Of a stretch of DNA of 17,827 nucleotides, positions 1-17,827 are shown in pieces. The DNA lies in the NCBI GenBank assembly GCA_017882525.1, contig JADGPI010000211.1, positions 1 through 17,827 on the forward strand, written 5' to 3'. How positions within the stretch are numbered: position 1 is the first letter of the stretch; every line of letters begins with the position of its first letter. The notes beneath the pieces were generated by a model. The model ran no database searches, was not told the DNA's origin, and was given only the letters and a program-made list of their open reading frames with translations. The stretch is from Thermoleophilia bacterium. Lineage in GTDB: Bacteria; Actinomycetota; Thermoleophilia; RBG-16-64-13. The position numbers and the translations under genes are program-made.

Positions 1-21
1 AGATGGACGTCGCAGGCCACC

Positions 22-507
22 GTGGGACTGGTGCTCGTCGTGGTCGGACTGGCAGTGGCAGGTGCCCTCATTGCGTTGACGGTGCCGAGGAACGCGCCGT
101 TACATCCTGGCCGGTCAGGGAGTGGAGCGGGACAGGTCTCAGGAGCGGCCCTTGGACAGCGCATCTTTCTCACCGGCACCGACGAAAATGGCCACCTTAT
201 CGCCCGGTCTGGAGGGATCGCGATGATGCAGTCCGGCCTTGGCTGCGCCACGTGTCATGGATCCGACGCCCGTGGTCGCACTATCCAGATGATGATGGGC
301 CAAGTCGTCGCGCTCGATATCCGCTGGAGTGTGTTGACCGCGCCTCCCACCCAGCCGGGTGACGTGGCCTTCGACTCCAGCTCGTTCTTTCGTGCAGTGA
401 CTCAGGGCATCGACCCGACCGGCAAGGCCCTGCAGCCATACATGCCGCACTGGGAGCTTACGCAAGCGGAGAGCGACTCGCTCGTGGCCTTCCTGAAAAC
501 CCTCTAG
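22..507 (+). CDS. Membrane-anchored c-type cytochrome (class I-like, single CXXCH heme motif GCATCHG), with an N-terminal TM helix MGLVLVVVGLAVAGALIALTV. The start is GTG at 22, and the frame stays open back to the window edge, so the true start could lie upstream.
   Basis: Seen in the translation: a hydrophobic N-terminal helix, the CATCH heme-binding motif and a downstream Met-rich segment (QMMMGQ). Codon usage is consistent with neighbouring genes. The stop is TAG at 505-507. Confidence 0.6.
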   Translation: MGLVLVVVGLAVAGALIALTVPRNAPLHPGRSGSGAGQVSGAALGQRIFLTGTDENGHLIARSGGIAMMQSGLGCATCHGSDARGRTIQMMMGQVVALDIRWSVLTAPPTQPGDVAFDSSSFFRAVTQGIDPTGKALQPYMPHWELTQAESDSLVAFLKTL

Positions 508-534
508 GCGCCGAGCCGCGCAGTTAGGGACGAC

Positions 535-1470
535 ATGGCTGAGCCAGAAGCGCCCCGACAGCCGGGTCCTGAAGCGCCGCGGCAGCGGGGTGCTGAGCAC
601 CGCTCCGGCGCCTGGATCGTAGCGGAGACCCTAGGCACCAGTACAGACTTTCGGTCGAGACTCGATTTCGACAAGGGGAGTCTCGAATGGCGCCGGCTTT
701 TCTCAGAGCTCTTCGGCACCTTCCTCTTGGTGCTTGTGGCTGTCGGCGGCGGTATGGTCAACGCGCGGTTCGGCGGCCATGCGGTGCCGGTGGCCGCGCA
801 GGTCGTGGCGCCCGGCCTCATGGTGATGAGCGTCATCCTTTTCATGGGCGCGGTGTCCGGCGCCCATCTGAACCCCGGAGTCACCATCGCGTTCGCGCTG
901 CGCCGCGATTTCCGTTGGCAACGAGTGCCCGGCTACATCGCCGCCCAGTTTGCCGGCGCCCTGCTCGCCACACTCGTCCTGCGCGCCGTCCTCGGCGCGC
1001 AAGGGGCCGCGGGCTTGACTCTGCCCGGTCCAGGAGTCACAGCTACTACAGCCATGATCTGGGAGATAGTTCTCTCGGCGGGACTGGTGAGCGTGATCCT
1101 GGGCACGGCCTCAGGCGCCCAGGCGGTGGGCTGGGGGGCCGCGATCGGCGTGGGTGGCTACATCGCCTTGGCCGGCCTATTCGGCGCTCCCGTCAGCGGC
1201 GCCTCGATGAACCTGGCGCGGTCGTTGGGACCGGCTATCGTCCTGGAAGACTTCACGGCGTGGTGGGCTTATCTCGTCGGACCCCTCGTGGGAAGCGTTA
1301 TCGCCGTGGGCATCGCGTACGTCCTTCGCGGCGCCGGCGGAGGCACGATGGGCAGACGGGCAGGCTCCGGCACGCTCGGGGAGTTGTGGCACCCCGGACC
1401 GCTCCGCCCCCCCGTTCCCGCGCAGGATACCGATGGCCGTCCAGCGATGAGGCCCAGCAACGAGGACTGA
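535..1470 (+). CDS. MIP/aquaporin-family channel (aquaporin or glycerol-facilitator-like) with non-canonical NPA boxes: NPG in the first and NLA in the second.
   Basis: Seen in the translation: six hydrophobic helices. The MIP signatures SGAHLNPGVT (NPG at 871-879) and SGASMNLARSLGPA (NLA at 1210-1218) are present. LFSELFGTFLLV is a typical MIP helix-1 start. AGGGA lies 5 nt upstream of the ATG at 535. The ~50-aa N-terminal extension may be partly 5' UTR if a later start is used. Confidence 0.8.
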   Translation: MAEPEAPRQPGPEAPRQRGAEHRSGAWIVAETLGTSTDFRSRLDFDKGSLEWRRLFSELFGTFLLVLVAVGGGMVNARFGGHAVPVAAQVVAPGLMVMSVILFMGAVSGAHLNPGVTIAFALRRDFRWQRVPGYIAAQFAGALLATLVLRAVLGAQGAAGLTLPGPGVTATTAMIWEIVLSAGLVSVILGTASGAQAVGWGAAIGVGGYIALAGLFGAPVSGASMNLARSLGPAIVLEDFTAWWAYLVGPLVGSVIAVGIAYVLRGAGGGTMGRRAGSGTLGELWHPGPLRPPVPAQDTDGRPAMRPSNED

Positions 1471-1492
1471 GCGCCTGCTCGCAAACGACAGC

Positions 1493-1525
1493 GGCCCCGG
1501 TCCGCGCCTGTGGCGGACCGGGGCC
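1493..1525. terminator. GC-rich hairpin between convergent genes, consisting of a perfect 13-bp inverted repeat with a 7-nt loop. It is probably a bidirectional transcription terminator for the MIP gene (+) and the encapsulin gene (-).
   Basis: Seen in the sequence: GGCCCCGGTCCGC (1493-1505), loop GCCTGTG, then GCGGACCGGGGCC (1513-1525). It sits in the 98-nt gap between the two stop codons. There is no strong U-tract, which is common in high-GC genomes. Confidence 0.5.
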
Positions 1526-1568
1526 GGCAGCATGTGCCACAAAGTAGCGCCGCCAAAGCCAGGCGGCC

Positions 1569-2783
1569 CTACTTGATCACGCAGATCGCTCCCGGGGCGT
1601 AGAGTTGCAGCGCAAGACTTTCCGAGATTGTGAGCTGATATTCCAGGTCCGAGGTCGGACCGACATACCCGGCACGCAAGTCCTGCCCGACTACGATCTC
1701 CGCATATTGTTTACCCACCGCTATCAGCACGCCACCGTCGGTCAAGGCGGGGGCTTTGACCACGCCTTCGGTCACAATACTGCCGATGTGCTCCAATTCT
1801 GTCCCGTCGCTTTGCGGGTATCGGCGAAAGAGCAGATTGAACCTGTCAGGCGCAAGGGCAAGCGCATAGGGCCCGTGGAACCCAGCTCTATCGAGGGTGG
1901 TCACTGCTTCGATGATGGTATCCGCGGCCGCACCGATCTTGGTCCAAGGAGCAAGCTTCACCGTCTGCACACCTTCAGTGGTCGTCAGCCCGGCGACGCG
2001 AAGCGTGTCCGAGCCGTACAGAAGCAGCTTGTCTTCTTCCATGGCCAGATAGATAGCCGCCTCGGCGACGACACCCAGGTCCGGCTCGATCCCATTGGCC
2101 TCGAAAGCTGCCAGGTCCCTTCTTGGCAAGGTGAAGTTGGCCGCCAACTGGGCCACCGGGAACGTGGCACTCGCCGAAAATGTGATCCCGGTGTCTCCCG
2201 CGAACGTCTGATCTCTCTTCGGCAGGTGCCGCAACTCTAGGCCAAGCGGCCCCGCGACACTGACTATCCGGCGGACGCTCAATTGGCTGCGGGCCGCACC
2301 GATCACTACCTCATCGATCTTGGCCCAGACTCGGTCGCCAAAGGGAGCGTCACCGCGCTGCAGATACTTGGACATAGCCTTTTTCTCCCCTTCTTTCCGA
2401 TGTTCGTCCGGCTCTTCCGTCTCGACAGGGGACGCCGCCGCTTCCTGGGCCTCGACCCCATCACTGATTCCAGCTTCGCCGGCTCCTTCTGCCGGGCCGG
2501 AGGCCTCGCCTTCCGGGGGTTCCCAGTACGCCTCAGCCGCCTGCTCCATCTCCTCGAGCCGGTCGTAGTAGTCCGGGTATTCCTTTAGGTGCGCGAGAGC
2601 GATCTTCCCAGTAGTCTGAGGATCGTCGGCCGTGACGTTCGTCTGGGAATCGCAGAGTCCATGCTCCAACTCCACGTCCATGCCACGCCGGAATTGATCG
2701 ACCTCGAACGCCGACCAGTCGATGCCCAGGCTCTCGCCGATGGCCTGCGCCTCCTCGGCCGTAAACCTGCCTTCGCCGTCCAT
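1569..2783 (-). CDS. Family-1 encapsulin shell protein (HK97-fold, Linocin M18-like) with an in-frame N-terminal fusion. The fusion comprises a ~85-aa domain of unknown function (signature VELEHG...GKIALAHLKEYPDYYDRLEEME), a ~50-aa acidic G/A/E/P-rich linker, and then the shell domain from MSKYLQRG onward.
   Basis: The C-terminal ~268 aa align by eye to the T. maritima encapsulin (MEFLKRSFAPL...IDNRA...; GPYG~GPLG; ILGQDLSIGYE~VVGQDLRAGYV; the C-terminal hydrophobic ending). The fusion start ATG at 2783 has a GGGAGG RBS 6 nt upstream. The ORF is uninterrupted, and the N-terminal part has protein-like rather than GC-artefact composition. An internal AAGGGGAG sequence sits 9 nt upstream of the conventional shell start, M137, at 2375. 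Confidence 0.85.
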   Translation of the reverse strand: MDGEGRFTAEEAQAIGESLGIDWSAFEVDQFRRGMDVELEHGLCDSQTNVTADDPQTTGKIALAHLKEYPDYYDRLEEMEQAAEAYWEPPEGEASGPAEGAGEAGISDGVEAQEAAASPVETEEPDEHRKEGEKKAMSKYLQRGDAPFGDRVWAKIDEVVIGAARSQLSVRRIVSVAGPLGLELRHLPKRDQTFAGDTGITFSASATFPVAQLAANFTLPRRDLAAFEANGIEPDLGVVAEAAIYLAMEEDKLLLYGSDTLRVAGLTTTEGVQTVKLAPWTKIGAAADTIIEAVTTLDRAGFHGPYALALAPDRFNLLFRRYPQSDGTELEHIGSIVTEGVVKAPALTDGGVLIAVGKQYAEIVVGQDLRAGYVGPTSDLEYQLTISESLALQLYAPGAICVIK

Positions 2784-2918
2784 TCATTACCTCCCAGCAA
2801 TCAGCCAGGGTCGCTCAGCACGGGCAAGAGGTTAGTACCCAACTTGGCCCAGTCACTACCGCTCTCACCCGCATCCCGTCCGCTGCTCGCGGGTAAGCAG
2901 CCGCGCGTGGCGGCGTGG

Positions 2919-3221
2919 CTATTTGTTCTTCTCTTCGAGGCTGGTTATGGATCCCTCGGTGAAGAGGTAATCCTTGAGCTCTTTCGCCTGGACCGCGTCG
3001 TTGCGCCGGATCCATTCGAGAAGCATGGCGGCGTGTTCTTTCTCTTCGTCGCGATTGTGCGCGAGAACCGCTTTCAGCCTGGGATCCTTGCTGGTCTCCA
3101 CCCGCATGTCGTACCAAGCTGCTGCCTGGAGCTCTTCCATGAGTGATGCCACCGCCCGTTTCATGTCCCTCACGGCAGCGCTCAGCTCGTTTTCAGGCTC
3201 CGGGAGGTTCTCCAGTGCCAT
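2919..3221 (-). CDS. Encapsulated ferritin-like protein (EncFtn, family-1 encapsulin cargo with a ferroxidase ExxH motif) carrying a C-terminal targeting-peptide-like tail (TEGSITSLEEKNK).
   Basis: There is strong by-eye identity to R. rubrum EncFtn (MEELEAVDWYDQRVDASTDPELTAILAHNRDEEKEHAAMTLEWLRRNDA... versus MEELQAAAWYDMRVETSKDPRLKAVLAHNRDEEKEHAAMLLEWIRRNDA...). The start is set at the internal ATG (MALENL...) because AAGGAGG lies 5 nt upstream of it. The 13-codon extension in the ORF track (to 3260) is likely spurious. The gene sits immediately upstream of the encapsulin gene on the same strand. Confidence 0.9.
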   Translation of the reverse strand: MALENLPEPENELSAAVRDMKRAVASLMEELQAAAWYDMRVETSKDPRLKAVLAHNRDEEKEHAAMLLEWIRRNDAVQAKELKDYLFTEGSITSLEEKNK

Positions 3222-3277
3222 GATTCCTCCTTGCCGTCGTCGTTCGGGGCGCCACAACAAAAGGTGCGCTGCGCCGT

Positions 3278-3312
3278 CCCGCCTCTCTCGTAACTATTAC
3301 GCGAGAGGCGGG
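3278..3312. terminator. Stem-loop (13-bp stem with one mismatch region, 9-nt loop) downstream of the SLH-protein gene and upstream of the EncFtn start. It is probably the terminator of the surface-protein gene and the boundary of the encapsulin operon.
   Basis: Seen in the sequence: CCCGCCTCTCTCG taactatta CGCGAGAGGCGGG. On the minus strand it is followed about 18 nt later by a short T-run (CCTTTTGTTG). Confidence 0.4.
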
Positions 3313-3340
3313 TAGCCAAACTAGGCGGGCACGAAGGCGT

Positions 3341-5020
3341 TTACTGCTGGAGCAAGATGAGGGCGTTCCATTCGAGTTGGGCGACCTCTCCCCGGGTGAT
3401 CGGGCCGAGCGGATCGAGATCGTCGAGCGGGAGACCGGCGAGCAACAGGTTGTACTCGGCGCGCCGGGCGTTCTGCCCATGATCCGGGCTCAGACCCGTG
3501 GACCACGTGGAGTGATAGCTGGACGGGGGAGTCTTCAGCAGACCAGGGTGTAGGTCGTCAAGGCCCCGCACCACCATCGTGATGGCCTGGAACCGGGTGA
3601 TGTTGCCGTAGGGAAGGAACAATGTGGCCGTCTTGCCTTGCGTGATGTGGTGAGACGCAGCCACTGCCACGTAGTGATCCGGGTACAGCGGGTCGTTGGG
3701 ATCTACGAGATGACCGGCAGTGGTCTTCGGAACATCGGTGAAAGGAGAGACGTTCTGCTCGGAGACGGCGTAGCCGAGGGTCAGGACGACCGTCTTGGCG
3801 AACTGCTGCCGTGTGACAGGGGCGATGGGATGGAACGTGCCGTCGGTGAAGCCGCCGATGATCTTCCGGGTGGCCAACTGCACGATGGCGGCATGGTAGG
3901 CGCTGGTGGGAGGTACGTCGCTGAACAGCCAGGGCGCGGCCTTGGTCTTGAAGCTCCACGACACCGGTGCTCCCAGGATGCTCGCGCCGCTCGAACCCTT
4001 GATGGTGCCGTCCATGGTCACGATGTAGGTACTCTCGGGGTCGAGATCGGCGACGGCCTTGAGCGTAGCCGTCTTCCCGTTGCAGGTGACGTCGGCCGGG
4101 AGCGGCATGCCTCCCGATTTCTTGATGGTGAAGCTGGCCGAAGTCAGCGTGTCCTTACTGAGATCCCAATCGAAGGTCACGAAGACCCGGACGTCGAGAG
4201 GCACGTCCACGTCGCCGTCCGCGGGCGTGCGCGCGACGATCTGTGGCGGAACGGCCGGGATGGTCGTGAAAGTCCAAACGAATGGTGCTCCGAGCACGAA
4301 CATCCCGTCCAAAGCCCGAACCTCGGCGGTCATCGAGATCTGATACTTGGTGTTCTCCAGAAGCTGGGCCTGCGGAGTGAGGGTGGCGGTCCTCGTAGCG
4401 ACGTTGTAGTTGATGGCAGCAGGAAGAGGGGCGCCGCCTTGCTTCGCAAAGTGGAACGTGGAGGAAGTGAAGGTGGCCGGATCCATGTCGCTGTCGAACA
4501 CCACTGAAATCGCGGGGGCGATCGACTGGTTGACCGCCCCATCCGCCGGAGCCTGGCTGACGATGTGCGGTGGTATGGGTGGGACGGTGTCGAAGTGCCA
4601 GACGATGTCGGATTGCGACACGGACTGTTTGGTCGCCAGATGCACTCCGGTCGAGAGAGTCACGTAGTAGGTGGATCCCGCGGTGAGGCGAGCCGTGGGC
4701 GTAAGAGTGGCAGTCTTGGTGCCCAGATCGTATGTCACAGTCGCCGGCAGGGGAAATCCCGTGGCCTTGAGGACGGAGAAGTTGCCCGCGGTAACCGTGG
4801 CCGGGTCCAGGTCCTGGTCGAAAGTGATGGTAATCGCCTGGTTGACCGGGATGTCCGTTTGTCCATCGGCCGGCGTGCGGCTGATCACGTGCGGGGGCAG
4901 AACTAGGGCGGCGGCACTGGCAACCCCGCCCGATCCCATGACGCCCAAGCAAGCGAGCAGTCCTGCAAGCAGGAGCGGCGCCGCCAACCTGACGCTCCGA
5001 TTCAAGCCACACCTAACCAT
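3341..5020 (-). CDS. Secreted SLH-anchored cell-surface (S-layer-associated) protein. It has a signal peptide, four Ig-like (SbsA_Ig/Big_5-type) repeats that each begin PPH(V/I)(I/V)SxxPADG, and three C-terminal SLH domains.
   Basis: Seen in the translation: repeated PPHVISRTPADG, PPHIVSQAPADG and PPQIVARTPADG modules. The SLH signatures are FSDVPPTSAYHAAIVQLATRKIIGGFTDGTFHPIAPVTRQQFA, FTDVPKTT...ITRFQAITMVVRGL and ...GPITRGEVAQLEWNAL. The start is set at ATG 5020 (MVRCGLNRSVRLAAPLLLAGLLA, a signal peptide) because GGAGAAGGAG lies 5 nt upstream. The ORF-track start at 5089 adds 23 unlikely residues. Confidence 0.8.
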   Translation of the reverse strand: MVRCGLNRSVRLAAPLLLAGLLACLGVMGSGGVASAAALVLPPHVISRTPADGQTDIPVNQAITITFDQDLDPATVTAGNFSVLKATGFPLPATVTYDLGTKTATLTPTARLTAGSTYYVTLSTGVHLATKQSVSQSDIVWHFDTVPPIPPHIVSQAPADGAVNQSIAPAISVVFDSDMDPATFTSSTFHFAKQGGAPLPAAINYNVATRTATLTPQAQLLENTKYQISMTAEVRALDGMFVLGAPFVWTFTTIPAVPPQIVARTPADGDVDVPLDVRVFVTFDWDLSKDTLTSASFTIKKSGGMPLPADVTCNGKTATLKAVADLDPESTYIVTMDGTIKGSSGASILGAPVSWSFKTKAAPWLFSDVPPTSAYHAAIVQLATRKIIGGFTDGTFHPIAPVTRQQFAKTVVLTLGYAVSEQNVSPFTDVPKTTAGHLVDPNDPLYPDHYVAVAASHHITQGKTATLFLPYGNITRFQAITMVVRGLDDLHPGLLKTPPSSYHSTWSTGLSPDHGQNARRAEYNLLLAGLPLDDLDPLGPITRGEVAQLEWNALILLQQ

Positions 5021-5196
5021 GGCGCACTCCTTCTCCCCGTTTTTCCCTCTGAGCGCAAGGCCTGCAACCCGATGCTCGGCCAAGACCAAGTGGCAAGCTA
5101 AAGCCAGGACCTGGCGAACAAGACACTATTACTGGTCGGCGCGCCGGACTCCTGCCTGGCGATCCCGCGAGAGCGGACCGACGGGTGGCGCGTCGT

Positions 5197-6153
5197 TCAG
5201 ATACCGCAGAGCTTCGTGTCCACATAGTGGAGGGCGTGATACGCGGAGAACGCGCCACGGGCACAGGCGGTGACAACCTGTTTCAGCTCGTAGTCGCTCA
5301 CATCGCCGGCTGCGTAAAGGCCGGGACAAGAGGTCAGGCCGTTGCGGTCCACTTTGACGAAACCCTCTTCGTCGAGTTCGCAAAGCCCCTTGATGAGAGA
5401 GTTCTGCGGGTCTACGCCTACGAAGATGAACACCCCGTCGACGGGCAGAAAGTCCTCACTGCCGTCTTCAGTGGAACGCAACTTGAGGCCCGACACCTTG
5501 CCGTCCACACCCACGATCTCCTCGATGGTCCTCGACCAGTGCATGGTGATCTTCGGGTTGATGAAGCAGCGTTCCTGGATGCAGACCGTGGCCCTCAACT
5601 CTTCCCGCCGGTGGATGAGATGCACCTGGCTGGCGAACTTCGTGAGGAAGAGAGCTTCCTGGGTGGCCGCGTCGCCCCCGCCCACGACCGCCACCACCTT
5701 GTCGCGATACAGGGGCGCGTCGCACGTGGCGCACCACGAGACTCCCCGTCCTGCGAACTTCGCCTCACCGTCCACCGCGAGCTTCTTCGGCACCGCTCCT
5801 GTGGCCAGTATGAGGGCACGGGCCGTGACCTCTTCGCCGTCCAACCCTAGAACGAAGTCGCAGCCCTCCTTTTTCACGGACACGACCGGGGCAAGGGTTC
5901 TGATCTCTGCACCGGCATTCTGGGCCTGCTTCAGGAACAGATCGCCCAGCTCCATACCGCCGACTCCCTCGGGAAAGCCCGGGTAATTCTCCACCCATGA
6001 AGCGGTGACGATCTGCCCGCCGGGCAGCCCGGCTTCGTACACCACCGTGCGCGCCCTGCCTCTCGCTCCGTAGAGCGCCGCGGTCAGACCCGCGGGGCCG
6101 CCTCCCACGATGGCGATATCGACGATCTCAGCCACGTCACCCTCCACCCTCAC
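5197..6153 (-). CDS. trxB: Thioredoxin-disulfide reductase (FAD/NAD(P)-binding, with the redox-active CATC motif).
   Basis: Seen in the translation: the GGGPAG FAD motif, the WCATCD redox-active dithiol, a second Rossmann motif VVGGGDAA, and a C-terminal GLYAAGDV. The start is probably GTG at 6135 (MAEIVDIAIVGGG), with GGTGGAGGG upstream, rather than the GTG at 6153. Confidence 0.85.
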   Translation of the reverse strand: MRVEGDVAEIVDIAIVGGGPAGLTAALYGARGRARTVVYEAGLPGGQIVTASWVENYPGFPEGVGGMELGDLFLKQAQNAGAEIRTLAPVVSVKKEGCDFVLGLDGEEVTARALILATGAVPKKLAVDGEAKFAGRGVSWCATCDAPLYRDKVVAVVGGGDAATQEALFLTKFASQVHLIHRREELRATVCIQERCFINPKITMHWSRTIEEIVGVDGKVSGLKLRSTEDGSEDFLPVDGVFIFVGVDPQNSLIKGLCELDEEGFVKVDRNGLTSCPGLYAAGDVSDYELKQVVTACARGAFSAYHALHYVDTKLCGI

Positions 6154-6206
6154 GCGTCATTTGCGCCCGACCGGGGTCAATATACCCGACTTGGCTCAAT
6201 GGGAAG

Positions 6207-7976
6207 CTACGGCACGATCTGTACCGGCGTGCCGATGTAGACGCGCGTGAAAAGGTCCTCCGCGTCGGGGATGTGCATCCGAATGCAACCATGAGAGGCG
6301 GCGGTGCCGATGCTCCAGTCCGCGTCTGTGCCGTGGATACCTATCGCCGGCGCCGAGAGCCCCATCCAACGGGTGCCGAGTGGGTTGCCCGGCCCCGGCG
6401 GCACCGGGTCCAATCCGACGGCCCAGGGAGATTTCGGGGGAGTCCAAATGGGATTGCGCACTTTCGAGATGATCTTCCAGTTTCCCACTGGGGTGGGATA
6501 GGCCGGCTGGCCGATGGCGACCGAGTACGTTTTCGCCAGTTTCCCATCAGAGAAGAGATAGAGCTTCCGCTCCGAGATGTCGATGCGGATAGAGCCGATC
6601 ATGAGAGCAAGAGCATCTGCGTTGGCTGATGTGCCCCCGGTGAGGTTTCGCGACTGGTTGAAAGCGGCCATTGCCTGCGCGGTAGCGCTGTCATAGACGC
6701 CGTTGGCCTCTCCAGTGTAGAGACCCTTCGCGGTCAGGACCTTCTGGAGCTCCACCACGTCTTTACCGGTCGCTCCCTCGCCCAGCGGCCGCGCCCCGAA
6801 GATCTCCGTGGTGTCGACCAGAAAGGTGCGATGCCAGGTCGACACGTGACCTCCGAGGTCCTGCACCGAAACGCTCACATCGTGGGTTCCCTCGGACAGT
6901 TCGCCCGTGGCCAGAAGATAGTACCTGGGCTGAGCCGCGGCGACGCTCGATGGGCTTGGCGACGTGCCGATGGTGGCAGTGGTGGACGTCGATTTCTTGG
7001 CGGTGGAAGTCTTCGCGGCCGGCTTGCCGGTCGCGGCGGGCGATGCGGTGCCGTTAGTAACGGTGCTGGTTCGGAGTAGGCTGGTATTCTGTCCGTCCAC
7101 ACTGGCGGACATCACGAGTTTGTCCGGAAAATTGTCGGCTATGGCAAGGGTGAGGGCGGCGGAGGTCTGCTTCCACGTGTCGCCCGGCCATTCTGCCTCT
7201 TGCACCGTCGGAGCCGTATAGTCGGCCCAGGCTTCCCACTCCTGGACGGTCCGATTACCCAGCGGATCAGTGACTGTGAGGGTGAATTCGTGCTTTCCCT
7301 CAGTCAGGGACAGGTCCCCTTGCACCGTCCGCCCCGCATTGACCGATGAGTCGCCCGTTGCGGAGACGGCTCCGGCTGCAGACGCCGTACTCGAAGCGGA
7401 GGAGCCGCCCAATGTCAACGCCACGTTCTTGCCATCCACGGACAGGGTCGCTGTAGCATCCTCGCTGAAGGTGGCCACGAAATGGTTCGACTTCTGGCTG
7501 AGGATCGCGAGCGGCGAAGGCGACACAACACGGACCTCGGGCGAGGTGGTATCGATCGAAAAGCTCCAAGAGCGTGACAGCCGTCGCGAGAAGATGTCCG
7601 CCGACGTGTACTCCACGGCTGCCGTATGGGTGCCGTCGGCGAGCGAAACAGTGGCCTCGGCACCGTCGGTACGCAGGGCCAGACTCGAAGCGTCAAGGGC
7701 TTTTCCGTCTACCGTTACAGTGACCGTGCCTCTGCCGGGAACGTACCCGGGAAGCGAGCACGAGATCTTGACCGAGGCGGAAGCCAAACGCGCACCCTGC
7801 TCGGGCGAGACCGCGGCCATCTGGACTGAGCGCGCGTGTTCGATCCAAACGAACCCACCCGCGGCCGCAATCAGGATGACCAGAGCCACGATGGTCCAGC
7901 CCCACCAACGGATCCGTCGCAGTCTGCCCACTCTTGCCCCGTTTTTCGGGTCGCTGACAGTAGGGCCGCGGTTCAC
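6207..7976 (-). CDS. L,D-transpeptidase family protein. It has an N-terminal TM anchor, Ig-like/Big-type beta domains, a Ser/Thr/Ala-rich linker, a peptidoglycan-binding domain (PG_binding_1) and a C-terminal YkuD catalytic domain.
   Basis: Seen in the translation: the TM helix WWGWTIVALVILIAAAGGFVWI; the PG-binding signature GATGKDVVELQKVLTAKGLYTGEANGVYDSATAQAMAAFNQSRNL; and the YkuD active-site region GIHGT...SHGCIRM. The start is GTG at 7976, although the GTG at 7931 is an alternative. Confidence 0.8.
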   Translation of the reverse strand: MNRGPTVSDPKNGARVGRLRRIRWWGWTIVALVILIAAAGGFVWIEHARSVQMAAVSPEQGARLASASVKISCSLPGYVPGRGTVTVTVDGKALDASSLALRTDGAEATVSLADGTHTAAVEYTSADIFSRRLSRSWSFSIDTTSPEVRVVSPSPLAILSQKSNHFVATFSEDATATLSVDGKNVALTLGGSSASSTASAAGAVSATGDSSVNAGRTVQGDLSLTEGKHEFTLTVTDPLGNRTVQEWEAWADYTAPTVQEAEWPGDTWKQTSAALTLAIADNFPDKLVMSASVDGQNTSLLRTSTVTNGTASPAATGKPAAKTSTAKKSTSTTATIGTSPSPSSVAAAQPRYYLLATGELSEGTHDVSVSVQDLGGHVSTWHRTFLVDTTEIFGARPLGEGATGKDVVELQKVLTAKGLYTGEANGVYDSATAQAMAAFNQSRNLTGGTSANADALALMIGSIRIDISERKLYLFSDGKLAKTYSVAIGQPAYPTPVGNWKIISKVRNPIWTPPKSPWAVGLDPVPPGPGNPLGTRWMGLSAPAIGIHGTDADWSIGTAASHGCIRMHIPDAEDLFTRVYIGTPVQIVP

Positions 7977-8194
7977 GGTATCAGTGCCGGCATAAGGTAG
8001 CTGTAAGAAGTCACCCCTGACGACTACTGATGCGCGTGTCTGATGCTAACGTCCAGCTTATACCTCGGATGCTCTGATTGGGAGGCGGCGAAGTCCATGA
8101 CTCCCGTCACTCAGCTGGCGCCGGTGCGGGCGCGAGCGAGCGCGCGGCGGCCCGGGCTGGGCACCGAGTCACACCTGCGGGGACCGAACCGGCC

Positions 8195-8620
8195 CTAGCC
8201 CTCGACTCTTAACTCGGCGTACGGGAACCATGTGGCTCCCCCGGCAAGCTGGACCATGGCCCCTTCATGGGTGGTCCACAGCACGACACCGGTCTTGCCA
8301 AGATACTGCGCGAGCCATTCCGGCGGGTATTTGGTCCCTGCCACAGTGTTCTTGACGATGGTCACCTTGTTGCCGGTGGTGAGGGTTTCGCGGCTGACGG
8401 TGTACGAACCGGAGGGCGAAGCGACGCTGGGGTCGCCGGCAGAGCGAGGCTCCCTCAGAAACTCGAGGGTCAGCCGGATCTCCGGGGGGACCTGCTCCGG
8501 CAGCGCCCACCTCTCGATCTCGAGAGCACCGATCACCGGCGGTTTTCCCCCTGCCCGCTCGACATAACGGACGTTGGTCTCGGTCGCTTCCTCGAGCAAG
8601 AGCACGACTGACAGCACCAT
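8195..8620 (-). CDS. Hypothetical protein (141 aa) with no family recognised.
   Basis: The ATG start at 8620 has GGGAG about 6 nt upstream. Codon usage and composition are protein-like and not R/P/G-rich. I could not assign any motif. Confidence 0.45.
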   Translation of the reverse strand: MVLSVVLLLEEATETNVRYVERAGGKPPVIGALEIERWALPEQVPPEIRLTLEFLREPRSAGDPSVASPSGSYTVSRETLTTGNKVTIVKNTVAGTKYPPEWLAQYLGKTGVVLWTTHEGAMVQLAGGATWFPYAELRVEG

Positions 8621-8689
8621 GTGGGCTCCCTAGGTCTTGGCGCCGCGGGCTGCCGCCTGAGAAGACGCCAGTCGGAAGACGCCGGATCG

Positions 8690-8731
8690 ATACAACACTT
8701 CAAACCACACCAAACCACATCACAACACACA
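8690..8731. repeat. A CA-rich low-complexity tract containing an imperfect 10-bp tandem direct repeat (AAACCACACC and AAACCACATC, followed by ACAACACACA), located in the divergent promoter region between the hypothetical gene and rex.
   Basis: Seen in the sequence. It is compositionally anomalous in a ~65% GC genome. It is preceded by a 9-bp direct repeat, GAAGACGCC x2, at 8660-8682. Confidence 0.3.
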
Positions 8732-8841
8732 TGGCGTCAAGTCATTATAGGAAGATAGCGCTCCGGTGTATAAATAGTGTCTGTCTCACTGCCTGACCCG
8801 CCCGCGTTCGGTCTGATTCGACCCATTCATGAACAGTTCCG

Positions 8842-8871
8842 TTGACATTGCATGACTTACTGTGATTTAAT
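8842..8871 (+). promoter_or_regulatory. Sigma-70-like promoter of rex. The -35 element is TTGACA (8842-8847), followed by an 18-nt spacer and an extended -10 TGaTTTAAT (8863-8871).
   Basis: Seen in the sequence. It lies about 28 nt upstream of the RBS GAGGAGG (8887-8893) and the ATG at 8899. It sits in the most AT-rich stretch of the window. Confidence 0.45.
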
Positions 8872-8876
8872 TCACC
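8861..8876. promoter_or_regulatory. Rex-operator-like palindrome TGTGATTTAATTCACC (compare the Rex consensus TTGTGAA-N4-TTCACAA). It overlaps the -10 of the rex promoter, which suggests autoregulation.
   Basis: The half-sites TGTGA and TCAC are seen in inverted orientation with the correct spacing. The relevant established knowledge is the Rex operator consensus from Firmicutes, Actinobacteria and Thermus. Confidence 0.5.
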
Positions 8877-8898
8877 ATACGGAAGCGAGGAGGACCGG

Positions 8899-9627
8899 AT
8901 GGGCTCCGAAGACACAAAAGGCCGTGACCCGATCTCTCTGGAGACAGAGGCGGAAACAGCCGACCCTCCGAAGGCCCAAACGGAACGCAACAGTCGGCCC
9001 GACAAGCGAGTTTCGCTCCATACCGTCGAGCGGCTGAGCAGTTATCGGCGGATTCTGGAGGAACTCGATCATGAGGGCGTCGAGTACATCCATTCGCAGA
9101 GCCTCGCCGCCCTCGTAGGAGTCACACCCGCCCAACTGCGGCGTGATCTCGCCAGCTTTGGCACCTTCGGCAATATCTCCCGCGGCTACAACGTCTATCA
9201 GATGAGCCGGACCATTAGCCGCATCATGGGCACCGACAACGTGCAGGCGGTCGCTCTTTTCGGGGTCGGCGACTTGGGTCGGGCCTTGCTGTCGTATCGA
9301 GGCTTCGAGGAGCGAGGCTTCCAGATCGCCGTGGCTTTCGACCTCGACCAGGAGAAGATAGGACACGTCTTCGCTGGGCGTCGCTGCTATGCGCTCGCCG
9401 ATCTGGAGACGGTGGTGGCAGACTACGCCGTGCGCGTGGGAATCCTTGCGTCTAGACCTGAGGGTATCCAAGCACTCGTGGACAGGGCGGCTGCCGCGGG
9501 GGTCAGGTCGTTCTTGAACTTCGTGCCGAAGCGCGTCGCCCCTCCGCCGGGTTGTTTCGTGGAGCACATGGACATCTCGGCCAAGTTGGAGAAGCTCTCC
9601 TTTCTGAGTCGGCGGGAGGGAGAGTAG
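8899..9627 (+). CDS. rex: Redox-sensing transcriptional repressor Rex (NADH/NAD+ sensor). It has an N-terminal ~35-aa low-complexity extension, then a wHTH domain and a Rossmann-fold domain.
   Basis: Seen in the translation: a Rex-like wHTH (VERLSSYRRILEEL...LAALVGVTPAQLRRDLASFGTFGNISRGYNV), the Rossmann motif GVGDLGRAL, and the C-terminal swap-helix region. The RBS GAGGAGG lies 5 nt upstream. Confidence 0.85.
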   Translation: MGSEDTKGRDPISLETEAETADPPKAQTERNSRPDKRVSLHTVERLSSYRRILEELDHEGVEYIHSQSLAALVGVTPAQLRRDLASFGTFGNISRGYNVYQMSRTISRIMGTDNVQAVALFGVGDLGRALLSYRGFEERGFQIAVAFDLDQEKIGHVFAGRRCYALADLETVVADYAVRVGILASRPEGIQALVDRAAAAGVRSFLNFVPKRVAPPPGCFVEHMDISAKLEKLSFLSRREGE

Positions 9628-9668
9628 GGAGCGATGGGGAAAGTCAGGCGGTATTTTTTTCCTTTCTA

Positions 9669-9686
9669 TTGTGAACCGTTTCACTG
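9669..9686. promoter_or_regulatory. Rex-operator-like palindrome TTGTGAACCGTTTCACTG in the rex to response-regulator intergenic region. It lies upstream of the hydrogenase and two-component operon.
   Basis: Seen in the sequence. It matches the consensus TTGTGAA-N4-TTCACAA at 12 of 14 specified positions and lies 63 nt upstream of the ATG at 9749. Confidence 0.55.
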
Positions 9687-9748
9687 TGAAGTAGGTAACT
9701 AATGGCAGGCCAGGTTTCGGGGGCCTGCCGAAGCAGAAGGAGGAGGAC

Positions 9749-10186
9749 ATGACGACCAAAAAGATCCTCGTCGTGGACGACGACCGCGACCTCGTGGCGT
9801 CGATGGAGGCTTTTCTCGGAGCACGCGGCTTCGAAGTGGCCACGGCTCACAACGGCCGGGAGGCCTACGCGCGGATCGTGGAGAGCCGGCCCGACCTCAT
9901 CGTCCTCGATGTGATGATGGACTACGACGAAGAGGGTATGGTCTTTGCCAGCGCTCTGAAGACCGATGGGCCTACGCGAGACATCCCCATCATCATGGTC
10001 TCCGGCTTCAACGTCCAGAAGGAGACCAGAGAAAGGGTCATCGCCTCGCTCATGGGCCAGGATTGGCCGGCTGAGACGTTCTTCCAGAAACCGGTCCGCC
10101 TCGCCGACCTCGCCGCGCGCATCGACCTGCTGCTCGAGCGGGAGGAGGAACGGCACACGCCGTGGCCACTGGCGGAAGAGGCCTAG
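9749..10186 (+). CDS. Single-domain response regulator (a CheY-like receiver only), the first gene of the hydrogenase operon.
   Basis: Seen in the translation: the receiver signatures ILVVDDDRD, the phospho-acceptor D in LIVLDVMM, a conserved S (MVSG) and K (FQKPV). There is no output domain. The RBS GAAGGAGGAGG lies upstream. Confidence 0.8.
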   Translation: MTTKKILVVDDDRDLVASMEAFLGARGFEVATAHNGREAYARIVESRPDLIVLDVMMDYDEEGMVFASALKTDGPTRDIPIIMVSGFNVQKETRERVIASLMGQDWPAETFFQKPVRLADLAARIDLLLEREEERHTPWPLAEEA

Positions 10187-10692
10187 CCGTGAGCTCCGTC
10201 GCCGAGATCATCAGGGAACGCGGCCTCGCAGAGCGAGGCGAGTTTGCAACCGACCAGTTGATCCCCCTGCTTCAGGAGATACAGGCGCGGGAGGGTCACG
10301 TTTCTGAGAAGGCGATGAGCGCTCTCGCGGCCGCGCTCGACACCTCTGTCGCGCGGGTGTACGGAGTGGCGACCTTCTACAACCAATTCCGCTTCGCGCC
10401 TTTGGGCGAGCATGTCATCGAGATCTGCCGGGGAACGGCGTGCCATGTCAAACAGAGCCTGGCTCTGGCACAGCACCTCAAGCGGCGGCTCAAGCTGCGC
10501 GAGGACGGCAACTCCTCCGACGGTCGTTTCACCGTCCTCAGCGTTGCCTGCTTGGGGGCCTGCTCGATCGCTCCGGTCTTGAAGCTGGACGGCGAGTTCT
10601 ACGGCCATCTCACGCTGGAGAAACTCGACGAACTGCTGGACAACGCCGGAAGCCCGCTCCAGGTCGCTCCACAGGAAGTGAGCTTGTCATGA
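10162..10692 (+). CDS. NuoE/HndA/HydC-like thioredoxin-fold [2Fe-2S] subunit of an NAD(P)H-linked multimeric hydrogenase.
   Basis: Seen in the translation: CRGTAC (Cx4C) and CLGACSIAP (Cx3C), the 2Fe-2S motifs typical of the NuoE family. The start is either ATG 10162, which overlaps the upstream gene by 25 nt, or the in-frame GTG 10189 just after its stop. The stop overlaps the next start (ATGA at 10689-10692). Confidence 0.8.
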   Translation: MATGGRGLAVSSVAEIIRERGLAERGEFATDQLIPLLQEIQAREGHVSEKAMSALAAALDTSVARVYGVATFYNQFRFAPLGEHVIEICRGTACHVKQSLALAQHLKRRLKLREDGNSSDGRFTVLSVACLGACSIAPVLKLDGEFYGHLTLEKLDELLDNAGSPLQVAPQEVSLS

Positions 10693-12704
10693 CCGAGAGC
10701 ACGCTTGTCGTCCCTTGCTGCTCCCGCTGCACCCACACCCTCAGTAACCCTTGCAGGGACCTGGTCTACTGCATCCAGAACGGTCCGGCATGCCACCAGT
10801 CCCCGGAGTGTTCGGAGGAGCGCGGGAAACGGCGCGCGCGCGTGCTCCGCGGCGGCGAAGACATCGTCCTCTACGTGGGTGCCGGCACATGTGGTCTGGC
10901 CAACGGCGCCGCTCGGGTCATCGAGAGATCTCGAGAATACTTTGCGGCGCGCTCCCTACCGGTGTCTGTGGTGGCAGTCGGCTGCGTGGGCTATTGCCAG
11001 CGCGAAGTGTTCGTCGACATGCGAGGCCGGGATGGAGTCCGCCTCTCCTATTGCGACCTGGGCCCGGACACCGTCGCCGAGTTCCTCGAGAGCGTCTTCG
11101 AGCGCGGCGAACTGCGCAACCGGTTCCTTTACGGTCGGTACCCGGACCCGTCGAGTGCTGCCGGGGCAGGCAGCCCCAGCTACGAGGACATCCCACTCAT
11201 CGGGGAAACACCGTTCTTCGAGCGCCAGACCCGTGTGGTACTCCAGAACTGCGGCGTCATAGATCCCGGGTCTGTGGACGCGGCCCTCGCTGCCGGCGGC
11301 TTCTCCTCCGCCGTACGGGCGCTCACTACCATGACCCGCGAAGAGGTGTGCCACACAGTACTTGCCTCCGGACTTCGGGGCCGGGGCGGGGCGGGCTTCC
11401 TCACCGGGCGGAAGTGGAAGATCGCATTGGAAACCCCGCGCGCTCAGAAGTACCTCATCTGCAACGCCGACGAGGGTGACCCCGGAGCGTTCATGGACCG
11501 CGCGGTGCTCGAGAGCGACCCGTTTCGGGTGCTCGAAGGCATGCTGATCGCAGCGTATGCGATCGGCGCGAGCAAAGGTTACGTGTACTGCCGGGCCGAG
11601 TACCCGCTCGCGATCGAACGCCTGCAGGATGCCATAGACCAGTGCCGCCGGGCCGGCTTCCTGGGCACCAACATCTTCGGAAGCCTCGTCGACTTCGACA
11701 TCAGTATCAAACAAGGCGCCGGGGCATTCGTCTGCGGTGAGGAGACGGCCATCCTAGCCAGCATCGAAGGGGGCAGGGGCACGCCCCGTCCTCGGCCGCC
11801 GTACCCGGCTGTGAGCGGCCTCCATGGCAAGCCGACCGTGCTCAACAACGTCGAGACCCTGGCGAACGTCCCGGAGATCCTACGCCGCGGGGCAGAGTGG
11901 TTCCGCGACCTGGGCTTGGGTGACGCGGCCGGCACCAAGGTCTTCGCCCTGAGCGGCCAGGTGCGGAACACCGGCCTGGTAGAGGTGCCGGTGGGCATCC
12001 CGTTGCGCGAGATAGTATGCGCGATCGGCGGCGGCGCTCCTGAAGGGCACCGGCTGAAAGCGGTCCAGATCGGCGGACCGAGCGGCGGCTGCATCCCCGA
12101 GCACCTGCTGGACGTGGCCACCGACTACGGTAAACTGCAGGAACTCGGCGCCATGATGGGCTCCGGGGGCATGGTCGTGATGGACGAGCGGACCTGCATG
12201 GTCGACGTGGCCAAGTACTTCATGGAGTTCATCCGCAACGAGTCGTGCGGCAAATGCACCCCGTGTCGGGAAGGCACCACACGCATGCACGAGATTCTCG
12301 TGGCCCTCACTGAGCGGCCGGTGGGAGAAGAGATCCGCCAGCTCGAGCGCTTCCGCGGTCTCCTCCACCTTGAAGAACTCGCGGATACCATCAAGGACAC
12401 CTCGCTGTGCGGGCTCGGACAGTCCGCCGCCAACCCCGTCCTTTCGACGCTCCGGTTCTTTCGCGACGAGTACGAGGCCCACATCATGGAGAACGTCTGT
12501 CCCGCCGGCGTCTGCCAGGGCCTCCGAACGTACAGCATCGACACCTCGATGTGCACGGGCTGCACACAGTGCCGCAAGAGTTGTCCCAGCGGCGCCATCG
12601 TCGGGGAACGCAAGAAGGTCCACTACATCGTCGTCGACCGTTGCGTCGGCTGCGGGGCCTGCGCCGACGCCTGCCCCAAGCAGGCCGTCGCAGCGGTGGC
12701 TTGA
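10689..12704 (+). CDS. NuoF/HndC/HydB-like flavoprotein subunit (NADH-binding, FMN, [4Fe-4S]). It has an N-terminal thioredoxin-like domain, two C-terminal [4Fe-4S] ferredoxin domains, and an unusual ~45-aa Cys-rich N-terminal extension.
   Basis: Seen in the translation: the NuoF signatures RGGAGFLTG and ESCGKCTPCREG; the C-terminal CTGCTQCRKSCP and CVGCGACADACP; and the N-terminal segment PCCSRCTHTLSNPCRDLVYCIQNGPACHQSPEC. The ATG start at 10689 is coupled (ATGA) to the upstream stop. The upstream part of the 10440 ORF overlaps the previous gene and is not used. Confidence 0.85.
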   Translation: MTESTLVVPCCSRCTHTLSNPCRDLVYCIQNGPACHQSPECSEERGKRRARVLRGGEDIVLYVGAGTCGLANGAARVIERSREYFAARSLPVSVVAVGCVGYCQREVFVDMRGRDGVRLSYCDLGPDTVAEFLESVFERGELRNRFLYGRYPDPSSAAGAGSPSYEDIPLIGETPFFERQTRVVLQNCGVIDPGSVDAALAAGGFSSAVRALTTMTREEVCHTVLASGLRGRGGAGFLTGRKWKIALETPRAQKYLICNADEGDPGAFMDRAVLESDPFRVLEGMLIAAYAIGASKGYVYCRAEYPLAIERLQDAIDQCRRAGFLGTNIFGSLVDFDISIKQGAGAFVCGEETAILASIEGGRGTPRPRPPYPAVSGLHGKPTVLNNVETLANVPEILRRGAEWFRDLGLGDAAGTKVFALSGQVRNTGLVEVPVGIPLREIVCAIGGGAPEGHRLKAVQIGGPSGGCIPEHLLDVATDYGKLQELGAMMGSGGMVVMDERTCMVDVAKYFMEFIRNESCGKCTPCREGTTRMHEILVALTERPVGEEIRQLERFRGLLHLEELADTIKDTSLCGLGQSAANPVLSTLRFFRDEYEAHIMENVCPAGVCQGLRTYSIDTSMCTGCTQCRKSCPSGAIVGERKKVHYIVVDRCVGCGACADACPKQAVAAVA

Positions 12705-12714
12705 AAGGTCTGCC

Positions 12715-14565
12715 ATGAACGTCACGATCAACGACAAGAAGCTGCGATCCGCTCCCGGCGAGACGGTGCTCCAAGTGGCCCGCAGGGCCGGCATCAACAT
12801 CCCACATCTGTGCTCGCTCGACTGGGCCCCGTCACCCTCGGCCTCCTGCCGCCTCTGCGTGGTGGAAGTCGAGGGTATGTCCAGGCTCCAGACCAGCTGC
12901 ACCCTGCCCGCGACGGAAGGCATGGTGGTCCGCACCCACACGCCGCGCGTCCTCAAGGCGCGCCGGGCCATCGTGGAGTTGCTCGTGGCCAACCATCCGC
13001 AGGACTGCCTCACCTGTTCGCGATCCGGCAAATGCGAACTGGCCGACTTGGCCGGTGACCTCGGCGTGCGGCAGCGGCGGTACGCAGGAGTCAAGAAAGA
13101 CCAACCTATCGACATCTCTTCGCCGGCGATCTGGCGAGATCCTAACAAATGCGTGCTCTGCGGACGCTGTGTGACCATGTGCCAGCACGTCCAGGGAGTG
13201 GGAGCGATCGATTTTACCGGGCGAGGCTTCCGCACTCAGGTCGCTCCTGGTTTTTACGCGGGGCTCAACGTCTCGGGGTGCGTATACTGCGGTCAATGCG
13301 TGCGGGTCTGCCCCACCGGGGCGCTCGTCGAACGGAGCCACGTCGACGCGGTCGTGGCAGAGCTTGGCGATCCAAACACAGTGGTGGTGGCGCAGATAGC
13401 GCCGGCAGTGCCGGCCACTCTCCTGAAAGGCCACAGCAAACGGCAAGACGTCCACTCGACCCTCGAGCGGCTGGCGGCAGCGCTCAAACATGTCGGCTTC
13501 ACCGCGATCTTCGATACCTGTTTCGCTGCCGACCTGACCATCATGGAAGAGGCCACCGAGCTTCTCCAGCGGGTCCAAAAGGGCGGCGTCCTCCCGATGT
13601 TCACGAGCTGCTCTCCGGCCTGGGTCCAATTCGTGGAAACGCACCGGCCCGACCTCATCCCCCACCTCTCCACGTGCAAGTCGCCCCAGCAGATGGCGGG
13701 CGCCCTGATCAAAGAGCTTTACCCAGGCTATGCCGGACTCGACGGCAAGCGACTGGTAGTCGTGTCTCTCATGCCCTGCACGGCCAAGAAGTTCGAGGCA
13801 CAGGACCAAGGAGACGTCGATTACGTGCTCACCACCCGCGAACTGGACGCGCTGTGGGATCGTTTCGGCATCGACTTCGCTGCATTCGAAGAACAAACGC
13901 CTCTCGACCCGCCGTTTTCGGAAGCCACCGGCGCCGGTCGCCTTTTCGGCGGCAGTGGCGGGGTGATGGAAGCGGCCGTGCGAACAGCGGCCACCCTGGT
14001 GGGAGGTGACGCCGCGACGATGGAGTTGACGACCGAGGCTCGAGGTCTCGACGGCGTCAAGTGCTTCACCGTTGAGCTCGGCGGGACCACCCTGAAACTG
14101 GGCGTAATCAACGGCCTTGGCCGGCTGCGCCCGGCCCTGGACGAAGTGTTGTCGGATCTTCATTTCGTGGAAGTCATGTCCTGTCCCGGAGGGTGCGTGG
14201 GCGGCGGCGGCCAACCGTATGGCAGCGAGATCGAGGACGTGCGCAAAAGGCAGGGAAATCTCTACCAAGCCGACCTGCGTTCGGACGCCCGCGGCTCCCA
14301 CGAGAACGCCGGTGTGGCTGCCCTCTACCAGGACCTTCTGGGCCGTCCGCTCAGTGAAGTGTCGCATCACCTGCTGCACCGCGAGTACGCGGACCGAAGT
14401 GGCGGTAACGGCGATGATGCCCCCCTTTCGGCAGTGAGCGGCGCCGCGCACCATGCGGCCGACGCGGCCGCTCCGCGCGCGGCCGCAGCCCAGGCGCCCG
14501 TCCGCGAAGCCCCTTCGCTCGCAGCCGTCGGCGCGGCCGCGGCGGCCGCCGGCAGGGAAGACTGA
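12715..14565 (+). CDS. hydA: [FeFe]-hydrogenase large subunit HydA, with M3-type architecture. It has a plant-type [2Fe-2S] domain, a His-ligated [4Fe-4S], two [4Fe-4S] ferredoxin domains and the H-cluster domain, followed by an Ala-rich C-terminal tail. Its L1 motif deviates from canonical, reading TSCSPAW.
   Basis: Seen in the translation: HPQDCLTCSRSGKC (Hx3Cx2Cx5C); CVLCGRCVTMC and CVYCGQCVRVCP; the H-cluster motifs L2 MPCTAKKFE (13771-13797) and L3 EVMSCPGGCVGGGGQP (14171-14218); and L1 FTSCSPAW (13603-13623) instead of TSCCPxW. The start is ATG 12715, 10 nt after the hydB stop. The upstream part of the 12370 ORF is a GC-frame artefact. Confidence 0.85.
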   Translation: MNVTINDKKLRSAPGETVLQVARRAGINIPHLCSLDWAPSPSASCRLCVVEVEGMSRLQTSCTLPATEGMVVRTHTPRVLKARRAIVELLVANHPQDCLTCSRSGKCELADLAGDLGVRQRRYAGVKKDQPIDISSPAIWRDPNKCVLCGRCVTMCQHVQGVGAIDFTGRGFRTQVAPGFYAGLNVSGCVYCGQCVRVCPTGALVERSHVDAVVAELGDPNTVVVAQIAPAVPATLLKGHSKRQDVHSTLERLAAALKHVGFTAIFDTCFAADLTIMEEATELLQRVQKGGVLPMFTSCSPAWVQFVETHRPDLIPHLSTCKSPQQMAGALIKELYPGYAGLDGKRLVVVSLMPCTAKKFEAQDQGDVDYVLTTRELDALWDRFGIDFAAFEEQTPLDPPFSEATGAGRLFGGSGGVMEAAVRTAATLVGGDAATMELTTEARGLDGVKCFTVELGGTTLKLGVINGLGRLRPALDEVLSDLHFVEVMSCPGGCVGGGGQPYGSEIEDVRKRQGNLYQADLRSDARGSHENAGVAALYQDLLGRPLSEVSHHLLHREYADRSGGNGDDAPLSAVSGAAHHAADAAAPRAAAAQAPVREAPSLAAVGAAAAAAGRED

Positions 14566-14572
14566 GGGCCCC

Positions 14573-16696
14573 GTGGACGGCATCATCACAACCATCAAAC
14601 AGAACTGCCGCCGCTGCTTCACGTGCGTGCGCGACTGCCCGGCCAAAGCGATCCGCATCGAGGATGGCCAGGCTTCAGTGGTGACCGAACGCTGCATCGG
14701 GTGCGGCAACTGCACCATCGTCTGCTCGCAGAACGCCAAAGCGTATCTCGACAGCACCGAACGTGCGTTCTGGCTGCTCGACCGGGGCGGCACGGTCGCG
14801 GCTCTCCTGGCCCCGTCGTTTCCCGCAGGCTTCTCCGCGCCGCCCGCGCAAGTCGTCGGAGCTCTTCGGAAAGTGGGCTTCGCGTATGTGGTGGAAGTCG
14901 CATATGGCGCGGAACTCGTGAATCAGGCCTACCGCGACTACCTTGGCGAGCACCCGACAGGCGTCCACATTGCAACCGCGTGCACCGCGGTGGTCGAATA
15001 CGTGCGGAAATACCGCCCCCAACTCACCGAGCGACTCATTCCCATCGTCTCTCCCATGGTGGCGACGGCCCTTGCCGTGAAAGCTCGGTATGGCCAGCAC
15101 GTCCGCTGTGTGTTCATTGGGCCTTGCGTGGCGAAAAAAGGTGAGGCACGGTACCCCGGAGTTGTGGGAGTCGTGGATGAAGTCCTCACGCTGACCGAGG
15201 CGACGACCGTGCTCACCGCGCGCGGCATCGACCCGGCGCAAACCCCCGCCAGCGACTTCGACCCCCCGTTCGCGGGAGAAGCCCGTGTCTTTCCGATCCC
15301 CGGAGGAATGCTGGAAAGCGCCCGATTGGGCGGCGGGATCCTCGACCCGGAGCTGATCGTGGTAAGCGGTCACGACGAGACCATCCAGGCCCTTGACGCG
15401 CTCCCCGAGGGTGAGACCGACAAGGCATTGCTGGTGGAAGCCCTCATGTGCAACGGCTGCTATTGCGGACCAGGGGTGCAGACCCTGGAGCCGGCCGTGA
15501 TGCGCAAGCGCCGGGTGATCGAGTTCGCGGCCGACAGCCTTCGCCGGCAGGGATCCGGAGAGCTGCCTGCCTGCGATGAGACGGATACCTCTCTTTGGCT
15601 CGGTCGTGAGTACACCTCCGACGACCGGCGGTACGACCAGCCGAGTGAAGAGAAGATCCGGGAGATCCTGGCCCGCACCAACAAGTTCTTCCCCGAAGAC
15701 GAGCTCAACTGCGGAGCCTGCGGATACCCCACCTGCCGCGCCAAGGCCACCGCGGTGGTGAGCGGCATGGCGGAGGAAGCCATGTGCCTGCCGTTCATGA
15801 TCGAGCAGGCCGAGCGGGTCTGCCACGAGCTTCGCGTGCCGTGGAAAGACCTGCGTGAAGTGCACCGCCACCTCATCAACACCGAGAAGCTGGCTTCGAT
15901 GGGGCAGATGGCGGCCGGCGTCGCCCACGAGTTGAACAACCCACTCAGCAGCATCCTGCTCTACTCCCACATCCTGGGGCGCAAGCTCGAGGACCGGCCC
16001 GACCTGAGCCACGACCTCAAGCTCGTCGCCGACGAGTCGGAGCGCTGCAAGAAGATCATCGGCAACCTACTCGACTTCGCCCGGCAAACCCGGGTGCACA
16101 TCGAAGCGGTCTCGATCGATGAACTCGTTCGCTCGGCCGTGGACGCGGCCGCATGCAACTTGAGCCCCGGCCCTGGCGGGGCAACCGCGGGCGGCGCCGG
16201 GCGGAACGGCGCGGGGCCGCATGGACCGCGCTCTGGCGGTGGGGTGGAGCTCACACTCGAAGTGACCCCTGGGCTGCAGGCCGACCTGGACCGCGATCAG
16301 ATGACGCAGGTTCTAGTCAACCTCCTCAAGAACGGAGTCGAGGCCATGGAGGGCCGCACCGGCGTCGTGAAACTGTCGGCATATGAGATTCCCGAGCAGC
16401 ATCGGGTCCACTTCGCGGTCAGCGACCAAGGGTGCGGCATCCCAGGCGGCGCTCAGGACAAGGTGTTCCAGCCGTTCTTCACCACCAAGAGCATCGGCAA
16501 GGGAACAGGCCTTGGTCTTCCGATCTCGTACGGCATCGTGAAGATGCACGGCGGCACCATCTGGTTCGAGTCCCAACCCGATCAAGGCACCACTTTCCAC
16601 GTGGAGATCCCCATAACCCATGCGGCCGGTGAGAAGCCCATGACGACAGAGAAGCCCTTCTTACCGAACCAACCTCCCAAGGAGTATGTGATATGA
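14573..16696 (+). CDS. Sensory-type (HydS-like, group C-like) [FeFe]-hydrogenase domain fused to a histidine-kinase transmitter. The order is two [4Fe-4S] ferredoxin domains, a divergent H-cluster domain, a Cx2Cx4Cx16C motif, then HisKA (H-box HELNNPL) and HATPase_c. It is a putative H2-sensing histidine kinase.
   Basis: Seen in the translation: CRRCFTCVRDCP and CIGCGNCTIVC; an H-domain that aligns colinearly with the adjacent HydA (TACTAVV for L1, GPCVAKKGE for L2 and EALMCNGCYCGPG for L3); NCGACGYPTC...x16...C; AAGVAHELNNPLSSI; and the N/G boxes LLKNGVEAM, DQGCGI and GTGLGLPIS. The start is set at GTG 14573, 8 nt after the hydA stop. The ATG at 14453 would add a 40-aa P/R-rich segment overlapping hydA. 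The stop overlaps the next start (ATGA at 16693-16696). Confidence 0.8.
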   Translation: MDGIITTIKQNCRRCFTCVRDCPAKAIRIEDGQASVVTERCIGCGNCTIVCSQNAKAYLDSTERAFWLLDRGGTVAALLAPSFPAGFSAPPAQVVGALRKVGFAYVVEVAYGAELVNQAYRDYLGEHPTGVHIATACTAVVEYVRKYRPQLTERLIPIVSPMVATALAVKARYGQHVRCVFIGPCVAKKGEARYPGVVGVVDEVLTLTEATTVLTARGIDPAQTPASDFDPPFAGEARVFPIPGGMLESARLGGGILDPELIVVSGHDETIQALDALPEGETDKALLVEALMCNGCYCGPGVQTLEPAVMRKRRVIEFAADSLRRQGSGELPACDETDTSLWLGREYTSDDRRYDQPSEEKIREILARTNKFFPEDELNCGACGYPTCRAKATAVVSGMAEEAMCLPFMIEQAERVCHELRVPWKDLREVHRHLINTEKLASMGQMAAGVAHELNNPLSSILLYSHILGRKLEDRPDLSHDLKLVADESERCKKIIGNLLDFARQTRVHIEAVSIDELVRSAVDAAACNLSPGPGGATAGGAGRNGAGPHGPRSGGGVELTLEVTPGLQADLDRDQMTQVLVNLLKNGVEAMEGRTGVVKLSAYEIPEQHRVHFAVSDQGCGIPGGAQDKVFQPFFTTKSIGKGTGLGLPISYGIVKMHGGTIWFESQPDQGTTFHVEIPITHAAGEKPMTTEKPFLPNQPPKEYVI

Positions 16697-17145
16697 GCAC
16701 CGCATGGACCATCCTGTTCGTAGACGACGATCGCGATTTTCTCCAGGCTCAAGCCGCCTATTTCGGGAGCCGCGGCCACGAAGTGCTCACTGCGGCGAGC
16801 AGCAGTGAAGCCATGGAGACTTTGGATGTCACCACCCCGGACATCATCTTCTTGGACCTGATGATGGAGCGCTTCGACAGCGGCTTCCGGCTTGGCTACG
16901 AGATCCGCAAGCGCGAGCGCCTAACCGACACGCCTATCGTCATGCTGAGCGGAGTGGCCGCGGCGACCGGGGAGCGGTTCAGCGACGAGGCCGACGGCCT
17001 TCGCTCGTGGTCGCGGCTCGACCGTTTCATCGACAAACCGGTGACTGGGAAGCAACTGTTGAGCGTTGCGGAGGAGCTGCTAGGCGGCTGCGATACGCAG
17101 GGCTGCGGCTTGAACCAGTGCCGGACGCCCGGCGGCACGGCGTAG
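16693..17145 (+). CDS. Single-domain response regulator (receiver only) that is paralogous to the 9749 receiver and carries a Cys-rich C-terminal tail (CDTQGCGLNQC).
   Basis: Seen in the translation: ILFVDDDRD, IFLDLMM, MLSG and FIDKPV, which align residue by residue with the first receiver. It is translationally coupled to the kinase gene. Confidence 0.8.
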   Translation: MSTAWTILFVDDDRDFLQAQAAYFGSRGHEVLTAASSSEAMETLDVTTPDIIFLDLMMERFDSGFRLGYEIRKRERLTDTPIVMLSGVAAATGERFSDEADGLRSWSRLDRFIDKPVTGKQLLSVAEELLGGCDTQGCGLNQCRTPGGTA

Positions 17146-17166
17146 GGACGAGGCGAGGGGGAAAGA

Positions 17167-17827
17167 GTGACGACCGTGATCCCTGCCAATATCCTCGTAG
17201 TGGACGACGAGTACGGAGTCCGGACGGGCATCAGACAGATCCTCGAGCTCGAGGGCTACAACGTGGACGATTGCGACACCGGGGAGAAGGCGCTCGCGTT
17301 GCTCGAAGCCAACGACTACGATGTCGCCTTACTCGACTACCGGCTGCCCGACATCGACGGGTTGATGCTGTTACAGGCCATCAAGCGCAACGACCTGCAG
17401 CCCATGACCTGCATGATCACGGCCTACGCCAACATCGACACTGCCATCGCCGCTACCCGCCAGGGGGTGGATTTCTTCCTGCCCAAGCCATTCTCGCCCG
17501 AGGACCTTATCGGCGTGGTGCAGACGCTCGCGCGCCACAAGCAGGCCCGGGTGGAAGCCGAGCGGTTGCGCCGCGAGCACGAAGCTGGCCTCCTCGCACT
17601 CGCCGAAGAGAAGACGCAGACGCACTCACTCGTCTCCTCATTGCGGGACGCGGTGCTGGTGGTAAACCGCGAAGGCGACGTGGTACTCGCCAACCGGGCC
17701 ATGACCTCCCTGCTCGGGATCGCCGAAGACCGGGTGCTACGGCGGCCCGCCCAAGAAGTCCTTGCCCAGGGGCCGCTCGCGCCGCTGGCGGGAAAACTGG
17801 CCGCGCCAGTCAAGGATAGGACTGTGA
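17167..17827 (+). CDS. Partial CDS running off the window end: a response-regulator receiver domain followed by a PAS domain. The C-terminal output or transmitter is not visible.
   Basis: This is my own translation of the frame-1 ORF, which is absent from the supplied track because it has no stop in the window. The receiver reads VTTVIPANILVVDDEYGVRTGIRQILELEGYNVDDCDTGEKALALLEANDYDVALLDYRLPDIDGL...CMITAYANIDTAIAATRQGVDFFLPKPF, and the PAS-like segment reads LRDAVLVVNREGDVVLANRAMTSLLGI. The start is GTG 17167 or 17176, after GGGGGAAAGA. The 17007..17819 (+) ORF listed in the track is an R/G-rich artefact in another frame. Confidence 0.65.
   Translation, partial: MTTVIPANILVVDDEYGVRTGIRQILELEGYNVDDCDTGEKALALLEANDYDVALLDYRLPDIDGLMLLQAIKRNDLQPMTCMITAYANIDTAIAATRQGVDFFLPKPFSPEDLIGVVQTLARHKQARVEAERLRREHEAGLLALAEEKTQTHSLVSSLRDAVLVVNREGDVVLANRAMTSLLGIAEDRVLRRPAQEVLAQGPLAPLAGKLAAPVKDRTV

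What the first reader, a model, noticed from the sequence alone, without database searches (positions are those of the whole stretch)
1569..2783. A family-1 encapsulin shell protein with an uncharacterised domain fused to its lumen-facing N-terminus, encoded alongside a separate EncFtn cargo
The sequence shows a 404-aa uninterrupted ORF with a strong RBS (GGGAGG) at its 5' end. Residues ~137-404 form an unmistakable HK97-fold encapsulin shell. Residues ~1-85 form a compact, non-repetitive domain (AEEAQAIGESLGIDWSAFEVDQFRRGMDVELEHGLCDSQTNVTADDPQTTGKIALAHLKEYPDYYDRLEEMEQAAEAYW). It is joined to the shell by an acidic, disordered G/A/E/P linker (residues ~86-136).

By established knowledge, family-1 shell N-termini face the lumen. 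Only a few natural fusions are known, the Pyrococcus or Firmicute Flp-shell fusion being one. A fused domain would therefore be displayed inside the compartment at up to 60 or 180 copies.

The VELEH(G/T)...IAxxHLKExPxYY signature looks to me like a small phage and bacterial family catalogued only as a DUF. DUF5661 comes to mind but I have not verified it. It contains an ExxH dyad, which raises the possibility of a metal site. The EncFtn ferroxidase cargo gene is immediately upstream and has its own targeting peptide.

The compartment would therefore hold two lumenal components: soluble EncFtn decamers and a tethered unknown domain. I do not recognise that arrangement.
Basis: partly seen in the sequence, partly recalled or inferred. 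Interest (0 to 1): 0.75.

Follow-up and report, generated by a model that had tools for sequence, protein, structure and literature searches.

The report
Encapsulin shell fused to DUF5661 domain
A bacterial protein-cage (encapsulin) gene carries a small, extremely conserved domain of unknown function permanently tethered to the inside of the cage; this fusion type is conserved in a whole clade, was not found in the encapsulin literature searched, and the ferritin-like gene next to it lacks the usual address tag for entering the cage.

Summary
The 404-aa ORF (1569-2783, minus strand) is real. It has three parts: a DUF5661 domain (Pfam E 1.4e-20), a 48-residue acidic disordered tether, and a family-1 encapsulin shell (NCBIfam equivalog, 218 bits).

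The fusion is not an artefact. Eighteen protein clusters (50-97% identity) keep it in frame despite linker indels, and their shells form one clade with no unfused shell inside.

Sister unfused shells use rubrerythrin-type Flp cargo with a C-terminal TVGDL tag. No tagged cargo was found near any fusion gene examined, so DUF5661 is most simply the covalently tethered lumenal cargo.

- The upstream EncFtn (100 aa) has no targeting peptide. It belongs to a large class of tag-less EncFtn-like proteins that also occur without encapsulins.
- A Shine-Dalgarno motif plus ATG at residue 137 is conserved. This suggests a second, untagged shell isoform and mosaic shells.
- In phages, DUF5661 sits in head-morphogenesis modules, fused to prohead proteases, portal and polyvalent proteins.

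DUF5661 has no known fold or function. Its invariant E/H/Y residues suggest a metal or catalytic site.

No paper in the searchable library mentions DUF5661, and the encapsulin reviews read list only Flp and cytochrome c N-terminal fusions. I rate it a new variant of a known kind.

The parts
1569..2783 (-). Full 404-aa ORF: DUF5661 domain, acidic tether and family-1 encapsulin shell (long isoform).
   Evidence: ORF list. Pfam and NCBIfam matches. Eighteen homologous fusion clusters of 382-404 aa. AlphaFold2 mean pLDDT 88.2.
2790..2795 (-). Shine-Dalgarno GGGAGG, 6 nt upstream of the first ATG.
   Evidence: Read directly from the sequence. The same GGGAGG/GGAGG context occurs in homologous loci.
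2523..2759 (-). DUF5661 four-helix domain (residues about 9-87), carrying the invariant residues E38, E40, H41, H65, E68, D71, Y72, Y73 and R75.
   Evidence: Pfam PF18905 E 1.4e-20. AlphaFold2 helices at 9-19, 28-44, 55-68 and 72-87, pLDDT 86.6. Invariant columns in fusions, stand-alone proteins and viral copies.
2376..2522 (-). Acidic, disordered tether (residues 88-136).
   Evidence: pLDDT below 50 for residues 96-128. 14 D+E against 4 K+R. In homologues the linker is 32-49 aa (17 of the 18 measured), variable in sequence, always in frame, and acidic in all but P0138.
2384..2392 (-). Internal Shine-Dalgarno-like motif AAGGGGAGA. The GGAG core ends about 9 nt before the internal ATG.
   Evidence: Duplex energy with the anti-SD is -8.3 kcal/mol. 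The same register and a dG of -8.3 or lower are found in 6 of 7 loci across sub-clades A and B. The encoded residue at position -5 varies (G/E/K/R) while the DNA keeps RRG.
2373..2375 (-). Internal ATG (Met137), the ancestral encapsulin start and candidate start of a short, untagged shell isoform.
   Evidence: Met is kept in 17 of 18 fusion proteins and is shifted by two residues in the eighteenth. It aligns with the initiator Met of unfused relatives.
1569..2375 (-). Family-1 encapsulin shell (HK97 fold), residues 137-404 plus the stop codon.
   Evidence: NF041155 at 218 bits and PF04454 E 2.4e-64. Closest solved shells are D. quercicolus, M. xanthus EncA, Q. thermotolerans and B. methanolicus (E 1e-37 to 1e-33; 29-32% identity; TM 0.8-0.9). 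T=1 shells score E 1e-16 to 1e-19.
2919..3221 (-). EncFtn-like ferroxidase gene, 100 aa from the ATG with an AGGAGG Shine-Dalgarno motif. It has no C-terminal targeting peptide and is probably co-transcribed with the shell gene.
   Evidence: PF22277 E 6.6e-35. It aligns to R. rubrum EncFtn residues 10-99, and E32, Y39, E62 and H65 are conserved. Start codon and SD. No terminator-like site on the minus strand in the 135-nt gap. No targeting-peptide motif.
1492..1526 (-). GC-rich hairpin (14 pairs) terminator-like site downstream of the shell gene, lying between the convergent shell and MIP genes.
   Evidence: Consensus scan. This is a pattern match only.

Best explanation
Shown:
- One gene encodes a DUF5661 four-helix domain joined by a 32-49-residue linker (acidic in all but one member) that is predicted disordered in the window protein to a family-1 encapsulin shell of the T=3/T=4-like class.
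- The fusion arose once and has been kept through divergence to about 50% identity.

From established family-1 topology:
- The N-terminus lies on the lumenal face, so every long-isoform protomer displays one DUF5661 domain inside the compartment.

Inferred:
1. DUF5661 is the fused cargo of this shell clade. It takes the place of the targeting-peptide-tagged rubrerythrin-type Flp cargo used by the nearest unfused shells.
2. The conserved Shine-Dalgarno motif plus ATG at residue 137 drives internal initiation. The gene would then give a long tagged isoform and a short untagged isoform that co-assemble into mosaic shells. This would set DUF5661 copy number below 180-240 and leave lumen volume free.
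3. The invariant residues E38, E40, H41, H65, E68, D71, Y72 and Y73 form a metal-binding or catalytic site. The domain would then work in metal (probably iron) or redox handling. This fits the co-transcribed EncFtn ferroxidase in this sub-clade, the polyphosphate genes next to the fusion in others, the predominance of anaerobic lineages among the named hosts, and the occasional fusions of DUF5661 to rubrerythrin-like and flavodoxin domains.
4. The EncFtn has no targeting peptide. It either acts outside the shell or is recruited non-canonically, for example by DUF5661 or the tether. This step is open.
For: Domain architecture.

Conservation and single origin:
- 18 fusion clusters, 50-97% identical, always in frame, with linker indels.
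- The fusion shells are monophyletic in a neighbour-joining tree with 22 unfused shells.
- The only apparently unfused close relative (P0132) is a contig-end truncation whose upstream bases still encode the linker in frame.

Cargo replacement:
- Sister unfused shells P0143 and P0141 have upstream rubrerythrin-type Flp genes ending in a linker plus PTVGDL.
- A motif scan finds those two controls but nothing in the seven fusion loci scanned.
- Sub-clades B and C have no EncFtn within the 12-13 kb loci.

Internal start:
- RRGGAG lies 9 nt before the internal ATG in 6 of 7 loci, at dG of -8.3 or lower. Such windows make up 1-2% of positions in each gene.
- The residue at -5 varies (G/E/K/R) while the purines are kept.
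- Met137 is kept in 17 of 18 proteins.

Putative active site:
- The same E/H/Y columns are invariant in fusions, in 41 stand-alone proteins and in 40 viral multidomain proteins.

Context:
- EncFtn is adjacent in sub-clade A.
- PPK1-CYTH-CHAD(-PPX) lies next to the fusion in sub-clade B, and PPK2 and PPX lie near it in L006.
- Rubrerythrin-like+DUF5661 and flavodoxin+DUF5661 proteins exist.

Shell class.
Against: - I could not read the model coordinates, so I have not shown that the invariant residues cluster in space.
- Stand-alone DUF5661 genes have no conserved neighbours, so context gives no independent functional clue.
- The phage head-module associations and giant-virus copies are hard to reconcile with a specifically iron-related role.
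- SD-like purine runs are common in these Glu/Gly-rich genes. Sub-clade C has only a weak motif (-5.1 kcal/mol). Internal initiation is untested.
- The polyphosphate link rests on two lineages. The three sub-clade B loci are syntenic, so they count as one observation.
Confidence: 0.5

Rival explanations
1. DUF5661 is an assembly or scaffolding-type module. It would be the encapsulin counterpart of the HK97 delta-domain or of scaffold and prohead-protease accessory domains. It would help nucleate or size a T=3/T=4 shell from the inside rather than act as an enzyme cargo.
For: - In phages DUF5661 lies in the head-morphogenesis module. It is fused to prohead proteases of two families: DUF2213 in Vibrio phage VPs20, and Peptidase_S78 in Faecalibacterium phage Roos and in 3 of 40 IMG/VR proteins. 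It is also fused to a portal domain.
- Among the top 25 PHROG families hit by 106 immediate neighbours, most are head-module functions: portal (at least 13 hits summed over 8 families), major head, head maturation protease, head closure.
- The fusion sits at the N-terminus of an HK97-fold protein, where delta-domains sit (review).
- The shell belongs to the larger T=3/T=4-like class.
Against: - The family has 4,837 cluster representatives at 50% identity (E up to 0.001), and more than 589 matches in GTDB species genomes, whose 80 best-scoring loci (79 of them stand-alone) show no capsid genes nearby. Giant viruses without HK97 capsids also carry it.
- Invariant Glu, His and Tyr residues point to chemistry rather than coiled-coil scaffolding.
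- Sister shells of the same class have no such domain.
- The tether is long and disordered, which is unlike an ordered delta-domain.
Confidence: 0.15
2. DUF5661 is a tethered adaptor that captures the tag-less EncFtn. This would be a non-canonical cargo-loading route in which the receptor is fused to the shell instead of a peptide being fused to the cargo.
For: - The EncFtn lacks any targeting peptide, yet it stays immediately upstream of the fusion throughout sub-clade A (window, L006, L010-L012), with no terminator-like site in the window's gap.
Against: - Sub-clades B and C keep the fusion without any EncFtn nearby.
- Tag-less EncFtn-like proteins of 95-101 aa are very common and occur with no encapsulin nearby.
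- Stand-alone DUF5661 proteins, about 70% identical to this domain, occur in genomes and contexts without EncFtn.
Confidence: 0.15
3. One reading: the compartment holds two lumenal components, namely EncFtn decamers loaded through their own C-terminal targeting peptide plus the tethered DUF5661.
For: The EncFtn gene is adjacent and probably co-transcribed. The ferroxidase-centre residues are conserved.
Against: - The EncFtn ends 3 residues after the position matching residue 99 of the 140-aa R. rubrum protein.
- It has no GxLGIxxL or TVGxL motif.
- In L006 the only hydrophobic tail position is Arg.
- The tail type is shared with homologues that are not next to encapsulins.
Confidence: 0.07
4. 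The long ORF is an artefact or a neutral read-through of two adjacent genes (a DUF5661 gene plus an encapsulin gene). Only the separate products would matter.
For: - The internal SD plus ATG would allow the shell to be made alone.
- Stand-alone DUF5661 proteins are the norm.
- One GTDB representative (L012) shows frameshifts in this gene.
Against: - Eighteen independent clusters from many assemblies keep one frame through a linker that varies in length and sequence and has no stop codon.
- The fusion clade is monophyletic and old.
- No locus shows a DUF5661 gene followed by a separate encapsulin gene.
- The L012 frameshifts also hit the shell body, so I take them to be assembly indel errors.
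Confidence: 0.03

Closest known systems
Archaeal Flp-fusion encapsulins (Pyrococcus furiosus PfV, PDB 2E0Z; Sulfolobus)
   Same: Family-1 shell with a small helical domain fused to the lumenal N-terminus through a flexible tether. No targeting-peptide cargo is needed. T=3-class shell.
   Different: There the fused domain is an EncFtn/Flp ferroxidase. Here it is DUF5661, which has no detectable similarity to EncFtn (hhalign probability 0.14%). Here EncFtn is a separate, tag-less gene. The host is bacterial, probably Thermoleophilia. 2E0Z is only a distant shell match (E 5e-11).
Anammox cEnc (dihaem cytochrome c fused to a family-1 encapsulin)
   Same: N-terminal fusion domain joined by a linker of about 35 residues rich in Pro, Ala and Gly. 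The function is unknown. A neighbouring gene lacks a targeting peptide but is suspected to be cargo.
   Different: The window ORF has no CxxCH haem motifs (read from the translation), and I did not run a signal-peptide prediction. The linker is acidic. The fused domain is a different family.
Classical two-gene EncFtn-encapsulin systems (Rhodospirillum rubrum, Haliangium ochraceum)
   Same: An EncFtn gene lies directly upstream of a family-1 shell gene, and the ferroxidase residues are conserved.
   Different: Those EncFtn proteins are 131-140 aa with a C-terminal localisation sequence (GxLGIxxL) and load into T=1 shells. Here the EncFtn is 100 aa without that sequence, and the shell is of the T=3/T=4-like class and carries DUF5661.
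Stand-alone DUF5661 (PF18905) proteins of about 90 aa
   Same: The N-domain is 70-79% identical to them and keeps every invariant residue.
   Different: They are single-domain proteins with no conserved neighbours and no encapsulin nearby. Only about 18 of thousands of clusters are fused to a shell.
Phage head-module proteins carrying DUF5661 (prohead protease fusions, portal fusions, polyvalent proteins)
   Same: DUF5661 is attached to a protein that ends up inside an HK97-fold shell. For polyvalent proteins this follows from PMC5512222.
   Different: The phage copies are only 35-64% identical to the window's N-domain. They are attached to protease, portal or effector domains rather than to the capsid protein itself. 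They would be ejected or processed rather than permanently resident.

Membership tests
Family 1 encapsulin shell protein | Sequence membership in Linocin_M18 / encap_f1 (HK97-fold shell protein). | tested here: met
   PF04454 E 2.4e-64. NF041155 equivalog at 218 bits against a cut-off of 100.
Family 1 encapsulin shell protein | HK97-type fold with A-domain, P-domain, E-loop and N-helix. | tested here: met
   AlphaFold2 pLDDT is above 93 over most of the shell (86-90 for residues 181-210). Foldseek TM 0.8-0.9 to M. xanthus EncA, Q. thermotolerans and T. maritima shells.
Family 1 encapsulin shell protein | A dedicated cargo with a C-terminal targeting peptide encoded next to the shell gene. | tested here: not met
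   No TVGxL / GxLGIxxL-type tail in any ORF of the fusion loci scanned, whereas the two control Flp cargos were found. The EncFtn tail is not a targeting peptide. Known fusion encapsulins share this exception.
Family 1 encapsulin shell protein | Self-assembly into an icosahedral shell (T=1, 3 or 4). | not testable with these tools
   There is only a class inference: the closest solved shells are T=3/T=4 types.
Fusion encapsulins (N-terminal cargo-domain fusions) | A folded domain fused by a flexible linker to the lumenal N-terminus and conserved across homologues. | tested here: met
Fusion encapsulins (N-terminal cargo-domain fusions) | The fused domain is one of the described types (Flp/EncFtn or dihaem cytochrome c). 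| tested here: not met
   The domain is DUF5661. hhalign against EncFtn gives probability 0.14%. The domain has no CxxCH motif. The reviews list only the Flp and cytochrome c types.
DUF5661 (PF18905) | Profile match above the gathering threshold, with the family's invariant motifs (DVELEHG, IALAHLxE, DYY) present. | tested here: met
   73.8 bits against a cut-off of 27. Invariant columns.
EncFtn (encapsulated ferritin) for the upstream gene | EncFtn-like fold and sequence with the ferroxidase-centre residues (R. rubrum E32, Y39, E62, H65). | tested here: met
   PF22277 E 6.6e-35. The residues align. The residue numbering comes from my knowledge of the R. rubrum work. TIGR04535 scores 117 bits, just under its cut-off of 125.
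EncFtn (encapsulated ferritin) for the upstream gene | A C-terminal localisation sequence that docks on the shell interior. | tested here: not met

The most novel reading that the evidence does not exclude
DUF5661 is a general 'passenger' module of HK97-fold shells. Phages carry it into capsids by fusing it to packaged proteins (prohead protease, portal, polyvalent effectors). This encapsulin clade carries it by fusing it to the shell protein itself. That would be a direct, still-visible continuity between phage capsid-internal proteins and encapsulin cargo. In the Thermoleophilia-type sub-clade the tethered domain additionally acts as the receptor that loads a tag-less EncFtn, which would be a new cargo-loading mechanism that needs no targeting peptide.
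Probability: 0.15. Interest if true: 0.85.

Novelty: new variant of a known kind. Interest (0 to 1): 0.7.

Why it matters
- **A third fusion type.** Only two N-terminal fusion types are described for family-1 encapsulins, and the biology of both is still unresolved. A third type that is monophyletic and conserved shows that covalent cargo tethering evolved repeatedly. It also gives a tractable bacterial two-gene system.
- **A handle on DUF5661.** This is one of the more striking orphan domains. It is about 90 aa and 60-76% identical in the best-scoring loci from Bacteria, Archaea, CPR and DPANN lineages. It is also present in phages and giant viruses. No paper in the searched library mentions it. 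Its placement inside a closed shell next to a ferroxidase gives a concrete setting for finding its ligand or activity.
- **Stoichiometry from one gene.** The conserved internal start suggests a built-in way to set cargo stoichiometry from a single gene, which is useful for encapsulin engineering.
- **Annotation practice.** The tag-less EncFtn next to a shell gene challenges the habit of calling every adjacent EncFtn 'cargo'.

Tried and rejected
- **PDB sequence search with the N-domain:** no hit even at E of 10 or below.
- **Foldseek against BFVD:** only other uncharacterised DUF5661-like viral proteins.
- **afdb50 library:** unavailable.
- **PHROGs with the N-domain:** no family.
- **hhalign of DUF5661 against EncFtn:** probability 0.14%, so it is not a diverged EncFtn.
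- **Conserved neighbours of stand-alone DUF5661 in 80 GTDB loci:** none. The commonest neighbour family was a generic ABC ATPase, in 10 loci.
- **An unfused operon with a DUF5661 gene upstream of a separate encapsulin gene:** not seen.
- **P0132, which looked like an unfused 82%-identical shell:** rejected as a contig-end truncation.
- **L012, which looked like a broken fusion:** its frameshifts also hit the shell body, so I treated them as assembly errors.
- **N-domain phylogeny, to ask whether the domain was acquired once:** unresolved, because the alignment is too short and too conserved. The shell tree was used instead.
- **Literature:** 'DUF5661' is in 0 papers. A search for other fusion encapsulins found nothing beyond the known types.
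Full report
**1. The observation**

The minus strand of the window carries an uninterrupted 404-aa ORF at 1569-2783. GGGAGG lies 6 nt upstream of its ATG.

- Pfam places DUF5661 (PF18905) on residues 12-81 (E 1.4e-20; 73.8 bits against a cut-off of 27).
- Pfam places Linocin_M18 on residues 139-391 (E 2.4e-64).
- NCBIfam's family-1 encapsulin equivalog scores 218 bits against a cut-off of 100.

AlphaFold2 of the whole protein has mean pLDDT 88.2. It shows three regions:
- a confident four-helix N-domain;
- a stretch with pLDDT below 50 at residues 96-128;
- a confident HK97-type shell, which Foldseek superposes on solved encapsulins at TM 0.8-0.9.

**2. The fusion is real, old and monophyletic**

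A search of 5.8 billion proteins found about 18 clusters with the architecture PF18905+PF04454. They are 382-404 aa and 50-97% identical to the query, and they come from many independent assemblies.

In their alignment the N-domain and the shell are conserved. The linker varies in length (32-49 aa where it could be measured) and in sequence, yet it is always in frame.

In a neighbour-joining tree of shell domains, the 18 fusion shells form one clade with none of 22 unfused shells inside it. This points to a single fusion event that has been retained since.

The one apparently unfused close relative (P0132) is cut by a contig end, and its 38 upstream bases still encode the linker in frame. One GTDB genome (L012) has frameshifts scattered through the gene, including the shell body. 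I take these to be assembly indel errors.

**3. What the shell clade's relatives do**

The nearest unfused shells (P0143 and P0141, 52-54% identical) sit downstream of rubrerythrin-family Flp genes. Those Flp proteins end in a flexible linker plus PTVGDL, a canonical targeting peptide.

A motif scan recovers those two controls. It finds nothing comparable in the window or in six other fusion loci. The simplest reading is that, in this clade, covalent tethering of DUF5661 replaced peptide-mediated loading of Flp.

**4. The EncFtn gene**

The upstream gene is an EncFtn-like protein (PF22277, E 6.6e-35). Its likely start is the ATG at 3221, which is preceded by AGGAGG and gives a 100-aa protein. 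This matches the 100-aa gene calls in related loci.

It aligns to residues 10-99 of the 140-aa R. rubrum EncFtn, with the ferroxidase residues conserved. It stops 3 residues after that alignment ends.

The localisation motif defined structurally in H. ochraceum is GxLGIxxL, within 117-GSLGIGSLR-125. The window protein ends in TEGSITSLEEKNK, and L006 ends in TEGSITRREERNK.

The same short tail is typical of thousands of EncFtn-like proteins of 95-101 aa. Two of these that I checked have no encapsulin within 5 kb: P0416, 74% identical, and the Zobellella protein P0489.

The EncFtn does remain adjacent to the fusion throughout sub-clade A (window, L006, L010-L012; P0130 is suggested only by a shared contig length). 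The window has no terminator-like site on the coding strand in the 135-nt gap. A functional link is therefore plausible, but encapsulation is unproven.

Sub-clades B and C have no EncFtn in the 12-13 kb I could see:
- Sub-clade B has PPK1-CYTH-CHAD(-PPX) upstream.
- Sub-clade C has a Cys-rich DUF6485 gene upstream.

**5. A probable second isoform**

Met137 aligns with the initiator Met of unfused encapsulins. It is kept in 17 of 18 fusions and is shifted by two residues in the eighteenth.

Nine nucleotides upstream of this ATG, six of seven loci have RRGGAG. These six loci span sub-clades A and B. The anti-SD duplex energy is -8.3 to -9.1 kcal/mol. Windows that strong make up 1-2% of positions in each gene and 2-7% of positions in the linker.

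The residue encoded at position -5 changes between Gly, Glu, Lys and Arg while the DNA keeps the purines. That is the pattern expected for selection on the RNA rather than on the protein. Sub-clade C has only a weak motif.

I infer, without proof, that the gene yields both a long form and a short shell-only form, and that the two co-assemble.

**6. What DUF5661 is**

The N-domain's best homologues are stand-alone proteins of about 90 aa at 70-79% identity. The family has 4,837 representatives at 50% clustering. It has more than 589 matches in GTDB species genomes. The best-scoring loci are 55-76% identical to the window's domain and include:
- CPR and DPANN lineages;
- Asgard and Bathyarchaeota;
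- Methanosarcina, Acetobacterium, Pelotomaculum and Syntrophomonadaceae.

These genes have no conserved neighbours.

The columns G34, E38, E40, I61, H65, E68, Y72 and Y73 are invariant even in divergent viral copies, and H41 is nearly so. D71 and R75 are invariant in the fusion and stand-alone alignments only.

The predicted fold is four short helices (pLDDT 86.6). Nothing informative matches it:
- no PDB sequence hit;
- only uncharacterised giant-virus and phage proteins in BFVD;
- no similarity to EncFtn.

Other partners among cluster representatives are rubrerythrin-like, flavodoxin and DUF6064 domains, and tandem copies of DUF5661 itself.

**7. An unexpected phage connection**

The two annotated phage matches I inspected put DUF5661 between the terminase/portal region and the major capsid gene:
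- In Vibrio phage VPs20 it is fused to a DUF2213 domain. From memory, and not checked here, this family is regarded as an XkdF-like prohead protease.
- In Faecalibacterium phage Roos it is fused to a Peptidase_S78 prohead protease.

In IMG/VR, 85 loci encode the domain. Among 40 longer host proteins, Pfam finds S78 protease (3), portal (1), and LPD1, InPase, NUDIX, methyltransferase and mCpol domains. That composition is typical of the virion-packaged 'polyvalent proteins' described in PMC5512222.

Among the top 25 PHROG families hit by 106 immediate neighbours, head-module functions predominate. Portal families sum to at least 13 hits. The others are major head, minor head, head closure, maturation protease and adaptor.

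So in phages too, DUF5661 travels on proteins that end up inside HK97-fold shells. This may be meaningful (a passenger or scaffold module), or it may only reflect a promiscuous small domain.

**8. Mechanism, with the status of each step**

Shown:
- the architecture;
- conservation and single origin of the fusion;
- absence of tagged cargo near the fusion genes examined;
- a tag-less EncFtn.

From established family-1 topology:
- the lumenal location of the N-terminus.

Inferred:
- DUF5661 is the tethered cargo.
- Internal initiation yields mosaic shells.
- The invariant E/H/Y residues form a metal or catalytic site used in iron or redox handling.

Open:
- whether and how EncFtn enters the shell.

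The shell is most similar to T=3/T=4 shells. These are D. quercicolus, M. xanthus, Q. thermotolerans and B. methanolicus, at E 1e-37 to 1e-33 and 29-32% identity. T=1 shells score E 1e-16 to 1e-19 and 23-25% identity. Up to 180-240 tethered domains are therefore more likely than 60.

**9. Comparison with what is known, and novelty**

The closest known systems are the archaeal Flp-fusion encapsulins and the anammox cytochrome c fusion, cEnc. This is the same kind of arrangement with a different fused domain of unknown function.

No paper in the searchable library contains 'DUF5661'. Neither the 2021 census nor the 2024 structural review lists such a fusion. The library is incomplete, so prior description elsewhere cannot be excluded.

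I class it as a new variant of a known kind.

**10. Source of the window**

The EncFtn is 100% identical to a protein whose longest public contig is 17,827 bases, which is the length of this window. A 99% identical protein is labelled Thermoleophilia bacterium.

The window has 64% G+C. It encodes [FeFe]-hydrogenase genes, consistent with an anaerobic actinobacterial lineage.

Noticed in passing
L092 4338-5606 (Vibrio phage vB_VpaM_VPs20, OP056089.1); L093 4423-5415 (Faecalibacterium phage Roos, PP479939.1); viral loci L094-L173: In phages DUF5661 sits in the head-morphogenesis module. It is fused to prohead proteases of two families (DUF2213 and Peptidase_S78), to a portal domain, and to polyvalent-protein domains (LPD1, InPase, NUDIX, mCpol, methyltransferase). 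Most of the commonest PHROG families among its immediate neighbours are portal, capsid or protease families.
   Followed up: partly
L003 1-5780, L008 1186-5759, L009 1-5718 (sub-clade B); L006 4222-5058 and 8411-10048 (sub-clade A): Polyphosphate genes lie next to the fusion encapsulin in two sub-clades: PPK1, CYTH, CHAD and Ppx-GppA in sub-clade B, and PPK2 in L006. This could hint at a metal-phosphate storage link, or it could be coincidental synteny.
   Followed up: partly
window 2919-3221 (-); L177/L178 5001-5303; L179 5001-5288: EncFtn-like proteins of 95-101 aa without any localisation sequence are very numerous. In the two cases checked they are not next to an encapsulin. Even so, NCBI names some of them 'encapsulin-associated ferritin-like protein'.
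   Followed up: partly
L004 5695-5898; L005 72-275: A 67-aa Cys-rich DUF6485 protein ([32 protein letters not shown]...) is encoded directly upstream of the fusion encapsulin in sub-clade C. It could be a metal-binding partner or cargo.
   Followed up: no
window 535-1470 (+): A MIP-family channel gene lies convergent to the shell gene. It keeps this position in sub-clade A relatives (L006, L010).
   Followed up: no
window 14453-16696 (+) and 16693-17145 (+): A protein combines an [FeFe]-hydrogenase large-subunit-like domain and Fe-S motifs with HisKA and HATPase_c domains. It looks like a sensory hydrogenase-histidine kinase. An overlapping response-regulator gene follows it.
   Followed up: no
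window 10440-14565 (+): A NuoF-like flavoprotein (Complex1_51K, NADH_4Fe-4S) lies next to an [FeFe]-hydrogenase catalytic subunit (Fe_hyd_lg_C plus the small-subunit domain). This looks like a multimeric, possibly electron-bifurcating hydrogenase, and it indicates an anaerobic host.
   Followed up: no
window 3341-5089 (-): A 582-aa protein has three Big_5 Ig-like domains, weak CopC-like matches and an SLH domain. It looks like a cell-surface (S-layer-anchored) protein and lies directly upstream of the EncFtn gene.
   Followed up: no
window 22-507 (+): A 161-aa ORF contains a CxxCH motif (GCATCHGS). It could be a small c-type cytochrome. I did not run it against any library.
   Followed up: no
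L012 5700-7300 (CAVSQF010000017.1, labelled 'uncultured delta proteobacterium'): The GTDB representative carrying the sub-clade A operon has several frameshifts in the fusion gene. I take these to be assembly indel errors. Its taxonomic label also conflicts with the Thermoleophilia label of near-identical EncFtn proteins.
   Followed up: partly
BFVD hits (Klosneuvirus A0A1V0SKV2, Indivirus A0A1V0SE21, Medusavirus A0A7S8BDG5, Marseillevirus D2XA37): Proteins of about 100 aa in giant viruses of eukaryotes match the DUF5661 model at 28-47% identity. The domain therefore spans cells, phages and giant viruses of eukaryotes.
   Followed up: no

Follow-up and report, generated by a model that had tools for sequence, protein, structure and literature searches.

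Gene content and shell identity

The window analysed here is a 17,827-nt stretch of DNA from a Thermoleophilia bacterium (Actinomycetota; contig JADGPI010000211.1). On its minus strand, a single open reading frame joins a DUF5661 domain to a family 1 encapsulin shell protein through a disordered linker, and an encapsulated ferritin (EncFtn) cargo gene lies directly upstream. The features discussed below, with the evidence for each in brackets, are:

1492–1526, minus strand: GC-rich, terminator-like hairpin that follows the stop codon of the encapsulin frame (13 of its 14 pairs are GC)
1569–2783, minus strand: full-length frame encoding DUF5661, disordered linker and family 1 encapsulin shell protein (open reading frame list)
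1569–2375, minus strand: proposed short cistron for a plain family 1 encapsulin protomer (profile match, alignment, computed mass)
2345–2415, minus strand: low-structure, AT-rich mRNA stretch at the internal start (minimum free energy against shuffles; opening energy)
2373–2375, minus strand: internal in-frame ATG, Met137, at which the short isoform would begin (alignment with residue 1 of unfused encapsulins)
2376–2519, minus strand: acidic disordered linker, residues 89–136 (alignment; AF2 pLDDT)
2385–2392, minus strand: internal Shine-Dalgarno (SD)-like block AAGGGGAG within codons for Glu-Gly-Glu (sequence; anti-SD duplex energy)
2541–2750, minus strand: four-helix DUF5661 domain, residues 12–81 (Pfam PF18905)
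2781–2783, minus strand: ATG of the long (fused) isoform (open reading frame list; same start called in all orthologues)
2790–2795, minus strand: SD GGGAGG serving the full-length start, with 6 nt between it and the ATG (sequence; invariant in group A)
2793–2809, minus strand: predicted hairpin CCUGGC-UGAUU-GCUGGG (consensus fold of five group A sequences)
2919–3221, minus strand: EncFtn cargo gene, 100 aa (Pfam PF22277, E = 6.6e-35)

The full-length product of frame 1569–2783 has 404 amino acids and a computed mass of 43.3 kDa. By curated profile cut-offs its shell part is a family 1 encapsulin: Pfam PF04454 spans residues 139–391 (217.5 bits against a cut-off of 24.3) and the NCBIfam model encap_f1 (NF041155) spans residues 141–403, covering profile positions 1–261 of 261 (218.2 bits against a cut-off of 100). 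Thirty-seven solved encapsulins match the 404-aa protein with E-values down to 1.6e-36; their residues 2–3 pair with query residue 139, and residue 1 of many unfused representatives pairs with query residue 137. The shell domain has T=3/T=4-type shells as its nearest solved homologues, a proximity that does not fix the T number; the 180 tethered domains assumed in an earlier, sequence-only reading of this locus presuppose a T=3 shell, which is an assumption. The linker (residues 89–136) is hypervariable in length and sequence between orthologues, and AF2 assigns pLDDT <50 to residues 89–141 within a full-length model of low confidence (mean pLDDT 61.5).

Orthologues of the 100-aa EncFtn gene stand upstream of the shell gene in groups A and C. 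The EncFtn C terminus, ...EGSITSLEEKNK, resembles known GS-rich targeting peptides by eye only. In groups B, D and E the shell gene lacks an adjoining EncFtn gene, and the internal site described below is kept. The sequence-only reading had proposed that a plain protomer leaves room for EncFtn, which cannot serve as a general rationale because orthologues without an adjoining EncFtn gene retain the internal site. Neighbouring genes in the window and the orthologous loci include EncFtn, MIP channel, thioredoxin-reductase-like, S-layer-like, L,D-transpeptidase and hydrogenase genes. In several lineages the fusions also adjoin polyphosphate-metabolism genes, a possible link to the storage of iron and phosphate. 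No Rfam family matched within the window.

A proposed internal start at the domain junction

Across the junction of linker and shell, the minus strand reads ...CGG AAA GAA GGG GAG AAA AAG GCT ATG TCC AAG TAT CTG.... A 9-nt spacer, AAAAAGGCT (2384–2376), separates AAGGGGAG from the internal ATG, which confirms the earlier description of an SD-like block 9 nt upstream of an in-frame ATG at the position of residue 1 of unfused encapsulins. There are four internal ATGs in frame 1569–2783, and only Met137 has a spaced SD-like block before it. A product begun at this codon would have 268 amino acids and a computed mass of 28.6 kDa.

The anti-SD duplex energy of the window site is −8.2 kcal/mol, or −9.3 kcal/mol with a longer anti-SD tail. 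Median energies are −8.9 kcal/mol at 64 annotated starts versus −3.0 kcal/mol at internal ATGs, and 8% of 299 internal in-frame ATGs in related loci equal or exceed the window value. In 37% of trials, synonymous recoding of KEGEKKA produced an SD at least as strong (P = 0.37, not significant). The SD-like string is weak evidence when considered alone because 8% of internal ATGs match it and the E-G-E residues largely force it. A claim that codon choice in the window alone proves an SD was therefore dropped, given this P value and the likewise non-significant result in most orthologues, in which recoding of the seven codons before the ATG fell below 0.05 in only 2 of 12 cases. The internal SD is also without strong consensus character, contrary to its earlier description as consensus-like: the GGAG-to-ATG distance is 9 nt and exceeds that of most annotated starts of the loci compared (mostly 2–8 nt). 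This spacing lies at the long end of the range for real starts and initiation there may be inefficient. The SD and ATG are genuine in this single sequence and are without significance alone; their weight comes from conservation among orthologues.

Conservation across the fusion clade

DUF5661-encapsulin fusions form one deep clade, separate from 43 unfused homologues, and the lineages within it are only 49–59% identical to each other. Synonymous sites are randomised, with mixed codons in 136 of 147 conserved-residue columns, and outside the SD block and Met the linker is unalignable between orthologues. The junction Met is kept in all 18 fusion clusters (17 plus the window) and, within the cluster that includes the window, in 15/15 sequence variants (at least 90% identity). 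A purine SD-like block occurs 7–10 nt upstream of the junction ATG in 12/12 orthologous DNAs and takes the forms GGGGAG, GAGGAG, AAGGAG, AGGGAG, GGGAGG, AAGGGAG and AAAGGGA. Duplex energies range from −8.2 to −10.9 kcal/mol in 10 of the 12, and from −8.6 to −12.6 kcal/mol in all 12 when the 16S tail is taken to end in CCUCCUUUCU; with the shorter anti-SD, group D is weaker (−5.2 and −5.3 kcal/mol), and all these energies depend on the 16S 3′ tail assumed. An equally strong SD is found elsewhere at 0–11% of linker positions in groups A–C and at 20–40% in L170 and L174; with the longer anti-SD, 20–40% of positions score as well in L163, L164 and L170. The genetic code itself makes acidic and Lys-rich linkers rich in purines.

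At the junction, constraint acts on nucleotides rather than on amino acids. Residues before the junction Met are chemically diverse (GEKKA, RENKA, QGGTG, ERDRD, EGSQTT), and the QGGTG linker of L171 nonetheless spells GGGAGG. Codon −5 is GGG, GAG, AAG or AGG (Gly, Glu, Lys or Arg), which are all four RRG codons and no others, and GAG follows it directly in 8/8 group A and B sequences. Rare AGR codons account for 10/13 Arg codons between −8 and +10 around the junction compared to 6/82 elsewhere (Fisher 1.9e-7), a difference that persists with one sequence per lineage (4/5 vs 2/43, p = 3.7e-4). Within the window's cluster, positions −9, −8, −7 and −3 vary (R/W/Q, K/I, E/K and K/I, respectively) and the Gly-Glu SD core, Lys-Ala and Met are invariant. 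A synonymous-uniformity test, with few informative columns, found 1/4 columns uniform near the junction vs 11/147 elsewhere (p = 0.28). The block and ATG persist in orthologues whose linkers encode other amino acids, which is the comparison that the sequence-only reading had proposed as a check on its idea. The junction Met adjoins the conserved protein block MS[KD]YLQR and could itself be kept for protein reasons.

Both starts are kept. Insertions and deletions in the linker leave the long frame intact across orthologues, per-column conservation of the DUF5661 domain is 84%, and a separate SD precedes the full-length start.

The DNA comparison covers fusions, from clusters other than P0005, P0008, P0009, P0013, P0014 and P0017; the unfused sister encapsulins of the clade are P0019–P0023. 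A scan of genome and metagenome contigs for DUF5661 returned 160 loci with a single fusion (L001), whose junction (GGGGGG vs GGGGAG) was left out owing to frameshifts across the gene. No further fusion appeared in the best 150 matches from 1.84 billion cluster representatives, and a scan of viral contigs for encapsulin relatives gave zero matches. An 'unfused' relative of 268 aa (P0012, L166) was considered as a natural short gene and rejected: only 38 nt of its contig precede the ATG, and the reading frame runs open to the contig edge. A near-identical relative (P0277, HEY5529206.1) is annotated by NCBI as a 268-aa product. Gene callers or annotators have thus chosen the internal start twice, which carries no weight as biological evidence.

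mRNA structure around the upstream start and the proposed internal start

The mRNA is locally unstructured at the junction, as is typical for initiation regions. Region 2345–2415 has a minimum free energy of −10.8 kcal/mol (z = +1.91), a stability equalled or exceeded by 197 of 200 dinucleotide shuffles. GC content around the internal start is 0.43 versus 0.62 for the coding sequence, and the junction opening energy of 4.8 kcal/mol falls within the lowest 2% of codon positions in the window. Among the orthologues, the junction opening energy is in the lowest 1–8% of codon positions in 10/12, it is lower at the junction than at the annotated start in 12/12, and 71-nt junction windows fold worse than dinucleotide shuffles (positive z) in 10/12.

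At the upstream start, the predicted hairpin at 2793–2809 would cover, with its 3′ arm, the three leading G of the full-length SD. In five group A sequences its 6/6 pairs are invariant and its loop is variable, without covariation, and the region folds at −21.3 kcal/mol, no better than shuffles (z = −0.48). This hairpin is a lead only, and might provide further tuning of the upstream start. A scan of 1400–3400 limited to E. coli-type promoters found no sigma-70-like site that could serve as an internal promoter for a short transcript.

Alternative explanations

It is possible, if rather unlikely, that the junction is a relic combined with a compositional by-product. The stop codon of an upstream DUF5661 gene would have been lost, an old intergenic SD and start would have been frozen into the linker, the purine block would mirror a Glu/Lys/Gly-rich composition, and only the full-length protein would be made. 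Non-significant recoding in the window and in most orthologues is compatible with such an origin, as are the 8% of internal ATGs with equal SD-like strength, the several linkers in which 20–40% of positions score as well, and a spacing that exceeds that of typical real starts. P. furiosus-type Flp-fusion encapsulins are described as built from fused protomers (PMC8346489); because such shells assemble in this way, full occupancy is physically possible and a plain isoform is dispensable. However, in a deep clade with saturated synonymous sites and an unalignable linker, a neutral 6-nt motif set at a constant distance from an ATG should have decayed together with that ATG. The confinement of codon −5 to four RRG codons that encode chemically unrelated residues, the enrichment of AGR Arg codons at the junction, an SD core untouched by micro-diversity and the consistently unstructured junction mRNA also argue against a relic.

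Conserved junction features could instead serve the full-length protein or its translation rather than initiation, with Met capping the N-terminal helix of the encapsulin and the purine tract acting as an elongation pause or encoding a required charged segment. We consider this improbable. The Met abuts the conserved block MS[KD]YLQR.DAPF and the element lies exactly at the domain boundary within a predicted disordered segment, as such a role would have it, but the residues before Met are chemically free (G/E/K/R at −5) while the nucleotides are constrained. The equivalent Met of unfused homologues is a mere initiator followed by residues that vary in length, and SD-driven pausing needs neither an ATG at a fixed distance nor low mRNA structure. 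Very little credence is given to a plain protomer that arises when a protease cuts off the N-terminal domain and the linker, as for the HK97 Delta-domain, rather than by internal initiation. A long disordered linker is accessible to proteases, and, among HK97-fold capsid proteins, fusion to an N-terminal scaffold domain is a known type (PMC11664910). Nevertheless, the conserved neighbourhood in the window and the orthologous loci contains no protease, portal or terminase genes, and proteolysis leaves the conserved ATG, the SD-like block and the unstructured mRNA unexplained.

A dual-start model

On balance, we lean slightly towards a functional internal start that yields 43.3-kDa fused and 28.6-kDa plain protomers that would co-assemble. 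Initiation at the ATG at 2783 would give the 404-aa protomer, in which a disordered linker of ~50 residues tethers DUF5661 to the lumen-facing N terminus of the family 1 encapsulin. Ribosomes that load at the retained internal region (SD 2392–2385, ATG 2375, AT-rich and unstructured) would give the plain 268-aa protomer. Co-assembly would be expected because both forms contain the whole HK97-fold shell domain. The ratio of strengths of the two initiation regions would then set the number of lumenal DUF5661 domains per shell, with sub-stoichiometric tethered cargo as the outcome. The internal site may be blocked by ribosomes that began upstream and are passing through it. We infer initiation at Met137, co-assembly of the isoforms and a purpose in stoichiometry control from sequence. 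The earlier proposal of two isoforms from the internal SD and ATG gains from comparative conservation and low mRNA structure, and its short protein retains the standing of a prediction. For the clade as a whole, we put at about even the chance that the conserved internal start gives mixed shells from one gene with DUF5661 occupancy set by the ratio of the two ribosome binding sites.

Relation to known systems

In-frame internal starts are known from bacterial assemblies. PduB and PduB′ of the Pdu microcompartment shell are long and short forms that arise from an in-frame internal start and co-assemble. [quoted passage not shown] As proposed here, it is a prokaryotic compartment gene with two isoforms that cooperate in one assembly, the longer one bearing an extra N-terminal domain; it differs in being a cargo scaffold rather than a shell protein, and its short form has been shown experimentally whereas that of the encapsulin is deduced from sequence conservation. 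Two in-frame products also arise through internal starts in SctQ/Spa33/HrcQ and the endolysin CTP1L (PMC6925163, PMC8553256, PMC4777826). These proteins and PduB/B′ share with the model proposed here an internal start in one gene and co-assembly of long and short forms, but they have other folds, with no HK97-fold shell and no cargo-like domain tethered to a shell lumen.

Known N-terminal fusions of family 1 encapsulins are the archaeal Flp-fusions and the anammox cytochrome c fusion cEnc (PMC11664910, PMC8346489). Here too, a lumenal domain sits on a flexible linker at the N terminus of a family 1 HK97-fold shell protein, but the fused domain is DUF5661 rather than a ferritin-like protein or diheme cytochrome c, and some lineages have a separate EncFtn cargo gene as well. 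The DUF5661 fusion is absent from both surveys, which mention neither an internal start nor mixed shells for the known fusions (PMC11664910, PMC8346489). The HK97-type Delta-domain is likewise an N-terminal fusion to an HK97-fold shell protein (PMC11664910), and differs in that DUF5661-encapsulin loci have no protease or packaging genes. Tailed phages resemble the proposed arrangement in that auxiliary domains of their HK97-fold shells are either fused at the N terminus or made from in-frame internal starts as stoichiometry-setting products. The C/Nu3 gene of the tailed phage lambda is a nested scaffold and capsid-assembly gene with an in-frame internal start. In the phages, however, the short product is a scaffold rather than a shell subunit and fused domains are cut off by a protease. 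A literature search found nothing linking encapsulins with DUF5661 or with internal translation starts.

Implications

Encapsulins are studied as bacterial organelles and as engineering chassis. Their cargo load is usually ascribed to separate cargo genes with targeting peptides or to all-or-none fusion. The present case also exposes an annotation problem, with public records giving the same gene as 404 aa or 268 aa. DUF5661-encapsulin fusions are an undescribed class that deserves attention and, if the dual-start model is true, they would be a third class of family 1 fusion encapsulins, and their shells the first encapsulin shells described with a natural mechanism of stoichiometry control. 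With a conserved internal start, a single gene would yield shells only partly occupied by a tethered domain, in a natural and tunable way.

A probable internal start site in the fusion gene

The sequence-only reading placed a Shine-Dalgarno (SD) block and an ATG at the canonical encapsulin start inside the fusion ORF; sequence, domain matches and alignments bear out what it described and where it placed it. The junction between linker and encapsulin, on the minus strand, reads ...CGG AAA GAA GGG GAG AAA AAG GCT ATG TCC AAG TAT CTG..., with the following features.

Features at and around the junction
2392-2385, minus strand: SD-like block AAGGGGAG (sequence read)
2384-2376, minus strand: spacer, 9 nt (sequence read)
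2375-2373, minus strand: internal ATG, codon 137 of the 404-aa ORF (ORF list)
1569-2783, minus strand: fusion ORF, 404 aa (ORF list)
2919-3221, minus strand: EncFtn gene, upstream of the fusion gene (Pfam/domain match)

DUF5661 occupies residues 12-81, Linocin_M18 begins at residue 139 (Pfam) and the family 1 encapsulin equivalog match at residue 141 (NCBIfam), while residues 89-141 are predicted to be disordered (AF2). In alignments, residue 139 corresponds to residues 2-3 of solved family 1 encapsulins and residue 137 to residue 1 in many unfused cluster representatives. Only Met137, among four internal ATG codons of the ORF, has a spaced SD-like block.

SD strength was scored as duplex energy against the anti-SD CACCUCCUUU at positions -18 to -4. 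The window junction scores -8.2 kcal/mol; medians are -8.9 kcal/mol for 64 annotated starts (window and orthologous loci) and -3.0 kcal/mol for 299 other internal in-frame ATGs, 8% of which score as well as the junction. When KEGEKKA was recoded with synonymous codons, the SD was matched or exceeded in 37% of trials; Glu-Gly-Glu is almost bound to spell GARGGNGAR. The GGAG-to-ATG spacing of 9 nt exceeds that of most GGAG-bearing annotated starts (mostly 2-8 nt). The window sequence does not by itself support an SD beyond chance.

Orthologues and history of the fusion

Protein searches recovered 17 further clusters (90% identity) with the DUF5661-linker-encapsulin architecture, at 49-97% identity. 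In a neighbour-joining tree of the encapsulin domain the fusions form one clade, apart from 43 unfused homologues, which indicates that the fusion arose once, long ago. The fusion is rare in the sequences searched; none occurs among the best 150 matches in 50%-identity cluster representatives. The sole fusion among the matches listed in the genome collection (L001 3001-4260, a MAG labelled uncultured delta proteobacterium) is broken over three reading frames, which resembles assembly indel errors more than a pseudogene; it was left out of the junction comparison because of frameshifts along the whole gene. Stand-alone DUF5661 proteins are very widespread: apart from the L001 fusion, they make up the DUF5661 loci listed, at least 160 in all (L001-L160). 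Among the matches listed they have 60-77% identity to the fused domain, and their hosts are Patescibacteria, DPANN and other archaea, Chloroflexota, Actinomycetota and Syntrophomonadaceae. DUF5661 is doubled, or embedded in larger proteins, in some cluster representatives.

DNA was examined for 12 distinct orthologues. Judged by this comparison, the long ORF is genuine: indels in the linker leave its frame intact, its DUF5661 domain is strongly conserved (mean column identity 84%) and it has its own SD. A 268-aa "unfused" close relative (P0012; L166 1-845) was rejected as a natural short gene: its contig begins 38 nt 5' of the ATG with the frame open, and by its sequence it is a truncated fusion. 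This call and that of P0277 (HEY5529206.1), a near-identical Thermoleophilia MAG protein that NCBI annotates in the 268-aa form, both begin at the internal ATG; the same gene is therefore annotated publicly in two lengths.

Linkers are 27-49 residues long and cannot be aligned between lineages. They are hypervariable, except that groups A, C, D and E of the fusion lineages share a His that follows acidic residues (DEH, EDH, EEH, KHEE, PEH, RPH) and precedes the junction Met by 9-12 residues (window 2400-2408, minus strand; equivalents in L161, L163, L164, L171, L172, L173 and L174); group B has SSS/SSI/SST there. Despite this variability, the junction Met is present in every fusion, and P0018 has a single-residue deletion following it.

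Conservation at the junction

A purine SD-like block lies 7-10 nt 5' of the junction ATG in all 12 orthologues.

Junction sequences by locus
Window, L161: GGGGAG-N9-ATG
L167: GGGGGAG-N9-ATG
L163, L164: GAGGAG-N9-ATG
L166: AAGGAGAG (Gly GGG to GGA)
L168: AAGGAG-N9-ATG
L169, L170: AAGGGAG-N9-ATG
L171: GGGAGG-N7-ATG
L174: AAGGGAG-N10-ATG
L172, L173 (group D): GAAAGGGA

Ten of the 12 junction SDs score between -8.2 and -10.9 kcal/mol, and the group D pair scores -5.2 and -5.3. With an assumed 16S tail ...CCUCCUUUCU, which may not be that of the hosts, all 12 junctions reach -8.6 to -12.6 (annotated-start median -9.4).

The mRNA is open at this point. Opening energy over positions -18 to +12 is in the lowest 1-8% of codon positions in 10/12 orthologues (the remaining two rank at 13% and 18%), and in all 12 the annotated start takes more energy to open. 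L171 has a local GC of 0.60 and the other 11 orthologues 0.43-0.50, compared with 0.62-0.66 for the CDS. The 71-nt junction segment of the window folds at -10.8 kcal/mol, with 197/200 dinucleotide shuffles folding at least as well (z = +1.91), and its annotated-start region at -21.3 kcal/mol; z is positive at the junction in 10/12 orthologues. The internal Met, SD block and open mRNA are maintained as well as the long ORF.

Weighing the explanations

The simplest account, which we consider somewhat probable, is a dual-start gene. Initiation at the internal site would yield a plain 28.6-kDa protomer beside the 43.3-kDa fused one, and the two would co-assemble, since they have the shell domain in common; the purpose would be stoichiometry control. 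A decaying relic site, combined with the purine-rich composition of the linker, is rather unlikely. Equally strong SDs occur at 0-11% of other positions in the same linkers of groups A-C, are commoner in L170 (28%) and L174 (34%), and the group D junction is not distinctive within its linker with the short anti-SD. Synonymous sites are saturated between lineages, with mixed codons in 136/147 conserved-residue columns, and a neutral relic would therefore be expected to have decayed.

A protein-level or pausing role of the conserved features is improbable, as several results point to constraint at the nucleotide level. The SD appears conserved beyond amino-acid needs, as the sequence-only reading had proposed to check: besides the block found in 12/12, codon -5 in groups A and B is GGG, GAG, AAG or AGG, exactly the four RRG codons, for chemically unrelated residues (Gly, Glu, Lys, Arg), and in L171 QGGTG replaces GEKKA, yet the DNA keeps GGGAGG. 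Codon -4 is GAG in 8/8 group A and B sequences, against 2/10 codon-uniform columns among conserved Glu columns overall. The rare Arg codons AGA/AGG are enriched at the junction (-8 to +10) in lineages B-D, at 10/13 vs 6/82 in the remainder of these genes (Fisher p = 1.9e-7) and 4/5 vs 2/43 with one sequence per lineage (p = 3.7e-4). Fifteen variants of the window's own cluster carry substitutions at -9 (R/W/Q), -8 (K/I), -7 (E/K) and -3 (K/I) and leave the Gly-Glu core, Lys-Ala and Met untouched. Proteolytic trimming, to which the disordered linker might lend itself, is very unlikely beside this nucleotide-level pattern.

The two-isoform interpretation is partly supported, by good comparative evidence. 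The specific rationale that the sequence-only reading gave for it is weak. Leaving room for EncFtn explains little, since the internal site is also retained in groups B, D and E, where EncFtn does not lie next to the shell gene. The argument from 180 tethered domains also looks weak, the T number not being fixed by nearest-homologue similarity (the nearest solved shells are of the EncA and Q. thermotolerans types, E ~1e-35; T=1 types score 1e-16 to 1e-19). Flp-fusion shells in the literature carry the fused domain on every protomer (PMC8346489). We calculate that 136 residues per protomer, in a shell of 60 or 180, would take up roughly a third of the lumen, which is crowded yet feasible.

Genomic neighbourhood

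Between EncFtn and the shell gene, the final ~90 nt of the intergenic region (window 2784-2880, minus strand) are strongly conserved in group A, with the block GGTAG(G/T)GAC...TTGGGTACTA. A predicted hairpin in this stretch (CCUGGC-loop-GCUGGG) overlaps the SD that serves the full-length start; its stems are invariant and its loop variable, with no covariation, and Rfam returned no family match for the region. A MIP-family channel gene (535-1470, plus strand) lies convergent and downstream of the encapsulin gene, an arrangement kept in L161, L163 and L164 (group A). Polyphosphate-metabolism genes (PPK2, PPK1, Ppx-GppA, CYTH-CHAD) flank the fusion in several lineages (L164 1222-2058 and 5411-7048; L168 1-5780; L169 1-2800). 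The window also holds an [FeFe]-hydrogenase cluster (10440-16696, plus strand), which makes the organism a likely anaerobe.

Genes of the [FeFe]-hydrogenase cluster
10440-12704, plus strand: NuoF-like flavoprotein
12370-14565, plus strand: HydA-type large subunit
14453-16696, plus strand: hydrogenase-like domain fused to a histidine kinase

Relation to known systems

Two encapsulin surveys describe only Flp and cytochrome c as family 1 N-terminal fusions (PMC8346489; PMC11664910), and our literature search found nothing on DUF5661 or on encapsulins with internal starts. Internal in-frame initiation is established in bacteria for CcmM M58/M35 (PMC8580825), and likewise for SctQ-type proteins and endolysin CTP1L. 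Here the proposed mechanism, itself of a known kind, would operate in a DUF5661 fusion class that is undescribed. In groups B and D, where EncFtn does not adjoin the shell gene, the sole cargo may be DUF5661.

Follow-up and report, generated by a model that had tools for sequence, protein, structure and literature searches.

The DNA analysed here (the window, 17,827 nt in full) contains a genuine hydrogenase operon which, judged by its sequence, appears to bring with it both a dedicated repressor that senses NADH (Rex) and a relay of kinases fed by a hydrogen sensor, the route of which we offer as a proposal. The region is best explained as one regulatory-plus-structural unit of a Thermoleophilia-like actinobacterium, and adds one more case to a cluster type known from several phyla; it does not establish a new principle. 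Pfam and NCBIfam searches give the plus-strand order rex, REC1, hydC, hydB, hydA, hydS-HK, REC2 and a receiver-PAS gene that is interrupted at the 3′ edge by the end of the window (17827), with the following features:

8842..8871, plus strand: putative rex promoter, read from the sequence (−35 TTGACA at 8842–8847, 18-nt spacer, TGn-extended −10 TTTAAT at 8866–8871)
8860..8877, no strand assigned: predicted Rex operator 1, CTGTGATTTAATTCACCA, 3 mismatches to TTGTGAAN4TTCACAA
8899..9627, plus strand: rex, redox-sensing repressor, 242 aa (PF06971 and PF02629; NCBIfam NF003995)
9654..9690, no strand assigned: T7 run (9654–9660), predicted Rex operator 2 (9669–9686) and an extra half-site TGTGAA (9685–9690)
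9749..10186, plus strand: REC1, stand-alone receiver, 145 aa (PF00072 only; DD, D54, S85 and K114 present)
10162..10692, plus strand: hydC, NuoE-like [2Fe-2S] subunit, start GTG 10162 or GTG 10189 (PF01257, E 1e-43; NuoE/HoxE models)
10689..12704, plus strand: hydB, NuoF-like FMN/NADH subunit (PF01512, PF10589, Fer4; NF040902)
12715..14565, plus strand: hydA, catalytic [FeFe] hydrogenase subunit of the trimeric (A3/‘A6’) type (PF02906, PF13510, PF10588, PF02256)
14573..16696, plus strand: hydS-HK (Pfam: two Fer4, Fe_hyd_lg_C, PF04060 FeS, HisKA, HATPase_c)
16693..17145, plus strand: REC2, stand-alone receiver, 150 aa, ATGA-coupled to hydS-HK (PF00072 only; D55, S86, K115)
17167..17827, plus strand: 5′ part (220 aa, from GTG 17167) of a REC-PAS-HisKA-HATPase_c hybrid kinase, with REC and PAS matched in Pfam, cut by the window end

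The close-packed operon of the original prediction is borne out: ATGA overlaps join hydC to hydB (10689) and hydS-HK to REC2 (16693), the remaining gaps between genes are 2–21 nt with the exception of 121 nt between rex and REC1, and terminator-like sites between 8000 and 17827 show no excess over shuffled sequence (4 versus a shuffle mean of 5.6). No Rfam family was matched in the whole window, so no riboswitch or leader RNA accounts for the 121-nt gap. Homologue comparison places the true start of hydS-HK at GTG 14573, not ATG 14453.

The comparison with relatives covered 81 loci by tblastn, with ±10 kb inspected at each; two are close, a contig 96% identical in DNA (L002) and a full syntenic locus 73% identical (L001). 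This synteny comparison, which had been suggested with the original prediction, finds a cassette order common to many phyla: rex, hydCBA, hydS-HK, a stand-alone receiver and a receiver-bearing kinase (REC-HK) recur together across MAGs with more than 15 phylum-level labels. Homologous loci were recovered from, among others, Hydrogenedentota (L021, L024, L051) and Elusimicrobiota (L076). The REC-HK lies 3′ of hydS-HK in 68 of 69 loci, a REC2-type receiver adjoins hydS-HK in 57 of the 69 and is absent from that position in about 12, and hydA adjoins hydS-HK on its upstream side in 54 of 61. Departures from the pattern include L021, where hydS-HK and a receiver are present and REC-HK is absent, and L012 and L035, which keep hydS-HK and REC-HK without hydCBA.

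The encoded Rex combines a winged-helix DNA-binding domain (PF06971) with a Rossmann NAD(H) domain (PF02629) whose GxGxxG motif reads GVGDLG, the two parts of a Rex repressor, and scores 195 bits against an NF003995 cutoff of 126; it also has an N-terminal extension of about 35 aa. A ribosome-binding site, GAGGAGG, lies 5 nt 5′ of the rex ATG. The TTGAC of the putative −35 element is invariant across 11 upstream regions that, once aligned, show no conservation in the flanks, and a consensus promoter scanner did not call this promoter because its −10 element has no A at position 2.

A search of the 17.8 kb for TTGTGAAN4TTCACAA, allowing up to three mismatches, returned exactly two matches where 0.14 is expected by chance, and both fall in the two relevant intergenic gaps. 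These match the two sites first read from the sequence, a Rex-operator-like palindrome over the rex −10 element and a second operator ahead of the gene string. Operator 1, which lies 22 nt 5′ of the rex start codon, overlaps the −10 element, and its half-sites CTGTGA/TCAC are invariant in 11 relatives amid diverged flanks. The predicted operator 2 (TTGTGAACCGTTTCACTG, two mismatches) lies 80 nt upstream of REC1; a box occupies the same position, 70–93 nt 5′ of REC1, in L001, L003, L004, L006, L010, L013, L014 and L045, and the T run, operator and extra half-site are kept in most of 9 aligned loci, the surrounding sequence being otherwise unconserved. At operator 2 no sigma-70-like promoter could be assigned by consensus scan or alignment, and an inverted-repeat search at the settings used did not list the Rex boxes. 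More broadly, a match lies within 260 nt upstream of 31 of the 45 rex genes found in related loci, and over the 81 loci the density of boxes upstream of rex is 3.3 per kb versus 0.09 per kb overall, a 37-fold enrichment. The two palindromes do deviate from the consensus, and two matches also turned up in 2 of 200 shuffles, as might be the case for chance matches or for sites of another regulator; against this stand their placement in the only two relevant gaps, their conservation at orthologous positions, the enrichment upstream of rex and a Rex gene encoded in cis, and we regard either origin as highly improbable. The Rex-box consensus and the logic of repression, with a box upstream of rex-hyd, have been described for Caldithrix abyssi (PMC5317091).

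The trimeric HydABC composition originally read from the structural genes is upheld by their Pfam and NCBIfam domains and by relatives of solved structure. HydA has an H-domain, N-terminal FeS domains and a small-subunit-like tail, HydB has a NuoF core with an N-terminal CCxxC prefix (NuoF_pre_CCxxC, NF040902) and C-terminal 2×[4Fe-4S], and together with HydC these provide the domains of a group A3 enzyme. The best solved relative of HydA is T. kivui HydA1 (PDB 8a6t, E 2e-151), the matches to PDB 8a6t, 7q4v and 7p5h ranging from E 2e-151 to 2e-121, while its score against the model for ‘NADH-dependent [FeFe] hydrogenase, group A6’ (NF040763) is 674 bits, under the cutoff of 765. Bifurcation cannot be read from such a composition, as non-bifurcating NADH-dependent enzymes have the same one.

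The second hydrogenase-like protein, HydS-HK (707 aa), runs from 2×[4Fe-4S] through an H-domain (PF02906, E 1.5e-38), a Cx2Cx4Cx16C cluster (PF04060, E 1.3e-10) and a helical linker to HisKA and HATPase_c. Pfam finds no PAS domain in the 707 aa, with HisKA directly after the C-terminal cluster, and HydS-HK therefore does not have the architecture of TmHydS (M2f). In 20 homologues of 62–99% identity every cluster cysteine and the phospho-histidine (His 453, A1 numbering) are invariant, including C138, C186, C294 and C297 of the H-domain and C381, C384, C389 and C406 of the C-terminal cluster, as are the Lys and Glu of the P2 motif. Profile alignment pairs the HydS motifs with P1, P2 and P3 of HydA, the P3 segment aligning weakly (score −1.6): P1 is ATACTA (family consensus ATSCPA), with a single Cys and without the proton-relay Cys (C299 of CpI); P2 is GPCVAKK, with GPC for MPC; P3 is EALMCNGC; and M353 and M497 are altered. 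By the group C/D traits of PMC8163306, the retained H-cluster ligands, the lost proton-relay Cys and the C-terminal cluster are those of a group C putative sensory hydrogenase. Sequence search found no solved group C hydrogenase structure, and no biochemically characterised member of the fused HydS-HisKA-HATPase_c form was found in the literature searched. The kinase core is closest to LvrB, ZraS and AtoS (best solved match LvrB, PDB 8vc9), and its DHp helix is almost invariant across loci. We propose that the C-terminal cluster may be coupled to the DHp histidine directly, by helix; because the linker and DHp, like the N-terminus, fall below a pLDDT of 50 in an AlphaFold2 model from a 20-row alignment (mean pLDDT 65), this idea draws on sequence spacing only.

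Either HydS-HK senses H2, or it is an additional subunit (‘BfuT’), catalytic or redox-sensing, whose Fe-S clusters register how heavily HydABC or ferredoxin is loaded with electrons. The latter role would suit a protein encoded beside hydA with three accessory clusters, and the role of the C-terminal cluster is stated to be unknown (PMC8163306). The group C protein has also been treated as the T subunit of a Bfu cluster, with HATPase-bearing proteins assigned to C1 and the kinase-domain ‘BfuT’ of Caldithrix type to C3, and the H-cluster motifs of some group C proteins have been questioned (PMC11406978). However, the four H-cluster Cys positions and the P2 Lys and Glu are all kept in HydS-HK homologues, H-cluster binding and reaction with H2 have been shown for the characterised relatives TmHydS and TamHydS (PMC8163306), and L012 and L035 retain hydS-HK in the absence of hydCBA. 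We consider the subunit reading doubtful and treat HydS-HK as a probable H2 sensor below.

The original prediction counted three receivers and one kinase, which is incorrect: one kinase was seen because the window stops at 17827, and followed beyond that point through L002 and L001, the output of the receiver-PAS protein is HisKA-HATPase_c. L002 carries the gene on into HisKA, and the L001 orthologue is complete at 484 aa with HisKA and HATPase_c. The H-box and ATP-binding domain of REC-HK are intact. One operon thus encodes two bona fide kinases, one of them with an N-terminal receiver, plus receiver-only proteins. Both kinases are HisKA-class, not CheA-class; the second is closest to PnpS/PhoR/WalK, and its receiver (REC3) is closest to NtrC/NtrX/AtoC, by a small score difference (NtrC E 5e-20 versus PhoB E 7e-17).

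The two stand-alone receivers are paralogues, as proposed (37% identical over 117 aa, E 2e-18, with DDDRD, LDxMM and MxSG aligned), and REC3 is distant from both; the closest NCBIfam models to REC1 are the PhoB, DVU0259/DivK and PleD receivers. That they ‘bracket’ the structural genes does not generalise, as REC1 is an addition found at the rex–hydC position only in the clade of the window and a few other MAGs (11 loci counted by adjacency to rex; by position, 15 receivers lying upstream of hydC). In REC2, DDD, LDLMME, W and K persist across phyla, as do the phospho-acceptor residues of both REC2 and REC3. Receiver ORFs beside hydS-HK in the 81 loci are nearly all about 125–185 aa, the few longer ones being read-through ORFs, and further stand-alone receivers lie 3′ of REC-HK in 16 loci.

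None of the three receivers has a DNA-binding output domain, and the absence of such an output noted for the window extends beyond it: no DNA-binding regulator other than Rex occurs in L001, in the 81 locus layouts or among ten sampled downstream genes, which encode HydE, HydG, RibF, an MFS transporter, a REC-Ser/Thr kinase or proteins of unknown type. This is not a classical two-component pair, in which a receiver with DNA-binding output is encoded with the kinase. The module has no Hpt domain (window and L001), and neither the window nor L001 has CheA, CheW or MCP domains, so that of a chemotaxis-type phosphate sink only a functional analogy survives.

As gene content, the two-layer reading first put forward for this locus is present, with a Rex and its conserved boxes on one side and the HydS-HK kinase on the other. 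The best-supported mechanism, which we think somewhat probable, is one in which Rex represses at low NADH while H2 sensed by HydS is signalled by a kinase-to-kinase relay, whose order we infer, to the stand-alone receivers. In the first layer, a rise in NADH would relieve Rex repression of the operon, and the derepressed HydABC-type enzyme would dispose of reducing equivalents as H2. In the second, HydS, with its H-cluster and accessory-cluster ligands kept and its proton-relay Cys lost like the slow ‘sensory’ [FeFe] hydrogenases, would report H2 via the redox state of its Cx2Cx4Cx16C cluster, and this, transmitted to the DHp histidine along a stretch of about 45 residues, most of them helical and uninterrupted by a PAS domain, would set HydS-HK autophosphorylation. 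A kinase that has a receiver at its N-terminus but no sensor implies another kinase acting before it, and HydS-HK is the sole other kinase in the module; the phosphoryl group would thus most likely pass to the NtrC-like receiver of REC-PAS-HK, switching the second, PhoR-like kinase, which would in turn phosphorylate the PhoB/DivK-like receivers REC2 and, in this clade, REC1. Class similarities, by small score differences, would pair the partners in the same way, HydS-HK (AtoS/ZraS) with REC3 (NtrC/NtrX/AtoC) and the second kinase (PnpS/PhoR/WalK) with REC1/REC2 (PhoB/DivK/PleD). As the locus lacks a DNA-binding receiver, output would be by protein–protein contact of the stand-alone receivers or through an unlinked regulator. 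Direct transfer from HydS-HK to REC2, or branching, is equally allowed by the loci without REC-HK (L021) or without an adjoining receiver (the dozen or so above).

In a branched or phosphate-sink arrangement, HydS-HK would phosphorylate REC2, REC1 and REC3 in parallel, and the stand-alone receivers would drain or buffer phosphate and shape the REC-HK branch. The translational coupling of REC2 to hydS-HK, the retention of hydS-HK and a receiver in L021, the extra receivers after REC-HK in 16 loci and a module without Hpt or output domain are all consistent with this; but an intact REC-HK needs a substrate of its own, the class similarities favour the pairing of the relay, and CheA, CheW and MCP context is lacking, and we judge the arrangement unlikely. 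It is also possible, although we lean against it, that one kinase phosphorylates an orphan NtrC- or OmpR-type DNA-binding regulator encoded elsewhere while the local receivers only modulate flux. No inspected locus has a DNA-binding receiver in or beside the cassette, as this would predict, and the kinases resemble families whose partners are sigma-54 activators (AtoS/ZraS) or OmpR-type regulators (PhoR/WalK); yet no candidate orphan regulator was identified within ±10 kb per locus, and the strict linkage of the two kinases to receiver-only proteins, which holds from phylum to phylum, suggests a self-contained module. A bolder version of the relay would make the cassette a self-contained integrator of H2 and NADH across many phyla that dispenses altogether with a DNA-binding response regulator, and in which the terminal REC2 (with REC1 in this clade) contacts either Rex, so that both signals meet at the same operators, or HydABC as a post-translational brake. 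We put this forward as speculation and think it unlikely; if Rex were the receiver target, then the sole DNA-binding protein travelling with the module would be its true output.

Both the cluster type and the idea of combined Rex/HydS control are already in the literature: earlier papers describe the rex-hydCBA-hydS(kinase) cluster with its Rex box (PMC5317091, 10.1101/765248, PMC11406978), and dual Rex/HydS control has been proposed (PMC10084766). Caldithrix abyssi Cabys_3675-3679 likewise has rex directly upstream of genes for a hydCBA-type trimeric [FeFe] hydrogenase, with a predicted Rex box of the form cTGTGAAnnnnTTCACAn a few tens of bp ahead of rex and the same reading of repression at low NADH/NAD+ and NADH-driven H2 production, but the kinase and receivers are not discussed there (PMC5317091); in the window, by contrast, a second operator and the REC1 gene separate rex from hydC, and the hybrid kinase contains a PAS domain. 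A kinase/HATPase group C gene also lies beside a trimeric A3 hydrogenase in the ‘Sub-type V’ BfuCBA-T clusters of Hydrogenedentota and Calditrichota (PMC11406978) and in Elusimicrobia lineage V, where Rex was noted in the neighbourhood (10.1101/765248); neither paper describes the conserved pair of stand-alone REC and REC-HK or a signalling scheme, and the window differs in being actinobacterial and in carrying REC1 and the PAS domain in addition. TmHydS (group C, M2f) and TamHydS (group D, M2e) share with HydS the N-terminal 2×[4Fe-4S], the absence of C299, the C-terminal Cx2Cx4Cx16C and a position beside a bifurcating-type hydrogenase (PMC8163306). The M353 position is Gly as in TmHydS and the M497 position Leu as in TamHydS, whereas HydS has no PAS after the C-terminal cluster and is fused straight to HisKA-HATPase_c. 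Syntrophobacter fumaroxidans Sfum_0843-0848, considered as the same cassette with expression data, was ruled out, Sfum_0847-48 being a periplasmic hydrogenase.

Two other systems offer further comparison. Myxococcus RedCDEF and Leptospira LvrAB are multi-kinase, output-less phosphorelays; like the cassette, they have two kinases and receiver-only proteins, one receiver-bearing kinase without a sensor, and an operon without a DNA-binding domain, but their inputs differ and common ancestry is not evident past the shared domains. In the [NiFe] regulatory hydrogenase a slow sensor controls a separate kinase, HoxJ/HupT, and output is through the DNA-binding NtrC-type regulator HoxA/HupR. The cassette would share with it a slow sensor hydrogenase acting on a histidine kinase that governs hydrogenase expression, but has an unrelated metal centre, sensor and kinase fused, and no DNA-binding NtrC-type output. 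The [NiFe] regulatory hydrogenase is group 2b of HydDB (PMC5037454).

How putative sensory [FeFe] hydrogenases transmit their signal is an acknowledged open question (PMC8163306). Across this locus and its 81 relatives, the kinase-fused HydS is almost always accompanied by a sensor-less REC-HK and a receiver-only protein, without a DNA-binding partner, which reduces that question to a small four-protein phosphotransfer problem. The comparison further extends the cassette, together with the Rex autoregulation predicted for it, to Thermoleophilia/Gaiellales, uncultured Actinomycetota of soil and sediment whose H2 metabolism is of ecological interest.

The window has a G+C content of 62–69%, and eight genes lie on its plus strand between position 8842 and the window end, their domains confirmed with Pfam and NCBIfam:

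8899–9627, plus strand: rex, winged-helix and Rossmann domains, scoring above the cutoff of the NCBIfam Rex model
9749–10186, plus strand: REC1, a stand-alone receiver (sole domain)
GTG 10162 or 10189 to 10692, plus strand: hydC, NuoE-like
10689–12704, plus strand: hydB, NuoF-like; CCxxC prefix, 2x[4Fe-4S] domain at the C-terminus
12715–14565, plus strand: hydA, with T. kivui, A. woodii and T. maritima HydA as solved relatives
from GTG 14573, plus strand: hydS-HK, a sensory-type hydrogenase–histidine kinase fusion
16693–17145, plus strand: REC2, a second stand-alone receiver
from GTG 17167 past the window end, plus strand: receiver-PAS gene, a receiver domain (REC3) and a PAS domain

A GAGGAGG ribosome-binding site precedes rex, whose product is extended at its N-terminus by approximately 35 amino acids. 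All homologues of hydS-HK start with M-x-G-IITTIKQNCRRC, which places the true start of this gene at GTG 14573, seven bases past the hydA stop, rather than at ATG 14453. Both of the ATGA overlaps claimed in the original prediction, at 10689 and 16693, are present, and the remaining gene junctions measure 2–21 nt, with the exception of a 121-nt gap between rex and REC1. Terminator-like sites show no excess in 8000–17827 (4 versus a shuffled mean of 5.6), and an Rfam search of the window matched no family. The solved structures closest to hydA are the HydA subunits of the three bifurcating enzymes listed (E 2e-151 to 2e-121), and the HydABC subunit composition appears compatible with the bifurcating type, composition alone not deciding bifurcation. 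The HydA P1 motif, TSCSPAW (13603–13617, residues 297–301), has Ser in place of the second Cys of TSCCP (CpI, T. kivui, T. maritima), a variant shared by A. woodii HydA1 (TSCSPGW; PDB 7q4v). C-terminal to its small-subunit-like domain, HydA has approximately 50 further amino acids of Ala-rich, low-complexity sequence (window ∼14410–14565), to which solved relatives do not align.

Upstream of rex the window holds a different set of genes:

535–1470, plus strand: MIP channel
1569–2783, minus strand: encapsulin, Linocin_M18 with an N-terminal DUF5661 domain
2919–3260, minus strand: EncFtn-like encapsulated ferritin (PF22277, E 7e-35)
3341–5089, minus strand: wall protein with three Big_5 domains, CopC and SLH
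5197–6153, minus strand: thioredoxin-reductase-like flavoprotein
6207–7976, minus strand: YkuD L,D-transpeptidase with a PG_binding_1 domain
8195–8620, minus strand: 141-amino-acid ORF divergent from rex, no Pfam match

The EncFtn-like gene precedes the encapsulin gene on the same strand, and the two (1569–3260) are an encapsulin–cargo pair. An origin in a Thermoleophilia-like actinobacterium is consistent with the SLH domain as well as with the closest relatives. The intergenic region shared by the 141-amino-acid ORF and rex contains a sigma-70-like promoter (TATACA-17-TATAAT) on the minus strand at 8744–8772.

A search of all 17.8 kb for the Rex box TTGTGAAN4TTCACAA, allowing up to three mismatches, returned exactly two matches where 0.14 would be expected by chance:

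8860–8877: operator 1, upstream of rex, CTGTGATTTAATTCACCA
9669–9686: operator 2, upstream of REC1, TTGTGAACCGTTTCACTG

Operator 1 lies 22 nt from the rex start codon and overlaps a TGn-TTTAAT −10 element situated 18 nt past a perfect TTGACA; across eleven aligned orthologous rex-upstream regions, the only conserved elements are TTGAC and the half-sites CTGTGA and TCAC. At operator 2, compared across nine loci, the box, a T7 run and a further TGTGAA half-site overlapping the box hold a constant spacing to REC1 and are kept in most loci while the flanking sequence is unconserved; neither a promoter scan nor the alignment allowed a sigma-70-type promoter to be assigned there. Among related loci, a box occurs within 260 nt upstream of the rex match in 31 of 45 rex genes, a density of 3.3 per kb versus 0.09 per kb overall. 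This count, conservation and enrichment together confirm the two Rex-operator-like sites of the original prediction, well beyond chance expectation. Given membership of the Rex family and the operators themselves, we infer that Rex binds here and would repress the operon at low NADH. In several phyla, tandem boxes exactly 17 nt apart occur upstream of rex (L024 6120/6137; L030 5065/5082; L042 3828/3845; L043 4631/4648; L049 1141/1158; L077 4864/4881), a spacing that suggests cooperative binding by two Rex dimers.

The fusion protein was aligned with twenty homologues (62–99% identity), and invariance here refers to all twenty. Invariant positions include the eight Cys of two N-terminal [4Fe-4S] motifs, the lone Cys of a degenerate P1 motif (ATACTA in the window, ATSCPA in the wider family), the P2 motif GPC-x2-KK-x-E, both P3 Cys (LMCNGC), C381, C384, C389 and C406 of the Cx2Cx4Cx16C motif, and the H-box His within AHELNNP. 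In a family-profile alignment these motifs pair with P1 and P2 of the window HydA, and weakly with P3. Like the putative sensory groups of Land et al. (PMC8163306), the protein retains the H-cluster ligands, lacks the proton-relay Cys, has Gly at the M353 and Leu at the M497 position, and carries a C-terminal four-cysteine cluster; unlike TmHydS, it has no PAS domain. Approximately 45 residues separate the last cluster Cys from the phospho-His, a linker that a low-confidence AlphaFold model predicts to be mostly helical. The kinase core is nearest to LvrB, ZraS and AtoS. A Gly/Ala/Pro-rich insert of approximately 25 amino acids (GPGGATAGGAGRNGAGPHGPRSGGG; residues ∼530–555, window ∼16380–16460) separates the DHp domain from the ATP-binding domain; besides the window protein, only a 98%-identical twin (P0001) has it, and 18 other homologues lack it.

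Although the original prediction counted three receivers and one kinase, relatives that extend past the window end show the kinase count to be wrong. The exact REC2 protein had no database record on look-up. A 4.1-kb contig (L002), collinear with the window at 96% DNA identity, has a receiver-PAS gene that runs into HisKA before the contig ends. A 126-kb contig (L001), with a fusion protein 73% identical to hydS-HK, has the window's gene order (rex, REC, hydC, hydB, hydA, hydS-HK, REC, REC-PAS-HisKA-HATPase_c), its last cassette gene encoding a 484-amino-acid protein followed by convergent MMPL genes. What was counted as a third ‘receiver’ is thus the N-terminal part of another histidine kinase, bringing the locus to two kinases and three receiver domains; the output domain sought beyond 17827 is, in these relatives, a histidine kinase and not a DNA-binding domain.

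This arrangement is widespread. The best 120 database clusters of the fusion architecture all combine PF02906, PF04060, PF00512 and PF02518, and many are labelled Thermoleophilia. In a scan of one genome per species, the best 80 loci among the matches listed, all from metagenome-assembled genomes, bear the labels Actinomycetota/Thermoleophilia/Gaiellales, Myxococcota, Syntrophobacterales and other ‘delta’ groups, Planctomycetota (including Ca. Kuenenia), Hydrogenedentota, Bacteroidota, Verrucomicrobiota/Lentisphaeria/Kiritimatiellota, Acidobacteriota, Sumerlaeota, Fibrobacterota, Spirochaetota, Elusimicrobiota, Melainabacteria, Chloroflexota, Clostridia, WOR-3 and others. In tblastn layouts with the window proteins as queries, a REC-(PAS)-HK gene lies within 1.2 kb downstream of hydS-HK in 68 of the 69 loci with room for one, a receiver-only gene directly beside hydS-HK in 57 of 69, hydA directly upstream in 54 of 61, and rex in 47 of 81. 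The adjoining receiver-only ORFs are ∼125–185 amino acids in nearly all loci, and the usual REC-HK is a PAS-less form of ∼375 amino acids, the PAS-bearing form being found in the window's clade and a few others. The widespread receiver orthologue is of the REC2 type (55 just downstream and 9 just upstream of hydS-HK), and the phospho-acceptor residues of REC2 and REC3 are conserved across phyla. REC1, between rex and hydC, belongs mainly to the window's clade (11 loci by the rex-adjacent count; 15 receivers upstream of hydC when counted by position), so that the claimed bracketing of the structural genes by receivers holds in that clade but is not general.

Other variants of the cassette were observed. 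In Ca. Kuenenia, Victivallales and Bacteroidales loci, same-strand maturase genes hydE and hydG directly follow REC-HK (L080 8681–11159; L030 13600–16099; L025 15995–17422), whereas in the window's clade (L001, L004) the operon ends at REC-HK. In two loci (L012 8727–13666; L035 9310–13094), rex, (REC1,) hydS-HK and REC-HK follow one another uninterrupted by hydCBA, which shows that the sensor module can occur without the structural genes. In six Bacteroidota loci (L025, L032, L048, L056, L063, L082), hydC has a second, divergently oriented hydS-like gene on its upstream side and rex comes after REC-HK, matching the ‘two bfuT’ clusters of PMC11406978. A second cassette type, with ∼42% identity to the window, occurs in Thermoleophilia and some other groups (L039, L041, L062, L065, L072, L047), with REC, hydS-HK, REC-HK and REC flanked by two different hydB–hydA sets. 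In a Verrucomicrobiota locus (L050 14168–15526), a receiver–Ser/Thr protein kinase fusion lies just downstream of the cassette, past an extra stand-alone receiver.

We infer a second layer of control, in which H2 would reduce the HydS H-cluster and the redox state of the C-terminal cluster, relayed through the predicted helical linker to the DHp domain, would set hydS-HK autophosphorylation. The sole N-terminal module of the second kinase is a receiver, so it should need an upstream kinase, and within the module hydS-HK alone qualifies; the second kinase in turn must have a substrate, a role for which the receiver-only proteins are the obvious candidates. The hydS-HK core resembles AtoS/ZraS and REC3 the NtrC/NtrX/AtoC receivers, while the second kinase resembles PnpS/PhoR/WalK and REC1/REC2 resemble PhoB, DivK (DVU0259) and PleD, with small score differences behind this pairing. 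Together, these needs and likenesses favour an order in which hydS-HK would phosphorylate REC3, and the second kinase would then pass phosphate to REC2 (and REC1). The small score differences, a locus with hydS-HK and REC but no REC-HK (L021), and the roughly one-sixth of loci where the adjoining stand-alone receiver is absent leave room for two other readings: output through an unlinked DNA-binding regulator, which we consider somewhat doubtful, and a branched or sink scheme, which is unlikely. That a stand-alone receiver acts directly on Rex or on HydABC seems quite improbable. The original prediction listed no DNA-binding output domain in the window, and we encountered no receiver fused to one in the window, L001, any layout or ten sampled downstream genes.

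Elements of this cluster type have been described before. In HydDB, group C1 carries the label ‘histidine kinase-linked (putative)’ (PMC5037454). In Caldithrix abyssi, Kublanov and colleagues placed rex upstream of trimeric hydrogenase genes, with a box (cTGTGAATCAATTCACAt) 38 bp before rex that was read as repression at low NADH (PMC5317091), the same reading as ours. Elusimicrobia group C hydrogenases are fused to a kinase HATPase domain, adjoin trimeric group A enzymes and have Rex nearby (Méheust et al., 10.1101/765248). A Hydrogenedentota study described a Caldithrix-type ‘BfuCBA-T’ cluster, its T subunit, with a histidine-kinase domain, being put in C3 and other HATPase-bearing proteins in C1 (PMC11406978), and an earlier proposal for R. 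albus and Solidesulfovibrio has bifurcating hydrogenases under joint Rex and HydS control (PMC10084766). The locus is a new, actinobacterial member of an already known cluster type, and the original prediction stands in its observation and in part of its interpretation, with its kinase count revised and its bracketing confined to one clade. In the literature searched, we found neither a description of the conserved REC and REC-HK pair nor phosphotransfer data. Within the material checked, the sensor kinase is never accompanied by a DNA-binding partner, and it is almost always accompanied by a sensor-less REC-HK and a receiver-only protein; this comparative linkage is the main added value of our analysis.

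Follow-up and report, generated by a model that had tools for sequence, protein, structure and literature searches.

Serine replaces the second cysteine of the L1 motif in the HydA subunit encoded in the window (the whole 17,827-nucleotide stretch of DNA analysed here, from an uncultured Thermoleophilia/Gaiellales-like actinobacterium), and this Ser-for-Cys ligand is a real, already published and ordinary natural variant. The enzyme is very probably a HydABC-type catalytic subunit with a widespread Ser300 ligand, for which the behaviour of an ordinary bidirectional hydrogenase is to be expected, given that the Ser enzyme of A. woodii has a normal H-cluster and normal activity. The H-cluster cubane would be held by Ser300 (via oxygen) together with Cys355, Cys490 and Cys494, while Cys299 would go on relaying protons to the azadithiolate bridge; Ser at the ligand position is itself a widespread and recurrently evolved state. 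By homology we infer that direct Ser-O-Fe ligation, normal catalysis and normal H-cluster spectra are likely in this HydA.

The hydA reading frame is intact from the ATG at 12715 to the stop codon at 14563-14565. Pfam domains Fer2_4, NADH-G_4Fe-4S_3, Fer4 dicluster, Fe_hyd_lg_C and Fe_hyd_SSU were found, corresponding to an M3-type enzyme with an N-terminal [2Fe-2S] cluster, a His-ligated [4Fe-4S] cluster and two ferredoxin-type clusters. Across an alignment of 43 clade sequences, every Cys/His ligand of the accessory clusters is invariant, which bears out the initial annotation's view that the accessory-cluster domains are complete. The C-terminal tail is Ala/Pro-rich and of low complexity. 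By both sequence and fold, HydA is closest to the HydABC structures of T. kivui, A. woodii and T. maritima. T. kivui HydA is the best PDB sequence match (8a6t, E 2e-151), followed by A. woodii HydA1 (7q4v, E 7e-142), and Foldseek ranks the two in the same order. The AlphaFold2 model used has a mean pLDDT of 64 (H-domain mostly 70-95) and is cofactor-free; it supports the fold match only and, given the moderate pLDDT and lack of cofactors, cannot show cubane ligation.

The gene order is hydC-hydB-hydA (Table 1), and both domain content and adjacent genes correspond to a HydABC system of group A3 type. HydB contains Complex1_51K, SLBB, NADH_4Fe-4S and Fer4 dicluster domains, the latter at residues 617-667, and its ATG overlaps the hydC stop codon (ATGA). 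The complex is predicted from these features to be ferredoxin/NAD(P)-coupled and electron-bifurcating or confurcating, in a group A3-like manner. The HydS-like gene that follows hydA encodes Fer4, Fe_hyd_lg_C, FeS (PF04060), HisKA and HATPase_c domains; its likely start is the GTG at 14573, an ATG at 14453 overlapping the hydA tail. A search of the window for the Rex operator TTGTGAAN6TTCACAA gave no match with up to 3 mismatches, and an Rfam scan of the window gave no match.

Table 1. Genes and H-cluster motifs located in the window (L081 and L082 are related loci described in the text).
Feature	Position	Strand	Support
rex-like redox-sensing repressor, upstream of operon	8899..9627	+	Pfam Put_DNA-bind_N + CoA_binding; position conserved in L082
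Stand-alone response-regulator receiver, between rex and hydC	9749..10186	+	Pfam Response_reg E 4e-18; same position in L082
hydC, NuoE-like thioredoxin-like [2Fe-2S] subunit	10162..10692	+	Pfam 2Fe-2S_thioredx E 1e-43
hydB, NuoF-like FMN/NAD(P) subunit, C-terminal 2x[4Fe-4S] ferredoxin domain	10689..12704	+	Pfam
hydA, M3-type [FeFe]-hydrogenase catalytic subunit, 616 aa	12715..14565	+	Pfam; PDB sequence matches; Foldseek
HydA L1 motif TSCSPAW, T297-W303	13603..13623	+	Codons read; alignments without gaps to CpI, T. kivui, A. woodii
HydA L2 motif MPCTAKKFE, M353-E361	13771..13797	+	C355 = cubane ligand; clade alignment
HydA L3 motif EVMSCPGGCVGGGGQP, E486-P501	14170..14217	+	C490 and C494 = cubane ligands
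HydS-like sensory [FeFe]-hydrogenase domain + histidine kinase, group C type	14573..16696	+	Pfam; same gene order in L081 and L082
HydS-like L1 equivalent ATACTAVV	14972..14995	+	120-homologue family alignment; syntenic loci
Response-regulator receiver downstream of HydS-like kinase	16693..17145	+	Pfam Response_reg; conserved in L081 and L082

The L1 codons ACG AGC TGC TCT CCG GCC TGG encode T297-S298-C299-S300-P301-A302-W303, and re-reading gave the same bases and residues as the initial annotation. C299 (TGC, 13609-13611) occupies the proton-relay position and S300 (TCT, 13612-13614) the [4Fe-4S]H ligand position, so the strict L1 consensus TSCCPxW is missed at the ligand Cys with the relay Cys present. 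This does not exclude HydA from catalytic group A, as the Ser deviation (CSP in place of CCP) is a documented natural variant of that group; the strict consensus is too narrow. With Ser at the CpI C300 position and the relay Cys retained, HydA agrees in sequence with the natural Ser-ligated subgroup (A. woodii HydA1-like). L2 and L3 are canonical in position and residues, as had been stated, and agree with the consensus patterns MPCxxKxxE and ExMxCxxGCxxGxGQP, both invariant in the clade. Within L2, M353, P354, C355, K358, K359 and E361 are all invariant, and both M353 and M488 (CpI M497) are present. The proton-pathway residues E279, E282, R286, C299 and S319 are found at CpI numbering in an alignment without gaps, and are invariant among the 43 clade members.

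The serine is by no means rare. It occurs in 118 of the nearest 120 homologues (117 TSCSPAW, 1 TSCSPGW), and the nearest 50%-identity cluster representatives comprise 27 CSP and 81 CCP sequences (~25% CSP). Among the HydA genes scored in the best 80 species-genome loci (n=79), 49 are CSP and 30 CCP; the CSP genes in this set span at least 8 phyla and use both TCN and AGY serine codons. A rough NJ tree contains at least 14 Cys/Ser state changes, including two reversions to Cys within the window's clade. According to Kertess 2017, ~20% of sequences have Ser here (PMC5855289). The initial annotation's view of the CC pair as otherwise invariant can thus not be maintained. Its prediction of unusual catalysis or proton transfer is likewise contradicted by A. 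woodii HydABC, whose structure (Katsyv 2023) has Ser301Aw in place of Cys299Tk as ligand of cluster A1; its FTIR bands are normal, and in activity it resembles the T. kivui enzyme with its full set of Cys ligands (PMC10021017). The Ser-O-Fe bonding in A. woodii is a modelled assignment, owing to maps of limited resolution. Within a known subgroup, TSCSP is both common and fully active, which on the initial annotation's own terms removes the case for an anomaly.

The closest characterised counterpart is A. woodii HydA1 of HydABC(D) (PDB 7Q4V, 7Q4W, 8A5E; PMC10021017), which shares the M3 architecture and HydABC operon. Its L1, TSCSPGW, likewise places a Ser (Ser301) where the ligand sits, and L2, L3 and the STCKSPQ-type loop are the same as in the window's HydA. 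It is the best PDB match for the H-domain fragment and second-best at full length, with 42% identity by full-length Foldseek and 47% over the H-domain alignment. Gly rather than Ala follows the L1 Pro, and L3 has ELMAC where HydA has EVMSC. A. woodii is a Firmicute acetogen whereas the host here is an actinobacterium, and the NJ tree suggests separate origins of the Ser state in the two. T. kivui HydA (PDB 8A6T, 8BEW), the best full-length sequence and fold match, has the same domain order and partner subunits, but its L1 is TSCCPSW with Cys299 as ligand, and Ala-Arg replaces the Cys-Lys of HydA in the STCKSPQ loop.

CpI is a monomeric, ferredoxin-dependent enzyme without HydB or HydC partners. 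HydA aligns with it (PDB 3C8Y, 4XDC) without gaps and with identical numbering from residue 253 through L2, sharing E279, E282, R286, C299, S319 and C355, and differing in S300 versus C300. Further Ser-containing HydABC-type genes are the two reported by Di Rienzi et al. 2013 for the trimeric hydrogenases of Melainabacteria ACD20, with L1 TSCSPGW; both also have an L3 Cys replaced by isoleucine, in contrast to the intact L3 of HydA (PMC3787301). The same substitution at the same position was engineered in C. reinhardtii HydA1 as C115S (PMC5855289). This variant lost most of its [4Fe-4S] cubane, took up no [2Fe] and was devoid of all activity, whereas the natural Ser enzymes are conserved and that of A. 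woodii is active. Hence, tolerance of Ser depends on context.

A rival reading is that Ser300 is an adaptive tuning device as opposed to a neutral exchange, acting in concert with changes in the second sphere, for example at the position preceding the first L3 Cys. Candidates for the tuned property are the potential of [4Fe-4S]H, the catalytic bias, maturation and the response to O2. Strong purifying selection on Ser within clades, with synonymous codon turnover among the 118 Ser-containing homologues, is consistent with such a role, as is the failure of C115S in CrHydA1, which implies a need for compensating context; furthermore, Ser or Asp at other ligand Cys positions of CrHydA1 shifts catalytic bias (PMC5855289). 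The alignment column most tied to the Ser/Cys state is S489 (CpI A498), which is A39/G19/T18/C17/S7% in CSP sequences versus A86/S13% in CCP sequences. This covariation is weak, at 0.25 bit with kinship ignored, and non-obligatory, since 39% of CSP sequences keep Ala. The similar FTIR bands and activities of the A. woodii (Ser) and T. kivui (Cys) enzymes (PMC10021017) speak against tuning, and the repeated state changes on the tree, also inside the window's clade, are as near-neutral exchange predicts. Adaptive tuning is therefore considered unlikely overall, and the specific proposal of a selected element co-evolving with S489, and perhaps other second-sphere positions, we regard as more doubtful still. 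If tuning nonetheless applied, context would account for Ser being functional in HydABC yet destroying the cluster in algal HydA1, and Ser-type enzymes would measurably differ in [4Fe-4S]H potential, catalytic bias or stability.

Two candidate compensating residues were rejected. A substitute Cys in the STCKSPQ loop (CpI A321 position) is not obligatory, being present in 23/27 CSP and 40/69 CCP representatives, with Ala found in four CSP representatives. An extra Cys before the first L3 Cys (MCC) occurs in some CSP representatives; the window has Ser here, so this residue offers no general compensation.

The initial annotation had also raised the option of a shifted register, whereby C299 ligates the cubane and the relay Cys is lost as in sensory groups, and Kertess et al. 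indeed suggest Cys114 as a possible alternative ligand in CrHydA1 C115A (PMC5855289). However, L1 aligns without gaps to all three reference enzymes, equating C299/S300 of the window with C299/C300 of CpI, C298/C299 of T. kivui and C300/S301 of A. woodii. Counting residues along these alignments gives Ser301 for A. woodii and Cys299 for T. kivui, matching the published naming (PMC10021017). In the A. woodii structure the modelled ligand is Ser301 itself; that enzyme also combines high activity with canonical FTIR bands, for which the relay is needed (PMC10021017). In addition, E279, E282, R286 and S319, invariant here, are changed in sensory enzymes (PMC10055695). A shifted register is accordingly highly improbable, and the annotation's face-value reading, with Ser replacing the second Cys of the pair (CpI C300, the [4Fe-4S]H ligand) and the relay Cys kept, holds.

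The idea that the Ser stems from a mistake in sequencing or assembly, or that hydA is decaying and non-functional, has practically no chance of being correct: a single base change (TGT to TCT) would suffice and TCT is an uncommon codon in this 64% GC sequence, but an independent metagenome contig (L081; 97.35% DNA identity over 5.9 kb) has exactly the same 21 L1 bases, Ser is found in nearly all relatives with varied codons (L082, with 88% protein identity, encodes the motif through the synonymous TGT TCG), and the reading frame, remaining motifs and cluster ligands are intact, the latter two also invariant. On this point the initial annotation, which held that the Ser was no sequencing error, was right.

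The Ser300 ligand of HydA is not shared by the neighbouring HydS-like protein. The initial annotation had attributed the same single-Cys pattern to both, but the 120-homologue alignment, in which the HydS-like family motif is I-A-T-x-C-P-A-V-V, reveals the reverse of HydA: Ala takes the place of the relay, and the single Cys lines up with the ligand. A gap placed at the Pro in the HydA versus HydS-like BLASTP alignment seems to back the initial annotation's register, and is overruled by this xCP family alignment. In the window a Thr (ACC, 14984-14986) stands where relatives have the conserved Pro following the ligand Cys, a substitution unique among the 120 homologues. The L2 equivalent is GPC, with Gly for M353, and L3 has the invariant CxGC. 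Retention of the ligating Cys, alteration of the residues equivalent to CpI C299, M353 and M497, and the C-terminal Fe-S and signalling domains place the protein with the group C sensory, histidine-kinase-linked enzymes. It shares with T. maritima HydS (group C) the ligating Cys, Ala at C299, Gly for M353 and a C-terminal four-Cys FeS domain, but is fused to HisKA/HATPase domains as opposed to a PAS domain alone (PMC10055695). In Ignavibacteria loci, a HydA with both Cys stands beside a HydS of this same xCP type; hence, the L1 states of HydA and HydS are independent, and nothing points to a single-Cys L1 ancestral to the pair.

As the Ser ligand already features in reviews, mutagenesis papers and a cryo-EM structure of an active enzyme, its occurrence here has little discovery value. 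It does illustrate that strict matching to TSCCPxW would wrongly mark a large fraction of bifurcating-type hydrogenases as atypical or inactive, among them those of many gut Firmicutes and soil Actinomycetota, and that for sensory paralogues the conserved Pro has to fix the register. Active natural Ser enzymes contrast with the dead algal C115S variant, and the many independent Cys/Ser switches could serve in a search for the permissive context.

The codons ACG AGC TGC TCT CCG GCC TGG at positions 13603-13623 translate as TSCSPAW when read in frame with the long ORF ending at 14565, exactly as the initial annotation had it. With ATG 12715 taken as the start, the catalytic [FeFe]-hydrogenase subunit HydA comprises 616 residues, and its H-cluster motif L1 reads T297-S298-C299-S300-P301-A302-W303. 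Pfam analysis reveals a full M3-type architecture, consisting of Fer2_4, the His-ligated NADH-G_4Fe-4S_3 cluster, a 4Fe-4S dicluster, Fe_hyd_lg_C and Fe_hyd_SSU. The C-terminal tail is low-complexity and Ala/Pro-rich, with an 8-residue indel relative to the related metagenome contig L081.

Genes and sequence features of the hydrogenase operon and its surroundings
Feature	Nucleotides	Residues	Remarks
encapsulin gene	1569-2783 (-)		Linocin_M18 shell protein
rex	8899-9627		first gene of the order leading to hydA
stand-alone receiver gene	9749-10186		between rex and hydC
hydC	10162-10692		NuoE-like
hydB	10689-12704		NuoF-like, with C-terminal ferredoxin domain
Cys-rich stretch of HydB	about 10713-10811		PCCSRCTHTLSNPCRDLVYCIQNGPACHQSPEC
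hydA	12715-14565 (+)		catalytic subunit
L2 of HydA		353-361	MPCTAKKFE
L3 of HydA		486-501	EVMSCPGGCVGGGGQP
S489 of HydA	14179-14181	489	within L3
HydA C-terminal tail	14398-14573		
HydS-like gene	14573-16696 (+)		next after hydA; hydrogenase domain fused to HisKA/HATPase
HydS-like L1 equivalent	14972-14995		ATACTAVV
Thr codon of that motif	14984-14986		ACC
receiver gene	16693-17145		after the HydS-like kinase
receiver-PAS-kinase gene	about 17167-17827		incomplete, continues past the window end

Alignment of HydA to the solved structures (phmmer) shows no gaps from residue 253 through L1 and L2, and the numbering coincides with that of CpI (1c4a/3c8y family), with C299 matching the relay Cys299 and S300 the ligand Cys300. 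By residue count on the alignments, the equivalent pairs are C298-C299 in T. kivui and C300-S301 in A. woodii. The remaining proton-pathway residues (E279, E282, R286 and S319) are all retained, and none of them varies among 43 clade members; the same holds for K322-S323-P324-Q325, M353 and M488. Together, the gap-free CpI alignment and the invariant proton pathway indicate that HydA keeps the proton relay cysteine and carries serine at the ligand position, in agreement with the face-value reading of a Cys-to-Ser exchange at a cluster ligand.

A sequencing error as the source of the serine, already doubted in the initial annotation, is ruled out. Among the 120 most similar proteins in a 5.8-billion-protein collection (69-98% identity), L1 is TSCSPAW in 117, TSCSPGW in one and TSCCPAW in two, i.e. 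serine in 118 of 120. L081, part of a separate ENA assembly, shares 97.35% DNA identity with positions 11958-17827 and matches all 21 L1 bases. The second related contig, L082 (88% protein identity), encodes the same peptide by different synonymous codons (ACG AGT TGT TCG CCG GCC TGG), and thus the codons drift and the serine stays.

The serine is widespread. An exhaustive HMMER scan found 27 C-S-P and 81 C-C-P motifs in L1 of the 150 best 50%-identity cluster representatives. Scoring was possible for 79 HydA genes from the 80 top species-representative genome loci (two loci yielded no motif and one held two genes); 49 of these genes have Ser (CSP) versus 30 with Cys (CCP) at the second position of the pair. 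These CSP loci derive from Thermoleophilia, Polyangia, Thermoguttaceae, Caldisericia, Fidelibacterota, Neomarinimicrobiota, Fibrobacteraceae, Lentisphaeria, Muribaculaceae and many Clostridia (e.g. Ruminococcus, Faecalibacterium, Dorea, Lachnospiraceae and the cultured Faecalicatena contorta), and employ both Ser codon families. As TCN and AGY are each one step from TGY and two steps from each other, this usage points to separate Cys-to-Ser events. Fitch parsimony on a rough neighbour-joining tree of 110 H-domains yields at least 14 Cys/Ser changes, an approximate number on a tree that is distance-based only; two CCP sequences (P0108 and P0109, 72% identical) fall inside the window's own CSP clade. 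What is robust in this tree is the recurrent Cys/Ser switching. A predicted protein of 4122 residues from the same representative search (P0121, outside the window) carries seven [FeFe]-hydrogenase H-domains, of which the first six are near-identical and lie exactly 444 residues apart; its L1 has Ala in place of Pro (TSCCASW or TSCCAGW). Either the gene model or the assembly is in error over tandem genes, or the protein is a true poly-hydrogenase.

When 189 H-domains were scanned for columns tracking the Ser/Cys state, the strongest was S489 (CpI A498), which adjoins ligand C490 and precedes the first L3 cysteine. Its weighted composition is A39/G19/T18/C17/S7% in CSP versus A86/S13% in CCP, a weak and not obligatory association (0.25 bit, kinship ignored). 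It is unlikely that Ser at position 300 has a tuning role. The STCKSPQ-loop Cys is common in CSP and CCP alike, and on these data is not a candidate substitute ligand.

The HydS-like neighbour had been taken to share the HydA pattern (TACTAVV), making a single-Cys L1 ancestral to the pair; the first claim does not hold, and nothing supports the second. BLASTP (27% identity) does pair TSCSPAW with TACT-AVV, opening a gap at Pro, but this register is overruled by an alignment of the neighbour with its 120 closest homologues, whose family motif is I-A-T-x-C-P-A-V-V (x = A, T, S, P or D); in 17 related loci, the HydS-like genes directly 3' of hydA show this motif too. With the register set by the conserved Pro, the single Cys falls at CpI C300 and the preceding Ala at the relay position, and the neighbour thus shows the opposite pattern to HydA. 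This agrees with sensory HydS proteins, for which PMC10055695 describes conserved ligating cysteines, with about 43% of the sequences having Ala at the C299 position. In Ignavibacteria loci a CCP HydA occurs alongside a SACP HydS, hence the states of the two proteins are uncoupled. In the neighbour itself Thr replaces the Pro found after the ligand Cys in all other full-length relatives of the 120-sequence alignment; this Thr is genuine in the lineage, since it is also present in the 97%-identical L081. For the HydS-like ORF, the listed ATG (14453) falls inside the HydA tail in another frame, and the start is likely GTG 14573, 7 nt beyond the stop codon of hydA, with GAGGG ahead of it.

The operon, like the identity, position and conservation of residue 300, is directly observed. 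The order rex, receiver, hydC, hydB, hydA, HydS-like kinase, receiver, receiver-PAS-kinase is common to L081 and L082, including the three flanking receiver-domain genes, whose conserved order suggests that H2/redox signals are relayed in a multi-step cascade. Although the operon is preceded by a rex-like repressor gene, the Rex operator consensus TTGTGAAN6TTCACAA has no match in the window, even with 3 mismatches. The HydB N-terminus carries a Cys-rich stretch, PCCSRCTHTLSNPCRDLVYCIQNGPACHQSPEC, ahead of the remaining protein, which may be an extra metal site. Genes upstream are unrelated to hydrogen metabolism and encode an encapsulin (with a DUF5661 domain fused to its N-terminus), an S-layer protein, a thioredoxin-reductase-like protein and an L,D-transpeptidase. 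The window has 64% G+C. Among species genomes, uncultured Actinomycetes, Gaiellales and Thermoleophilia MAGs come closest, at 70-77% protein identity.

By both sequence and fold, HydA best matches the A. woodii and T. kivui HydABC proteins, for which Katsyv et al. 2023 determined cryo-EM structures (PMC10021017). There, the place of the A1 cluster ligand Cys299 of T. kivui is taken in A. woodii by Ser301, the equivalent of S300 here. TSCSPGW was described in Melainabacteria trimeric hydrogenases (Di Rienzi et al. 2013, PMC3787301). In contrast to the HydABC enzymes, C. reinhardtii HydA1 does not tolerate serine: according to Kertess et al. 2017 (PMC5855289), who mutated every cubane ligand, C115S lost the cluster and all activity. 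The AlphaFold2 model (mean pLDDT 64, H-domain mostly 70-95) lacks cofactors, placing ligation outside its reach. By homology with A. woodii HydA1, the Ser300 oxygen would ligate one iron of [4Fe-4S]H together with Cys355, Cys490 and Cys494, Cys299 would carry protons to the azadithiolate amine, and electrons would travel through the clusters of the F-domain on their way to HydB and HydC, with normal turnover. The exchange in this HydA is thus real, correctly read and already known: rather than unusual, as first proposed, Ser at L1 is a common, fully active variant that occurs naturally in bifurcating-type HydA, and it has a precedent in a structurally solved, active enzyme.

What the first reader, a model, noticed from the sequence alone, without database searches (positions are those of the whole stretch)
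14573..16696. A sensory [FeFe]-hydrogenase domain fused directly to a histidine-kinase transmitter, making a putative single-polypeptide H2-sensing kinase
The sequence shows that the N-terminal two-thirds has the architecture of HydS-type (group C) putative sensory [FeFe]-hydrogenases: two [4Fe-4S] ferredoxin motifs and an H-cluster domain colinear with the neighbouring HydA but with degenerate motifs.

- L1 reads TACTAVV, with a single Cys and no CC pair.
- L2 reads GPCVAKKGE, with Gly where catalytic enzymes have the Met of MPC.
- L3 reads EALMCNGCYCGPG instead of ExMACPGGCxxGGGQP.
- A C-terminal Cx2Cx4Cx16C four-Cys motif follows (15710-15787). As I recall, the same spacing is described for the accessory cluster of Thermotoga HydS.

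In characterised HydS proteins this module is followed by a PAS domain, and signalling is thought to go through separate PP2C or kinase partners. Here there is no PAS domain. The module runs straight into a DHp/HisKA domain (H-box HELNNPL, 15926) and a complete HATPase_c domain (N, G1 and G2 boxes).

That makes it a candidate direct H2 or redox-poise sensor kinase. It would be an [FeFe] analogue, in one polypeptide, of the [NiFe] HoxBC-HoxJ H2-sensing system. As far as I know, the signalling mechanism of sensory [FeFe]-hydrogenases is still unresolved, so a direct hydrogenase-to-kinase fusion with cognate receivers next door offers a tractable model.
Basis: partly seen in the sequence, partly recalled or inferred. 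Interest (0 to 1): 0.85.

Follow-up and report, generated by a model that had tools for sequence, protein, structure and literature searches.

The report
Hydrogenase-like sensor fused to histidine kinase
The gene really does encode a sensory-type [FeFe]-hydrogenase module joined directly to a histidine kinase, but this fusion occurs in many bacterial phyla and genome surveys have already noted it, so this is a new member of a known, biochemically untested kind.

Summary
Window 14573-16696 (+) is one uninterrupted 707-aa ORF. It holds two [4Fe-4S] motifs, an H-cluster domain, a Cx2Cx4Cx16C cluster domain, a helical linker, HisKA and HATPase_c. It has no PAS domain.

All four H-cluster cysteines are kept. 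The proton-relay Cys is Ala and CpI Met353 is Gly, both as reported for Thermotoga HydS.

The fusion is not an assembly artefact. More than 120 protein clusters and 80 of 80 fetched species-genome loci, from about 20 phyla, carry both halves in one frame. Most sit in the same cluster: rex, hydC, hydB, hydA, sensor-kinase, receiver, receiver-PAS-kinase.

The novelty claim is overstated. HydDB already lists a histidine-kinase-linked subgroup of group C. Papers on Elusimicrobia (2020) and Hydrogenedentota (2024) describe group C hydrogenases carrying kinase domains beside HydABC-type hydrogenase genes. I found no biochemical study of the fused form.

The most likely function is an H2-responsive kinase that passes phosphate to the adjacent receivers and acts alongside Rex. 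This is inferred, not shown.

Verdict: new member of a known kind, moderate interest. Its value is as a practical model for [FeFe] H2 signalling, which is still unresolved.

The parts
14573..16696 (+). Sensor-kinase gene, 707 aa: 2x[4Fe-4S] motifs, H-domain, FeS domain, helical linker, HisKA, HATPase_c.
   Evidence: Continuous ORF. Pfam domains. Start codon fixed by homologue N-termini. Both AlphaFold models and the PDB fold matches agree: [FeFe]-hydrogenases for the N-terminal part and ZraS kinase for the C-terminal part.
14606..14725 (+). Two ferredoxin-type [4Fe-4S] motifs: C12, C15, C18, C22 and C41, C44, C47, C51.
   Evidence: Fer4_10 and Fer4_9 hits. Seven of the eight Cys are invariant and C44 is nearly so across 123 relatives.
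14795..15472 (+). H-cluster domain (Fe_hyd_lg_C). Ligands are C137 (nt 14981-14983), C185 (15125-15127), C293 (15449-15451) and C296 (15458-15460). A136 stands in place of the proton-relay Cys and G183 in place of CpI Met353.
   Evidence: Pfam E-value 1.5e-38. Residue-by-residue alignment to the D. desulfuricans hydrogenase. Conservation tables. pLDDT above 90 across this region.
15704..15793 (+). Accessory cluster domain (PF04060): C380-x2-C383-x4-C388-x16-C405.
   Evidence: Pfam E-value 1.3e-10. All four Cys are invariant in 123 relatives. The same motif is described for group C and D HydS (PMC8163306).
15785..15898 (+). All-helical linker (aa 405-442) from the last cluster Cys into the DHp domain. 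No PAS fold is present.
   Evidence: AlphaFold predicts helices 405-420 and 424-471, the second running through H452, but pLDDT here is only 45-56. The linker is strongly conserved among close homologues, for example C417, P423, W424, H431 and H433.
15899..16087 (+). HisKA/DHp domain, with phospho-acceptor H452 in the H-box HELNNPL (nt 15926-15928).
   Evidence: Pfam HisKA E-value 1.1e-15. H452 and its flanking residues are invariant in 121 homologues.
16178..16246 (+). Gly-rich low-complexity insertion (about aa 536-558) between DHp and the ATPase domain, specific to this lineage.
   Evidence: Present only in the window, P0001 and P0002, and absent from the other aligned homologues. pLDDT is below 50. 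No DNA tandem repeat was found.
16289..16618 (+). HATPase_c catalytic domain with N box (N583, N587), G1 (D618-x-G-x-G), F box (FQPFF) and G2 (G642-x-G-x-G-L-G).
   Evidence: Pfam E-value 2.8e-26. Conservation in homologues. Fold match to the ZraS cytoplasmic domain with TM 0.80.
16693..17145 (+). Stand-alone receiver REC1. Its ATG overlaps the kinase stop codon (ATGA).
   Evidence: Response_reg E-value 1.8e-14. It keeps this position in most of the 80 related loci.
17167..17827 (+). Receiver-PAS protein that runs off the end of the window. The full-length orthologue is REC-PAS-HisKA-HATPase, about 483 aa.
   Evidence: Pfam on the window fragment and on L009:10450-11901. Called genes in L081. 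Synteny.
12715..14565 (+). HydA, the catalytic [FeFe]-hydrogenase of a HydABC-type NADH-linked enzyme. Its stop codon is 7 nt before the sensor's start codon.
   Evidence: Pfam Fer2_4, NADH-G_4Fe-4S_3, Fer4, Fe_hyd_lg_C (2.2e-75) and Fe_hyd_SSU. Best PDB match is T. kivui HydA1, 2.3e-151. Best NCBIfam hit is 'NADH-dependent [FeFe] hydrogenase, group A6'.
10689..12704 (+). HydB (NuoF-like flavoprotein subunit). The start codon is approximate.
   Evidence: Complex1_51K, NADH_4Fe-4S and Fer4. NuoF family and CCxxC prefix domain.
10162..10692 (+). HydC (NuoE-like [2Fe-2S] subunit). The start codon is approximate.
   Evidence: 2Fe-2S_thioredx E-value 1.1e-43.
9749..10186 (+). Stand-alone receiver REC0, lying between rex and hydC.
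   Evidence: Response_reg E-value 4.3e-18. It is kept at 71-79% identity in most Actinomycetota loci and at 44-46% in two deltaproteobacterial loci, L008 and L011.
8899..9627 (+). Rex, the NADH/NAD+-sensing transcriptional repressor and first gene of the cluster.
   Evidence: Pfam Put_DNA-bind_N and CoA_binding. NCBIfam Rex E-value 8e-58. It holds this position in most related loci.
8861..8876 (+). Rex-operator-like palindrome TGTGATTTAATTCACC, just upstream of rex.
   Evidence: Pattern search found 2 sites against 0.26 expected by chance. Sequence context.
9670..9685 (+). Rex-operator-like palindrome TGTGAACCGTTTCACT, between rex and REC0/hydCBA.

Best explanation
The gene encodes a cytoplasmic sensor histidine kinase whose input module is a group-C-type (HydS-like) sensory [FeFe]-hydrogenase. 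This function is inferred from sequence and context, not measured.

Proposed mechanism:
1. The H-cluster, matured by HydEFG encoded elsewhere in the genome, binds and slowly oxidises H2. The proton-relay Cys and the glutamate/arginine proton path are missing, so turnover should be slow and the reduced state long-lived.
2. The resulting redox or conformational change passes through the Cx2Cx4Cx16C cluster domain and a continuous helical linker into the DHp helix that carries H452.
3. This alters autophosphorylation of the kinase dimer.
4. Phosphate then goes to the translationally coupled stand-alone receiver REC1, to the receiver of the downstream REC-PAS-kinase, or to both.

Together with Rex, which senses NADH/NAD+ and has two operator-like sites in the cluster's two intergenic gaps, the system would match expression or activity of the adjacent NADH-linked HydABC hydrogenase to H2 pressure and redox state.

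Shown here: domain architecture, conserved ligands and kinase motifs, absence of PAS, conserved synteny. Inferred: H-cluster assembly, H2 as the signal, the direction of kinase regulation, the phosphotransfer partners and the final output.
For: - Architecture and motifs are confirmed.
- The four H-cluster Cys, the eight N-terminal Cys and the four accessory-cluster Cys are invariant or nearly so in 123 relatives sampled at 50% clustering.
- The cofactor-pocket residues P81/S82 (CpI P231/S232) and K188 (K358) are kept. Relay Cys to Ala and Met353 to Gly are the changes reported for Thermotoga HydS (PMC8163306).
- The proton-path residues E279, E282, R286 and S319 are absent in the sensor but intact in the neighbouring HydA.
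- H, N, G1, F and G2 boxes are invariant in 121 homologues.
- The second AlphaFold model (mean pLDDT 79) gives a confident H-domain and kinase core, and only helices between C405 and H452. Fold matches are to [FeFe]-hydrogenases and to ZraS kinase.
- Synteny of rex, hydCBA, sensor-kinase, REC and REC-PAS-kinase holds across phyla.
- The same input module is found joined directly to sigma-54 activators, GGDEF domains and other kinases. That is what one expects of a signalling input domain.
- HydDB and two genomic papers interpret this class as H2 sensors.
Against: - No biochemical data exist for any kinase-fused member in the literature I could search.
[quoted passage not shown] A simple relay of cluster redox state into the kinase is therefore doubtful (PMC13104023).
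- No hydEFG genes are in the window.
- No DNA-binding response regulator is in the cluster, so the output is unknown.
- The linker is modelled at low confidence, pLDDT 45-56.
- The window's L1 has Thr where nearly all relatives have Pro (the CpI P301 position). The effect is unknown.
- The Hydrogenedentota authors could not find canonical P1-P3 H-cluster motifs in their group C1 set and doubted H2 sensing for those proteins. Here the degenerate motifs do align and all ligands are present.
Confidence: 0.6

Rival explanations
1. The protein is a redox-poise or oxidant sensor rather than an H2 sensor. The Fe-S clusters, with or without a [2Fe] subsite, equilibrate with the ferredoxin pool or react with O2, CO or NO. 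The kinase then reports cluster oxidation state or cluster integrity.
For: - Four cluster-binding sites are conserved.
- The N-terminal ferredoxin-like domain is the usual docking and electron-entry site in [FeFe]-hydrogenases (PMC8163306).
- The cluster sits with Rex and an NADH-linked hydrogenase, so redox state is a physiologically relevant signal.
- H-cluster assembly was not shown here.
Against: - The residues that specifically line the [2Fe] subsite, and the bridging Cys (C296), are as strictly conserved as the cubane ligands. That would be unnecessary for a plain Fe-S redox sensor.
- The characterised relatives TmHydS and TamHydS do bind an H-cluster and react with H2.
- Rex already covers NADH sensing in the same cluster.
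Confidence: 0.2
2. The protein is a bound regulatory 'T' subunit of the HydABC complex, as in the BfuT idea of the Hydrogenedentota paper. It would control the enzyme after translation, with the kinase and the single-domain receivers acting on the complex rather than on transcription.
For: - The gene lies immediately downstream of hydA, with a 7-nt gap, in most loci.
- The cluster has three receivers and two kinases but no DNA-binding output domain.
- PMC11406978 names these proteins the T subunit of BfuABC sub-types.
Against: - No evidence of physical association was found.
- Solved HydABC structures contain no such subunit (hits).
- Several loci carry the sensor-kinase with no HydABC within the stretch fetched, for example L010, L033 and L073.
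- This reading is compatible with H2 sensing rather than an alternative to it.
Confidence: 0.15
3. The fusion is an assembly or frameshift artefact that joins a separate HydS gene to a separate kinase gene.
For: None was found.
Against: - The ORF is continuous.
- More than 120 independent protein clusters have the same full-length architecture.
- In all 80 species-genome loci, the H-domain and kinase halves abut in one frame.
- The linker is strongly conserved.
Confidence: 0.01

Closest known systems
Group C putative sensory [FeFe]-hydrogenases of the PAS type (M2f; Thermotoga maritima HydS, Ruminococcus albus HydS, T. saccharolyticum HfsB)
   Same: - Same N-terminal two [4Fe-4S] motifs, H-domain and Cx2Cx4Cx16C cluster.
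- The relay Cys is lost (Ala) and Met353 is Gly.
- The gene lies next to a HydABC-type hydrogenase.
- PAS-only proteins are among the closest H-domain relatives and share the hallmark residues and the Cx2C spacing in L3.
   Different: - There is no PAS domain. The cluster domain runs through a helical linker directly into DHp/CA.
- In a rough neighbour-joining tree of the sensor module, the PAS-only proteins group together. The directly fused kinase, sigma-54 and GGDEF forms fall outside that group (no support values).
HydDB [FeFe] group C1 'histidine kinase-linked' and group C3 proteins with a His-kinase domain (Caldithrix abyssi WP_006928132.1; Hydrogenedentota 'BfuT'; the Elusimicrobia group C hydrogenase)
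   Same: - A sensory H-domain carries HisKA/HATPase in one polypeptide.
- It is encoded beside group A3/HydABC genes, with Rex nearby.
- Hydrogenedentota and Elusimicrobiota loci were recovered here as full-length relatives at 39-43% identity.
   Different: - The window's protein comes from an uncultured Actinomycetota lineage (Thermoleophilia/Gaiellales-like), with 61-72% identity to those MAGs.
- It carries a lineage-specific Gly-rich insertion and a Pro-to-Thr change in L1.
- I could not determine which HydDB subgroup, C1 or C3, it would be assigned to.
Group D putative sensory [FeFe]-hydrogenase (M2e; Thermoanaerobacter mathranii HydS)
   Same: - Same N-terminal clusters and C-terminal Cx2Cx4Cx16C cluster.
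- No PAS domain.
- The relay Cys is lost.
- A kinase-like gene lies nearby.
   Different: - Group D typically has Ser or Thr at the Met353 position. This protein and its relatives have Gly.
- Group D proteins end after the cluster domain, with the kinase-like protein encoded separately.
[NiFe] regulatory hydrogenase HoxBC with the kinase HoxJ (HydDB [NiFe] group 2b)
   Same: The logic is the same: a slow, sensor-type hydrogenase controls a histidine kinase and two-component signalling, which governs a metabolic hydrogenase.
   Different: - The metal site and fold are unrelated.
- That sensor and kinase are separate polypeptides.
- HoxJ uses a PAS-like domain.
- The output there is a DNA-binding regulator (HoxA), and none is present here.

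Membership tests
[FeFe]-hydrogenase, putative sensory group C (HydS-like) | Four H-cluster cysteine ligands (CpI C300, C355, C499, C503) | tested here: met
   C137, C185, C293 and C296 align to these positions. C185, C293 and C296 are invariant and C137 is at least 90% conserved in 123 relatives. L3 is one residue shorter (Cx2C).
[FeFe]-hydrogenase, putative sensory group C (HydS-like) | [quoted passage not shown] | tested here: met
   Eight N-terminal Cys are present, together with C380, C383, C388 and C405. PMC8163306 gives this motif as the unifying feature.
[FeFe]-hydrogenase, putative sensory group C (HydS-like) | Altered active-site surroundings: relay Cys299 lost, Met353 replaced by Gly, proton-transfer residues missing | tested here: met
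   A136 and G183 are in those positions, and there are no equivalents of E279, E282, R286 or S319. TmHydS has Ala and Gly at the same positions.
[FeFe]-hydrogenase, putative sensory group C (HydS-like) | PAS domain following the C-terminal cluster, as used in reviews to define group C | tested here: not met
   No PAS hit at E<=0.01. AlphaFold shows only helices between C405 and H452. HydDB's own subclasses do not require PAS.
[FeFe]-hydrogenase, putative sensory group C (HydS-like) | Phylogenetic placement within group C against curated group A-G references or the HydDB classifier | tested here: inconclusive
   The 150 best representatives of the sensor module all carry the same module, and they include PAS-type HydS-like proteins. 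A rough neighbour-joining tree rooted on HydA groups the window with other fused forms. No curated group B, D or E references and no HydDB classifier were available.
[FeFe]-hydrogenase, putative sensory group C (HydS-like) | Binds an H-cluster and reacts with H2 | not testable with these tools
   This needs expression, maturation and FTIR/EPR. No hydEFG genes lie in the window.
HisKA-type (class I) sensor histidine kinase | DHp domain with a phospho-acceptor His in an H-box | tested here: met
   HisKA E-value 1.1e-15. H452 in HELNNPL is invariant. The model shows two long helices, 424-471 and 476-504.
HisKA-type (class I) sensor histidine kinase | Catalytic ATP-binding domain with N, G1, F and G2 boxes | tested here: met
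   HATPase_c E-value 2.8e-26. The boxes are conserved. Fold match to ZraS with TM 0.80.
HisKA-type (class I) sensor histidine kinase | Cognate receiver domain encoded nearby | tested here: met
   REC1 (16693-17145) overlaps the kinase stop codon. A REC-PAS-kinase follows. Both are conserved in related loci.
HisKA-type (class I) sensor histidine kinase | Autophosphorylation and phosphotransfer activity | not testable with these tools
   This is a biochemical assay.
[FeFe]-hydrogenase group D (M2e, TamHydS-like) | Ser or Thr at the CpI Met353 position, and no domain after the C-terminal cluster | tested here: not met
   Gly183 is present, and Gly is found in 34 of 35 direct-kinase relatives. A kinase of about 300 aa follows the cluster.
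[NiFe] regulatory hydrogenase / HoxJ system | [NiFe] large and small subunits plus a separate PAS-containing kinase | tested here: not met
   No [NiFe] hydrogenase domains occur in the protein or its neighbours. The resemblance is functional only.

The most novel reading that the evidence does not exclude
The Fer4x2-H-domain-FeS unit may be a general, portable H2-sensing input module. Evolution has attached it directly, without PAS, to histidine kinases, sigma-54 enhancer-binding ATPases and diguanylate cyclases.

In the kinase version seen here, the output may not be transcriptional. The conserved partners are a single-domain receiver and a REC-PAS-kinase, with no DNA-binding regulator. Phosphorylation could therefore act on HydABC, on Rex or on a second kinase. 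This would be a signalling layer for fermentative H2 metabolism that has not been described.
Probability: 0.25. Interest if true: 0.6.

Novelty: new member of a known kind. Interest (0 to 1): 0.38.

Why it matters
How sensory [FeFe]-hydrogenases turn H2 binding into a cellular signal is still unknown. The two enzymes studied so far, TmHydS and TamHydS, have no known partner, and the 2026 TamHydS paper explicitly calls for interaction partners to be identified.

A protein in which the sensor is covalently joined to a kinase gives a direct, measurable readout: autophosphorylation and phosphotransfer to a receiver encoded 0 nt away. Kinase-fused members would therefore make good experimental models.

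The specific gene in this window adds no new architecture. It extends the known family to an uncultured actinobacterial lineage. The survey also showed how widespread and syntenic the rex-hydCBA-sensor kinase-REC-REC/PAS/kinase cassette is, including in Kuenenia and many candidate phyla.

Tried and rejected
- The first AlphaFold run, on a 15-sequence alignment, was too poor to use (mean pLDDT 60). I repeated it with 121 sequences.
- An exact-sequence look-up of the window's protein found no source contig. I used P0009 instead for annotated context.
- Greening et al. 2016 (ISME J), the source of the group C definition, is not held in the library. HydDB's table was used in its place.
- A tandem-repeat origin for the Gly-rich insertion found no support.
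- The Pelobacter and Melioribacter genome papers held nothing on fused sensor kinases.
I replaced it with local jackhmmer typing of the C-terminal tails, seeded by ten Pfam-annotated members.
- ATG 14453 was rejected as the start codon.
- The assembly-artefact reading was rejected.
- I first took the neighbouring HydA's TSCSP motif to be anomalous. The same motif occurs in the structurally solved A. woodii HydA1, so I set it aside as a known natural variant.
Full report
**Observation**

Window 14573-16696 (+) is a single uninterrupted reading frame of 707 codons. Pfam finds, in order and all above gathering cut-offs:
- a 4Fe-4S dicluster domain
- Fe_hyd_lg_C (1.5e-38)
- the 'FeS' domain PF04060 (1.3e-10)
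- HisKA (1.1e-15)
- HATPase_c (2.8e-26)

No PAS family is hit. These are ATACTAVV, GPCVAKKGE, EALMCNGCYCGPG, C380-x2-C383-x4-C388-x16-C405 (nt 15710-15787) and the H-box HELNNPL with H452 at nt 15926.

GTG 14573 is the true start. Homologues begin at the same M-x-G-I-I-x-T-I-K-Q-N-C. A GAGGG lies 4 nt upstream, overlapping the hydA stop codon. The longer ATG 14453 version would only add an Arg/Pro-rich stretch read out of frame across hydA.

**The fusion is real and common**

A word-indexed search of 5.8 billion proteins returned more than 120 clusters at 61-98% identity. All have the same five-domain architecture, and most are 665-700 aa long.

The 80 loci kept nearly all cover roughly residues 4-680 of the query. 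In all 80, the H-domain half and the kinase half abut in one frame. By record title the hosts include:
- Actinomycetota (Thermoleophilia/Gaiellales, 61-72% identity, the likely source lineage)
- Planctomycetota, including Kuenenia
- Myxococcota and several deltaproteobacterial orders
- Bacteroidota, Hydrogenedentota, Verrucomicrobiota, Lentisphaerota and Kiritimatiellota
- Melainabacteria, Elusimicrobiota, Acidobacteriota, Spirochaetota and Fibrobacterota
- Chloroflexota, Clostridia and several candidate phyla

**The hydrogenase half**

Alignment to the D. desulfuricans enzyme gives these equivalences, in CpI numbering:

| Sensor residue | CpI position |
|---|---|
| A136 | relay Cys299 |
| C137 | Cys300 |
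| T138 | Pro301 |
| G183 | Met353 |
| C185 | Cys355 |
| K188 | Lys358 |
| L291 | Met497 |
| C293 | Cys499 |
| C296 | Cys503 |

There is a one-residue deletion between C293 and C296.

- In 123 relatives drawn from a 50%-clustered library, C185, C293, C296, the four accessory-cluster Cys and seven of the eight N-terminal Cys are invariant. C137, G183, P184, K188 and E191 are at least 90% conserved.
- The proton path E279/E282/R286/S319 is intact in the adjacent HydA (IMEEATELLQR...HLSTCKSPQQ). It has no counterpart in the sensor.
- Relay Cys to Ala and Met353 to Gly are exactly the substitutions reported for Thermotoga HydS. Group D enzymes typically have Ser or Thr at Met353 (PMC8163306).

By hallmark residues the module is therefore group-C-like, not group A or D.

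**Relatives of the sensor module**

An exhaustive HMMER search with residues 1-410 found 850 representatives at E<=1e-30. All of the best 150 matched along the module, and most span it in full, including the FeS domain. Their C-terminal tails fall into classes:

| Tail type | Count (of 123 aligned) |
|---|---|
| PAS only (about 570 aa, the canonical HydS architecture) | 61 |
| Direct HisKA or HisKA_3 kinase | 35 |
| Direct sigma-54 AAA+ activator with HTH | 11 |
| PAS-sigma-54 | 5 |
| PAS-kinase, with or without receivers | 5 |
| Direct GGDEF | 3 |
| Untyped | 3 |

A rough neighbour-joining tree of the module, rooted on HydA, groups the PAS-only proteins together. It places the window among the directly fused forms. 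The tree has no support values, so this is indicative only.

**The kinase half and the junction**

H452 and the N, G1, F and G2 boxes are invariant in 121 homologues.

The first AlphaFold model was unusable (pLDDT 60). With 121 sequences the model reached mean pLDDT 79:
- pLDDT is above 90 across the H-domain and high in the kinase core.
- A helix spans 405-420. After a three-residue break, a continuous helix 424-471 runs through H452.
- No beta-sheet, and so no hidden PAS fold, lies between the cluster domain and DHp.
- The linker itself is low-confidence (pLDDT 45-56), as expected for a monomer model of a dimeric coiled coil.

Foldseek matches the N-terminal 400-460 residues to CbA5H, DdH, CpI and the HydA subunits of HydABC. 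It matches the C-terminal part to the ZraS cytoplasmic domain with TM 0.80. No solved structure of a group C or D sensor appears.

A Gly-rich insertion (about aa 536-558) is confined to the window and its two closest relatives, and it is disordered in the model.

**Genomic context**

All of these genes are on the + strand, with overlaps or tiny gaps between them:

| Gene | Coordinates |
|---|---|
| rex | 8899-9627 |
| REC0 | 9749-10186 |
| hydC (NuoE-like) | 10162-10692 |
| hydB (NuoF-like) | about 10689-12704 |
| hydA | 12715-14565 |
| sensor-kinase | 14573-16696 |
| REC1 (ATGA overlap with the kinase stop) | 16693-17145 |
| REC-PAS protein, running off the window | 17167 onward |

- The orthologue of the last gene is REC-PAS-HisKA-HATPase, about 483 aa.
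- The order rex, hydC, hydB, hydA, sensor-kinase, REC, REC-PAS-kinase recurs across phyla in most loci with enough flank.
- REC0 is largely confined to the Actinomycetota loci, with weaker copies in two deltaproteobacterial loci.
- No receiver in the cluster carries a DNA-binding domain. Rex is the only DNA-binding protein.
- Two Rex-operator-like palindromes lie in the two intergenic gaps, at 8861-8876 and 9670-9685. Two were found against 0.26 expected by chance.

**Most likely function**

The protein is best read as an H2-responsive sensor kinase. A slow, sensor-type H-cluster reports H2. The signal passes through the accessory-cluster domain and the helical linker to the DHp. Phosphate then goes to REC1, to the REC-PAS-kinase, or to both. 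Rex adds NADH/NAD+ control of the same operon.

Only the anatomy and its conservation are shown. H-cluster assembly, the identity of the signal, the sign of regulation, the partners and the output are inferred.

One caution applies. In TamHydS the C-terminal cluster is not reduced under 1 atm H2, so the coupling is more likely conformational than a simple redox relay (PMC13104023).

The rivals are a general Fe-S redox or oxidant sensor and a bound regulatory subunit of HydABC. Neither is excluded. The strict conservation of [2Fe]-site residues favours H2 over the first. The second is compatible with H2 sensing rather than an alternative to it.

**Comparison with what is known, and novelty**

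- HydDB (2016) lists [FeFe] group C1 as 'Histidine kinase-linked (putative)'.
- Meheust et al. [quoted passage not shown]
- A 2024 study of Hydrogenedentota described group C3 'T subunits' with either a PAS or a His-kinase domain beside group A3 genes. It also described group C1 proteins with HATPase_c.
- Reviews and biochemical papers still define group C by PAS, and none has studied a fused kinase.
- NCBIfam has no dedicated model for the fusion.

The window's gene is thus a new, actinobacterial member of a known but uncharacterised kind.

**Verdict**

The finding is of moderate interest, chiefly because kinase-fused members would make the open question of [FeFe] H2 signalling directly testable.

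Noticed in passing
window 8861-8876 and 9670-9685: Two Rex-operator-like inverted repeats, TGTGATTTAATTCACC and TGTGAACCGTTTCACT, sit in the only two intergenic gaps of the + strand cluster. One is just upstream of rex and the other lies between rex and REC0/hydCBA. Two were found against 0.26 expected by chance. This suggests Rex autoregulates and also controls the hyd and sensor genes.
   Followed up: partly
window 12715-14565 (HydA; L1 motif FTSCSPAW): In the adjacent HydA, the second Cys of the canonical TSCCPxW motif is Ser. That position aligns with the cubane ligand CpI C300. In 56 of 59 HydAs that were detected in the related sensor-kinase loci the motif is also TSCSP. The solved A. 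woodii HydA1 (PDB 7q4v) has ITSCSPGW. The best NCBIfam hit is 'NADH-dependent [FeFe] hydrogenase, group A6', below its cut-off. This looks like a natural variant that co-occurs with this sensor.
   Followed up: partly
window 9749-10186, 16693-17145 and 17167-17827; L009 10450-11901; L081 12429-13883: The cluster encodes two kinases and three receiver domains but no DNA-binding response regulator. The last gene is a REC-PAS-HisKA-HATPase protein. The output of the phosphorelay is therefore unknown and may not be transcriptional.
   Followed up: partly
proteins P0130, P0136, P0145, P0148, P0150, P0155, P0172, P0173 (not in the window): The same Fer4x2-H-domain-FeS sensor module is fused directly to other outputs. 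These are GGDEF diguanylate cyclases, sigma-54 AAA+ activators with HTH (with or without PAS), HisKA_3 kinases and PAS-kinase-REC-REC hybrids. The papers I read did not mention the sigma-54 or GGDEF fusions.
   Followed up: partly
window 16178-16246: A Gly-rich, low-complexity insertion (...GPGGATAGGAGRNGAGPHGPRSGGG...) lies between DHp and the ATPase domain. It is present only in the window and its two nearest relatives, is disordered in the model, and has no DNA tandem repeat.
   Followed up: yes
window 14984-14986 (T138): L1 reads ACT where nearly all relatives have ACP, with Pro at the CpI P301 position. Only 1 of 35 direct-kinase representatives has Thr there, and P0001 shares it. The effect on the cubane environment is unknown.
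   Followed up: no
window 1569-2783 (-): An encapsulin shell protein (Linocin_M18, 2.4e-64) carries an N-terminal DUF5661 extension. It is unrelated to the hydrogenase cluster.
   Followed up: no
window 22-507 (+), 535-1470 (+), 3341-5089 (-), 5197-6153 (-), 6207-7976 (-): The other genes in the window are a weak cytochrome c-like ORF, a MIP-family channel, an SLH/Big_5/CopC cell-surface protein, a thioredoxin-reductase-like flavoprotein and a YkuD L,D-transpeptidase with a PG_binding domain. The SLH domain and the 62-69% G+C content fit a Gram-positive-type actinobacterial host.
   Followed up: no
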